This document shows positions 1 through 64,000 of a DNA stretch of 64,000 bases, piece after piece. The position numbers and the translations under genes are program-made. Under the pieces are notes generated by a model. The model ran no database searches. It was not told where the DNA came from and worked only from the letters and a program-made list of their open reading frames with translations. Source of the DNA: Octopus sinensis (taxonomy: Eukaryota); contig NC_043024.1 in NCBI RefSeq assembly GCF_006345805.1, positions 1,240,001 through 1,304,000 of the forward strand, written 5' to 3'. Positions within the stretch are counted from its first letter, which is position 1, and each line of letters starts with the position of its first letter.

Positions 1-392
1 AGGGTAAAGACACCCTTCAGTCATGAGTGACCATGAGATTGCACCTAGAAAGTTACCCTCTAAGGCATGACTGGCTCCCCGTGCTGGTGGTACATAAAAA
101 GCACCATCTGAATGTGGTTGATGCCAGTGCCGCCTGACTGGCTCTCATTCCGGTGGCACATAAAAAGCACCATCTGAATGTGGTTGATGTCAGTGCCGCC
201 TGACTGGCTCTCATTCCGGTGGCACATAAAAAGCACCCACTACACTCTCAGAGTGGTTGGCATTAGGAAGGGCATCCAGCTGTTGAAACACTGCCAGATC
301 AGATTGGACCCTGGTGCAGCCTACTTGCTTGCCAGTCCCCCAGTCAAACCATCCAACCCATGCCAGCATGGAAAACGGACGTTAAAGGATGA
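1..392 (+). mobile_element. Family C retroposon with (GAT)n tail, containing a 66-67-bp internal tandem duplication (68-237)
   Basis: Contains GGTTGGCATTAGGAAGGGCATCCAGCTG and the end CATGGAAAACGGACGTTAAAGGATGATGAT, shared by about 20 copies in both orientations. Examples are 16665-16895, 27405-27672, 28985-29180, 30143-30310, 30325-30560, 34205-34410, 35028-35345, 38005-38200, 44720-45030, 52150-52315, 54215-54465 and 63700-63900. The short-repeat tail suggests RTE-type mobilisation (inference). Confidence 0.8.
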
Positions 393-892
393 TGATTATT
401 ATTATTATTCTAAGTTTGACTTTTGCTTTATGTCTGTACAAGTTCGCTCCAAGTCTCTCCCAGAGACCTCAAGAGACAACAGGTTGGAAGTTCTATTATT
501 ATTATTATTATTAATATTGTTATTGATAGAGATGTAGTGCTCTTAATACAAGATGACCTCTAGGGATAATCAAGAAACCCCACTGTCTGAGATTTCCCTG
601 TAACCCCAAGAGCGAGTGCCCTCTCCAATTCCTTCTCTTCAACTCCCATCCACTCTTGCCAGTTTCACAACTTTTACCCAATTCTTTTAAACCTTTTTAC
701 ACTCCAGATATTTCCTTTCCCTTCCATTGCACACCATCCATACTTACACTGTTTTTTAATTTATTTTATTCCATTATATGTAAACCTCCACAATCTGTCC
801 TTGCATTGTCCCCTTCGTCCTTTGCCCTGGTGGCAAATAAATGAAATCATTGTTGTTGCTGTTGTTGTTGTTAATGATACTGTATTACACAC

Positions 893-968
893 CTTTAATA
901 ACAAAATGTTTTCTCATCTTTTTCAGGTAAGCAATCAATATTTATTGGACTTTACTGATTTGGTAAGA
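893..968 (+). promoter_or_regulatory. Candidate recursive splice site (3'ss immediately followed by 5'ss) with a 36-nt cryptic exon
   Basis: Branch-like CTTTAAT (893-899), pyrimidine tract (907-923), CAG|GTAAGC (926/927) and a second donor TTG|GTAAGA at 963. Confidence 0.5.
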
Positions 969-1417
969 GTGATTTTTTAATTCTTTTTTTTGCTCCCTTT
1001 TGCTTTGGTCGGGGTCTGCCTTTTTGTATCGGTCAGTTTTGCAATCACTACGCTTTTATATCCTTGTAAGTGATGGTCACTACAGGATAGGTACAGGTGC
1101 CTCATGCTTCCCAACCATGTGGTCTTGGGTTCAGTCCCACTGCTTGGCACTTTGGACAAACGTCTTCTATTATAGCCCCAGATCCATCAAACCTTGTGAG
1201 TGGATTCAGTAGCTGGAAACTGAAAAGAAGCCTGTTGTGTATCTTTGTCTTAACATCGTGTGATTGTTGTGAGTGTTAGCAAACTAGATTTCATTCCTCC
1301 CTTTTCTTTCATTCACACTTGTGACTTCTCTTTTCTATTCTTCTCTCTCATCCATTCCTTGCATGTCTGCTACTTCAGCATCCACATCACTCGCTCAACT
1401 CTCTCTCTCTCTCTCTC

Positions 1418-1822
1418 TCTTTTACTCTTTTACTTGTTTCAGTCATTTGACTGTGGCCATGCTGGAGCACCGCCTTCAGTCGAGCAAATCGACCCCGGGA
1501 CTTATTCTTTGTAAGCCCAGTACTTATTCTATTGGTCTCTTTTGCCGAACTGCTAAGTGACAGGACCGCAAACACACCAGCATCGGTTGTCAAGCAATGC
1601 TAGGAGGACAAACACAGACACACAAACACACAGACATACATATATATATACATATATACGACAGGCTTCTTTCAGTTTCCATCTACCAAATCCACTCACA
1701 AGGCATTGGTTGGCCCGGGGCTATAGCAGAAGACACTTACCCAAGATGCTACGCAGTGGGACTGAACCCGGAACCATGTGATTGGTTAGCAAGCTACTTA
1801 CCACACAGCCACTCCTGCGCCT
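1418..1822 (-). mobile_element. Family A tRNA-derived SINE (~400 bp, internal TA/CA microsatellite, (AAGAGTA)n tail), full-length, antisense
   Basis: Near-exact reverse complement of 2307-2726. Other antisense copies lie at about 6175-6554, 7946-8345, 13322-13742, 19620-19986, 23641-24054, 24555-24885, 39955-40372, 42230-42574, 45603-45990 and 54675-54970. Confidence 0.9.
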
Positions 1823-2306
1823 CTGTTATTTATTTATTTGAATTAATCATCCGTTATCTCGTAGCTTTGAGATTTCAAAGATGTGATTGTGTATTTTAGC
1901 AAAGACATTGTTGGGTAGGTGCAAGAAGCAAGATCTGGTCTGTTTATCCCTTTAGAATCTGGATTATTCTGTCAAATGTAATCTTTATTTATCCACATCG
2001 TTTCTACTAAATCATCCATTATCTCATAGCTTAGAGATTTCAGTGATGTGGTTGTTTATATTTAGAATGACATTGTAGGGTAGGTGTGAGAGGATAGATA
2101 TGGTGTAACCAACCCTCAAAACTTCCTTTTGCTTATGTTCCAAACGCCAACGACAAAATTGTTTTCCTAAATTTTTCATTGTTTTTTGAATTACTTCAAA
2201 CACCAGGAATACAACCACAAAAAGATTTTTTAAAAATACATTTTTGTTGATAATATAGTATTTATTCATTAAATATAGCTCGTTAATACGTCATTTTTAC
2301 AATTTA

Positions 2307-2471
2307 GAGTGGCTGTGTGGTAAGTAGCTTGCTAACCAACCACATGGTTCCGGGTTCAGTCCCACTGCGTGGCACCTTGGGCAAGTGTCTTCTGCTATAG
2401 CCCCGGGCCGAACAATGCCTTGTGAGTGGATTTGGTAGGTGGAAACTGAAAGAAGCCTGTCGTGTATATGT

Positions 2472-2523
<52 letters not shown>

Positions 2524-2726
2524 CTGTGTTTGTCCCCCTAGCATTGCTTGACAACCGATGCTGGTGTGTTTACGTCCCTGTCACTTAGCGGTTCGGCAAA
2601 ACAGACCGATAGAATAAGTACTGGGCTTACAAAAGAATAAGTCCCGGGTTCGGTTTGCTCGACTAAAGGCGGTGCTCCAGCATGGCCGCAGTCAAATGAC
2701 TGAAACAAGTAAAAGAGTAAAGAGAG
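2307..2726 (+). mobile_element. Family A tRNA-derived SINE, full-length, sense
   Basis: A-box-like TGGCTGTGTGG (2310-2320) and B-box-like GGTTCAGTCCC (2353-2363), followed by CCTTGGGCAAGT, reminiscent of the CORE-SINE domain. The tail is AAGTAAAAGAGTAAAGAG. Other sense copies lie at about 4945-5285, 17070-17422, 35888-36276, 49128-49428, 49862-50170, 50430-50756, 51662-52003 and 52712-53094. The exact family name (e.g. Twhb or OR-type octopus SINE) was not verified. Confidence 0.9.
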
Positions 2727-4274
2727 TTATATTTTCCCATATATTAAATAAAATTTCCTTTAATGCTGCCTTATTTGGTCGCTTGGTCTTCAGATAGAAA
2801 CCTTCACGCCACCCCCACACTCCTCCCCCAATTCTGTTGTTTGATGGATTCAATATTCGCATATTTTACCTATAAAAAGCTCGTAATATTGAGCCGTATT
2901 TAAATGTCTTTGTTTGAATAATTCATGGAGATGGCCTGCGATCTGCCGTCTACGTGTGATGTGAATTTGGCAATTGTATTATCACAGGTTTACACAAAGG
3001 CTTCTGAAGGAATTCCTATCAATGGCAGCAACAAAAGGGCCTTTATTGATACTTTCTGCACTGTTTGGTATTGTGTTTATCTGGAGTAGACATGTCGGGG
3101 GAAAGATCAGAAAGGGAGTCTGCTACTTGGTGATTTCCGAAAGACATCTTGCACTGCCACATCTTGTAGTGAAGAGTTAAAACCACTGAGAAATTAGTAT
3201 TAAAACTTCACATGGCTGTGTGGTAAGAAGCTTGCTTCCCAACTACATGGTTCTGGGTTCAGTCCCACTGCTGTGCACCTTGGACAAGTGTTTTCTACTA
3301 TAGCCTCGTGCTGATAAAAACCTTGTGAGTAGATTTGGTAGACGGAAACTGAAAGAAGCCTGTCGTGTGTGTGTGTGTGTGTATGTGTGAGGAATGTGTG
3401 TGTGTTGGTTTGTTTACATCCCTGTAACTTGGCGCTTTGGCAAAAAAAGAGTGATAGAATAATAAATATCAGGCTTAGAAAATAAGTACTGGTGTCGACC
3501 ATTGGGAAATATTACCTTTCTTGGAAACAGGTGGGGGTTGGCAACAGGAAGGGCATTGAACCCCTCAGAAAATCTTTCTCAACAAACCCCGTCTAACCCA
3601 CACAAACATGGTAAAAGTGATGTTGAGGATGATGATGATACCAGTGAAATTTGAAATTTTAACTCATATTGAACCAGATACTGTACATTTTTATGGACTC
3701 TTGTAGAATTCCACCAGCCTGGTTACATGGAAGAGTGGTTGAGTAGCGCTAATATTAAATGGTAATAAAGGCAGGCTGTATGGTGGTGGCGGCGGCGGTG
3801 GTGGTGGTGGGAGAGTGGCTGAGTAGTGTTAACATGAAAAAGATGAAGGCAAAAGCAAGCTATATGAGGGAGTGGTTAGTCAACATCAGATGGTGATGAT
3901 GATGATGGCAAGCTACGTAGGAGAGCGATCAAGTTAGTGTTAACCTATTTAATGAAGGCAGCATCATTAAAAAGCTAACGAGGAATAATTATGTGGCAAG
4001 GAAAAGAAAAAAGAAAAGAAAAGAAAAGAAAAAAACAATATTAGCCAATGACTAATATTATTTTAATTATTTCAGCAAAATACAAGAGACTGGCTCTGGA
4101 GATATTTCGGTCTTCTGACCTCATTAAGGAAGCGTAGACTTCAGTGTACTTATAGCAGCAGCGATAGAAGAACCATTAAGCAGAAAGACATGTACAACAG
4201 CATTAAAACTGATAAATCACAATTTCAAGACAGACTTTGTCTGGCCATGTGATTTCCTGTGATGGCAACAAGAT

Positions 4275-4452
4275 AAATAATCTTCCGCCACTCCTTGATA
4301 GTGAGTGCCACTTATGGAAAGCAATCTTGTTAGTTTAAAAACTCTTCAATTGTTGCCAATAAGTGGCCGATGACTTGGTACAGAATCTGTCTTGGCTTCT
4401 GACATTTTGTTTTGTCCTAGGAAATTTGTTTAGTCTCCATGTCTTTTCCTTT
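4275..4452 (-). mobile_element. Decayed CR1/L2-clade LINE ORF2 3' fragment (second copy at 32458-32638)
   Basis: Minus-strand translation of the better-read copy gives KRHGD...RDF*TNKIAFHKWHSLSRS, resembling the CR1/L2 C-terminal TRGH...R.FF.NRV...WNSLP. It has stops and frameshifts. Confidence 0.5.
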
Positions 4453-5876
4453 GAAGCTGTGGTTCTCATCCAGGGTCCACGTGATCCTTGGGCAGGGTCC
4501 ATGAAAGATTTTGTTACTCTTTTACTTGTTTCAGTCATGTGACTGTGGCCATGCTGGAGCACTGCCTTTAGTCGAGAAAATCGACCCCACAAGTTATTCT
4601 TTGTAAGCCTAGTACTTATTCTATCGGTCATTTTTGCTGAACCGCTAAATTATGGGGGTGTAAACACGCCAGCATTGGTTGTCAAGCAATGCTAGGGGGA
4701 CAAACACAGACACACAAACATATACACACACATACATATATATACACATATATATACACACACATATATATATATATATATCAAAAACTAACTCCAATAT
4801 TAATCAAAGAACAACAAACTCTTTCTTTGACACTGAAAAATAACAGACCAATGAGGGAGCTCCTTTGTGGCCACTTTGATTGCTAGAAATAGTTGCTAAT
4901 TCTCCTTCAAACTATCTCCTACTGAATAGTGGATGTATAGTATGGAATTTGCTTCCTCACCTCATGGTTCTGGGTTCAGTCCCACTGCGTGGCACCTTGG
5001 GCCAGTATCTTCTGTAGCCTCAGGCCAACCAAAGCCTTGTGAGTGGATTTGGTTGACGGAAACAGAAAGAAGCCTGTTGTATATACACACGTGTGTGTTT
5101 GTCCCCACCACCGCTTGACAACTGGTGTTGGTGTGTTTATGTCCTTGTAACTTAGCAGTTCAGCAAAAGAGACTGATAAGTAGCTGGCTTAAAAAAAAGA
5201 TTTCTTTTAATAAATAAATAGAGGTTGATTCATTCAACTAGCATTCTTGAAGGTGGTGCCCCAGCATGGCCACAGTCTGATGGCGAATAGATTGGGTAAT
5301 GTAGCCTCTGATATACGGGAGGGTGGTCATTGTTGGAACACCTTTGGCTATAGTCAGGGAAATCAACAAATGGAGGGATAAAGGTGCCATTAAGTTATTG
5401 AGTACATAAACACACCAACAGCAGTTGGCAAGTGAATGGGGGGGGACACACGGACACACACATATATATACATTGGGCTGGAACACCTCTGACTCTACAT
5501 CTATTTAACCAGGGAATTCAAGTAACATGCTTCAAGGCAGTGCCCCAGCATGGCCGCTGTCTGATGTCTGAAACAAATAAAAACAGAAGGAACACATTGG
5601 GTAATGTAGTCTCTGATATACAGCGGGGGTGGGGGTCATTGCTGGAAAGCTTGATAATACATCTATTTAATCAGGGAATTCCACTAATGGGGTGAGAAAG
5701 GTGCCTTTATAATTGGGAGAGAAAAAAAACCCCTTTTAATTCCCCCCCACCTTATGTAAACAGGAGGTGAGAGATAAGTGAAACAAAGAACATTGCATAA
5801 ATGGAGTCTGAATGCCCCCCCCCCCTGTGAAAAAGAGGAAAAGACAGGTTTAGTTATGATTGGAATGCTGTTAATA

Positions 5877-6064
5877 TATGAGGGGGTGGGGCTGGAAAAT
5901 TCCTGGCTTTAAGCAAAAGAAAATACAGGAGGGTCAGTTATGATTTTATTCAATATATTCCCCTCTCAGATTCTCACACTTATTGCAGTGGTCCTTCGGT
6001 TTTTGTAAGCCCTGTAAAAGAACTCAGAAGGTTGGGCTTCCAACCAGGCCTTCCGTGATACCCT
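5877..6064 (-). mobile_element. Mariner-derived MITE fragment
   Basis: Begins with TIR-like TATGAGGGGG...GAAAATTCCTGGCTTTA. The minus strand encodes LQGLQKPKDHCNKCENLRGEYIE*, typical of mariner transposase C-termini (W.KC....G.YVE). Confidence 0.75.
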
Positions 6065-8383
6065 TATTGGAACTTTTGCACCACATAAAGGCTCTCTCAT
6101 TTGGCCCCTCTTTTAATCTTACGCCCTACCAAACTGACTGATTAGCAGAAGACCGATTGCGAATTCAAAAGCCTTTACTCTTTTACTTGTTTCTGTCATT
6201 TGACTGTGGCCATGCTGGAGCACTGCCTTTAGTCGAGCAAATCAACCCCAGGACTTATTCTTTGTAAGCCTAGTACTTATTCTATCGGTCTCTTTTGCTG
6301 AACCGCTAAGTTACGGGGACGTAAACACACCAGCACGGTTGTCAAGCGATGTTGGGGGGGACAAACACAGACACACACACATATATATATTTATATACAT
6401 ATATACAACAGGCTTCTTTCAGTTTCCGTCTACCAAATCCACTCACAAGGTTTTGGTCGGCCCGAGGTTACAGTAGAAGACACTTGCCCAAGGTGCCACG
6501 CAGTGGGACTGAAACCGGAACCATGTGGTTCGGAAGCAAGCTACTTACCACACAGCTTTTTTTTTTTTTTTGTTAATGCCACCCTTATCTATGTAATGTT
6601 CGACCTAACATCCTAAAACGGGTGGATATCAGGTGAAATAAAAGGTCTTCTAAGTCTCTTTCCATTTGACCAAATCTTTGAGATATTGATTGTGACTGGC
6701 CATTTTTTGAACAGTAAAAGCTTTTGGGATCCATATTTCTTGCCTTTATCTCTTTGCCTCTCTATATCTCTTTTCCTTTCACCGCCTATCTATCTATCTC
6801 TCTCTCTCTCACTCTCTTTTATTGTCTATTTATCTCAGTCTCTTTCTCACTGCCTATCTATCCTTCTGTCTATCTATTTCTCTCTCTCTCTCACTATCTA
6901 TCTCTGTCTCTCTCTTTATATCTCTCTTGCTGTCTATTTCTCTATATCATCTCTCTTTCAATGTCAACCTCTGTCTATATATCTCTGTCATGCTCTCTCT
7001 CTCTCTCATCATATTCTTTATTGTAATTTGCAGTGTCATTGCTTCATGTGACCTTAGTAGATAATAAATCATTTCTGTTACCAACCAGCCACCACCACCA
7101 CCCGCCACAACCACCACCATCCTATCCAACCTGCTTTCATCTTCCCTTCTTGTCCTTCATATGTCTTCACTCTACCCCCACCCCACACACACCCATCCCT
7201 GCCTTTATTCCTAAGTCTTTCTGGGCAGTTGAGCTATGTCAGGAATGTCACTGCTAACACCACCACCACCTCTTCCACACACACACCTCCCATTCTCTTT
7301 ACTACTGCTACTGCCACCACCACCAACCACTACTACTACTGTTGCTATTAATACTGCCATCTGATGAATATAAAGGCACCTTTGTCACCCCTACCCCTTC
7401 TACTGCTATATGTGAAGCACATATATTATATATATACATTATATATATATATATAATTCACACATACACATGTATGTACCCCTTTAGTGATTTGTTGTTT
7501 AAATGTTATGTATTCTAGTTGCAGTGTGTTTATATATAGATACTCAGTGGTAAGGATTCGAAAGAGTATGTGTCGGGTGGGGGGTTGCTAACCACAACAG
7601 TTTTGGGTGAATGCAAAAGTACCAGGCTTTGAAAAAAAAGGGCAAGTTCTGGAGTCAATTTGTTTGAAAGGGTCGGTAAATAGTTGCTTCCTCTTCCATA
7701 GTCACCTTTGCTTTTTATCCCTTCGAAGGATGTTCCCCAGTTGATGTGTTTTAACATCTTTGAAGTACGGGGATCATACCCAGAAAGGTTTCTGTTTACT
7801 AACTGTTGGAAGTTTCAAAAATTTATAGAAATGTCTTGAAGGTGTTGGTGTTTTCTAGGGGAGGGTCATTATAGGACTGGGTCCAATTCTGTTGCTTTTA
7901 TTATTAAATCAGTTCATTAATTATTCAACTAACTAATCAAATGCTTACTCTTTTACTTGTTTCAGTCATTTGACTGTGGCCATGCTGGAGCACCGCCTTT
8001 AATCGAGCAACTCGACCCTGGGACTTATTCTTTTGTAAGCCCAGTGCTTATTCTATCGGTCTCTTTTGCCGAACTGCTAAGTAACGGGGACGTAAACACA
8101 CCAGCATCGGTTGTCAAGCAATGCTAGGAGGACAAACACAGACACACAAACACACACACGCATATATATATATATATATATATACACGACGGGCTTCTTT
8201 TCAGTTTCCATCTACCAAATCCACTCATATGGCTTTGGTCGGCCCGAGGCTATAGCAGAAGACACTTGCCCAAGGTGCCACGCAGTGGGACTGAACCCGG
8301 AACCATGTGGTTGGGAAGCAAGCTACTTACCACACAGCCACTCCATGTTTAACTTTGTTAAACAGTTAGTCTGGAAGTGGTTG

Positions 8384-8415
<32 letters not shown>

Positions 8416-9997
8416 AGAAGTGGCTGCTGTCGGTGGTGTAGTGGTAGTGGTGGCTGTGGTGGTGCTGCTGATGGTAGTGATGGTTGTGGTAAGAGCAGTG
8501 GCAGTGCTGGTGCAGCAGCAACAGTGTGTGTGTCTGTGTGTCCTAGGGTGGGAACAATAAACGTTGCTAAATTCATTAACGAGAACTTCTCAGACTTTTG
8601 TCTTCGGAATGGAAAGGTGATGATGATGATGATGATGATGATGGTGATGCTGTGTTGCTGCAGCTTGAGAAAGGAAAACAGCTGTTACAAGTCTGCCTCT
8701 CTCTCTGTATATGTCTTTGTCTGTCTGTCTGTCTCTGTATGTTTGTGTCTGTTTGTCAGTCTGCCTCTGTGTTTGTATGTCTATGTGTGTTTGTGTGTCT
8801 GTCTGCCTCTGTGTGTGTGTGTATTTATGTGTTTGTGTGTCTATCTGCCTCTGTGTATGTGTGTTAGTGTGCCTGTCTGGCTCTGTGTGTGTGTGTCTGT
8901 GTGCCTCGGTGTATGTGTGTCTATCTGCCTATGTGTTTGTGTGTCTGTCTGCTTCTGTGTGTGTGTGTGTGTTTATTTGTGTGCCTGTCTGCCTCTGTTT
9001 GTACAGTTGCCACAATGTCATTTCACTGATGAACCAGCCACCCTGCCACCTGCCACCCTGCCACCCTGCCACCCTGCCGTGCAGTTTAGTAAACAAAAAC
9101 ATTTCTGGGTATGATCCACATACTTCAAAGATGTTAAAACATATCAACTGGGGACATCCTTCGAAGGGATAAAAAGCAAAGGTGACTATGGAAGAGGAAG
9201 CAACTATATACCACCCCCCTTTCAGCAAAGGGTGCATGGAAGGGTGGCACCCTCCCCTCCCACCTTTCTCTACTGGAATGTATGAACAGGGATATCTCTG
9301 GGGTCCTTCCTCCATACTTTCTACTGGTGCTTATTTATTGGACAGGAGCTGACATGGGTGCCCCTACAGGAGGTTGCTCTGCAACCTAGAGAAAACTGCC
9401 AAATCTTCCTCAAATCACCCTTCTTTTGATTGTGGCCATGCTGTAGCACCACCTTGAATCGTTTTAGTCAAACAAATTGACTCCAGAACTTGCTTTTTTT
9501 TTTCAAAGCCTGGTACTTATACTGTCGGTTTCTTTTTGCCGAACCACTAAATCACAGGAACATAAACAAACCAACACCGATTGTCAAGTAGCGGCAGGAG
9601 GACAGAGACCCAAAGACATACACACATAGACTTGCTATGGCTGGACATCTTTGCTGTTGCCAACCCTCACCTTGGCCCAAGATGTCATGCAGTGGGACTG
9701 AACCCAAGACCATGCAGTTGGGAAGGAAGCAAGCTTCTTATCATTAGCCTTTCGCTTGTTTCAGTCATTAGATTGCGGCCATGCTAGGGGTTAAGACTGA
9801 ATTTGCTGAACTGGACTTCCTCTGGCTGGACGCCCTTGCTGTTGCCAACCCTCACCTGTTTCTGTGTAAGGGAATCTGGATCAGACATGTCTTCAGGGAA
9901 GATTGGAAACGATGGACACCACTTGGTTGACATGGCACTCATTTACAACTCTCATGGGATTTCAAGGCAAGGAGACATTAACACACACAAACACACA

Positions 9998-10055
<58 letters not shown>

Positions 10056-11229
10056 TGGTGATGATGATGATGAGGTGGGTGGCAGGGAGGTATCACACGA
10101 ATGCTACTGGTGGGAATTCTACACCAAATATGTAACCAGAACACCCACCATATACCCTGAATGAATATCCTTGTTTGAAGCCTTTAGCTATTGGTCAGAG
10201 GAGTGTCTTCTTATCAAAATAATTTGATTGGAGAAAAGGCTGTTGATAGTAGATACATGCATACGACTTGTGCAGACATATTTTTAGATGTATATTGTAT
10301 GCGAGGGGGGCACATAAACAAATAAAATACAATGAAAAATGGGCGTGCAGCCATAAGACTGACAAATATGGGGTAACGCAAAGGAAAATGAAAATGTCTT
10401 GTTGGACTAGAAACAAGAAAGGGACAGATAAAATTTGTGTGTTTGTGTCTTTATATTTGATATGATGATGATTTCACTTGGGTATTGCTGTGCTAATAAT
10501 CTTGTGTTAGAACTCAGTATACAAATATTTTACAACAAAATGTCAAACTATGAGTGTATCGCACCCTATAACAGAAACGGCTGTAAAGTAAATGAAGTTC
10601 ATAACACAATTGTTTATTTCCTTTGTCATCCCAGTTTCTTGTGTGTGGTGTGTGTGTTCTCTCACATGATATGTGTGTGTGTGTGTGCTCTCACATGCAT
10701 GATTATGGATTCATTTACACATACATACACAGGTATATCTGTAAAGCGAAACAAGAGTATATACGTACACAGGTGCATACATGTAATAGGAAATACCTGA
10801 AGGAAACAAACCAAACATCGACTGCTTGTCAAAAACTGAACTCATTGCATGTAGGAAGTGTTTCAGAAACCAGAAAATATGTGTGGAGGGCAGCTGGGAG
10901 GAATGGGGTGGGGTGAAGGGTTGATAAATGGGGAGGAAATGATAACATACTGATACACTGAGCAAAGGACACACATAGCTTCATGTGACCAGATTGAAAG
11001 AGCAGATGACTGATCATGTGATCAACAGATAAGTAAAAGATGTTATTTCCCACATCTGTTACATCTGATGGAATGATTTTTGGTTTATCCACCCACCACA
11101 ACAAAATGGAAATCTTAATAAGGTGCCACGTAAAAAGCACTGGTGATGGTACCATGTAAAAGGCACTGGTTTGGGGTCCTATGCAAACAAAACAGTAAAT
11201 TAAGGATTCACAGTAGTTCGTTAGGGGAA

Positions 11230-11393
11230 TCAATTATGATTTTATTCAACATATTCCCCTCTCAGATTCACATACTGACTGTAGTGGTCCTTGTAGTTTT
11301 TCTAAGTTCTGTAAAAGAACTTGGAAGGCTGGGCCTCCAAACAGGCCCTTCGTGAAACCCTTAAAGCCAGGAATTTTTCAGTATCCCCTCATA
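11230..11393 (-). mobile_element. Mariner-derived MITE fragment, same family
   Basis: Homologous to 5877-6064 and 63149-63278, and ends in the reverse complement of the TIR (AAAGCCAGGAATTTTTCAGTATCCCCTCATA). Confidence 0.7.
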
Positions 11394-12076
11394 TATAAAC
11401 GTCTGGGAGTTCTTTGAACTTCTGTTCCCTAAATCAGCTCACACAGCTTTGGTTGGCCCAGGGCTAGAGTAGAAAGCAGTAGCCTGAGTTCCATGCAGTG
11501 AGATTGAACCCAAAGCCACATGGCTGGGAAACGGACTTCCTACCCACACAGCTGTACTCACTCCTGGATAGCAAAATTCGTTGCAGACCTATTTTATTGA
11601 ATTCCTTCTCCGCTCTCCTGTTCTGTTTTTGTACTCTCCACTCAATTAGTCATATGGTAAATACAGCTAAGACAACAGCCATGTCTGTCCGTCCGTCCGT
11701 CAGCCTGGCCTTGTTTGTTTGTGTGTTGTTACCTTAGAGAAGCTTCCAACATGTGTTACTTTGATAATGTGACGAAATGAACGTGGGCTGGTCTCGGAAG
11801 ATGTCAGGTAACCAACCTGGCTGCACAACAACTATCTGTACAAACAACAAACAGGATTTATCGATTGAATTGGTGTGCTGAAGACATCGCCGACTGGGGC
11901 CCACCTACTTGTGGCTGCGGTGGGAAAAGCTCCGTCTCTCTCTCTCTCTCTCTCTCTCTCTGGTGTCCTGAGTTGTGTAACGTAGAAACATGGAGACGAG
12001 AGGGGGAGATGGGGGGGGGAGAAAGAGAGTTGCGGCAACAGCAGCATTTTCTGATAAAATCAGTGAGGCATGTTGA

Positions 12077-12183
12077 GACATATATATATACACACATACA
12101 AACATACATACATATATATAATATATATATATATAATATATATATTATATACACATATATATTATATATATATATATACACAC

Positions 12184-12232
<49 letters not shown>

Positions 12233-12484
12233 TATACATATATATAATATATATATATATATACACAAACTATATATATATATACACATATATATATATA
12301 CACACACACATATATATATTAATACACATATATATATATATATACACACACACACATATATATATATATATGTATATAATACACACATATATATATATAT
12401 ATATACATACACACACAACACACACACATAATATATATATGTATATACATACAAACACACATATATATATACACATACACACAC

Positions 12485-12519
<35 letters not shown>

Positions 12520-12646
12520 CATATACATACACACACACACACACACACACAACCACTATATATATATATAGATATATATACATACATATACATACACACA
12601 CACACACACACACATATATTTATATATAAACACCACACACACACAC

Positions 12647-12677
<31 letters not shown>

Positions 12678-12790
12678 TAATATATATATACATACTATAC
12701 ATACACACACACACACACACACATAATCTATATATATATATACATACATACATACATATACATATAGACACACACACATGCATGCGTATG
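12077..12790. repeat. ~700-bp compound (TA)n/(CA)n microsatellite
   Basis: Directly visible, and explains the Y/I/H/T/C/V-rich ORFs. Similar arrays lie at 17440-17820, 18500-18975, 43510-44225 and 48780-48920. Confidence 0.95.
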
Positions 12791-13534
12791 TTTCCTTTAA
12801 CTTTTCTTTTGCTCTTTTACTTGTTTCAGTCATTAGACTGTGGCCATTCTGGGGCAATGCCTCGAATTTTGGTCAGACTTCCTTTTATTTTGAGTCTGCT
12901 TCTTATTCTGTCAGTGTCTTTTTGCCAAACTGCTCAGTTACAGACCCCCATGCTGGAGCACTGCCTTGTAGAATTTTAGTAAAAAAAAAAGCTGACCCAG
13001 GACTTATTTTTTAGCATGGTACTTATTCTATCGGTCTCTTTTGGCAAACTGTTAAGTTACACGGACATAAACAAACCATCACTGGTTGTCAAGCAGTGGT
13101 GAAAGACAGGCCAACTAATGCCTTATGAGTGAATTTGGTTAAAGGAAACTGGATGGAAGCCCATTGTGTGTGTATGTATATATGTTGGCCGTGTATTTTT
13201 GTAATTCCCCCCCACCACCACCACTTTGATTACTAATATAAAACTAACACACCTGTTTGTTGCTCCTACACCTGTCTTTGACTTTTGTTTTTCTATAAAT
13301 CTGAACTATGTATCTCTTTACTCTCTCTTTTACTCTTTTACTTGTTTCAGTCATTTGACTTTGGCCATACTGGAGCACCGCTTTTAATCGAGCAACTCGA
13401 CCCCGGGACTTATTCTTTTGTAAGCCCAGTACTTATTCTATCGGTCACTTTTGCCGAACCGCTAAGTAACGGGGACATAAACACACCAGCATCGGTTGTC
13501 AAGCAATGCTAGGGGGACAAACACAGACACACAA

Positions 13535-13568
<34 letters not shown>

Positions 13569-13781
13569 TATATATACATATATACAACAGGCTTCTTTCA
13601 GTTTCCATCTACCAAATCCACTCACAAGGCTCTGGTCGGCCCGAGGCTATAGTAGAAGACACTTGCCCAAGGTGCCACGCAGTGGGACTGATCCCAGAAC
13701 CGTGTGGTTGGTAAACAAGATACTTACCACGCAGCCACTCCTGTATATATATGGTGTGTGTGTGTGTATATATATATATAT

Positions 13782-13817
<36 letters not shown>

Positions 13818-15024
13818 ACTAATGTATAAAATACAAGACGTAAAGATATGTAAATAATAGAATATATATTTCCAACCAATGTATAGAATACAGGATGTAT
13901 AGATATTTAAAACACAATATATATATATATCCATTTAGTGTAAAAAATAATACAGGATGTATAAATATGTGAAATACAGAATATATATATTTCCAACCAA
14001 TGGACAAACACAGAAAATCCTCATTGTCATATTATGTCTGTTTTCCATGCTGGCATGGGTTGGACAGTTTGAGAAGAGCTGGTGAGGCAGAACTCTGTGC
14101 CAAAGTCCCCTTGTCTGCTTTGGAATGGTTTCTATTTCCGAATTCCCTTTGTAATGCCAACCACTTTTACAGAGTGTACTGGGTGCTTTTTTATTTTATT
14201 TTTTTTATTTATTTATTTATTTTGAGGGCACCAACACTAGTGGGGTCACCACGTAACTTGCATGACAAACTCCTCCAAAATATATAGATACATAGACATA
14301 TGAATATATAAAATACGGAAACTAAGTATCCAACAAGTGTACAAAATACAGGACATACAAATATACCAAATACAGGAAATTTATAGCCTCCTGATGCATA
14401 ACAATGAAAGAATACCATCGGATTAATTGAAGCAGATTTTATTCCATAGAAAATACCAAATGACCATCACCATCCTCCTCATCATTGTCATCATTGTCGT
14501 AATCAGAAAGGCATTTTCTGTCAGTTATATTCCATGTTGGTATGGATTGGACTAAATCTCTCGCAGCTGTATTCTGTGGCTGGATGCCCTTCCTGATGCC
14601 AACCCTTGCTCGGTTTTCAACTAAGGGCTGCTTGACCCTGCGTCCTTTACTTGCTGAATAACTGTCAGATGTTTTGTTTATCAGAAACATAAACAATGTC
14701 ATCATTGAGGCTATATCAGCTGAAAACTCACACACACTCACACACATGCACGCTGTCCAAGAATTTGGACCTGGAGATCTCCATTTCCAGCGACTTCGAG
14801 GGCCACTTCGCAGTGGTGCCGGGCGTCAACGAAGAGCCCTCCACTACAACAAGATGACCAAGATTTTTTTTTTTCCAAGGTCTGGGGTCTTCCGCCCCTA
14901 AGCCCTAGACCTTCACCTAATCACTCTTACCCGTCTTGTGGCTTAACAACAACAACAACTACACATGCACTGCAGACACACACACACACACACACACACA
15001 CTGTGTTTCTGTACAGCATCCATC

Positions 15025-15275
15025 TAATGCAGAATCCCATGTAAGATTTTGCTGCTAAAATTGATGTGCAATAAACTGGTTACATTTCTGCAACACACAA
15101 AATATTTATTAAACCATTTTTTTTTTTAATATACAATTCCTAGATTTTTAATCCTAAACATACAATGGGAGTTTTTAGACATTGAATGGTTCTGTTCCTC
15201 CCACCCCAAACCCCATCTAAATCAAATAGGGATGAAAGGGGTTCATAGATTTTAAAAAATGGTTCAGAACCACTG
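15025..15275. mobile_element. hAT-type MITE (partial)
   Basis: Ends GGTTCAGAACCACTG, the reverse complement of a CAGTGGTTCT.AACC TIR. Related pieces lie at 4455-4510, 32638, 45320-45360 and 55402-55480. Confidence 0.55.
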
Positions 15276-15471
15276 CTTTAACAAGCTCACTTACAAGGCA
15301 TTGGTCAGTACAAAGCTCAACAAGATAAACATTGGCCCAAGGCAGCTTGCTGTGGATTGAACCCAAAACTGCATGGCTGGAAGCAAGCTTCTTAACTACT
15401 TGGCCATGTCAAACCATCCAACCCATACCATCTTGGAAAATGGACATTAAATTATTATTATTATTATTATT

Positions 15472-16020
15472 GAGTGAGAGAGCAGTGCATGCCATCAAAG
15501 TGACACTGGGGTACAAATATACGAAGCCCAGTATACCCATCATGACTACCTGTCTGATAAGGGTACACCAGGCACAGGCACATGCATCACAACCCTATGT
15601 GTGCGATATGGTGATCTCATATCAAGTTTAACAGCGCATGACCTTGCAGGTGGGGCCCAGTTAGAATTTTCTTCTGGTCGAGTAACCCATCCTGCTCAAA
15701 AGGTCCCTGAATAAGGGTTGTTTAAGGATGTTGAATAAACCACCATGTTTCCAAAGGTGAATTATCCAAACCTCTAAGAATTCCTCTCAACACGTGGCTA
15801 TGATGCTCCCCCACTACTTCTGCTCGTGATCAGAGATGCACATATTGTCAGCCACTAAGGGACATGGTCAACTGTTTAAGGTCAAACAACTGACAAGCAA
15901 ATCTGTGGTATTGAGCAGAATATTTGCTGTAAGTTCATCTGTTATACCAACACAAAACAATGTAGATGATAACACTTCCAATCAGTTAAGATCAGAAGCC
16001 ATGAGAGCCACTGCCTGGTA
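15472..16020 (-). mobile_element. ~550-bp non-autonomous element embedded between two (ATT)n tracts
   Basis: High-complexity, ORF-poor block bounded by (TTA)n at 15447-15471 and 16020-16054. This is consistent with an (AAT)n-tailed or microsatellite-targeted retroelement. It is single-copy in the window, so the repeat status is inferred. Confidence 0.45.
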
Positions 16021-16024
16021 CTAC

Positions 16025-16055
<31 letters not shown>

Positions 16056-18515
16056 GTGGTGGTGCCATGGAAACCAGATAACCATTCCTGTGGGTTCTAG
16101 AACGTGAAGTAAGTGTTGTTGGTGGTGGCCATGGAGGGGGAGGAGAAACAATAACTGGCTACATTGCTGAAGTGAAGGATGACGATGATGAAAGTCTTGT
16201 GATCGGAGTTTACTTTTTGTTATGAATAATTAAATAATTCTTCCCTTTGTATTGCAATCAATATCACGTTTTCACTCACAAACAATAACCAACTCCTCAG
16301 TACATTAGTTCTGATCAAGGACTCTAAAAAATCATTTTGCTGGTTAACGAACTAATCAACTAGCTTGAGTGATCGTTTGCTTATTCTTTAGTCAGTCAGT
16401 TTGCGTCCCTTGTTTGTGTTAAACCCATTCTGTCCTGACCCCTTAGCATTCAGACCACTCTGTCAAATGTGACGCTTACTCGCATTATTTTGAATTAATC
16501 ATGCATTTTCTCCAAGCTTTGAGATGTCGATGATTATAATTGCTTATTTCTAGAATGTCATTGTAGGCTTGGTACAAGAGGCCAGATCCGGCCAGCTTGT
16601 GAAATGCAAAGCTTATTTATTGACTTCATTTTGAATTAATCATGCATTATCAATGATCAACATCATCATCATCATCGTTTAACGTCCGTTTTCTGTGCTA
16701 GTCTGATCTGGTAAGGTTTCTACAGCTGGATGCCCTTCCTAACGCCAACCACTCCAAGAGTGCAGTGAGTGCTTTTTACATGCCACTGGCACAGAGGCCA
16801 ATCAAGCGGAACTGGCATCAACCATGCTCAAATGGTGCTTTTTACATGCTAACAGCACAGGAGCCAGTCATGCTCGAATGGTGCCTTTTATGTGCCACAC
16901 ACGCACACAGAAAATTAATATAATTGTCACGAAACATGACTCGGGTGTTAGAAACACCTACATTGCTAGAAATAAGAGCTAAAGTGCTCTGATGCTGTAG
17001 TCAAAGCACATAATTGTATACATATGTATAGTTATCTGCGAAACACTTGGCCCTTGAGTCAATCTGTGACATGGTTCTGGGTTCAGTCCCACTGCATGGC
17101 ACCTTGGGCAAGTATCTTCTACTATAGCCTCGGACCGACCAAAGCCTTGCGAGTGGATTTGGTAGACGGAAACTGAAAGAAGCCTGTCGTATATGTGTGT
17201 GTGTATATATATATGTTTGTGTGTGTGTGGTCTGTTTGTCCCCCAACATCGCCTGACAACCGATGCTGGTGTGTTTGCGTCCTCGTAACTTAGCAGTTCG
17301 GCAAAAGAGACCGATAGACTAAGTACTAGGCTTACAAAGAATAAGTCCTGGGGTCGATTTGCTCGACTAAAGGTGGTACTCTAGCATGGCCACAGTCAAA
17401 TGACTGAAACAAAAGAGTAGAGAGTAATATATATACATGCATGCCTATATCTCTCTATCTATCTATCTGCCTGTCTATGTATGTATATACATACATATAT
17501 ATATATATTATATATATATATATATATAATATATATATATATTATATATATATTATATACAAAATGAGAAAATGGAGAAACATACCTAAATCAATCATCA
17601 ACCATCAGATAATACCCAATCAATACTTTATTAAACCATTACACAACAGCAATGATATTATAGATATATGTATACAAAATTTAGAGGACTAACCACTAAA
17701 AAAAATGGACAGCATATATGCTAGATATAGACGTCAAAATCGCCATTTTCCACAAATGTATATATATATACATATATATGTATGTATGTATGTATATATG
17801 TATGTATGTATATATGAAAGGGAAAGTGAGAGAGAGAGACTGATAAGATAGCATGGTGGTTGAACTTCGATGAAACGAGGAACAATATATGTATTTTTTA
17901 ATAATAGGAAATCACCAGAGAGGGATAGAAAGAGAGAGAGAGATAGTGGTGTGTGTTCGTTATGTCTTTGTTAGTATTATTAGTGTCGTAAGCATGTACC
18001 AACATGAACCATGATTGAATTCAGGAGAACTGCCACCCAGCGAGCCGAGGCAAGTACAGCTGATCTCTTATGGTTAAAGGGTGGTCTACCCGGGGCTTTT
18101 TAGTCACACTCACTCACTGTGTTACGGTTCTGTCTGTTTGTTCTACTTTTCAACTGCTATGTCTGTCTATGCCCAAGTAGCCGGCTTCTCTCTCCTTCAC
18201 ACACACATGCGTATGTACATACATACATGTAATGCAGTGTTTCTTTCTCCTACATGATGTACAGAAATGTCTCACTTTCAACCTCCTTCCACTTTAAACA
18301 GCCATTCACAACTATTTTTCATTCACAACTCGGCAGAACAAACTCTGTGTGTGTGTGTGTGTGTGTGTGCATATAGAAACGAATTGTTGGCTAAGTGTAA
18401 CGTGCAGATACGCAGAAGTTATAATAACAATATTACAGATTTATTATTAAACCTGTTGTACATTAGCGTTTTGTGTGGGGTGTGTACATTCGCTTAGTTT
18501 TTGTGTATAGTTATA

Positions 18516-18557
<42 letters not shown>

Positions 18558-18844
18558 CTATATATATATAATGTTAAAAGCAGTCCAACTTTAATTGAAG
18601 AAAAAAGTCAATGCATTTATGGAGAGTATCACAATTATTTTAGTGTGGAAAAGGTTGACAGTGACCGAGAAGTTTTGGCCTCAGTTTCTCTTCAGACTGT
18701 CTGAGAAAGTAAACTAAAACTTCAAAGACTCTGGACGCTTTCTTCTAAAATAATATATACATACACACATACATACATACATATGTGTGTTATATATATA
18801 ATATTAATATATATATATATATATTATATAAGATATATATATAT

Positions 18845-18882
<38 letters not shown>

Positions 18883-19581
18883 GTGTGTGTATATATATAT
18901 ATCTCTTATATCTTATATATATATATAAACAACATACATACATACACACATACATACGTACACACACACATATATGCACATGCGATAATGATGATGAAGA
19001 CGTACACCTACACCTCTATGCACAGACAAGGCTGTGTGGTTAAGAAGCTCACTTCGCAACCGCATGATTTCCGGTTCAGTCCCCCTCCGTGGCACCTCAG
19101 CGAAGCGTCTTCTTTAAAACAGCTCAGGTTGAATTGATCAACTTACCCCCTTTCAAAGCAGTGCCCCCAGCCATGCTCACAGCTAATTATTAAAATAATT
19201 AAAGTGGCAAACCCGCAGGATCATTAACATGTTGGACAAATGTTTTGTCTTTCTTCCTTTTGGCGGGGGCGGGTGATAAAATACATTATGTAATAGTCTA
19301 GCACTGGGGTCAGTGTAATCCTTTAATCCCCTAACCATAAAAACATTGCTGGCGTTGTGCCAAAATTTCTTGCATAATTGTTACCCCACTGGACAAAATA
19401 CTTTGTGACACTTCATCTGGTTCTTTACATTCTGAGTTCAAATACTGCCGAGGTGGACTTTGCCTTTTATCCTTTCGGGGTCAGTAAAATAAATATCAGT
19501 TGAGGACTGGGGTCGATTTAGTAACCAGCCCCCCCTCTCCACATATTTCAGACCCTGTGTCTATTTTTGAAAGAGTTATTA

Positions 19582-19615
<34 letters not shown>

Positions 19616-20541
19616 TTTTATCTTTCATTGGTTTCAGTCATTAGACTGTGGCCATGCTGGAGCACCATCTTGAAGGATTTTAATCAAATGAATTTACCCT
19701 TAATTTTTTTTAAAGCCGGATACTTAGTCTATCAGTCACTTTTTGTCACGCCTCAAAGTTATGGGGACATAAACACACCAACACTGGTTATCAAGTGAGG
19801 GTAGGTCACAAACACAGGGACGGACGGACACACACACACATACAACAGGCTTCGTTCAGCTTCCATCTACCAGATCCACTCACAAGGCTTTGGTCGGTCC
19901 GAGACTATAGTAGAAGGTGCTATGCAATGGGACTGAACCTGGAACCACGCGGTTGGGAAGCAAGCTTCTTACCACACAGCCATGCCTATGTATATTAAAG
20001 AATAACATGTGTGTGGTGGGGGGGGGGCCTTTGCATACACAAGGGTTATACAGAAAGGCTTTTGTATCGGTGTGTGTTAGATATTGGTCTGTTGCTATTC
20101 TCTTGGGAGGAACTTTTCTTTAGAAGCCATTTCTTGTTGAGCCTTAATTGAATGGGCCTTATGAAAGAAGACATTCCACTGGTGACCATCCCATCTAATA
20201 TTCATTCAACAGTAGTAATTCTGACTTTGTTATACAATGTTTCCTTTTTTTTCAAAGAAATTAGGATGGGATTTGAAGGAAATTTTGGTTGGAACTCATA
20301 CAAGCTCCCTAGTAGAATTTCATCGTCTGTCTTTCCCATCGACCCCATTTTACCAAACTGGTTGCTTCTTCTTCTTCTTCTTATTTTCCATTCTTTTTTT
20401 CTTTTTTTATTTATTCCCTCCTACATTTCGCTTCTCATATCTTGCATGCGTGCATGTATCTCTCCACATGTATGTATATGTGCATGTAATAATGTATGTG
20501 TGTGTGTGCATGCTCATGTGTGTATTTGTATACAGACACAT

Positions 20542-20927
20542 ACTCTTTTACTTGTTTCAGTCATTTGACTGCGGCCATGCTGGAGCACCGCCTTTAATCG
20601 AGCAACTCGACCCCGGGACTTATTCTTTTGTAAGCCCAGTACTTATTCTATCGGTCTCTTTTGCTGAACCGCTAAGTAACGGGGACATAAACACACCAGC
20701 ATCGGTTGTCAAGCAATGCTAGGGGGGACAAACACAGACACACAAACACACACACACATATATATATACGACAGGCTTCTTTCAGTTTCCGTCTACCAAA
20801 TCCACTCACAAGGCTTTGGTCGGCCCGGGGCTATAGCAGAAGACACTTGATCAAGGTGCTATGCAGTGGGACTGAACCCGGAACCATGTGGTTGGTTAGC
20901 AAGCTACTTACCACACAGCCACTCCTG
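20542..20927 (-). mobile_element. Family A SINE flanked by a ~95-bp direct repeat
   Basis: Intact antisense copy. Flanks 20447-20541 and 20926-21016 are near-identical. Confidence 0.9.
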
Positions 20928-21826
20928 CGTGCATGTATCTCTCCACATGTATGTATATGTGCATGTAATAATGCATGTGTGTGCGTGCTCATGTGTGTAT
21001 TTGTATACAGACACATGTTCATCATCATCGTTTAACATCCGCTTTCTATGCAGGCATGGGTTGGACGGTTTGATAGGAGCCGACCAGGTAGACTGCTGAC
21101 CCTCTGCAAGGCCCAATGAGGCCCTCAATGAAGCATTGCAATCACATTCAGGAAAGGACTGCTTGTATGCATGTCAGCATCTTTTCAATTACCATTACTA
21201 ACAGACACCCTCCAGCCCCTGGCCCACAAGCATATTGTCCCCGGTCTCTGAGTGGGGGCACGTGGCTTAGTGGTTAAGGTGTTGGACTCAAGATCATAAG
21301 ATTGTGGTTTCAATTCCTGGACTGGGTGATGCATTGTGTTCTTGAGCAAAACACTTCATTTCACATTGCTCCTGTCCACTTAAGCTGGCAAAAATGGGTC
21401 ACTTCTAGGAGGGAATATATATGCCAGAGAAACTGGGAAGCTGGCCCTGTGAGTTTATATGACACAGGAAGGAGCTTTTTTTCAATCCCTCTCTCTTTTA
21501 TATTGCTACTATAATGGCCCCTGCTCCTCAGAGCTATCAGGTCATGTACTTCCTTCCATCTCTCAGCAACCTGGGGTGCATCCAACCACCCTTCCCTTTC
21601 ATTAATTACTATGCCCAGTCTTTCGTCCCCAGAAGTTCAGTTGTCTGGAATCTCCTTTTTGCTCTGATGTCTTTCTTTTAGGCACCAATCTTGGTAGTCT
21701 GAGGGGGCCTGCGAGGGTCATGAGCACTGTCCCTTCTTTCAGACTCAACAAGCAAGAAGAAAATAATGTGTGTGTGTTTGTGTTTATGCGGGCATATGTG
21801 TTTGTATATATATATATATATATATA

Positions 21827-21868
<42 letters not shown>

Positions 21869-21869
<1 letters not shown>

Positions 21870-22049
21870 TTTATTTAAAGCAGCAGAAAGTTCAACAAAA
21901 CCTGTTACTCTGAGATGAACGGCAACGGGAAACTCAGAGTAACAGGTTTTGTTGAATTTTCTGCTGCTTTAAATAAAGCATATTACTCTACCCCTGGTAT
22001 TTGAGTACTCTTTTTTCCACCTTGTTTCACATTTATGTGTTTACTCCGG
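21869..22049 (+). mobile_element. Penelope-like pseudo-LTR fragment with a 5' inversion (46-bp hairpin) inside (TA)n
   Basis: Arms 21869-21914 and 21933-21978 have one G-U mismatch, and the loop retains a partial hammerhead core (GATGA-ACGGCAACGG-GAAAC-TCAGAG-TA). Homologous to 40616-40845 and 41553-41707. Confidence 0.7.
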
Positions 22050-22572
22050 TATATATATATATATATATCATCATCATCATTATCATCATCAACGTTTAAC
22101 GTCCGCTTTCCATGCTAGCATGGGTTGGACGGTTCAAACTGGGGGTCTGGGAAGCCAGAAGACTGCACCAGGCCGTGTGTGTGTGTGTGTTTGTATATAT
22201 ATATATATATATATATATACATACATACATAGCTATCTGCATACACACACACACACACATTAATACATATGGCCTCATTTTATTTCTGTTGGTGTGAGAT
22301 TGTTTATCTCTTGTGTGTGTGGTTTTACACTGGCAGTCTTTTGGCATTTCTTGCTAGTCTCTGTGTGATTTATGTGTGTGTGTGTGTGACTGAGTACATG
22401 TGTATCCGTGCGCATGTGCGTGCCAATGCTACCATTTGTGTGTGTCTGTGCACCCTTCGGAGGCCTCCTTCCCTTCCCACATCTCCTCCGCCCACCACCA
22501 CCACCACCCGTTTTTTTTTTTCTTAACGTTTTGATCTGTGTCAGCTATCTTAGCAGCTGTTAGCAGAAACAG

Positions 22573-22624
<52 letters not shown>

Positions 22625-22850
22625 ATGTGTGCACTTCTGCAGTCACCACCTCCTTCTGGCGACTCTGTTCCATTTTCCCCCTCGTCTCTCTCTCTCTCTC
22701 TCTCTCTCCCTCTCCCTCGTCTTCTTCTTCTTTCCCCTTATCCACCTTCAGTATTCTTGATGTGACTGACCCCACCCAGTTGCTAAATGTTACCAAAAAT
22801 AATTCTTCAGTGAGTCACAGCAATACATATCCAGTTATTATTATTATTAT

Positions 22851-22887
<37 letters not shown>

Positions 22888-22892
22888 GTGGT

Positions 22893-23340
22893 GAGCTGGC
22901 AGAGTCGTTAGCACACAGGGGAAAATGCTTAGCAGCATTTGGTCTGTCCTCACGTTCTGAGTTCTAATTCTGCCGAGGTCGACTTTCCCTTTCATCTTTT
23001 TTCCGGGTTAATGAAATAAGTACCAGTCATGCACTGGGGTCGATGTAATCAACTAATCCAACCCCCCAAATTTCAGGCCTTGTGTCTATAGTAGAAAGAA
23101 CCATCATCATCATCATTATTATTATTATTGAAGGTGGTGAGCTGGCAGGATTGTTAGCAAAATGTTTTAACGGCATTTCAGCTGTCTTTATGTTCTGGTT
23201 CTGGGTTCAAATTCTGCTGTGGTCAACTTTGCCTTTCATCCTTTCAGGGAAGTACCAGTTATACACTGAGGTCAATGTAATTGACTATCCCCCCCAAAAA
23301 AAAAATTTCAGGCCTTGTGCCTTTAATAGAAAGGATTATT
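22893..23340 (+). mobile_element. Two family B tRNA-derived SINEs in tandem, separated by (ATC/ATT)n
   Basis: Head GAGCTGGCAGA.TCGTTAGCA, B-box GAGTTCAAATTC and central GCCTTTCATCCTTTCGGGGTCGATAAA.AAGTACCAG. Other copies lie at 19200-19560, 30912-31145 (-), 34797-35005, 37757-37975, 47690-47910, 50160-50360 (-) and 59650-59845 (-). Confidence 0.85.
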
Positions 23341-23364
23341 AGTATTATTATTATTATTATTTGA

Positions 23365-23540
23365 CTTAATTCAGGTTTGGTCTTATTCCTGGTAGAATCT
23401 GTGTGGGTGGTAGTTGTAGGTTACTCCCTGTAACCCAAGATAGCCATAAGCTTTCAATTATCTTCCAAGTGCTCTGATAATCTTTCCTGTTCCTAAGAAA
23501 TAAACTTTCTGTGGAAGCTCTCCACTACATTCCATTCCAA
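23365..23540 (-). mobile_element. 3' fragment of a restriction-like-endonuclease LINE (R4/Dong-like) next to (ATT)n
   Basis: The minus strand reads GELPQKVYFLGTGKIIRALGR*, resembling the RLE-LINE C-terminal ELLQK..LLGT..ILR.VL. Dong elements are known to target TAA repeats. A related piece lies at about 535-660. Confidence 0.5.
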
Positions 23541-25721
23541 TCCCCTTCAACTCCCTAATGCACCAGTCATTATTACAAGCACAACCTTCACAGTTTTCCA
23601 TATTCTAAGCCCTCACAATTTCAAATGTTGAGGAATTCTCTCTCTTTTACTCTTTTACTTGTTTCAGTCATTTGACTGCGGCCATGCTGGGGCATCGCCT
23701 TTAATCGAGCAACTCGACCCCGGGACTTATTCTTTTGTAAGACCAGTACTTATTCTATCGGTCTCTTTTGCCGAACCGCTAAGTGACAGGGACATAAACA
23801 CACCAGCATCGGTTGTCAAGCAATGCTAGGGGGACAAACAGACACACACAAACACACATACACACACACATATATATATATACATATATACGACGGGCTT
23901 CTTTCAGTTTCCGTCTACCAAATCCACTCACGAGGCTTTGGTCGGCCCAAGGCTAGAGTAGAAGACACTTGCCCAAGGTGCCACGCAGTGGGACTGAACC
24001 TGGAACCATGTGGTGGTTAGCAAGCTACTTACCACACAGCCACTCCTGCGCCTATGTATTTTTTTTTTATCTCTTCTTTCTTCCCAATCCTTCCCAATCA
24101 GACTTGATTGATCAATCAGAAAGCAAATTTGCTTTTCTTTCTCTATTTTTGTTTTATCTGGTTTATTATTTATTGTCTTCTTATCCGTTGAAATTGGAAA
24201 ATACCTTAAAATCTTGCATTTTTCTGACTCAAGCACTCTTTGAACCGGTTCCTCTTCGGTCAAGCTCTCATCAACTTTCTTTCAGTTCCACTCGGAAAGG
24301 AAAGTGAGAGTTGGAGAGGGAAATGCTATCTCCCAGTGAATTTGTGGCAAAATGGTTCGAGTGAACAGCCTTACTCTGAGTATGTATCTGTAGATTGGAA
24401 AGCAAGAGAGAAGGTCTCATACCTTTGGTGGTCAGGGTAATCCTGGCTTTGTGGGGTTCATTGGTGGGCCCTTGTTGGAGTTTCACCTTTATCAGGAGGA
24501 CTGCACCGTTCGTATTATCGTATACTTAGTGTACTACCTTTCATCTTTTTTTTCAGTTATTTGTGACCATGCTGGGGCAGTGCTTCAAAGGGTTTTAGTC
24601 CCAGGACTTTTTTAAAGCCTAGTACTTATTCTATCAGTCTCTTTTGTTGAACTGCTAAATTACAGGGACATAAACATACCAACACCAGTTGGTGGGGGGC
24701 AAAGATACACACACACACATATATATATATGATGGGCTTCTTTTAGTTTCCGTCTACCAAATGCACTCACAAAGCTTTGGTTGGCATGAGGCTATAGTAG
24801 AAGACACTTGCCCAAGGTGCCACATTGTGGGACTGAACTCAGAACCATGTGGTTGGGAAGCAGGCTTCTTAAGCACAGAGCCACACTTTTATTACACTTC
24901 ACTCTTATCCATTTCTTTTCGCACCCGCTTCATGTCTTGTGATGTCCCTACTGTTCTAAGCCCTTGTGACTAATAAAACAAATTATTATTGTTGCTATTG
25001 TTGTCGTTGTTTCTGTGGTGGCCTTGGAGGTCTTTACTATTGTCCCCTTCTTGCTGGAACTGGGACAGGATTTAGCCCATAAAAGTCTATAACTTTTTTT
25101 TTTTTTTACACTTTTTGACAAAACTCCTTATGTTTCCAACAAGTAACATCCCCCCCCCCCACCGTCATCAACCGCCGTCGCCGCCTTCACCACCGGCATT
25201 AACACTGCCGACAACTCTAACAATAACAAGTCTTTGGTTGTAAGTGTAACATCAAATAACAAAAAAAAAAAGAAAGAAAGAAGAAAGAAAACTCAGAAAG
25301 AAAGAAGTTTCGAATACAAAGAATTGGGTCTGTTATATTATTCCAGGGAGTGTGGAAGGATGTAGTTACAAAGAACTGGGTTCCCGGTTGTTGTGGGTGA
25401 TTTTTGTTAATTATTATTAAAAGCAATTGGGGTAATGAATATTGGTGGGAGGAAGGGAGAGAGAGAAAGAAACATGGAGTCTCGGGCTGTATTTTAATCT
25501 ACCTCTTTTATGTTTGTAGATAAAGCTCTGCTGCTTTAACATTCGTCCTTCTAGAGTTGATATAATCAGCTGTCGGTTGTGGTAATGTCACCTATTATAC
25601 ACACGCAGAGAGAGTGGCCCAGTTGCATGAATAGCTTGCCAGAGGGTGTGCGTTGTATGGAGGCCTATGGGCATCACAACTGAAAGAAAAGATCTGCTGC
25701 AGAAGATCCAGTTGGCATTAA

Positions 25722-26340
25722 CCCTTTCGTTACCAACCCGGCTGAAACTGGCTCTGAGTACAAATGCCATGTTTCCAAAAGTTCTGAATTAAAATCTTCC
25801 AGCAAACCTTAGTCACAATTTATGTTCCCAACACTAGTTTAATGATAACTAAGTTATTTTAATAAATTCTTTATGATATTTAAAATAATTGAGAGAAACA
25901 CAGAGCATCTCAAAATAAATAGAGTAAATAGGCGCAGGAGTGGCTGTGTAGTAAGTAGCTTGCTAACCAACCACATGGTTCCGGGTTCAGTCCCACTGCG
26001 TGGCATCTTGGGCAAGTGTCTTCTGCTATAGCCCCGGGCCAACCAATGCCTTGTGAGTGGATTTGGTAGACGGAAACTGAAAGAAGCCTGTCGTATATAT
26101 GTATATATATATATATATGTATATGTGTTTGTGTGTCTGTGTTTGTCCCCCTAGCATTGCTTGACAACCGATGCTGGTGTGTTTACGTCCCCGTCACTTA
26201 GCGGTTCGGCAAAAGAGACCGATAGAATAAGTACTGGACTTACAAAGAATAAGTCCCGGGGTCGAGTTGCTCGACTAAAGGCGGTGCTCCAGCATGGCCG
26301 CAGTCCAATGACTAAAACAAGTAAAAGAGTAATGAAAGGG
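25722..26340. mobile_element. piggyBac-type MITE interrupted by a family A SINE (25930-26330)
   Basis: Starts TTAA|CCCTTTCGTTAC and ends GTAATGAAAGGG|TTAT. The TIRs match at 11/12 and the TTAA target is mutated on the right. Confidence 0.7.
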
Positions 26341-26484
26341 TTATATTACCCACAACGAGAAAATATTTGCGTAAAGAACTTTATGGACAACATCGTATTA
26401 TTGTCATTGTTTTAACATTCACTTTTCCATGCTTGCGCAAGTTTGACGGAATTTGTTGAAGCAGATTTTGTATATATATTGCCC

Positions 26485-28341
26485 ACTGTGTGGTAAGAAG
26501 CTTGCTTCCCAACCACATGGTTCCAGGTTCAGTCCCAGTGTGTGGCACCTTGGGCAAGTGTCTTCTGCTATAGCCTCGGCTCAACCAAAGCTTTGTGAGT
26601 GGATTTGGTAGACGGAAACTGAAAGAAGCCCATCATATATATGTGTGTGTCTGTGTTTGTCTGTCCCTCCATCACCACTTGACAACCAGTGTTGGTGTGT
26701 TTACATCCCCATAACTTAGCAGTTCGTCAAAAGGGACCAATAGAATGAGTTTGAGGCTTAAAAGATAATTTCTGGAGTCGATTTATTTGACTAAAAATTC
26801 CAGGTGGTGCCCCAGCATGGGCACAGTCTAATGCCCGAAACAGGTAAAAGATTAAAAACAAAAGACATACGGGTGGCCCAAAAGTAGGTTTTCAGTTATT
26901 CAACTCTCTCTCTTTTGCGTTCATATATTTACAGTTTAGATCTTAATTATAAAAAATAGGCGCAAGAGTGGCTGTGTGGTAAGTAGCTTGCTAACCAACC
27001 ACATGGTTCTGGATTCAGTCTCACTGAGTGGCATCTTGGGCAAGTGTCTTCTACTATAGCCTCGGGCTGACCAAAGCCTTGTGAGTGGATTTGGTAGACG
27101 GAAACTGAAAGAAGCCCGTCATATATATGTATATATATATATATGTATGTGTGTGTCTGTGTTTGTCCCCCCACCATCGCTTGACAACCGATGCTGGTGT
27201 GTTTATGTCTCCGTCACTTAGCAGTTCGGCAAAAAGGGACCGATAGAATAAGTACTGGGCTTACAAAGAATAAGTCCCAAGCTCGATTTGCTCGACTAAA
27301 GGTGGTGCTCAAGCATGGCCGCAGTCAAATGACTGAAACAAGTAAAAGAGTATGAAACCATATACACGTATATGCATGTGTGTGTATCTGTCCGCTCATG
27401 TCTCCTTGTCCACCTTCCATGCTAGCAATGTGTTGGATGGTTTGACAGGAGTTGGCCAGGCAGAAGACTGCACCAGGCTTCTGTGTCTGTTTTGGGAGGG
27501 GTTTTTTTGTGGCTGGATGCCCTTCCTAACACCAACCTCTCTGTAGAGTGAACTGCTTTTTATGTGGCACCAGCATAAGCAAGGTCAGTTTTGGAATGGT
27601 TTTTACAGCTGGGTGCCCTTCTAAATGCCAACCACTTTACAGTGCGGACTGGATGCTTTTTACATGGCACCAGCTAAAGGGTTAAGGGTTACGTATGTCT
27701 GTTGAGGGCTCAGTTTTGCAGGCTGATCTGTTGATCGGATCAATTGGAACCCTTTTCGTTATACCCGATGGAGAGCCAGGCCAGGTTTCTTCTGATCTCA
27801 TTACAACCTTTATCTCATCAAAGCTGGTCAAGTATCTCTCTTGTACTCTTAAATTCTTATCTAAGAAGGTTTTCACCCGTCAACTCACAATTCCGTTCAT
27901 TGTGTTTATGGGGTCGATGAAATTCAATTTAATTTAATTTGTTTTGTTTTCATAATCTCCAATCTTTGTGACTTAAGTGGTAATCTTTTAGATCGTTAAC
28001 ACTAACAACCATTGATTGGTTGGTAGCGTTTTCAGTCGTTAATTGTCCAGAAACCATTTTTGTTCTATATCTGCAAGTATACGGAAACTGACGGAAACTG
28101 AAAGAAGCCTGTCGTATATATGTATATATATATATATATGTGTGTGTCTGTGTTTGTCCCCCTAGCATTGCTTGACAACCGATGCTGGTGTGTTTACGTC
28201 CCCGTTACTTAGCGGTTCGGCAAAAGAGACCGATAAAATAAGTACTGGGCTTACAAAGAATAAGTCCCGGGGTCAATTTGCTTGACTAAAAGGCGGTGCT
28301 CCAGCATGGCCGCAGTCAAATGACTGAAACAAGTATAAGAG
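26485..28341 (+). mobile_element. Cluster of same-orientation family A SINEs (26485-26853, 26958-27350, 5'-truncated 28091-28341) upstream of the first recognised exon
   Basis: Direct sequence similarity to 2307-2726. The truncated copy starts with a duplicated ACGGAAACTG. Confidence 0.85.
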
Positions 28342-28734
28342 TATACTATTTCGTTAGTGTTAATTTGTAAATCTAGGACAATATTTTTTTTTCTCCCCTT
28401 TTTAAGATTTCAGTTGGTTACAAACATTTACTAATTTAAAAATAGAAAACAAGCCTTATGGAGTGGATTTTATCAGAAAGAGGGCACAAGCACATTTTAT
28501 TAAATGCATTTTGCTATCGTTTAGATAAAAAAAACTTCAAAATGGAAAAGATGTGCTGAATTAACTGTCTTTTGTGGAATTGCCAGATGGCCCCTTTTTT
28601 TTTCTTTCTTTCTTTTGCATCATCTCATCATTTCAGTTTTTCCCTTAAATGTCTCAGAAATACTTAACCAGTCTTTGGTTTTATTAAGGACATTTCAAAA
28701 TAATCGTTGTCTTCTGCTGTTTTTTTTTTTGCAG

Positions 28735-28895
28735 AACTACCCAAAGACATCGATGCCAGCCAGCAGTCCAAACACGAGCAGTAGCCAGTCGAGTAACCAG
28801 AGCCAGTCGGGAGAACAGCTGAGCAAGACGAATCTCTATATCCGCGGATTGAGCAAACACACCACTGACAAGGATCTTCTGGCCATGTGTGAAAG
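28735..28895 (+). CDS. shep: shep/RBMS-family RNA-binding protein, internal coding exon (Ser-rich linker plus start of RRM1): [53 protein letters not shown](S)
   Basis: A poly-T tract and CAG acceptor end at 28734, and an AG|GTAAG donor follows at 28896 (phase 0 to phase 2, 161 nt). The motif [12 protein letters not shown] (RNP2 of RRM1) is diagnostic of RBMS1/2/3, shep and sup-26 as recalled from known sequences. Confidence 0.96.
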
Positions 28896-29856
28896 GTAAG
28901 CCGACACCGTTGTACCACCATCATCATCAGCATATACAGCACTGCTATTACCACCACCACTACCATCATCATCAGTATTTGCAGCACTGTCATCATCAAC
29001 ATCATCATCTTCGTTTAACGTCCGCTTTCCATGCTAGCGTGGGTTGGACGGTTCAACTGGGGTCTGGGAAGCCAGAAGGCTGCACCAGGCCCAGTCTGAT
29101 CTAGCAATGTTTCTACGGCTGGATGCCCTTCCTAATGCCAACCACTCCGTGAGTGTAGTGGGTGCTTTTTACGTGCCAACATTATCCCCACCACCATCAC
29201 CATGTATGATGATTAATCATTATCACTATCAGCATCAGCAGAAAAAGTACCTATGCAGTCATTCAACCTGCTAGAAATAGCAGTCAAATTTAATTTAAAT
29301 TTGCGCTGCTATTTTAAATATGCAGTCTGATGTTGAAATGAGGGGCTAATGTCTTGCATTTCTTGCTCAGTCTCAGAGCTCCCTGGGGCCAGACAACAGC
29401 TATGGTGTCTTTCTCTCTGAAAGAGTAAACCTTTTCTCTTTTACACGTTTCAGGGTTTACTTGAACAAATTGACCCCAGTACTAATTTTTTAAAGTTTGG
29501 TACTTACTCTATCGGCCTCTTTTGCTGAATCACTAAGTTACAGGAATGTAAACAAACCAACATCAATTATCAAGTGATGGGGTACAAACGCTGACACACA
29601 CACAATGGGCTTCCACAGTTTCCATCTACCAAATCCACCCACAAGGCATTCTAGTTTGCCTGCAACTGTTTACTTTTTTGCTCAGGTGGAGAGCAAAGTT
29701 AGACACGGGGGCCCAGGTCTTTGAGGGTTAACTTTGTTTTGTTTCTTTGTTCTTTTAAAAATCTGGTTATTTTAAAAAGAAAATGTTTGGTTTTATTAAT
29801 TTTTTTTTTTATATTAACGAATTATTGCAAAATTAAATTTCACCTTTTATTTCCAG

Positions 29857-29915
29857 CTATGGGAAAATTACCTCTACTAAGGCTATAATCGACAGTCAAC
29901 TTTCAACATGTAAAG
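29857..29915 (+). CDS. shep: shep/RBMS coding exon, RRM1 middle: (S)YGKITSTKAIIDSQLSTCK(G)
   Basis: Acceptor CCTTTTATTTCCAG ends at 29856 and donor AAAG|GTAAG starts at 29916. The 59-nt exon runs phase 2 to phase 1 and matches the RBMS pattern YGKIVSTKAILDK..KCKG. It is not in the ORF track. Confidence 0.95.
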
Positions 29916-32900
29916 GTAAGTTATTTTGACTAGTGTATGTCCATACATGTGTCCTCTCCATCTTTTTCTCTCCTGCTCCAGCTAGGGAAGCCATGTACCT
30001 CTTCCTCAGCAAGAAAACCTTTTTCTGTCCCCCATCATGCCTTCAGCTTTTTCAACCCTACACATCCTCCCCACTCAGTTGAGGGGTTCTTGTCTTGCAA
30101 GTTACTTGGTGACCTCACTAGTACTAGTGTCAGGAGAAAAAAAAGCACCTGACACACTCTGTAATATGGTTGGTTTTAAGGAAGGGCATCCAGCCATATA
30201 AACCGTGCAGAAGCAGTCATTGAAGTTTGGCGCTGTCCTCTTGCCCATCAGCTCCTCCTGCACTGTCCAACCTATACCAGCATGGAAAATAGACATTAAA
30301 CGATGATAATTATATATGTATATCATCATCATCGCTGTTTAGTGTCTGCTTTCCATGCTGGCATAGATTAGACAGTTTTACTAAGAACTGGCAAGCCAGG
30401 CTCCTATCTGATTCGGCATGGTTTTTCTATGGCTGGATGCCCTTCCTCTGAGAGTGTAGTGGGTGCTTTTATGTACCACTGGCACAGGAGCCAGTCAGGC
30501 GGCACTGGCATCGACCATACTCAAATGGTGTTTTTTATGTGCCAGTCAGGCAGCATTGGCCATGCTGATATATATATACACACACACACACACACACTTG
30601 TTTCAGATATTAAACTGTGGCCATGCTGGGGCAAGGCCTTGTAGAATTTTAGTCAAATGAATCAACCCCAGTACTTATTATGTTTTTGTAAAGCCCTGTA
30701 CTCGATCTCTTTTGTTGAACCGCTAAGTTATGGAGATGTAAACAGACTAACACTGGACAAAAGCATGCACACACATACATATATATCTCAGGCTTCTTTC
30801 AGTTTCCGTCTGCCAAATCCACTCACAAGGCTTTGGTTAGCCTGAGGCTGTAGTAGTAGACACACTTGCCCATACTATTTGCAGTCCTTGAACCCATCAG
30901 ATCCTGTCATATCTTATTTCTTTATTGCCCACAAGAGGCTAAACACAGAGGGGACAAACAAGGACAGATGTAGGTATTAAGTCGATTACATCGACCCCAG
31001 TGCGTAACTGGTTCTTAATTTATTGACCCCGAAAGGATGAAAGGCAAAGTCGACCTCGGCGGAATTTGAACTCACAACGTAACGACATGAAATACGGCTA
31101 TGCATTTCGCCCGGCATGCTAACGTTTCTGCCAGCTCTCCGCCTTGTCATATTTGTCCTGCCCTTAACCAGCAGAGAACATTGATGTTAAATGATGATGA
31201 TAATTACACAAAGAGCTAAATGATTCTGTCTGTTACATAAACAAGTGGCTTATTATCATAGCTCTCCGTAGTCATCATCATCATCAGCATCATTTTATGG
31301 TCAACTTCCTCTATTATGGCATGGGTTGAGTGACACCTCTTGAGGCAGTATTGTGTAGCCAGATGCTCTACTGACCTTTACTTGTTTTCAATGGCCTTCA
31401 TATTTCCAACTGCATAGTTACAGGACATAAACAAATGTCACCACTGCCCAAGTCTGCTGAATGACCACACACACACACACACACACACACCACACACACA
31501 CACACACACACAGCAGGCTCCTACACAATTAATGACCACCAATTCACTTGAAAGGCATTGACCAACCACCCAAGGCTGTGGTTGAAGACAGTTGACCAAT
31601 GCACAAGTTGGGGGAGTATAAGAAATGAAGAGAAAATATTCATTCTTAATTCATTCCGACCAATTCAAAAGATGGAAATGCTAATTGCTGTTGTCTCTGG
31701 AAAACAACTTCATATTTCGGGTGTTGCGAGGTTGGCTTGGTCGGTGCATGCAATGGTGGGGCCAGTAAATGAAGATTTATTTCATTGGTTGTGTGAATAA
31801 TAACTGAAGCACACTTAGAAACATCTTTGACTGAAATATTTATTGCCAGGCATAAAAGATGTTGGGTGTCGGCTATTTACACTGAACAGCATAAATGTTT
31901 ATTGACTGGGAAAGAGAGAGAGAGAGAGAGGGACTGCTCTGCAGTCATAGAAAGCTATCTGTGGGATGTCATGCAGTTGGCCCAAAAATATGTGAAGTCA
32001 ACTGCACTCTAAGTTGCATGCCAGTTTTTGTAGGGAACTGAAAGCCAAATTCTAGAACATTTGAGAAAACGCTGTCATGCCACAACCTCATGTTGATCCG
32101 TTGGTTGATAGAGCAATCACATGAAACTACAATGGTTTGTTCACGGTGTCTGAGTGATTATCTTAGCAGTTGAGGTTTTGAAACTCCACAACACAGGCCA
32201 TGTGTTGTGTTCACAACACAATTCATTGAGGTAGCAGTTTAGCAATTCTATTAGTCTGAAGATATCTTCAATTGTTACTAATAAGTGGATGACGATATTG
32301 TATGGAGTCTGTTTTAGCTTCTGACATTTTGTTCAGTCTCCATGTCTTTAGAGTTTATCTTTCCAAAGACAAAGAATCTCAAAGGTGGTGCTACCAAGTA
32401 TTGCAGGCTTGAAGAATATTCTTGAAAACCAACTCAGATATTAATCAATCAAACAAATAATCTTCCACCACTCCTTGATAGTGAGTGCCACTTATGGAAA
32501 GCAATCTTGTTAGTTTAAAAATCTCTTCAATTGTTGCCAATAAGTGGCTGATGACTTGGTACAGAATCTGTCTTGGCTTCTGACATTTTGTTTTGTCCTA
32601 GGAACTTTCTTTAGTCTCCATGTCTTTTCCTTTAGAGCAGTGGTTTTCAGGCCCTGTGATTCCTATCTTACCCAAGGAGGGAAAACCCTTGTAGCTATTC
32701 GATGTCTAAAAATTCCTATTATATTTTTTAATGATTAAATACTATGAGGAATAGTATTTAGAAAAAAAAAGGTTAATATTTTGTGTATTGTAGAGATAGA
32801 TCCAGTTTCTAGCACATAAGTTTTTAACAACAAAGTCTTATACAGACCCTGGTTGAGAGGCACTGCTATAGAGTTTATTTCTCCTAGAAGGGGAAGAATC

Positions 32901-32965
32901 TCAAAGATAGCACTGCCAAATATTGCCTCCTTCAGGATTTCCTAGAAAACCCACTCAGCCATTAA

Positions 32966-33176
32966 CCGTTTGGCATTCAGATTATTCTGTCAAATGTAAT
33001 GCTTATTTATTCCTGTTGTTTTGTATTAAACATGAATTATCTCACAGCTTTGAGTATTTGATGATGTGATAGTCTTGTTCTTAGAATGACATTGTAGGGT
33101 ATGTTGGAGAGGCTAGATCTGGTCAGTTTGAACATAAAACAGGCAGAATATTTTGGCTGCTTTGAATGCCAAAGGG
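32966..33176. mobile_element. Complete piggyBac-type MITE (211 bp)
   Basis: Starts TTAA|CCGTTTGGCATTCA and ends TGAATGCCAAAGGG|TTAA (13/14 TIR match, TTAA on both sides). Partial copies lie at about 1840-2100, 16435-16650 and 45445-45580. Confidence 0.85.
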
Positions 33177-34407
33177 TTAATCAGTGAACAACATACCCAT
33201 TTCCCTGACACTTAATGAATAATATAGCAATGAGGGAGCCTCTATGTGGTCACTCTACCTGCTAGAAATAGTTACTAAGTATCATCTTTCAAACCACTTC
33301 CTACTGCTTTGAAAGAAGAAAGGACACATTCGGTAATGTAGTCACTGATATATGGAATGGTCATGGCTGGAACTCCTTTGACCATATATCTATTTAATCG
33401 GGGGAATCAACTAATGGAAGTGTTCCCTTAATCCACACATGGCCACATCTGTTTAACATTACAAAGATGTTTGAAAAATAAAAACAAAGCAAAAAAAAAT
33501 CCAGATAGGAGATCATAGCTGCTGCAACCCCTTTGATCACAGGTTTGCTTTATCTGGGCTGACCTGGGGTTAAACAACAGCAAGTGTTGTAATTTTCAAA
33601 ATCCTGATGTTTTTAGCAGAAAAGATTTATGGGTAACAGATAACCTTGATGTTATATAAAGAAATCTGGTTTTTCACCTCTGTTGGAACAACTTTTACAT
33701 CAATTTTCTTACTTTATTCTGCTGTAGTAGCCATGAGTTCCAATTCTATATTTCTTAGAAAAAGGATTTAGATAATGTTCACTCTTTACATCGGTCATCA
33801 TCCTGGTCTCCTCATCTTGGTGGTTATTTTCACTAAGTTTCAGCCGTTGTACACTCCAGCTTTTTTCAGGTGTCCTGTCAATGCTCTGCATTCACCAACA
33901 CCTTCATCCCTGTGTCCCTTGTTAATCATAATAACAATGTCACTGATTTTGTTAAGAGTTTAAGGGTATACAGTACATTCCAATGCAGTTTATTTTAATA
34001 CAACGATTAGATGGTCCCAGTTGCGCAGATTATCTCATTAAAAGTGTGGCTGTGTGGAAAGAAGCTTGCTTCCCAACCACATGGCTCTGGGTTCAATTCC
34101 ACTGCGTGACACCTTGGGCAAGTGTCTTCTACTCTAGCCTTGGCCCAACCAAAGCATTGTGAGCGGAGATCATAAACAGGAACTGAAAGAAGCTTGCAGT
34201 ATATATATATCATCATCATCACTATTTAACATCCGCTTTCCATGCTAGCATGGGTTGGATGGTTCAACCGGGGACTGAGAAACCAGGAGGCTGCACCAGG
34301 CTCCAATCTTGATCTGGCAGAGTTTCTATGGCTGGATGCCCTTCCTAACGCCAACCACTCCGAGAGTGTAGCGGGTGCTTTTTACGTGCCAGGGGAGGCT
34401 GGCAGCG

Positions 34408-34449
<42 letters not shown>

Positions 34450-34994
34450 TACATATATTAGCATACCCATGTTGGCTGAATTGCTGACAGTTTTATTAAT
34501 GATAGAGAATGGCAGATGAGCACAATGGGGGGAAACCATTTCTAAATGTCAGCAATCCAGTAAATATATGTTCTTACACAGAATGGAAGCACTTGAAGAA
34601 TCAGATACGATTGTAACGTCTCAGTTGAAAATGTCACCCATATAATAATGTATGTTTGTGTGTATGTAAATATATTTATACACACACAAACACATACATG
34701 CAGCTATATAGACATATTTGTACATATAAATACATATATTTATTTTATAGACATATCTTTTCTCCCTCTCTCCCTCTCTATCTATATATATATTAAGCGG
34801 CGAGCTGGCAGACACGTTAGCACGCCGGGCGAAATGCTTAGCGGTATTTCGTCTGTCGTTACATTCTGAGTTCAAATTCTGCCGAGGTCGATAAATAAAG
34901 TACCAGTTTCGCACTGAGGCCAATGTAATCGACTTAATCCCTTTGTCTATCCTTGTTTGTCCCCTCTATGTTTAGCCACTTGTGGGCAGTAAAG

Positions 34995-35029
<35 letters not shown>

Positions 35030-36289
35030 CATCATCATCATCATCATCGTTTAATGTCTGCTTTCCATGCTAGCATTGGTTGGACAGTTCAACTGGGGTC
35101 TGGACTGCCAGGAGGCTGCACCAGGCTCCAGTCAGATCTGGCAGTGTTTCTACAGCTGGATGCTCTTCCTAATGCCAACCACTCCGTGAGTGTAGTGGGT
35201 GCTTTTTATGTGCCACTGACACAGGTGCCAGATGAGGCTGGCGAACGCCCACGCTCGGATGGTGTTTTTACTTGCCACTGGCACGGAGGCCAGGCGAGGC
35301 TGGCACGGCCATGATCGGATGGTGTTTGTTACGTGCCACCAGTACATACTCATACCTATTTATGTACATATGGATGTGTGTATGTGAAACATAATTTATG
35401 ATGAAAATTTAATTCCATTTTCATGAAAATCCTGGTGAATTCAGAGCCCATTACAGTTTGGCTGCAGTTAGTCACCTCTGACTGTCACTCACTGCCACTC
35501 CATTAAATGTTGTTCAACTGCTTTAGCATCTCTCACTGCCACCCACTCCCACTCCATCTGTTGTGTTACTCTTCTTTGCCAGGGACACTCTCTGCATTTT
35601 TTATTATATACGAAGATGTGTTTGTGTGTCTCTCTGTCTGCCTTTGCATTTATGTTTGTCCCACAACACTGCTTTACAACCAGTGTGTGTGTGGGTGGGT
35701 GTTTACATCCCCCATAACTTAGTGGTTCAGCAAAAGAGACCGACAGAATTAGTACCGGGCTTAAAGAAGAAAGCATAAGTACCGGGGTCAAATCGTTCAT
35801 TATAGATTCCTGAAAATAGTTCCCCAGTCTGGTTGCAGCCCCATGGCTGAGACAAGCAAAAGGTAATATATAGGTAAAAGATAACACAGGCGTAGGAGTG
35901 GCTGTGTGGTAAGTAGCTTGTTTACCAACCACATGGTTCCGGGTTCTGTCCCATTGCTTGGCACCTTGGGCAAGTGTCTTGTACTATAGTCTCAGGCCGA
36001 CCAAAGCCTTGTGAGTGGATTTGGAAGACGGAAACTGAAAGAAGCCCGTCGTATATATGGATATGGATATATATATGTGTTTGTGTGTCTCACCCCAACG
36101 TCGTTTGACAACCGATGCTGGTGTGTTTATGTCCCGTAACTTAGCAATTCGGTAAAAAAAAGACCGATAGAATAAGTACTAGGCTTTTAAAGAATAAGTC
36201 CTGGGGTCGATTTGCTCGACTAAAAGGCAGTGCTCCAGCATGGCCGCAGCCAAATGTCTGAAACGAGTAAAAGAGTATTGAACACAAGT

Positions 36290-36470
36290 TCTCCAGCTGC
36301 TCGGACCCTCTTGTCCAACCAGCTCATGATGTTGTCCACCCATTGCGTCCTTGGCCCATCCCATCTTCCACTCCCCTCCACTCTTCTTTCCATGACAATG
36401 TCTTCCAAACCTCTGCTTCTTCAAATGTGGCCATAATAAATGAGCTTTTTTTGTTTTGTCTTGTCCCTGC
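36290..36470 (-). mobile_element. Decayed RTE-clade LINE ORF2 3' fragment, ~100 bp upstream of the RNP1 exon
   Basis: The minus strand reads KQKKLIYYGHI*RSRGLEDIVMERRVEGSGRWDGPRTQWVDNIMSWL, matching the RTE pattern KL.YFGHI.R...LE..IMEG.VEG.R.RGRPR..W.DNI..W. Confidence 0.8.
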
Positions 36471-36566
36471 ACCAGTTGTTCCAATTGACCCCTTCATTTA
36501 TTACCGAAACCCCTCAACAAACCTTCAACAATATACCCCTATAATGTTTTCCTTCTTGTTCTTCAG

Positions 36567-36658
36567 GCTACGGGTTTGTCGATTTTGAGACTCCACAAGC
36601 TGCTGAATATGCAGTCCAAGAATTACAAGCCAGTGGTTTTCAAGCACAAATGGCAAAG
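36567..36658 (+). CDS. shep: shep/RBMS coding exon, RRM1 RNP1 and end: (G)[30 protein letters not shown]
   Basis: Acceptor CCTTCTTGTTCTTCAG ends at 36566 and donor AAG|GTTCGT starts at 36659. The 92-nt exon runs phase 1 to phase 0. KGYGFVDF (RNP1) and QAQMAK are conserved in RBMS/shep. Confidence 0.95.
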
Positions 36659-37198
36659 GTTCGTTTCTATTTCTTGGAGTTCTTTGAGTTAAATCTCTTT
36701 TCAGGTGTTTTTTGTCTTTGAGCGGAGAAAACTGATTCTGTTGCTTGGATGGAATGCATAAAGTGAACGCTACCAGTGTGTGTGTGTGTGTGTGTGTTTG
36801 AGTAAGTGCTTATATGTCTCTGCTAAGCTTTGTACAATGTGTGTGTGCGTGTTTGGGTTCCTGTGTGTGTGTGATTAGCTCTGCAGAATATGTTTGGCAG
36901 TGTGTGCGTGTGTGCTTACGTCTCTGTGTGTTTGAATGTGTAAGTGTTGTTGTTGTGTGTGCTTTGTACAATATGTTTGGCCGTGTGAGTGTGTACGTGT
37001 ACCTGACTGTGTGTATGTATGTGTGTGCTTATGTGCTGTGTATGATGTGTTTGAATATGCGTTCACGTGTGTGCTAAGCTTTGTACACATTATGCTCGGC
37101 TGTGCGTGTGGGAGAGAGAGAGAGAGAGATGTGTTTGTGTGTGCATGAATGGCTAATTTGGGTGTGTGTGTGTTGTTAGCTCTGTACAGTGTGCTTAG

Positions 37199-37237
<39 letters not shown>

Positions 37238-38212
37238 TGATTTTTCTCTATGCATGGTTGGGTAAATGTGCGTGTTTAGTACAATGTGCTCGGGTGTGTG
37301 TGTGTGTGTGTGTGCTTTATCTGCTTGAGCATGCATTTGCAAGAGCGTCTTTGTTGGGGGAGGGTGTTGGTGGGAGTGAAGGAGAGCAGGGGAGGAGGAG
37401 GAGGAGGGAGGCGCTCACTCGATGTCCGTCATGCAGCAACAGCGAAGTGTGGCTGTTTCATAACCAGGCAGATGGTAAGGGACACGGCCCGTTGCCTGTT
37501 CACTTATTGATTTGTGCTGTGTGTCGTCTTTGTATGAAAGAAAAAGAAAAACAAACAAAACAAACAGGAAATTGTGAGGAAGAAGAAAGAGAAGAAAGAA
37601 TAGGGAAAAGACTCAGCAAGTGTCAATAAACAGTTTAATAATTTTGGAGAATGTTTGTTGTGGGTCTCGGAGACAACATCGACATTTTAGTTGGGATTCT
37701 TCGTTAGTACAGAGACGTGTGTGTGGGTATGGGTGTAAATATAGAGGTAGATGGTGGGGAGCTGGGAGGCACGTTGGCACACCGGGCGAAATGCTTGACA
37801 GTATTTCGCCTGTCGCTATGTTCTGAGTTCAAATTCTGCCGAGGTCGACTTTGCCTTTCATCCTTTCGGGGTCGATAAATAAAGTACCAGTTACGCACTG
37901 GGGTCGATATAATCGACTTAATCCATTTGTCCCCTCTGTGTTTAGCCCCTTGTGGGCAGTAAAGAAATAGGTATATAGGTAGATAGGTGTGTGTGTGTAT
38001 ATATATCATCATCATCCCATGCTGGTATGGTTTGAACAGTTTGACTAAGGACCAGCAAACCAGGAGGCTGCACCAGGCTCCAGTCTGTTCCGGCAAGGTT
38101 TCTACAGCTGGATGCCCTTCCTAATGCCAACCACTCTGAGAGTGTAGTGGGTGCTTTTTACATGCTACAGGTATGGGGCCAGTCAGGTGGCACTGGATAT
38201 ATATTTAAGAAC

Positions 38213-39185
38213 CATCATTGTAACCGTGTTGCCAGCTTTAAGACAATCAATGAGAGACATTCAACATCTTTGGCAGATTTTGTTTGGTGACTGAAGGAGG
38301 ATAAAATGAAGTACAACATTAATTGATCCATAGTAAGGCACGCGAAACCATACAGTATAATTTCCAGGAGATGTCTCTGCCCCGAGGAATCCCTATCTAA
38401 CAAGAAGATCATTAGTAGACTACTTGTACTTGTGACGGTGTTCACCCAGGGTGGGTTGAGCCGGCTTCTTCTCTGGTCCTAATGGCATCACGAACCATGG
38501 CGGCCCACGCTCGATGGTCCTGTGTGAGGTCACTGGAGATAGCGAGCCATTCGCGGCTCCATCTGTGCAGACCTGAGAGTTCGGACAGGTCCTGAAGCTG
38601 CTAATCATTAATAGAATTGCTGTACTTACACACAATGCATTGGGAATTAATTTTGAGTAACCGTTAACATAATTTAATTTACTTTAATTTATGGATGACT
38701 CAAGTTTACTTTTAACCTCCCGTTATTACAGACACCAATTTGATAGCTAACTCACTTTGTGATCTTGAGGGCACCAAACCTCACGTGTGCGGATGCTTGT
38801 ATGAACAAGTGTGCTCGCGCCATGCAGCTTGCTCGTGGGCGTATATACATCCCTATCTGTTAACGGTTATTTTTAATATTTTTCTCGCCAGATTGTGTGT
38901 TCGTTTCTCTTTTTGCCATCTGGGATTTTTATTTTTGATCTTCTATGTAAGATATTTCCCCCGTCTGGTTGCCTTTCTTTCTGCAAAACAGGAAGTTACA
39001 TTGCAAAACAGTTATTTTAACGAGTTGTATCTATTCATCAATAACGAGATACATCTGCACCACCGGATGCCCCTGAACCAGTTGTTGAGTGTCCCACCCA
39101 AGAGGAATTGATGCTGGATGTGTCGAAACAATTGTCGTGATTAATAATAAATTCTCATATATTCCATCATCCTTCTTTCATTTGC

Positions 39186-39188
<3 letters not shown>
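38213..39188 (+). mobile_element. 5'-truncated Penelope-like element: decayed GIY-YIG endonuclease C-terminal half plus pseudo-LTR-like 3' region ending at (TA)n
   Basis: The + frame from 38213 reads HHCNRVASFKTINERHSTSLADFVW*LKEDKMKYNIN*SIVRHAKPYSIISRRCLCPEE, and after the RTE insert ELLYLHTMHWELILSN. This matches PLE NH..SF....HST.LS..VW.LKE......KWSIV...KPY....C.LC as recalled. A degenerate hammerhead lies at 39095-39139. Confidence 0.75.
38420..38603 (-). mobile_element. RTE-clade LINE 3' end inserted antisense into the Penelope-like element
   Basis: The minus strand reads GLHRWSREWLAISSDLTQDHRAWAAMVRDAIRTREEAGSTHPG* (stop at 38442-38444) with a (CAAGTA)n tail. A 12-bp TSD is present: ATCATTAGTAGA (38408-38419) and ATCATTAATAGA (38604-38615). 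Confidence 0.85.
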
Positions 39189-39218
<30 letters not shown>

Positions 39219-39505
39219 CTAGCAGTATCGCCCGGCATTGCTCGGGTTTGTAAGGGAAATAACTAAATAAGCATTTTTAGAGAGTTATGGGCAAAAAATA
39301 GCAAAAAAATGCATTAAAAATGATGGTAAATTTTTTTAAAATCATAGACTCATCATAGACGTGCGTTAATACCCAGGAGGGCTTGATATGAATCACGACT
39401 ATAAGATACCCGGTTTTGGTTAAACTGCACCACAAAATGTGGGAGTAGTTAGGAATCTAAATCGCAGGAGACAGACACACAACTTCACTTTTATATATAA
39501 AGAGA
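39219..39505 (-). mobile_element. Non-autonomous Helitron
   Basis: The minus strand reads A|TC...CCCGAGCAATGCCGGG...CTAG|T: 5' TC, a subterminal GC hairpin, 3' CTAG, an AT target and no TSD. Confidence 0.85.
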
Positions 39506-39696
39506 TATATATATATAAAATGGTGGCTATATCCAATATAAGACCAAAAAGGAAAACTTCAGTTGTCACTAGTTGTGGCTGAAGCTGCAGGGTAGCACCT
39601 ACATTGCTAGAAATAAGAGCTGAGAAGCCCTTACAGCTGCAGAAAGCACAATTTCATATATTGGCGAGGGAGATTACTGCCCCACAGTGAACGAGA

Positions 39697-39745
39697 TCAC
39701 TGGAACCATAGTTTCATTTGAGAATTACAAACTCATCAGTAGTAA
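39697..39745 (-). ncRNA. Minimal type I hammerhead-like motif in a retroelement remnant (~39575-39745)
   Basis: The minus strand reads TTACTA-CTGATGA-GTTTG(TAATTCT)CAAAT-GAAA-CTATGGTTC-CAGTGA. The core is intact and stem II has 5 bp, but the stem I/III junction is imperfect. Confidence 0.5.
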
Positions 39746-40418
39746 CTATATATATGTATGTCTATATAGTGTGTGTGTGTGTGTGTGTGTATAGATATAT
39801 ACACACACACACACACAAGGTATGTGGTTTGTCAGTTTGTGGTCAGGCTGCCATTGTAGGCCTGATGCTTCCAATTGTAACCTGGCCGTGAACTAAATGG
39901 ATCAGTCAAATGGAGCTGGGAGGAAGCCTTGAGTGTCTACTGGCTTTCGTATGCTTCAGTCATTAGACTGCGGCCATGCTGGGGCACCACTTGAGTGTCT
40001 ACTGGCTTCCATATGTTTCAGTCATTAGACTGCGGCCATGCTGGGGCACCGCTTCGTAGAATCTCTTAGTCAAATGAATCAATCCCAGTTTTCTTTTATG
40101 CTTAATTCCGGTACTTATTTTATCGTTCACTTTTGCCGAACCACTAAGTTACAGGGGCGTAAACACACCAACATCAGTTGTTAAGCAGTGAGGGGGGGGG
40201 CAAACACAGACACCAACACACAACACACACACACACACACACACACATATGATGGGCTTCTTTTTAGTTTCCATCTACGATATCCACTTACAAGGCTTTG
40301 GTCGGCCTGTGGCTATAGTAGAAAACACCTGTCCAAGGTGCCACGAGGTGGGACTGAACCCAGAGCCTACACCTGTATGTGTGTTTGTGTACTTATTGGG
40401 TTCTAATTATCTTTATTG

Positions 40419-40463
<45 letters not shown>

Positions 40464-40571
40464 CCTGCTCACTTAGCCAGCGGGGTGGCGTCATTCGAAG
40501 GCTAAAACAATGCGAACGCATTGTGACCAGCGATGTGTAACAACATCTGATGGTCTGATCAGTCACGTGAT

Positions 40572-40615
<44 letters not shown>

Positions 40616-40845
40616 CTTTATTCAAAGTAGCAGAAAATTCAACAAAACCTGTTACTCTGAGTTTCACATTTCCGTTTGTCGGACAGTTTTTGCTAAAACT
40701 GTCCGACGAACAGAAACGTGAAACTCAACTCAGAGTAACAGGTTTTCTTGAATTTTCTGCTGCTTTAAATAAAGCATATTACTCTACCACTGGTATTTGA
40801 GTACTCTTTTTTCCACCTTGTTTCACATTTATGTGTTTACTCCAG
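40616..40845 (+). mobile_element. Penelope-like pseudo-LTR fragment with 5' inversion: 75-bp fold-back containing two head-to-head hammerhead motifs
   Basis: Arms 40616-40690 and 40695-40774 have a 4-nt loop, 6 substitutions and a 5-nt duplication. The element is flanked by (TA)n. Confidence 0.75.
40695..40746 (+). ncRNA. Minimal type I hammerhead ribozyme motif, sense to shep pre-mRNA; predicted cleavage after GUA at 40737
   Basis: The motif has stem I AAAACTGT/ACAG(G)TTTT, core CCGACGA, stem II ACA-GAAA-CGT, GAAA, stem III ACTC/GAGT and then H=A. U4 is C relative to the canonical CUGANGA, and stem II has one A-C mismatch. Confidence 0.55.
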
Positions 40846-40852
40846 TATATAA

Positions 40853-40893
<41 letters not shown>

Positions 40894-41178
40894 AGTTAAT
40901 AAAAACCATAACAAATGTACAAACAAAGGGGGAAACAGACACTGAAGGTCACCAGATCCTCATCAGTTATTGGCCAGAATATAAGTCCACGAGCAGAACA
41001 AAACAAAAGCGTTAGTTTATCTTTTATAACCTCCATAAATTACACGATCTTAAGATTATATAATTTGTAATAATTATCTTGAGTACTTGAATGAAAGTTG
41101 AATATGCCTGAATTTCTATGCATTGGTTAACAGTTAAGCTATCTCTTCAAAATAGCTCTTCTTTTATCTCTCTCTCTA

Positions 41179-41502
41179 TCTCTCTCTATATATATATAAA
41201 GCTGAAGTTGTCTGTCTGTGTATGGCAGGTTTGGTAGCCTTCAACTAACCCCATCTCCTCCGAGACCCTGCAGTGCAAGTTGATCAAAATTGAGAGTATG
41301 ATAGAAGGCTTGCTCTTTATTCCGTAGAAGAAAAAATCTTTTACTATTTTTTGACTGCTGTGTCGCCATTTTTCGGTGTATTTCAACCAGAAAAATGTCC
41401 ACTTAAAGAGAATAAGCTACATGATGCAAAATTTTTACTTTTCAAAAATTCCAGTTCTAAAGGGTCGAAACAAACCCGAGCAACGCCGGGCGATACTTCT
41501 AG
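41179..41502 (+). mobile_element. Non-autonomous Helitron (same termini as 39219-39505, different interior)
   Basis: Reads A|TC...AAAGCTGAAGTTGTCTGTCTG...CCCGAGCAACGCCGGG...CTAG|T. Confidence 0.85.
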
Positions 41503-41505
41503 TAC

Positions 41506-41552
<47 letters not shown>

Positions 41553-41554
<2 letters not shown>

Positions 41555-41707
41555 GGAGTAAACACATAAATGTGAAACAAGGTGGAGAAAAAAAGAGTAC
41601 TCAAATACCAGGGGTAGAGTAATATGCTTTATTTAAAGCAGCAGAAAATTCAACAAAACCTGTTACTCTGAGTTTCCCCGTTGAATTTTCTGCTGCTTTA
41701 AATAAAG
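41553..41707 (-). mobile_element. Third copy of the palindromic Penelope-like pseudo-LTR fragment, inverted relative to 40616-40845
   Basis: Reverse complement of the family body, with a perfect 28-bp internal hairpin (41627-41654 / 41680-41707). Confidence 0.75.
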
Positions 41708-43744
41708 TATAGAGAGAGTGAGAGAGAAGGGGGAGCAATATATCCATATATAGTCCTGGCTGCCCTGTTTGTTTTACTTATATGTCTGTGTAATGAATGT
41801 GATAAAAGCCTGTCCGTATTGCAGAATGATAAAAGAGAGAGCAGTGAGTGTATTTCGTGTTTCAGCTGCTTCACCAGGCTCTTATCAGGAGCTAAACTTG
41901 ACTGCTTTCTGCTGAAGTGGCCTCTCTCTCCAGTTCCTATAATCTGAATGAGAATATTTCAAGGAAACTCTCACATTGAATTGATGAGTCAAACTGAGAG
42001 ATTGCCGGTTGCTTTTGTTTAGTAACCTGTACTCCAGGATACACTTGTGCATGTGTATTCGTATTTATGGTGCTGTGTACATAAATGTGGCCATATTTAT
42101 AGATTGCATAGATATGGCTGTGTGGTTGAGAAGTTCACTTTGCAACCAGATGGTTGTGGGTTCAACCCTGCTGCGTGGCACTTCGGGGCCAGTGTCTTCT
42201 ACTTCCACCTCAGTCTGGTCAAAGCTTTTGCTCTTTTACTTGTTTCAGTCATTTGACTGTGGCCATGCTTTAGTCGAGCAAATCGACCCCAGGACTTATT
42301 CTTTGTAAGCCTAGTACTTATTCCATCGGTCACTTTTGCTGAATGGGGACGTAAACACACCAGCATCGGTTGTCAAGCGATGTTGGGGGGACAGACACAC
42401 ATACATATATACGATGGGCTTCTTTCAGCTTCCGTCTACCAAATCCACTCACAAGGCTTTAGTTGGCCCAAGGCTTTAGTAGAAGACACTTGCCCAAGGT
42501 GCCACACAGTGGGAGTGAATCCAGAACCATGTGGTTTGTAAGCAAGCTACTTACCACACAGCCACTCCTGCACCTATGTGAGTGAATTTGATAGGTGGAA
42601 ACCATGTAGACGTGTGTGCGTGCATATTAATTATTGCTTTTATATTCAGTTCTAATAAAAACAATTTTCCTTTAATCTGATGCGTTACTCTATAGTTTTG
42701 TAGAGTACAAGTCTATTGTTTTCATACAAGATTGTTGTTGACAGGGACTTCAAAGTTTTGACCAGCTAAGCCGTCACTGGCCATCATTGGCCGTCGAATG
42801 ATGACTTAATTGAAGTCGCTGTCAACAACATTCTTGTTTAAGAATAATAAATTGTGTGTGCATGTGTTTCTGGTCTGTCCTGCAGAGCTTCACATCTGGT
42901 GTCAGTTTGATTACGTCCCCATAACTTAGCGGTTCAGCAAAAGCAGCCGATAAAATAAGGGGTTTGAAAATAAGCACTTGAGGTCAATTTGTTCGACTAA
43001 ACCTTCTGAGGTGGTGCTCCAGCAGGGCCACATTCCAGTGAATGAGACAATTAGAATGAGAAAAGAAATATGCATATGTTTATCTCGGACTGCAGTAGTT
43101 TAGTGTGTCCTGCATTTTGTAAGATGGTTAGGATGTGATTTTGAGGAAAAGGATTTGGCTGCTATTTCTTGCAGGTTGAGCAACTGTGTAGAGGCATCGT
43201 TGTAGGTTGTCTGATGGAACGCAGAAACTTCTAGATCTGCCTCAAAACTTCTCCACCACCTCTCGACAGCAGTTCTAAAGAACATGGCATGGGGGGTGGG
43301 GGCACGTGAGTGTTGGTGCCATCGTTGAGAGCAGCTGCACCCTCTTCACAGCGAAAGAGTTGGTGCTTAGGGAAAGGGGCTGAAACACCTGTTCCTTTGA
43401 AATATTCTCAAAGACAAGAAATTATTTTCGGGGGGACGGGGGTGGGGCCTGGGTTTCTGCAGATGTGTGTGGGGGTGCGTAAGATGCAGGAATGAATGAA
43501 CATCTGTAATGCATGTGTGTGTGTGTGTGTGTGTGTGGTGTGGAGAAATGCAGTGCATTTTAGAGTGTGTGTCTGTGTAGCTTTGATGTGTGTGTGTCTT
43601 GTGTGGTGGTGGGAGCTGTAATGCATCTGAATGTGGTTTTGTGTGTGTGTGTATATTTATAGGTGTGTGTGTGTGTGTGTGTAGGACATTGTGTTTGAAA
43701 GGGTGACTTTGTGTATATCTACTATAATGTGTCTGCGTGTGTGC

Positions 43745-43800
<56 letters not shown>

Positions 43801-43858
43801 ATCTATATATGTGTGTGTGTATGTATACATATGTGTATGTATGTGTGTGTGTGTGTGT

Positions 43859-43920
<62 letters not shown>

Positions 43921-43951
43921 ATTCAGATGAACAAATAAAGCCGCTTGAGCT

Positions 43952-43994
<43 letters not shown>

Positions 43995-44071
43995 ATACAT
44001 CCATATATACATGTAAATAGAGAGTGACAAAGACAGAATATTCAGCCGATGAACATTTATGTATAAATATA

Positions 44072-44186
<115 letters not shown>

Positions 44187-46829
44187 TCTCTGTATATATA
44201 TACATATATATAATTATTATTTATATATTATGTATCTGTGTGTCTAATACAGACACACACACACACAGGCAGCAATGTTTGAATGTGCAATTGTACAGCT
44301 GCTGCAATGCATATGAGTGTGTGCCTCTATGCACATCTGCAATGTGTATGAATGCGTATGTGTGCATGGAGGTGTGTTTGTGAAGCACTTGAGCTTCCAC
44401 ATACATGTGTCTAGTGCGTGTGTGTGTATTTGTAGCTACCAGCCAAATATAAAACGAGTGTAGATAAAAAGAAATAAGTGTTAGCCTTCCATGCCACTCT
44501 AGTCTGGCGAGTTCAGACAATAATCGGATCCTCGACAATACTTAATGCTTGACTATATTTTTTTGTCTTTTTGTAATCTGATAATTCCACTTAAGTTGGG
44601 GTTTTTCCCTCAAACCCGACACCATCTCTCAAATTTATGGGCACAAACAATGCCCTGGGCACCTTTGCGACTCTGTGAGCTCAGTGGTTTTGAACTCTCA
44701 ATAATTTAACACCACTCGGATGGAAATAGGCTGGGGTTTTTTTTTGTGCCATGTCAAACACACTGGTACTGGTGCCACATAAAAAGCGCTGGTGCTGGTT
44801 CCACAGAAGGCACAGGCGATGGTGCATCATAAAAAGTACTGGCGCTGGCCCACATAAAGCACTGGTGCTGGTGTCACGTAAAAAGCACCCAGTACACTCT
44901 GTAAAGTGGTTGGTATTAGGAAGGGCATCCAGCCATAGAAGCCAGGCTGAAACAGACTGGCCTTCGGAGCTCCTGTCAAACCATCCAGTCCATGCCAGCA
45001 GAGAAATCGGATGTTTAATGATGAGGAGGGGGAGATGACCGTATAAGGAAATATAGATCTCTGGTCTGTTGGTTTTCTCCTCCCCCTTGCTCACAGTGTA
45101 TCTAGGATTATATTATCCAATGTTGCCTTCCCTGTTTAAAGATAATTATGTGTGAGTTGTAGGGGAATTTGGCTGCTATTTCCTGCAGCTTAAGTACCCA
45201 GATTGAGTGTACCTCGATGGCTTGTCTATCGGTAGGTTTGTCATGTGGGAGTGCCTCTTACTTCAGTAGTCAATCCATCTGTGCCCTTCACACTAGATCC
45301 ATGCTTTTTGAACTGGGCCCTGTATAACCCTTGGGGTCCGTATAAGATTTTGTTGTGAAACTTAATAATATTTAATTATAAAAGCATAAATGGAATTTAC
45401 AAACATCGGATGGCTTCCGAGGATCCGTCTGAGTAGAATGGGAATTAACTGTTCAGCATTCAAACTGGCCAGAACCGGTCAAAATATTCTACTTTGTTTA
45501 TGTTCAGACTGGCCAGATCCAACATTTCACACCTACCCTACAATGTCATTCTAAAAAATAGACAATTACATCATTGAAATATATATATATATATATATAT
45601 ATTCTTTCATTTGTTTCAGTCATTTGACTGTGACCATGCTGGAGCACCCCTTGAGAGGTTTTAGTCAAACAAATCTACCTCACGACTTATTTCTAAGCCT
45701 AGTACTTATTCTGTCGGTCTCTTGCTGAACCGCTAAGTTACAGGGACATAAACACACCAACACTGGTTGTCAAGTGGCAATAGTGGGAGACACACACACA
45801 TATAGATTTATACATACATACATACATACACACACACACGGTGGGCTTCTTTCAGTTTCCATCTACCAAATCCACTCACAAGGCTTTGGTCAGCCTTAGG
45901 CTATAGTAGAAGACACTTGCCCAAGGTACCATGCAGTGGGACTGAACCAGGAACTATGTGGTTGGGAAGCAAGCTTCTTACCACACAGTCACACGCTGAA
46001 TCTTCCTCACATCTACATTAAGGGTACACAAGTGTCTGTGGAGTACTCAGCCACTTTCACGAGCAGGCTGTCCCTTTGGTCGGATCAACAGGAACCCTCA
46101 TTGTCATAACCAATGGAGTGCCATTTTTTTTTTTTTTATTAGACCCAAGGGTCCGATTCCTTGGTGTGTCTGTGGCGTGTATATATCTTACCCCTGGACA
46201 AGAGGCCTATCACAGGGTTACTCCTTTTTGCCAGCTGAGTGGACTGGAACAACGTGAAATGAAGTGTTTTGCTCAAGAACACACTGCATCACTTGGTCCA
46301 GGAATCGAAACCACAATCTTACAACCAGGAGTCCAACACACCAAGCCAAGCCCCTCCACTTACTCTCACCAAAATACCAGTGGTGCATTGGTGTTTGATT
46401 CAGTCAACTAACTGTCTCACTCCCTACGATCTCAACTAAATAATCTCTCCACAATATTAACGAGCTTATCTCTCAGTACCTTCATTAAAACTAATTACCT
46501 CCGTTATTCATTTAAACTTCCGCCTGAATGTTTATTAACATTGTTAATAAACTTAACTGCAATAATAATTGCATGGCATTTCACGATTTCATTTCAGAGA
46601 CGGGGGAAATAGGAATTGTTTTTCAACTAGGCTCAAAGTCGATAGTATTTTCCCCCTTTTTTTTTTCTTTTTTTCCTGGATGAGATGGAATGGTCAGTCA
46701 CTATTAACCAAACCCCAGTATTTGATTGGTGCTGTACTGTATGGAACTCCCCAGAGGGAGGAAAATGCTCAAAACTGAAAGAACTGGGGGGAAAACACCA
46801 CAGAACATTTTCGTCTGACACACTAACAC

Positions 46830-47395
46830 TTCCGTCGAGCTGCCAGAACCGTTTAGCATTCCCCGTAAAATGCTTTGTGGTATTTTGTCTGCCGCTACGT
46901 TCTGAGTTCAAATTCCGCCGAGGTCAACTTTGCCTTTCATCCTTTCGGGGGTCGATTAAATAAGTACCAGTTACGCACTGGGGTCGATATAATCGACTTA
47001 ATCCGTTTGTCTGTCCTTGTTTGTCCTCTCTGTGTTTAGCCCCATGTGGGTAGTAAAGAAATAGGTATTTCTTCTGTCTTTACATTCTGAGTTCAAATTC
47101 TGCTGAGGTCAACTTTGCCTTTCATCCTTTCGGGGTCGATTAAATAAGTACCAATTACACACTGGGGTCGATGTAATCGACTTAATCCGTTTGTCTGTCC
47201 TTTTTTGTCCCCTCTGTGTTTAGCCCCTTGTGGGTAGTAAAGAAATAGGTATACGTTCTGAGTTCAAATTTCACTATGGTCAGCTTTGCCTTTCATCCTT
47301 TCAGGGTCGATAAAATAAGTACCAGTAATGCACTGAGGTTGATGTAAACAACTAGCTCTCTTTCCCGAAATTTCAGGCAGAAAGGATTATTATTA
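46830..47395 (+). repeat. Head-to-tail trimer of family B SINE (periods ~185 and ~171 bp) followed by (ATT)n/(ACT)n
   Basis: TTCTGAGTTCAAATT recurs near 46900, 47085 and 47256. Confidence 0.85.
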
Positions 47396-47468
<73 letters not shown>

Positions 47469-47633
47469 TACTACTACTACTACTACTACTACTACAGAAG
47501 TCGCACAGTATACAATATCGTGAGGTCGTTGATTGAAGATATTGTGTCTGCTGCAGGTTTGTACTGTTTGTCAAGTCAGACAGACAGCACTTTACGCAAT
47601 ATGCCGCTCCAAATAATGCCGGCTTCTGCAACA

Positions 47634-47680
<47 letters not shown>

Positions 47681-48568
47681 ATTAAGGCTGCAACCTGGCA
47701 GAATTGTTAGCATGCCAGGCAAAATGCCTGGGGTACTTTGTTTGTCTTTTGCGTTCTGAGTTCAAATTCTGCCGAGGTCAACTTTGCCTTGGGTGAGAGG
47801 GGGGTCAATAAATTAAGTACCAGTTGAGCACGGGGGGGGGTCAGTGTACTCGACTCGTCCCCCTCCCACGAAATTTCAGCAGTTGTGCCTCTAGCAGAAA
47901 GGGTCGTTATTGTTCGAACTATATTTCAGCTGCTTTAAGAACTGTGTCGGGGGGAAGGCATGAAGGTCACGGCACGTCCTGTGTCTCTCTCTGATAGCCT
48001 CGTCTGGGGGGGGGGGGCTGCTTGGTTAGAACGGGGATGGGTTGGGTAAGTCGTGTAGGGGGGGGGACTTGTTATGTGGCAAATAAATTCTCAATTCTCT
48101 CCTCCTCCACACAACACTGCTGCCACCTTGTGGAAACCTGCTAAATGTCATAGCCTCCTCACCATAGCAACTTGACCAAAGAGCAATGTGTGTGTGTGTT
48201 GCCTTCTTAATGAGAGAGAGAGAGAGGGGAGGAGGGTGGCGAGGTGTGGTGTTGACATTCCTGTCATTCTGCCTGGCTTCTATCTGGGTTAGTAGGGCAT
48301 CCACCGAAGTAGCTATATTTATTAGTATAGTGTTGCTGCTGTTGTTGCTGTGGCTGTTGCTGCTGCCGCCGCCGCTGCTGTTGCACGTATGATGATGGAG
48401 AGGAGAAAGCTGAGAACGGTTTTTTCTCCTCCCCCTCCTCCTCCTCCTCTTTGACCTCTCCGGCTCTGTCTGGACAGTGTGAGTCCCTTGTTGTTTAGCC
48501 TCCGGTTGACCCTGATTGTCCAGAGCTAGGATCAAAGGCATTCCGACCTCCTCCCTCGGCCATCCTTG

Positions 48569-49086
<518 letters not shown>

Positions 49087-52000
49087 TGTACTCTTTTAGA
49101 AGTACGTCTCGGACTCGGTGGACCCGCAGGCGTGGCTGTGTGGTTAAGAAGCTTACTTTTGCAACAACATGGTTTCTGGTTCAGTCCCATTGCATCCTCG
49201 GGCCGACCAAAGAGTGGACTTGGTAGGTGGAAACTCAGAGGAAACCCGTCGTGAGTGTGTATGGGGTATGTTGTAGTGTTTCCAGCCCACCTCCACCTGA
49301 CAACCAATGTTAGTTTATTTATATCCTGTAACTTAGCAGTTCGACAATAGAAACCTATCGATTAAGTACTGGAATCGATGGCTGTGCCCCAGCATGGCCG
49401 CAGTCCAATGACTGAAACAAGAAAAAGATTTTTGAAAATAAATAAATAAATAAAAATGCCCCCACTTTTTCGTTTTCAAGATGTGATACTAGAACGGATT
49501 CTTTGGCTATGGTCACCTTAGGATGTAGAGTGGCATGTGCAATGCTTCTAGTAAGGTTTCTGGGATCTGGAAGGGGAAAAATTGCAACTAATTTTAGTTT
49601 CCTAATTTAAGACTATCAAAACCCGACGACCTTGTCCGGCTTTGACTTGGCACTTACATTCTTGAAGTTCTTAGCATGAATTCCTGCTTGTCAGTCAATG
49701 ACCTCTCCTTCCAGACGAGCGGAGACAGGTGTTAATGAGTTTTATTATTATAGAATACCTGTAGGTGTTCTTTAATCTGGGTTTATTTCTGGTCGAGTAG
49801 CCGTAAGATCGAAGAAATTCCAGCTTTGACCATCCTGTCTTATATGTGTATATTTTGAGACAGCGTGGCCGTGGGGCAAGAAATTTGCTTCCCAACCACA
49901 TGGTTCCGGGTTCAGTCTCCCTGCGTGTCGCTTTGAACTATAGCTCTTCTACTATGGCCCCCCAGATCGACCAAACCTTGTGAGTGGATTTGGTTGGCGG
50001 AAACTGAAAGAAGCTCGTCGTGTGTCTTTGTGTTTGAACCCCACTATTATTTGATAACCGCTGTTAGTTTGTTTACACCCCCGTAAATTATCTGTTCGGC
50101 GGTAAGGCTCGATAAAATAAGTGCCAGCCTCTAAAAAGAATAAAAACTGGTTTTGATTTGCACAAGGCCAGCAACTTTGACTGGAGAGAGAAGTCGGTTG
50201 CCCCAGTCCTTAGTATTCAGCTGGTATTTTATTTTATCGACCTGGAAAGGATGAAAGGCAAAGTCAACCTCAAAACATTTGAACTCAGAACATAAAACTG
50301 GAAAAAAAATGCAGCTGAACCGTTTGTCCGCTGTGTAACGATTCTGCCAGCTTGCCGTTTAATAATAATAACCCCTATTGTCCTGCTTTACTAGCCATTA
50401 TTTGTTTTAAATTATTATTATAAATCAGCTCAGGTGTGGCTGTAAGAAGATTGCTTCACAATAAACATGGTTCCGGCCAGGTTTAGTCCCATTGCGTGGC
50501 ACCTTGAGTAAGTGTCTTTCATTGCAACCTCTGGGCCGACCAAAGCATTGTGAGTGGATTTGGTAGATGGAAACTGAAAGAAGCCCGTCGTATATAAGTG
50601 CGTATGTGTTTATCCTTCGCTACCGATTGACAACCAGTGTTGGTGTGTTTATGTCTCCGTACATTAGCGGTTCAGCAAAAGACAGTACTGGGGTCGATTC
50701 ATTCAACTAAAATTCAAGGCGTGCTCCAGCATGACCGCAGAAACAAGTAAAAGAATGAAGGAATATATGAGAGAGAGAGAAATAGATAGAGGGGTGTATA
50801 GTAAGGTTTGCGTGTCTGGATGGGTGTAATATTTATTTTATATTTTCTGCATCTCTTCCATTCATCAGCTGCCGTTAGTGTTGTTGCACTTAGTCCTTAG
50901 GTCAACCCTGACATCTTACCCCTCCCCTTACGACCCGCTTTTTTCAGATTTAGTTTATCTCTGCTACATTATCAAAAAAACATCGAACTATTTTTTTTCT
51001 TTCTTTTCCTTTCTTTTTATTTTGTTTTGTTTGAGAAGACTTTGTAGAATTTGTTTTGATCTCTTCCCACTTCCCTGTAAATTCTTGTTGTAGTTTGAAA
51101 AGGGCTACAAAGGGACTTTATTAAGGGCATTGGCTGGAATATTTTGGTTTGCAAGATTCTTTATGTGAGTTCGTGTGTTGAAGCATATTCTGTTGTGTCT
51201 GGGGAGAGTCGTTCTCTTTTTGTGCCTATTGAAAAGGTTGCAAGACGCAACGAAAATTTTAGGACAATAAAAATAAGAAGAAAAAAGTGGAAATTTTACC
51301 GGTGAGTGTGTTACATAATAAGGCACAAAAAGAGAATGATTCTCAACAGAATTGGCTGGAATGTTAGCGTAGTAGAATAGTCTGCAACGGATGTGGTTCT
51401 GCAGTTTTGAAAAACGATGTATGGGAGATAACTGTGTGGCACTGAACATCTTGTGGATCATCAACAGCTGACTGAGAGATTTTGTCTTGGGGAAAGGTGT
51501 TTATGGGCGATGATGGTTGTGTTGCACAGGCTGACCCCTCGATATAAATGAAGTTTAGTGTGAGAACTTCTTTGGGTGTGTGTGTGTGACTGAAGAAGAC
51601 TTGGATGCCGAGACCCCCCTCCATTTGCTATGCACATATTATGTAGAGATATAAGCACAGTCGTGGCTGTGTGGTAAGAATCTTGCTTCGCAGCCTCATG
51701 GATCCGGGTTCGGCTGACCAAGGCCTTGTGACTGCATTTGGTAGATAGAAACTGAATGAAGCCTCTCATATATCAATCAATCAGTGTGTGTATCTTTGTG
51801 GCTGTTTGTTCCCCACCACCACTTGACAACCGCTGTTGGTTTGTTTATGTCCCCATGACATGTTGGTTCAGCAAAAGAGACCAATAAAATAGGTACTATG
51901 ATTTGAAAGGGAAAAATGTCCTGGGGTCGGTTCGTCCCTCTAAATTTCTTGAAGGCAAAGCCCCAGCGTGGCTGCAGTTTAATGACTGAACCAAGTAAAA

Positions 52001-55000
52001 GATAAAAGACGTGTGTACGAGGTTTAGAGGGAGAACATCCTACTGTTGTTGTTGTTGTTATATCCCCGGTCGTCTTTGAGATTGAGCAGGCATACAGTGA
52101 AAGACGTTCCAGCTTTGGCCATCTCCACTTCATTTCATTGTTTTTAGAACTACATTACACTCACGAAGTGGTTGGCGTTAGGAAGGGCATCCAGCTGTAG
52201 AAACTCTGCCAGATCAGACTGGGCCTGGTGCAGCCTTCAGGCTTCCCAGACCCCAGTCGAAATGTCCAACCCATGCTAGCATGGAAAGCGGACGTTAAAC
52301 GATGATGATGATGATTATCCAATGTGTCCTTTTTTTTTCCTCTTTTGTAATCATGCAAGGAGAGCTTTGAGAGAAACTTGGCTGCTATTTCTAGCGATTT
52401 GTGTGACCATGGAGGCAAGGTCCTTTCCTTGCAGAAATTTAAGATACTAGATAATATATTGCTTGGAGGAATTCTACTTTAAGCACCCTACATAACCCCT
52501 TGTAACTTTTTTATTTTGGGGAATTTTCAGAAAAGTTCTGCAAATTTGTCTTCTACACATGGGAATTCACACAACTATGGGGATAAAAACATTAAAAAAA
52601 ATTTTTTTTTGGTTAATTTTACGAATTTTTCTTTCTAAATCACAGTTTAAATATTTGGCTTAAATCTCAGCAATGGACCATTAAATGCATTTGTGGGGAG
52701 AAAGATATAGGTGCAGGAGTGGCTGTGTGGTAAGTAGCTTGCTAACCAACCACATGGTTCCAGGTTCAGTCCCACTGCATGGCATCTTGGGCAAGTGTCT
52801 TCTGCTATAGCCCCAGGCCGACCAATGCCTTGTGAGTGGATTTGGTAGACGAAAACTGAAAGAAGCCTGTCATATATATATATATATATATGTGTGTGTT
52901 TGTCCCCCTAGCATTGCTTGACAACCGATGCTGGTGTGTTTACATCCCCGTCACTTAGCGGTTCGGCAAACGTGACCGATAGAATAAGTACTGGGCTTAA
53001 AAAGAATAAGTCCCAGGGTCGATTTGCTCGACTAAAGGCGGTGCTCCAGCATGGCCGCAGTCAAATGACTGAAACAAGTAAAAGAGAGTAAGAGTATGTC
53101 AGAGTGACAAACAAACATGGAGGCATGAAGTGGTCGTGAGATGTGCTAAAAATAACAGCTAAATATGCCTTAAATCACACACTGAAAATTGGATTTGGTG
53201 GGAGGGTTGCATGACTAAGAATTCCCATAAAGCCAGGGACTTTTCAGCACCCCTTTTTTTTTACATAGGCGTAGGGCACACATTGAAGGAGAAAGCAGTA
53301 AAGCTGGGACCATGTCAAGTTGCTCTGTGGCATCTCAACCGGTGTTTTACTGGAGAGAGAGAGAAGAAGGACTGGCTACAATCAGCAATGACAGCCTCGG
53401 TAGTTGCAGATTAGATAGCAGGATGTGTGTGTGAGTGTCATGTCAGGACTCCTCTGATATATACAGCTGATGTCAGTCCTCAGCTTGTCTTTTGTCCATT
53501 GTGAGTTGGCATTGTGGCAACAGAGAGAGGGACATCTTTTTAATGAAGTCTCCCTTCCACCATCACCCCCCCCCCCCCTCGCCTCACAGACTCCTCCGCA
53601 TTCCTGGTAGACAAAGTGAATCAGAACCTGGTGAGATAAGATCTAAAGTAACAATGTGTGCCATTGTGTGGCTGAACAGGCAGAAGGTCATTGAGGTCAC
53701 ACGACCTTCAGACATTGGGAAGAATGCTGGGAGAGGGGGAGGGCAGTGCACTGTAACACACACACACACACACTTTGAGGCATTGAACTACTTCACATGT
53801 GACGTGCTAACAAATACAATGGCAATCCAGTTTAAGTGTTTTATTAATAGAGTGTGTGAGAGAGAGTGTGTGTGTGTGTGTGTGTCTTCTGCTGTAGCTG
53901 CAGGATGACTGAAGCCTTGTGAATTGATTTGGTTGATGGAAACTGAAAGAAGCCCCTGTTATGTGTCACGTGTGTGTGTGCTACTGTCTCTTTGCTGTGA
54001 TATCGTCACACGGTGGTTCTAAACGAGTGTCGCTGCTATGCAATGCGCTTCATTTCCTGGGGCACAGAAGATGGCAAGTAAAGAGACGAGGGTCAGCAAC
54101 TAGAAAGGTCCATCCGGTCATAGAGGAGCCACTTCAACGAAACCTTCTGTCTGACTCATCTAAACGGGGGAAAGGGGTCATTAAACTGATGATGATTATG
54201 TGATTGTGTGTGTATAAAAGGGCCTGTGCTGACGTCATGTAAAACTCAAGCATGTAGGAGCCATGTAAAAAGCACCGATGCCAGCAACATGTCAAAAAGC
54301 ACCCATTATATGGCACCCTATAAAAGCACCCAGTACACTCTGTAGAGCGGTTGGCTTTTGGAAGGGCATCAGGTCATAGAAACCGTAGCAAAACATGGCT
54401 GGAGCCTGGTGCAGCCCTCTGGCTTGTCAGCATAGAAAACAGATGTTAATGATGATGATGATGATATACACACACTCACATGCACGTTTGCATGCCTGCA
54501 CATATATAATGTGTGTGTGTGTATGACATTAAACTGGATTGAAATTTGGCTGCTCTTTTTAGCAGATCAAGCAGCCACACAGAGGCTTCCCAGTTGGCTT
54601 TGGTGACCTGTCTTTTGCGGAAGCCTTTTATTTCGTTATATTCCTCATACTCGTTTAATCATGAGATGTCTTATTCCTTTTACTTGTCTCAGTCATTAGG
54701 CTACGGCCATGCTGGAGCACCACCTCTGGACATCGATTTGATGCCAGTCCTTATTTTCATCTTTTGAACTGGGTACTTGTTCTGTCAGTCTCTTTCCACC
54801 AAACCATTCATTTACGGGGACGTAAACAAACCAACACCAGTTTTCAAGTCGTGGTGAGTGACTTTGGGCTTTCTTCCAGTTTCCATCTACCAAGTTCACT
54901 CACAAAGCTTTGGCAGGCCTGCTGAGGGCTTATAGCAGAACATACTTGCTGAAGGTGTCCCTGAGACTTGAACCCAATAAGCATTATTACATTTGACGGA

Positions 55001-55494
55001 GGGATCTGAAGGCTGAAAGGGTCAAACGTTTCCTTTCAGGCTAAAGTTTTTCTCCTGTAACCATTAAATCTGCTTAGTCATACACAACCACTCAGTCCGC
55101 TGGTGATGTCCATTAAGCCCCACCATTGAGGCTGGCTGCTTGCAGTTATTTTTACATTGAGTCACCATTCTGGTGGATTCCAGCAGCTGTTTCGTTGGGA
55201 TAAAACAGATACGAAAATCGTGGGGTCAGTTTGATACTGTTTAGTTAACATACAGTTTTGAAGTGAAGCCCAGCCAAAGTAGCATCATCCTGGATGAAGA
55301 TGTTGGCTTTCAGCCAGTTTAACAGCATCACAATTTGGTTTGAGCCTTGTAACCAGGTCTCTGAGCCAAGGATAACTTTCTTGCTTCTTCATCAAACTAA
55401 GCCAGTGGTTCTCAACCATTTTTTTTTTTTATCTGTGGACCCCTTTCATTATTATCTTATTTTGGTGGACCCCATTGCCATTCAGTGTTGACTT

Positions 55495-55790
55495 GACTTG
55501 TTTTGAGACAGCGTTCACCCGGGGTGGGTTGAGCTGGCTTCATTCACCCTCAATGCTGCATCCCTCACAAACGCCGACCAGGCCTGGCGATTTGAGGCTA
55601 ACGACCGCGTGATCTCCAACCACTCCTTATTCCAGCGGCAAATGCCGTAGATATGGGGGCCTAGGTTGGGTTCCAGATCAGCCTTGACTGTCATCAGCCA
55701 GGTTTTTCGTTGTCCACCACATCGCTTTCGCCAACCCTGAAGGGGAGCTGGGGTAATTGCTTCGTAGATGAATTCTCCTGAATGCTAACG
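55495..55790 (-). mobile_element. RTE-clade LINE 3' end with an uninterrupted 90-codon frame (55784 to 55515)
   Basis: The frame reads GEFIYEAITPAPLQGWRKRCGGQRKTWLMTVKADLEPNLGPHIYGICRWNKEWLEITRSLASNRQAWSAFVRDAALRVNEASSTHPG* and is followed by a (CAAGT)n tail. It was missed by the ORF track because it has no early start codon. Confidence 0.88.
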
Positions 55791-57127
55791 AGTTAAACGG
55801 TTCCTTTCAAGCTAAAGTTTTCCTCTTGTATGGGTTGGACGATTTGACTGGAGCTGGTAAACCAGGAGAGCTGTACCAGGCTCCAGCCTGTTTTGGCCTG
55901 TAGTGTATATATTTTGCCCTTTGACAGGACATGAGTCCATTGCAGGGTTGCTCATTTTTGCCAGCTGAGTGGCCTGGGGCAGTGTGAAAGGGAGTGTTTT
56001 GCTCAAGGACACAATGCATTGCTCAGTCCAGGAATCGAAACCACAATCTTATGATTATGAGTCCAACACCCTAACCACTAAGCCATGCGTCTGGGGGTAT
56101 TTAGTAATGTAAGGAGTTGCACAGTAACCAAGGGGAGATAGAAGCAAGTTATTCACTGGTTGGGGTTAAAGGATGTTTTTTATCATAAAGGGTGACACAA
56201 TCGTAAGGGCAAGAGGTAGACGTATCAGGTAAGCCTAGATAGGGATAGAATGAAGAATTTGAGTGCAGTGGAATGGAAGGTGCTGAGAAGCTGTAGAAAC
56301 TGAATACGAAGAAAATGGTATGCTTGCAGATGGATGTTTGTAGCATGTTTGAGTTTTTTTTTGTTTTCTTCTTTATTATTTTTATACCATTCCATTGGAT
56401 GGCTTTCTTTTTGATGAATATTGGCGGTGTGTACTTGCACAAGAACAAGAAGTTTTGCTTTTGCAACTTTGTCGCTTTAGATTGAGTTTCACTTTGTTAC
56501 AGGCCCAGACTGACCAATAACTTGCGAGAGAATCTGGCAGGGCTTGTGTGTGTGTGTGTGTGTGTGTATATAAGAAGTTTGCTTTGGAACTATCACTTTA
56601 GTTTTACAAGCTTAGGTTTAACATGTGAGTGAATTTGGTAGACTTGTGTGTGTGGCTAAGCAATGTGCTATGCAACCATGTCACATTATGTGCAGTTTCA
56701 TTCCATTATTGCTCCAGATTGGCCAGTACCTTGTGAGTAGATTTGACAGGTGTGTGTGTGTGCACAGCTGTTGTGTTTGTCTTTCACCATTTGACAACCA
56801 GTGTTTGTTGGTTTATGTCTCCATAACTTAGCAGTTCAGCAAAAAGGAAATGACTGATAGAATAAGCACCAAATTTTAAAATAAGGGCCAGGTTCAATTT
56901 GGTCAATGAAACCCTTTGAGACAGGGGCCCTGTATGGTTGCAATCGAATGACTGAAACAAGTGAAGAGATGTATGTAAATGCCAAAAGAGATACAAGCAA
57001 AACTCTTGAATTTTGTAGAAGGTCAGCAATTGACCCTGAGTAAAGTATTTTCTGTCCCTAGAGAGGGACCACCATAGTGTTTTGGGTAGGGTGAGGTCTG
57101 ACAGTTGTAGGAAACTTTTAGTATTAA

Positions 57128-57257
57128 CCTTTAGCATGCTTAGGTGCATCATGGTGCAGTACAAGTTTTCTCCCCTGTACCTGCAGGCACATTGTGTTGT
57201 AATTGAGAGGGGAGAAAACTCTTACAGTGACATGATGCATCTATGTCATGCTAAAGG
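57128..57257. mobile_element. 130-bp fold-back piggyBac-type MITE
   Basis: Starts TTAA|CCTTTAGCATG and ends CATGCTAAAGG|TTAA, with internal inverted blocks TGCATCATG/CATGATGCA and GTTTTCTCCCCT/AGGGGAGAAAAC. Confidence 0.85.
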
Positions 57258-57869
57258 TTAATGTGTTGTCTACAAGTAAGGATGCTGTTATTAATGGAAG
57301 TCTGTTTGCCTTGAGTGTGTCAGGTGTGTTGTTTAATGAAACTAAGGTAACTTGTCGCTCCCCATTAAATGTTTACAAGGTCTTACTGTAAGTAGGGATA
57401 ATCTTTGGTCTTGACATATATCCCTTTTTTCAGGAATCTGAAACCAGTCAGTCATTTTCTAGTCACCCATTCCCACCCCCCATTGCCCCCTGCCCTGTCC
57501 TATGTTTTAAAAAAGGTTGCCCATTCAATGCAGCTGGTTTGTCCACCATCTGGTTACGTCTGTTGACACTGATGGCATTTTCTGTCTGCAGCCATCCACC
57601 CCCAATTGCTCCCCATCTAGTGCAAAAAAAAAATAATAATAATAAATTAAGATAAATAAATTGTGTTTATTAGCAACAACCCAACCTGCAGTCATGTTAT
57701 TGTAAGAATTGATGTTGAAGTTGATGATGTCGATGATGATGATGACACACTGCAAGTTAATCCTCCACCCCCTTCTCTCCTCTCCTTGTTCCTATTTCTG
57801 TGTGGATTTTGTCCTGAGAAAAGAACCCATGTCTTTATGGAAGGCCTAGAGAAGTGGTGAGCAGAGAAA

Positions 57870-58260
57870 CTGGTCTCATTCAGTTGGTTGATAAGGGACT
57901 TGAATTTTGACAGGTCATACGAAAGAGGGAACCGAGGATCCGGGAACCGTTTCCGACAAGGGATCATGGTATGCAGAAGCAAAGAGGGACCACTATGTTT
58001 GGATCAGAAGCTGAGAGCAGCCACATGCGAAAGATGACATCTTTTGGAGGGGTGAGTGACACTAGCAGAAAGAAAGCGCGAGTGACGAACCGCTGTCAGA
58101 GAGCTTCTTTGAACAGCATCCCTGGTGATGTATAGAGAGAGAGGCTGAAAGTTTATGATTATTGCTCCTCCTCCTCCACTGTGAGAGGCTGGCAGGACAC
58201 TTGATCAACAACTGTGACTGTCCTCGTGAAACGGTCAGCAGAGATCTGCAGTGATTGGAT
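57870..58260 (-). mobile_element. Highly decayed CR1-clade LINE ORF2 3' fragment
   Basis: Minus-strand pieces QPL, SLSIHHQGCCSKKLSD and RFPLSYDLSKFKSLINQL resemble the CR1 C-terminal LQPLS..SLSLFYRYY.G.CS.EL...FP..Y.L..FKS.IN.L. There are several frameshifts. Confidence 0.55.
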
Positions 58261-61086
58261 ACCAGTAATTATGTTCATAGGTGATGAGAAGGCTTTCAGC
58301 ACGACTTGTACTTTCAAGTCTGTGACGCCGCTGAGTTTAATTAAACTCAGAATTCGGCACAGGTGAGGTTAGAGGCATGGGTGAGGTGTAATTAAACTCA
58401 GATTATCTGCAGGAAGAGATTAAAATCTGGTTTGAGAGGAGCATCAGGGTTCTAATCACAGTGTCGGCTTCGTCCCGGCACCTTATTTCAACCCGGTGCA
58501 TTTAAGCAGGTCTGATTATGTCTGCACCTGGTGTAATACAGAAACCCATAATAAATCTCTATGAGGCCCATGAGCCAATTCCTTGTGTGGTTGACCAGTT
58601 TGGCACCTCCGATTACCCTGCAGTAAAGAAATCAATTTACTTAATTTTAGAGGAATTTCTCTATAAATCTCATGTATGTATTGTCATTTGTTTGGATTAG
58701 ATATCTTACTCCCCCCTCCCCCGTTCCCCCTCTCTCTGTCTCTCCCTCTTACACCTCTCTCTATCACACAGTCTACCTTCAGTGTTATTTCTAGTTTTAG
58801 GTTCGTTAAGCAAGTCAAAGGATTCGTCTACCTGAGATAGGAACGGCAAAAGTCCATTGCATTTTGTCTTTTTCTAGCTGAAGAAAGAAAGAATTGAACC
58901 AACGACTTCAAGCCAATGAAACACTCTGCAACACCACAATGCTTCCACTACCTAAAAATATACATATATATGAGTATGTGTGTGTGTGTGTGTGTGTATA
59001 TACATATAAACATATGCACACATGCATACATACATGTATGTATATATATGTGTATATATATATATATATACATACATGCATATATACCACCTGTAATATC
59101 AGTTTATAGTTAGATGAATGTACTCAGCTTTTGACAAATGAATCTGTTGCCTTGGACAAGGATATTATGGAATGGCTGTCAAGATGTGAAACCCTAACCT
59201 CTTGGTTGGCTGTTCTCTGTTCTACTGACTTAGACAATCTAACTGGAAAACAAAACTGTTACCTCTCTCATTTCATAGTGGTATAACTTGGCACAAGAAA
59301 GGATATCCAGATATGACCACATGTGTTATCTTACATCATTCAAAATATACACAACACATTTCAAATGTAATTACAACTCACAACTCCGTAGCAATGTTCA
59401 TAGAGTTTTGTTAAACACATTATTTCTTGTCATAAACAAATGGAAATATTTATATGTATGTTACACAGATAACTGAATTAATGGATTGTTCTACATAAAC
59501 ACCTGAAGTTCCAGATTTTGGATAAAGGTTCCATCTGCCTATATGGGATCCCTTTTAAGTCCAAAGTGACCATCCAACAACTCAGATTCACGGAAACACT
59601 TGTTTGTTCTCTACTGACTCTACATATTATTTTCAAATTTTGGCCCAAGGCCAGCAATTTCAGGGGAGTGGAGCAAGTCTCTTGCATCAACCCCAGTGCA
59701 TAACTGGTACTCATTCTATTGACCCTGAAACGATGGAAGGCAAAGTCAACCTCGGCAGAATTTGAACTCAGAACTTGCAGATGTATGAACTGCTTAGCAG
59801 CATTTTACCCAGCATGCTGATGACTCTGCCAGCGAACCACCTTTACTGACTCTTGATATCGAATACCATGCAGTTGGTGTAGCCACCATGACTCTCAGAC
59901 TTCACAGACAATGTGGAAAACTAAAAGAAAGCAACCTGGAGCATTGGATGTAATTGTTTGAGGTGTGAGAGAGGAAAAGAGAGACTGCAACAGCCCAAGC
60001 TACAGCAGGAAACACATTGAATGGATAAGGCAATGATCGAATGGCATCCAAGTTTGAAGCTAACCATGAAAGAAGATCCAGTACCCTATGTCTGATGGTA
60101 CAGGTCTGCCTCACACTAATGGAACCACACAAAATGATAAAGGATGGAGATTAAATGTTGATGGACAGCAATAAGGCAAATGACGGCACTTTTGACTAAG
60201 GATTTGTTTACTGTTTGGATAATTTTATCTAGTAATGACCTTTAGACAATACGATTGACAGCACTGGACTGTGAAGGGGTTGACACACAGGGAATAGGAT
60301 TTAGAATACTGCTGGGGTGCTTCTATTATGTATTACCTCTCTGCTTTTCTTGTGGTTTACTTTAAAATAAGATTTTATTTTAAGTTGTGCAGCTGCCCTG
60401 GCAATTGCTGTTTACACTTGTAGCTATGGACCCTTCACAGGAATGACGTGAATCCTATGACTGACTTAGCCTCTAAATTTGGATTCTGGAACAATACAAT
60501 ATTTCCTGAAGAATATCTGCCTTTGTTAGGAAAAAAGATAATTTAGATGGATTTTGACAAATTTATTTTTGGGGTTTTTTTTTGCACACGCTTAGTTAAT
60601 GATATAATGATTAACATAGTAATTAGAGGAATAAAAATAAAAAAATATAGAAGTGAGCTGCATCCTTAATTGAGATTTTCCAAAGTACCACTGAAGGACG
60701 GATGTCATCTTTATATCTAGTCGTGTGTCGTGGGTCAATCAGTCTGACAAGAATTAATCCCTCTCTAGATTATTGATTTGGGCTCAACTTACCTCATGCA
60801 ATTAAAATTGATTCCTTAACGAGCATCAAAGCAACAAATAACGAGCGCTCGGTTTGCACAATTCACCACCAGAGTGCAGTACTTGCACAGTAGTCGCATT
60901 ACGCTTTCCATAATATGATAAAACGCTGCAGACATAATTAGTGTGGAGGGTGCCACCAGCATGTTTCATATACCTCTCTCCTTGCCCTCCTCTTCCCTCT
61001 CCTTACCCTCCTCTTCCATACTCGTTTACCTACAATGGTTTACCTGACTGGTTCTCGCCTACCTGTCTCTCCATCTCTCTATCTCT

Positions 61087-61124
<38 letters not shown>

Positions 61125-61785
61125 GACTCTTCGTATCATGTTACCGTTTTAGCAAGGAACCTAGGTGTACATTACACTCAAGCACACCCAGCCTGAGATT
61201 GAACTCTGAACAATGCTTTTACTGTCTGCTTTGTTTCTTGTCAGGAGCAGCAGAGTGGGTAACTTGTCAGGCTACAAACTCACAGTTTGTGGGTTCAAAT
61301 GCTCCTGTGGGTGTCTGGTCGTGTGTTTGAGCAAGGTTTTTTTAGCTTAATAATGGAACGTACTGGTATCCTATCCCGGGTGAGATTTTCATCTCATCCC
61401 ATTTGAGGCTACGAAACCCAAGAGTGAAAACATTGGTTTTATTCTGTGAATCTCTGTGCTGTGTGAATTGATGTTCCATAGAACAGTGTCCATCCGCCTC
61501 TCTTTCCACATCACTGCTGAACCCCAAGTGGTCAAACGGGCAAAGTATTTGGCCTGTTATTGCTCTGGACATTCCCTCTTTTCTCCAATTTGTGATGAAG
61601 AGGCACCAGATCTGCTGGCGATGGAACTCCTCACCCTGTGATGTGAGATTAGACTGTGTATGAGTATATTTTTTGTTTAATTTTATTGTTGTTGTTTTGT
61701 TGTTATAAATTATCATTGTTGTTGTTATTAATTATTATCATTGTTGTAATTATTGTTGTTGTTGTTATTATAATTATTATTAAGG

Positions 61786-62045
61786 CAATGAGCTGGCAGA
61801 ATCGTTAGCACGCCGGGCAAAATGCTTAGCAGTATTTTGTCTGTCTTCGCGTTCTGGGTTCAAATCCTGCAGAGGTCAACTTTGCCTTTCATCCTTTCAG
61901 GGTCAATAAATTAAGTACCAGTGCAACACTGGGATCAATGGAATCATCTAGTTTCCTCTCCCAAAATCTCAGGCCTTGTGCCTTTAGTAGAAAGGATTAT
62001 TATTATTATTATTATTTTATTTTTTTTATTATTATTATTATTTTA

Positions 62046-62076
<31 letters not shown>

Positions 62077-62127
62077 TTATTATTATTATTATTATTTTTA
62101 TTATTATTTTTTATTATTATTATATTA

Positions 62128-62158
<31 letters not shown>

Positions 62159-62195
62159 TTATTTTATTTTTTTTATTATTATATTATTATTATTA

Positions 62196-62227
<32 letters not shown>

Positions 62228-62680
62228 CATTATTATTATTATTATTATTAGGCAGTGAGCTGGCAGAATTGTTAGCATGCTTGGCAGTATTTCATTTGTC
62301 TTTAGGTTCTGAGTTCAAATCCCGCTGAGGTCGACTTTGCCTTTCACCTTTTTGGGGTTGATAAAATAAGTACCAGTTGAGCACTGGGGTTGATGTAATT
62401 GACCCACGCCTTCCCACCAAAATTTCAAGCCTAAAGCAGAAGGGATTGTTGTTGTTTTTGTTGATTATATTAAAAGAAATCATTATCGTTGTTGTTGTTG
62501 TTGTTATAATCATTATTATTATTATTATTTTTCCGCCGAGGTTGACTTTGCCACTCATCCTTTCAAGGTTGATGAAATAAATACCAGTTATACACTGGGG
62601 TCAATGTAATCGACTCAGCCCCCTCCCCCAAAGATGCTGTCCTCGTGGCAAAATCTGAAACCATTATTATTATTATTAAT
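61786..62680 (+). repeat. Chain of three family B SINE copies interleaved with long (TAT)n/(GTT)n arrays, ending ~55 nt before the RRM2 exon
   Basis: Copies at about 61786-62000, 62252-62460 and 62535-62665, with a 250-bp (TAT)n array at 62000-62250. Confidence 0.85.
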
Positions 62681-62738
62681 TAATTCTCGTTTCATTTCCT
62701 CTTTTCCCCACCATTTTCCTCTTTTGTCTACTTTGCAG

Positions 62739-62958
62739 CAACAAGAGCAAGATCCGACCAATTTGTATATTGCCAATCTTCCGCCATATTTCACCGAAGA
62801 ACACCTGGAGAATTTGTTCAAGGAATATGGAACTGTGATTTCGACAAGGATTTTACGGAAATTGGACGGCCAGAGTAGAGGGGTGGGATTTGCACGGATG
62901 GAGAGCAAAGAGAAATGTGAACAGATTATTCAAAACTTTAATTCCAAAATTTTGGCAG
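62739..62958 (+). CDS. shep: shep/RBMS coding exon, RRM2: [73 protein letters not shown](G)
   Basis: A long pyrimidine tract and TTTGCAG acceptor end at 62738, and donor CAG|GTAAGC starts at 62959 (220 nt, phase 0 to phase 1). [16 protein letters not shown] and [10 protein letters not shown] are hallmark RBMS/shep residues. Confidence 0.97.
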
Positions 62959-63148
62959 GTAAGCATATCTTTTGTTGTTATCGTTGTTGTTGTTGTTGTT
63001 GATGATGATGGTGATTAATTATGGAATGCCAGTTCGCAGTATTGTTGCTTCCGTCTTTTACCGGTAGCAGGAATTAAACTGGAGATTGTAAACCAAGGAA
63101 TCACTCCTCCATTTCACTTCGCTTTCACTGCTGACACCTGTAGCTTTG

Positions 63149-63278
63149 TACGAGGGGCTGCTGAAAAATTCCTGGCTTTAAAGGTATCACGAAAGGCCTG
63201 GTTGGAGGCCCAACCTTCTGAGTTCTTTTATAGGCCTTAGAAAAGCAGAAGGACTGCTGCAATAAGTGTGTGAATCTG
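63149..63278 (+). mobile_element. Mariner-derived MITE 5' part, truncated by a SINE insertion
   Basis: Has the TIR TACGAGGGGCTGCTGAAAAATTCCTGGCTTTA and encodes a frameshifted GLEKQKDCCNKCVNL. Confidence 0.75.
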
Positions 63279-63575
63279 GAGACACATGGCCTAGTGGTTA
63301 GAGCAGCGGACTCGCGGTCAAGGGATCGCGGGTTCAAATCTCAGACCGGGCGATGTGTGTGTTTATGAGTGAAACACCTAAGCTCCATGCGGCTCCGGCA
63401 GAAGGTAATGGCAAACTTCTGCTGACTCTTTCGCCACAGATTTCTCTCACTCTTTCCTCCTGCACCTTGCAGCTCACCTGTGACAGACCAGCGCCCTGTC
63501 CAGGTGGGGAACCTATACGCCAAGGAAACTGGCCCTGTGAGCCAGGCGTGGCGCGAGAAGGAACAAACAACAAAC
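63279..63575 (+). mobile_element. tRNA-derived SINE of a further family (V-SINE-like central domain)
   Basis: A-box TGGCCTAGTGG and B-box GGTTCAAATC are present, with internal GTGACAGACCAGCGCCCTGTCCAGG reminiscent of the V domain and a (CAAA)n tail. There is no complete tRNA cloverleaf, so it is not a tRNA gene. Confidence 0.7.
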
Positions 63576-63995
63576 ATCATATTTTATACTTTTCATCCCC
63601 AGGCACAAAGCCACTTTCTTCTTCAATGCTAGTCTCTCCACACCACCATCATCCATCGGCTGAAGGTCCTGCCTTGCAAAATTATTTGGGTAAACCTCAC
63701 TAGTGCTGGTGCCACATAAAAAGCACCCAACACTTTCCGTTCAGTGGTTTGCATTAGAAAGGGGCACCCAGCTGTAGAAACCATACCAAAGCAGACAACT
63801 GGGGCCTGGAACAGCCCCTTTGGCTTGTCAGCCCTTGTCAATCTGTTCAACCCATGGCAGCATTCAAAATAAATGTTAAATGGTAGTGGCAATGTTGATG
63901 ATGATGATGGCAGTGATGATGATGATGATGAAGAAGAGTGACTGATATTTGTATTTTTTTTCTTCAAAACCTTTTTTTGTCTTTGTCTTTAACAG

Positions 63996-64000
63996 GTGGC
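63996..64000 (+). CDS. shep: First 5 nt of the next shep exon (completes Gly, then Gly), running out of the window
   Basis: A pyrimidine tract CTTTTTTTGTCTTTGTCTTTAACAG ends at 63995. Phase 1 joins GCA G|GT GGC to give ...ILAGG, the position where shep continues toward KDPLLVKFADG. Confidence 0.7.

What the first reader, a model, noticed from the sequence alone, without database searches (positions are those of the whole stretch)
893..968. Full recursive-splicing (ratchet point) architecture in the long upstream intron of shep
Seen: the + strand has a branch consensus CTTTAAT with its A 28 nt before the AG, a pyrimidine tract and CAG directly followed by GTAAG. A second strong donor (GTAAGA at 963) defines a 36-nt cryptic exon, 927-962. 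That exon is open in phase 0 (VSNQYLLDFTDL), the phase of the next exon at 28735. Known: juxtaposed AG|GT sites with a short downstream cryptic exon are the recursive-splicing signature in long introns of Drosophila (Ubx, kuz, osp, fz) and of vertebrate neuronal genes. Inference: this octopus shep intron may be removed stepwise, with a switchable 12-aa insert. I am not aware of recursive splicing being shown in cephalopods. CAGGTAAG alone is expected about once per 64 kb, so the case rests on the combination of signals.
Basis: partly seen in the sequence, partly recalled or inferred. Interest (0 to 1): 0.75.

Follow-up and report, generated by a model that had tools for sequence, protein, structure and literature searches.

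The report
Conserved recursive-type microexon in octopus shep
The flagged site is the edge of a real, already annotated 12-amino-acid alternative exon of the octopus RBMS/shep gene. Its first bases rebuild a splice donor, and this layout is conserved in the distant octopod Argonauta and matches the recursive-splicing exons of fly Ubx. Stepwise splicing itself remains unproven.

Summary
CAGGTAAG alone occurs at chance level (3 seen, 2.4 expected). In a position-weight scan, however, 927 is the only AG|GT on either strand with both a strong acceptor and a strong donor (about 0.003-0.01 expected per 64-kb strand).

The 36-nt "cryptic exon" is not cryptic. It is an annotated in-frame cassette exon (VSNQYLLDFTDL) in O. 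sinensis X7 and two O. vulgaris isoforms, and VSNQFLLDITDL in O. bimaculoides X3. Each has a sister isoform lacking exactly 12 aa.

In Argonauta hians the same 54-kb intron holds a homologous island. TCATCTTTTTCAG|GTAAG and TG|GTAAGAGTGA are identical, while the exon body has diverged (48 nt, still open in frame). The rebuilt donor AAG|GTAAGC scores above the exon's own donor.

This is the "expressed RS-exon" layout of Ubx m1/m2. Fly shep also has an expressed 36-nt RS-exon, probably in another intron. No RNA intermediates could be examined, so recursion remains inferred (about 0.55). I found no paper linking recursive splicing to cephalopods.

Verdict: new member of a known kind, moderate interest.

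The parts
893..899 (+). Putative branch-point motif CTTTAAT (branch A at 898, 28 nt upstream of the AG)
   Evidence: The sequence is. The TTAAT core aligns with TTAAT in Argonauta (alignment A1). No AG occurs between it and 925; the previous AG ends at 707. Branch usage itself is inferred, not shown.
903..926 (+). Polypyrimidine tract plus CAG acceptor of the 36-nt exon
   Evidence: Acceptor PWM score is 8.98, within the range of the gene's real acceptors. Positions -20..-1 are 18/20 identical to Argonauta. Annotated isoforms that contain the exon use this acceptor.
927..962 (+). 36-nt in-frame alternative coding exon (VSNQYLLDFTDL), the RS-exon
   Evidence: The peptide is identical in O. sinensis XP_029652482.1 and O. 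vulgaris CAI9741891/2, and reads VSNQFLLDITDL in O. bimaculoides XP_052833215.1. Sister isoforms are exactly 12 aa shorter. The Argonauta homologue is 48 nt and open in frame 0 only.
927..932 (+). GTAAGC at the exon's first bases: it rebuilds a 5' splice site (AAG|GTAAGC) once joined to the upstream exon
   Evidence: GTAAG is identical in Argonauta. The upstream exon ends in AAG in Argonauta genomic DNA and in a squid transcript. The rebuilt donor scores 6.8 bits against 2.8 for the exon's own donor. Use as a donor is inferred.
963..972 (+). The exon's own 5' splice site GTAAGAGTGA
   Evidence: The last 3 exon bases plus 10 intron bases are 12/13 identical to Argonauta. Annotated inclusion isoforms use this donor.
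963..28734 (+). Downstream segment (27,772 nt) of the long intron, which would be removed in the second step
   Evidence: The Argonauta counterpart is 13,353 nt and its upstream segment is 40,830 nt.
1..926 (+). 3' end of the upstream intron segment; the preceding exon (...SPRGK) lies beyond the window
   Evidence: The upstream exon is not found in the window. The O. vulgaris CDS range of 136.6 kb implies that roughly 40-60 kb lie upstream (inference).
18011..18049 (+). Alternative first coding exon MIEFRRTATQRAE (internal promoter, GC donor) inside the downstream segment
   Evidence: tblastn match to the N-terminus of O. bimaculoides A0A0L8HI80. A conserved island at 18303-18369 matches Argonauta 56510-56574.
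28735..28895 (+). Next constitutive exon ([12 protein letters not shown]...LLAMCE, start of RRM1), phase 0
   Evidence: conserved in Argonauta.

Best explanation
Positions 927-962 are a real, alternatively included 12-codon exon of the octopus RBMS/shep orthologue. It sits in the middle of a very long intron: 54 kb in Argonauta and an inferred 70-90 kb in Octopus.

The exon begins with GTAAG. Splicing the upstream exon (...AAG) onto it therefore rebuilds a consensus 5' splice site exactly at the junction. The spliceosome then has two choices. It can use this rebuilt donor, which removes the 36 nt together with the remaining 27.8 kb and gives the isoform without the insert by two-step (recursive) splicing. 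Or it can use the exon's own weaker donor at 963, which keeps the 12-aa insert. This is the expressed RS-exon mechanism first described for Ubx m1/m2.

Shown here: the signals exist, both splice sites are used in annotated mRNAs, both isoforms exist, and the signals are conserved across octopods while the peptide is not.

Inferred: the skipped isoform arises by re-splicing at 927 rather than by direct skipping, and the branch point.
For: - Unique strength of the juxtaposed site in 128 kb of strand sequence.
- Annotated plus/minus 12-aa isoform pairs exist in O. sinensis (X7/X8), O. bimaculoides (X3/X4) and O. vulgaris.
- The Argonauta hians 54-kb intron contains only two collinear islands alignable to the window's intron, and one of them is this exon.
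- Within that island the acceptor is 18/20 identical, GTAAG is 5/5 identical (first six exon bases 5/6) and the downstream donor is 12/13 identical. The flanks are about 35-50% identical, and the exon body differs in length (36 vs 48 nt) and in peptide.
- The Argonauta site is by far the top AG|GT in its intron: sum 14.3 against 6.2 for the next.
- The rebuilt donor outscores the exon's own donor in both species: 6.8 vs 2.8 and 6.2 vs 3.9. This is the relation reported for recursively spliced sites (PMC8605326).
- The peptide evolves fast: 2/12 changes between Octopus species whose whole proteins are 98% identical.
- The acceptor is as strong as those of constitutive exons and is transcribed 27.8 kb before the final acceptor, which favours first-come splicing (inference).
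Against: - No RNA-level evidence could be examined: no intermediates, no lariats beginning at 927, no saw-tooth coverage.
- In mammals most annotated exons that rebuild a donor are not re-spliced, because the exon junction complex blocks the site (PMC6224609). Whether that applies in molluscs is unknown.
- The site was ascertained because of its AG|GTAAG motif, so the motif itself is not independent evidence.
- GTAAG conservation rests on only two lineages at the DNA level.
- The exon is frame-preserving and open in both species, as expected of an ordinary coding cassette exon.
- Inclusion isoforms are annotated only after the ...SPRGK exon, which rebuilds the stronger donor. A simple donor-competition switch would predict the opposite.
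- Decapodiform transcripts carry a different 33-nt exon at this junction that starts with ATC.
Confidence: 0.55

Rival explanations
1. It is an ordinary alternative cassette exon. The isoform without the insert arises by direct skipping from the upstream exon to 28735, and GTAAG at the exon start merely encodes Val-Ser (Val-Arg in Argonauta) and is never used as a donor.
For: - The exon is annotated, in frame, and open in frame 0 only in both Octopus and Argonauta.
- Conserved splice sites and flanks are normal for alternative exons.
- In mammals most annotated exons that rebuild a donor stay included because the exon junction complex represses re-splicing (PMC6224609).
- Squid and cuttlefish use a non-GT microexon at the same junction.
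Against: - The peptide is poorly conserved (36 vs 48 nt, few shared residues) while GTAAG is identical.
- The rebuilt donor is stronger than the exon's own donor in both species.
- A strong acceptor placed about 28 kb (Octopus) or 13 kb (Argonauta) ahead of the final acceptor in a 54-90 kb intron would have to be bypassed routinely.
- All seven expressed RS-exons tested in fly reporters behaved recursively (PMC8605326).
Confidence: 0.38
2. It is a Drosophila-style '0-nt' intronic ratchet point with a truly cryptic exon that never reaches mRNA.
For: - Juxtaposed acceptor and donor in a long intron, a downstream donor within 36 nt, and a poorly conserved exon body.
- These features match the description of intronic ratchet points in PMC8605326.
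Against: - The exon appears in annotated protein isoforms of three Octopus species.
- It is frame-preserving, whereas cryptic RS-exons are generally out of frame.
Confidence: 0.04
3. It is a chance coincidence of splice-like motifs in AT- and pyrimidine-rich intronic DNA, or a fragment of a transposable element, with no function.
For: CAGGTAAG alone occurs at chance frequency. The site is flanked by SINE copies and a (TTG)n tract.
Against: - Expected frequency of a site this strong is 0.0025-0.01 per strand.
- The segment is single-copy in the window.
- The site is conserved and collinear in Argonauta.
- It is used in annotated mRNAs.
Confidence: 0.01
4. It is a neuron-specific microexon of the SRRM4/eMIC-regulated programme, with inclusion controlled by an upstream UGC enhancer rather than by donor competition.
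For: It is a short in-frame exon in a neuronal RNA-binding protein gene, lying in a disordered N-terminal region.
Against: - At 36 nt (48 nt in Argonauta) it is longer than the usual limit of 27 nt (my knowledge of the microexon literature).
- There is no TGC in the 40 nt upstream of the acceptor in either species (sequences printed).
Confidence: 0.05

Closest known systems
Ubx microexons m1 and m2 of Drosophila (Hatton et al. 1998; described in PMC8605326)
   Same: Both are short, frame-preserving coding exons inside a very long intron (about 73 kb in Ubx; 54 kb in Argonauta and an inferred 70-90 kb in Octopus). Each exon starts with a donor motif, so joining it to the upstream exon regenerates a 5' splice site. 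Mature mRNAs exist with and without the exon.
   Different: Ubx m1/m2 are 51 nt and ultraconserved across all positions, including wobble sites. The octopod exon body is poorly conserved and changes length (36 vs 48 nt). Re-splicing is experimentally shown for Ubx and not for the octopus exon. The genes and phyla are unrelated.
Drosophila shep expressed RS-exon (chr3L:5193431-5193466, minus strand, CDS; Table S1 of PMC8605326) and the shep cryptic RS-exon reporter in the same paper
   Same: It lies in the orthologous gene family and is an expressed RS-exon in the coding sequence, also 36 nt. The ratchet donor is stronger than the exon donor (0.98 vs 0.93), and the exon is mostly skipped (PSI 0.02-0.07 in S2 cells).
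   Different: Insect shep proteins carry their optional insert of about 11 aa (VGISLLRRLPS, VGIWFTRRQHT) between RRM1 and RRM2. The fly RS-exon is therefore probably in a different intron from the octopus one, which lies N-terminal to RRM1. I did not verify this on the fly genome. The octopus exon at the RRM-linker position (57914-58051) starts with GTCATA, a poor donor.
Vertebrate RS-exons (Sibley et al. 2015) and annotated RS-exons repressed by the exon junction complex (Blazquez et al. 2018, PMC6224609)
   Same: Exon definition uses a downstream donor, a donor is rebuilt at the exon-exon junction, and the outcome is set by competition between the two donors. Such exons sit in long neuronal genes, and many are annotated exons.
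   Different: In vertebrates most annotated RS-exons are constitutively included because the exon junction complex blocks the rebuilt donor. Whether that repression operates in molluscs is unknown. The few efficient vertebrate intronic sites have non-coding or disruptive exons.
Drosophila intronic ratchet points (Burnette 2005; Duff 2015; Joseph 2018)
   Same: A (Y)nCAG|GTAAG motif in a long intron, with the acceptor|donor motif far more conserved than the short exon that follows it and a downstream donor within 100 nt.
   Different: Those exons are cryptic, generally out of frame, and absent from mRNA. This one is annotated and in frame.

Membership tests
Expressed RS-exon (Ubx m1/m2 type; annotated RS-exon sensu Blazquez 2018) | An exon present in mature mRNA of at least some isoforms | tested here: met
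   VSNQYLLDFTDL is present in O. sinensis XP_029652482.1 and O. vulgaris CAI9741891/2. VSNQFLLDITDL is present in O. bimaculoides XP_052833215.1. This rests on database annotation; I did not see the underlying reads.
Expressed RS-exon (Ubx m1/m2 type; annotated RS-exon sensu Blazquez 2018) | The exon's first bases plus the end of the upstream exon rebuild a 5' splice site comparable to real donors | tested here: met
   AAG|GTAAGC scores 6.8 bits, equal to or close to the gene's real donors (6.8, 7.8, 7.5). The upstream exon ends in AAG in Argonauta DNA and in a squid transcript. For the window's own species the Lys codon is inferred. The distal ...SQYS exon ends in TCG, keeping G at -1.
Expressed RS-exon (Ubx m1/m2 type; annotated RS-exon sensu Blazquez 2018) | Both inclusion and skipping isoforms exist | tested here: met
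   Isoform pairs differing by exactly 12 aa: 485/473, 562/550, 537/525 and 531/519 aa.
Expressed RS-exon (Ubx m1/m2 type; annotated RS-exon sensu Blazquez 2018) | The skipped isoform is produced by re-splicing at the rebuilt donor (intermediate, lariat, or donor-mutation evidence) | not testable with these tools
The cluster listings of octopod RBMS proteins contained no octopus transcript contigs.
Intronic ratchet point with cryptic RS-exon (Drosophila type) | Juxtaposed strong acceptor and donor, (Y)nNCAG|GTRAGT | tested here: met
   ttttctcatctttttcag|GTAAGC is the only such site on either strand of the window. The homologous site is the top site in the Argonauta intron.
Intronic ratchet point with cryptic RS-exon (Drosophila type) | Located in a long intron, typically tens of kb | tested here: met
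   The Argonauta intron is 54,231 nt, split 40,830 + 13,353. The Octopus downstream segment is 27,772 nt, and the upstream segment is an inferred 40-60 kb.
Intronic ratchet point with cryptic RS-exon (Drosophila type) | A downstream donor within about 100 nt that defines the RS-exon, weaker than the ratchet donor | tested here: met
   GTAAGA lies at 963, 36 nt downstream. Scores are 2.8 vs 6.8 bits in Octopus and 3.9 vs 6.2 in Argonauta. The PWM is approximate and typed from general knowledge.
Intronic ratchet point with cryptic RS-exon (Drosophila type) | Acceptor|donor motif highly conserved while the exon body is poorly conserved | tested here: met
   Identities are 18/20, 5/6 and 12/13 at the signals. 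The body has indels and a different peptide. Only two lineages were compared at the DNA level.
Intronic ratchet point with cryptic RS-exon (Drosophila type) | The exon is cryptic (absent from mRNA) and generally out of frame | tested here: not met
   The exon is annotated in three species and is frame-preserving in both Octopus (36 nt) and Argonauta (48 nt). It is therefore not filed in this sub-class.
Intronic ratchet point with cryptic RS-exon (Drosophila type) | Saw-tooth intron coverage and junction reads into the ratchet point in total or nascent RNA | not testable with these tools
   No read-level data were available.
eMIC/SRRM4-dependent neural microexon | Length of 27 nt or less and a UGC motif just upstream of the acceptor | tested here: not met
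   The exon is 36 nt (48 nt in Argonauta). There is no TGC in positions -40..-1 in either species. The criteria come from my own knowledge of the microexon literature.

The most novel reading that the evidence does not exclude
Octopods remove the 54-90 kb intron in front of RRM1 of their shep/RBMS gene in two steps through a conserved stepping-stone exon. Its splice signals have been held fixed since the Octopus-Argonauta split, while its peptide drifts freely. The plus/minus 12-aa isoforms are then a by-product of competition between two donors. This would be the first documented recursive splicing in a cephalopod, and as far as I could find in any lophotrochozoan. It would have arisen independently of the RS-exon in fly shep, which probably lies in a different intron of the orthologous gene.
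Probability: 0.5. Interest if true: 0.6.

Novelty: new member of a known kind. Interest (0 to 1): 0.45.

Why it matters
Recursive splicing has been demonstrated in flies and vertebrates. Its reach across animals, and whether the exon junction complex represses it outside deuterostomes, are open questions (PMC6224609).

Cephalopods have very large genomes, long neuronal introns and heavy RNA-level regulation, yet no recursive site has been reported for them in the literature I could search. This locus offers a precise and cheap test case. It has one conserved site, known flanking exons and two annotated outcomes, and the prediction is clear: lariats starting at G927, and constitutive inclusion if GTAAGC is mutated.

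The locus also shows that a purely sequence-based call of acceptor, donor and second donor can pick out a functional exon. It illustrates a long-lived exon whose splice signals are more constrained than its coding content.

The exon itself and its 12-aa insert are already in public annotation, and putative RS-exons are common in other animals. A specialist would therefore find this plausible rather than startling.

Tried and rejected
1. A 178-aa query from the window's exons returned no cephalopod proteins, because the search appears to cap hit length at about 1.75 times the query. A chimeric 452-aa query fixed this.
2. DNA for the O. bimaculoides and O. vulgaris genes could not be fetched because the gene ranges are 145.9 and 136.6 kb. 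GTAAG conservation among Octopus species is therefore known only at the protein level (Val-Ser).
3. The cuttlefish locus L003 reaches only about 20 kb upstream of the NYP exon. It shows neither the octopod exon nor the decapodiform 33-nt exon, so it is uninformative.
4. The decapodiform exon IYDDVHFLRSK was not found in window 1-28734 or in Argonauta L001 1-64420, allowing up to 4 aa or 8 nt mismatches.
5. An exact scan of JGI metagenome contigs for the conserved composite motif gave 0 hits.
6. A tblastn with the low-complexity N-termini was swamped by His/Gln/Asn repeats and was redone with trimmed queries.
8. Joseph et al. 2018 (PMC6709686) is not held, so the position of the fly shep RS-exon was inferred from insect protein isoforms.
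9. I considered and rejected three readings. A 5'-UTR intron was ruled out because cephalopods have upstream coding exons, although mollusc orthologues starting at MPA suggested it. A TE-derived or chance motif was ruled out. A poison exon was ruled out because there is no stop codon and the exon is in frame.

Full report
**The observation**

- CTTTAAT at 893-899, with A898 28 nt before G926;
- a T/C-rich tract;
- CAG at 924-926 abutting GTAAG at 927-931;
- a second GTAAGA at 963-968;
- 36 intervening bases that read VSNQYLLDFTDL.

Only that frame is open. The octamer CAGGTAAG by itself is at chance: 3 matches on both strands against 2.41 expected, one of them the true donor of the exon ending at 62958.

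I scored every AGGT on both strands with simple acceptor and donor weight matrices. These are approximate and were typed from general knowledge. Position 927 is the only site where both halves are strong. Its acceptor scores 8.98 bits, within the 7.0-11.2 range of the four real acceptors in the window, and its donor core scores 3.63. The sum is 12.6, against 5.2 for the next site on + and 4.3 on -. In 400 third-order Markov simulations of 64 kb, a site at least this strong appeared 0.0025 times per strand. Naive coincidence of strong acceptors and donors gives 0.006-0.011. The stretch from about 530 to 1100 has no other copy in the window, apart from the (TTG)n tract at 838-878, and lies between SINE copies.

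**The gene**

The + strand carries the 5' half of an RBMS/alan shepard orthologue. Its exons in the window are:
- 28735-28895 ([12 protein letters not shown]...LLAMCE);
- 29857-29915;
- 36567-36658;
- a 46-codon cassette at 57914-58051;
- 62739-62958.

An alternative first exon, MIEFRRTATQRAE, lies at 18011-18049. Non-cephalopod mollusc orthologues begin at the Met inside the 28735 exon. That made me suspect a 5'-UTR intron, but cephalopod proteins extend further upstream.

**The key result**

O. bimaculoides isoform X3 reads ...SPRGK-VSNQFLLDITDL-NYPKTS.... O. sinensis X7 (XP_029652482.1) and two O. vulgaris proteins (CAI9741891/2) contain exactly the window's VSNQYLLDFTDL at that junction. 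In each species there is a sister isoform exactly 12 residues shorter (485/473, 562/550, 537/525, 531/519 aa). Argonauta hians X1 also lacks the insert.

The "cryptic exon" is thus an annotated in-frame cassette exon. The window matches O. sinensis/vulgaris rather than O. bimaculoides. The preceding exon (...SPRGK) and the more distal MDGY...SQYS exons lie outside the window. All annotated isoforms that start with MDGY skip the 36-nt exon.

**Conservation**

The Argonauta hians locus could be fetched (L001). There the ...SPRAK exon ends at 10189 and the NYPKSS exon starts at 64421, giving a 54,231-nt intron.

A sensitive blastn of the window against this locus finds only two collinear, single-copy islands inside that intron:
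- window 909-998 matching L001 51002-51102;
- window 18303-18369 matching L001 56510-56574, which lies beside the alternative first exon.

In the first island:
- the acceptor region is 18/20 identical;
- GTAAG at the exon start is 5/5 identical (first six exon bases 5/6);
- the last three exon bases plus ten intron bases (TG|GTAAGAGTGA) are 12/13 identical;
- sequence 21-40 nt upstream is 7/20 identical;
- sequence 11-40 nt past the donor is 15/30 identical.

The exon body has diverged. It is 48 nt in Argonauta (VRNLCFLFGHDDDYDV) against 36 nt in Octopus, and in both it is open only in frame 0. The Argonauta site is also by far the best AG|GT in its intron, with a sum of 14.3 against 6.2 for the next. 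Even between Octopus species the insert differs at 2 of 12 residues, while the whole proteins are 98% identical. The splice signals, including the donor-like start of the exon, are therefore under stronger constraint than the peptide.

**Donor competition**

The upstream exon ends in AAG in Argonauta genomic DNA (GCAAAG|GTAAAA) and in a squid transcript (GGAAAG). Joining it to the exon gives AAG|GTAAGC in Octopus (6.8 bits) and AAG|GTAAGA in Argonauta (6.2 bits). These are as good as the gene's real donors (6.8, 7.8, 7.5). The exon's own donors score lower, at 2.8 (TTG|GTAAGA) and 3.9 (GTG|GTAAGA). The distal ...SQYS exon ends in TCG, so it would also rebuild a donor with G at -1.

A ratchet donor stronger than the RS-exon donor is the relation described for recursively spliced sites (PMC8605326).

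**Intron size**

The downstream segment in the window is 27,772 nt. In Argonauta the two segments are 40,830 and 13,353 nt. The O. vulgaris coding range is 136.6 kb and the O. bimaculoides range is 145.9 kb. Subtracting what the window covers and a plausible 3' remainder leaves roughly 40-60 kb upstream of 927. This is an inference, and it puts the whole intron at about 70-90 kb.

**What it most likely is**

The anatomy is that of an expressed RS-exon, as first described for the Ubx microexons m1 and m2: short frame-preserving exons in a roughly 73-kb intron that regenerate a donor at their 5' edge. After the first splice, either the regenerated donor is used and the exon is lost, or the exon's own donor is used and the exon is kept (PMC8605326).

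It is not the "0-nt" cryptic ratchet-point class, whose exons are absent from mRNA and generally out of frame. That feature was tested and not met.

The conservation pattern, with ultraconserved acceptor|donor and a drifting body, resembles the cryptic class more than it resembles Ubx m1/m2, which are conserved at every position.

Whether the rebuilt donor is actually used cannot be decided here. In fly reporters all tested expressed RS-exons behaved recursively. In mammals, by contrast, the exon junction complex represses most such donors (PMC6224609). I put re-splicing at about 0.55, ordinary direct skipping at about 0.38, and the remaining rivals at a few per cent together.

**Link to fly shep**

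Joseph et al. 2021 list Drosophila shep among genes with a validated cryptic RS-exon reporter. Their Table S1 also lists an expressed RS-exon in the shep coding sequence: chr3L:5193431-5193466, 36 nt by the table's coordinate convention, ratchet donor 0.98 against exon donor 0.93, PSI 0.02-0.07 in S2 cells.

Insect shep proteins in my hits carry an optional VGISLLRRLPS or VGIWFTRRQHT between QAQMAK and QQEQDP, that is, between the two RRMs. The fly RS-exon is therefore probably in a different intron from the octopus one. I could not check this on the fly genome. If so, the two are parallel rather than orthologous.

**Wider distribution**

Decapodiform transcripts (a JGI metatranscriptome contig, L002, and Logan contigs clustered with Acanthosepion pharaonis proteins) carry a different 33-nt exon at the same junction. 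It reads SPRGK-IYDD(V/A)HFLRSK-NYPAR and starts with ATC, so it rebuilds no donor. I could not find it in the octopod sequences. The cuttlefish locus did not reach far enough upstream to be informative. Other molluscs show no insert at this junction. The RS-type exon is so far an octopod feature.

**Literature**

No paper in the searchable library contains both "recursive splicing" and "octopus". The single hit for "cephalopod" is a coincidence of two unrelated references.

**Verdict**

The exon and its 12-aa insert are already in public annotation. The new element is the recognition that it has a conserved recursive-splicing architecture. This is a new member of a known kind, and it becomes moderately interesting once tested with total RNA-seq or a donor-mutant minigene.

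Noticed in passing
window 57914-58051 (+); L001 75916-76116: A 46-codon cassette exon (VIRKREPRIREPF...MTSFGG) lies between RRM1 and RRM2 and is conserved in Argonauta. It sits at the same intron position as the short optional linker inserts of insects (VGIW...), Haliotis (IWHRLDS), Biomphalaria and Lingula. It starts with GTCATA, so it rebuilds only a weak donor.
   Followed up: partly
window 18011-18049 (+) and 18303-18369: An alternative first coding exon, MIEFRRTATQRAE, has a GC-type donor (GAG|GCAAGT). This implies an internal promoter inside the long intron. A 67-nt island about 250 nt downstream is 79% identical to Argonauta L001 56510-56574.
   Followed up: partly
L002 378-410 (JGI metatranscriptome contig); proteins P0140, P0288, P0289: Squid/cuttlefish-type transcripts carry a different 33-nt microexon (IYDDVHFLRSK, starting with ATC) at the same SPRGK|NYP junction. 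It was not detectable in the octopus window or the Argonauta intron.
   Followed up: partly
L004 68783-68791 (O. vulgaris OX597840.1): The O. vulgaris model CAI9741895.1 splits the distal MDGY...SQYS exons off as a separate 141-aa 'gene'. Its last residues, VS*, are read-through of the donor TCG|GTGAGTTGA, so this is an annotation artefact. The distal exon group spans 58.8 kb, and the MTSRP exon is not found within the 10 kb downstream of it held in L004.
   Followed up: yes
window 36659-36664 (+): The constitutive exon 36567-36658 uses a non-consensus donor, AAG|GTTCGT. Its score of about 1 bit compares with 7-8 for the other donors.
   Followed up: no
window 65-412, 1102-1250, 1412-1840, 2300-2470 and dozens more: The introns are densely populated by at least two SINE-like repeat families, with 20-30 copies each at 75-95% identity, and by many microsatellites such as (TTG)n, (CA)n and (TA)n. 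The RS-exon sits in one of the few single-copy gaps.
   Followed up: partly
tool behaviour: the search for homologous proteins returned no hit longer than about 1.75 times the query length. Short exon-derived queries therefore miss full-length orthologues, and padding the query restored them.
   Followed up: yes
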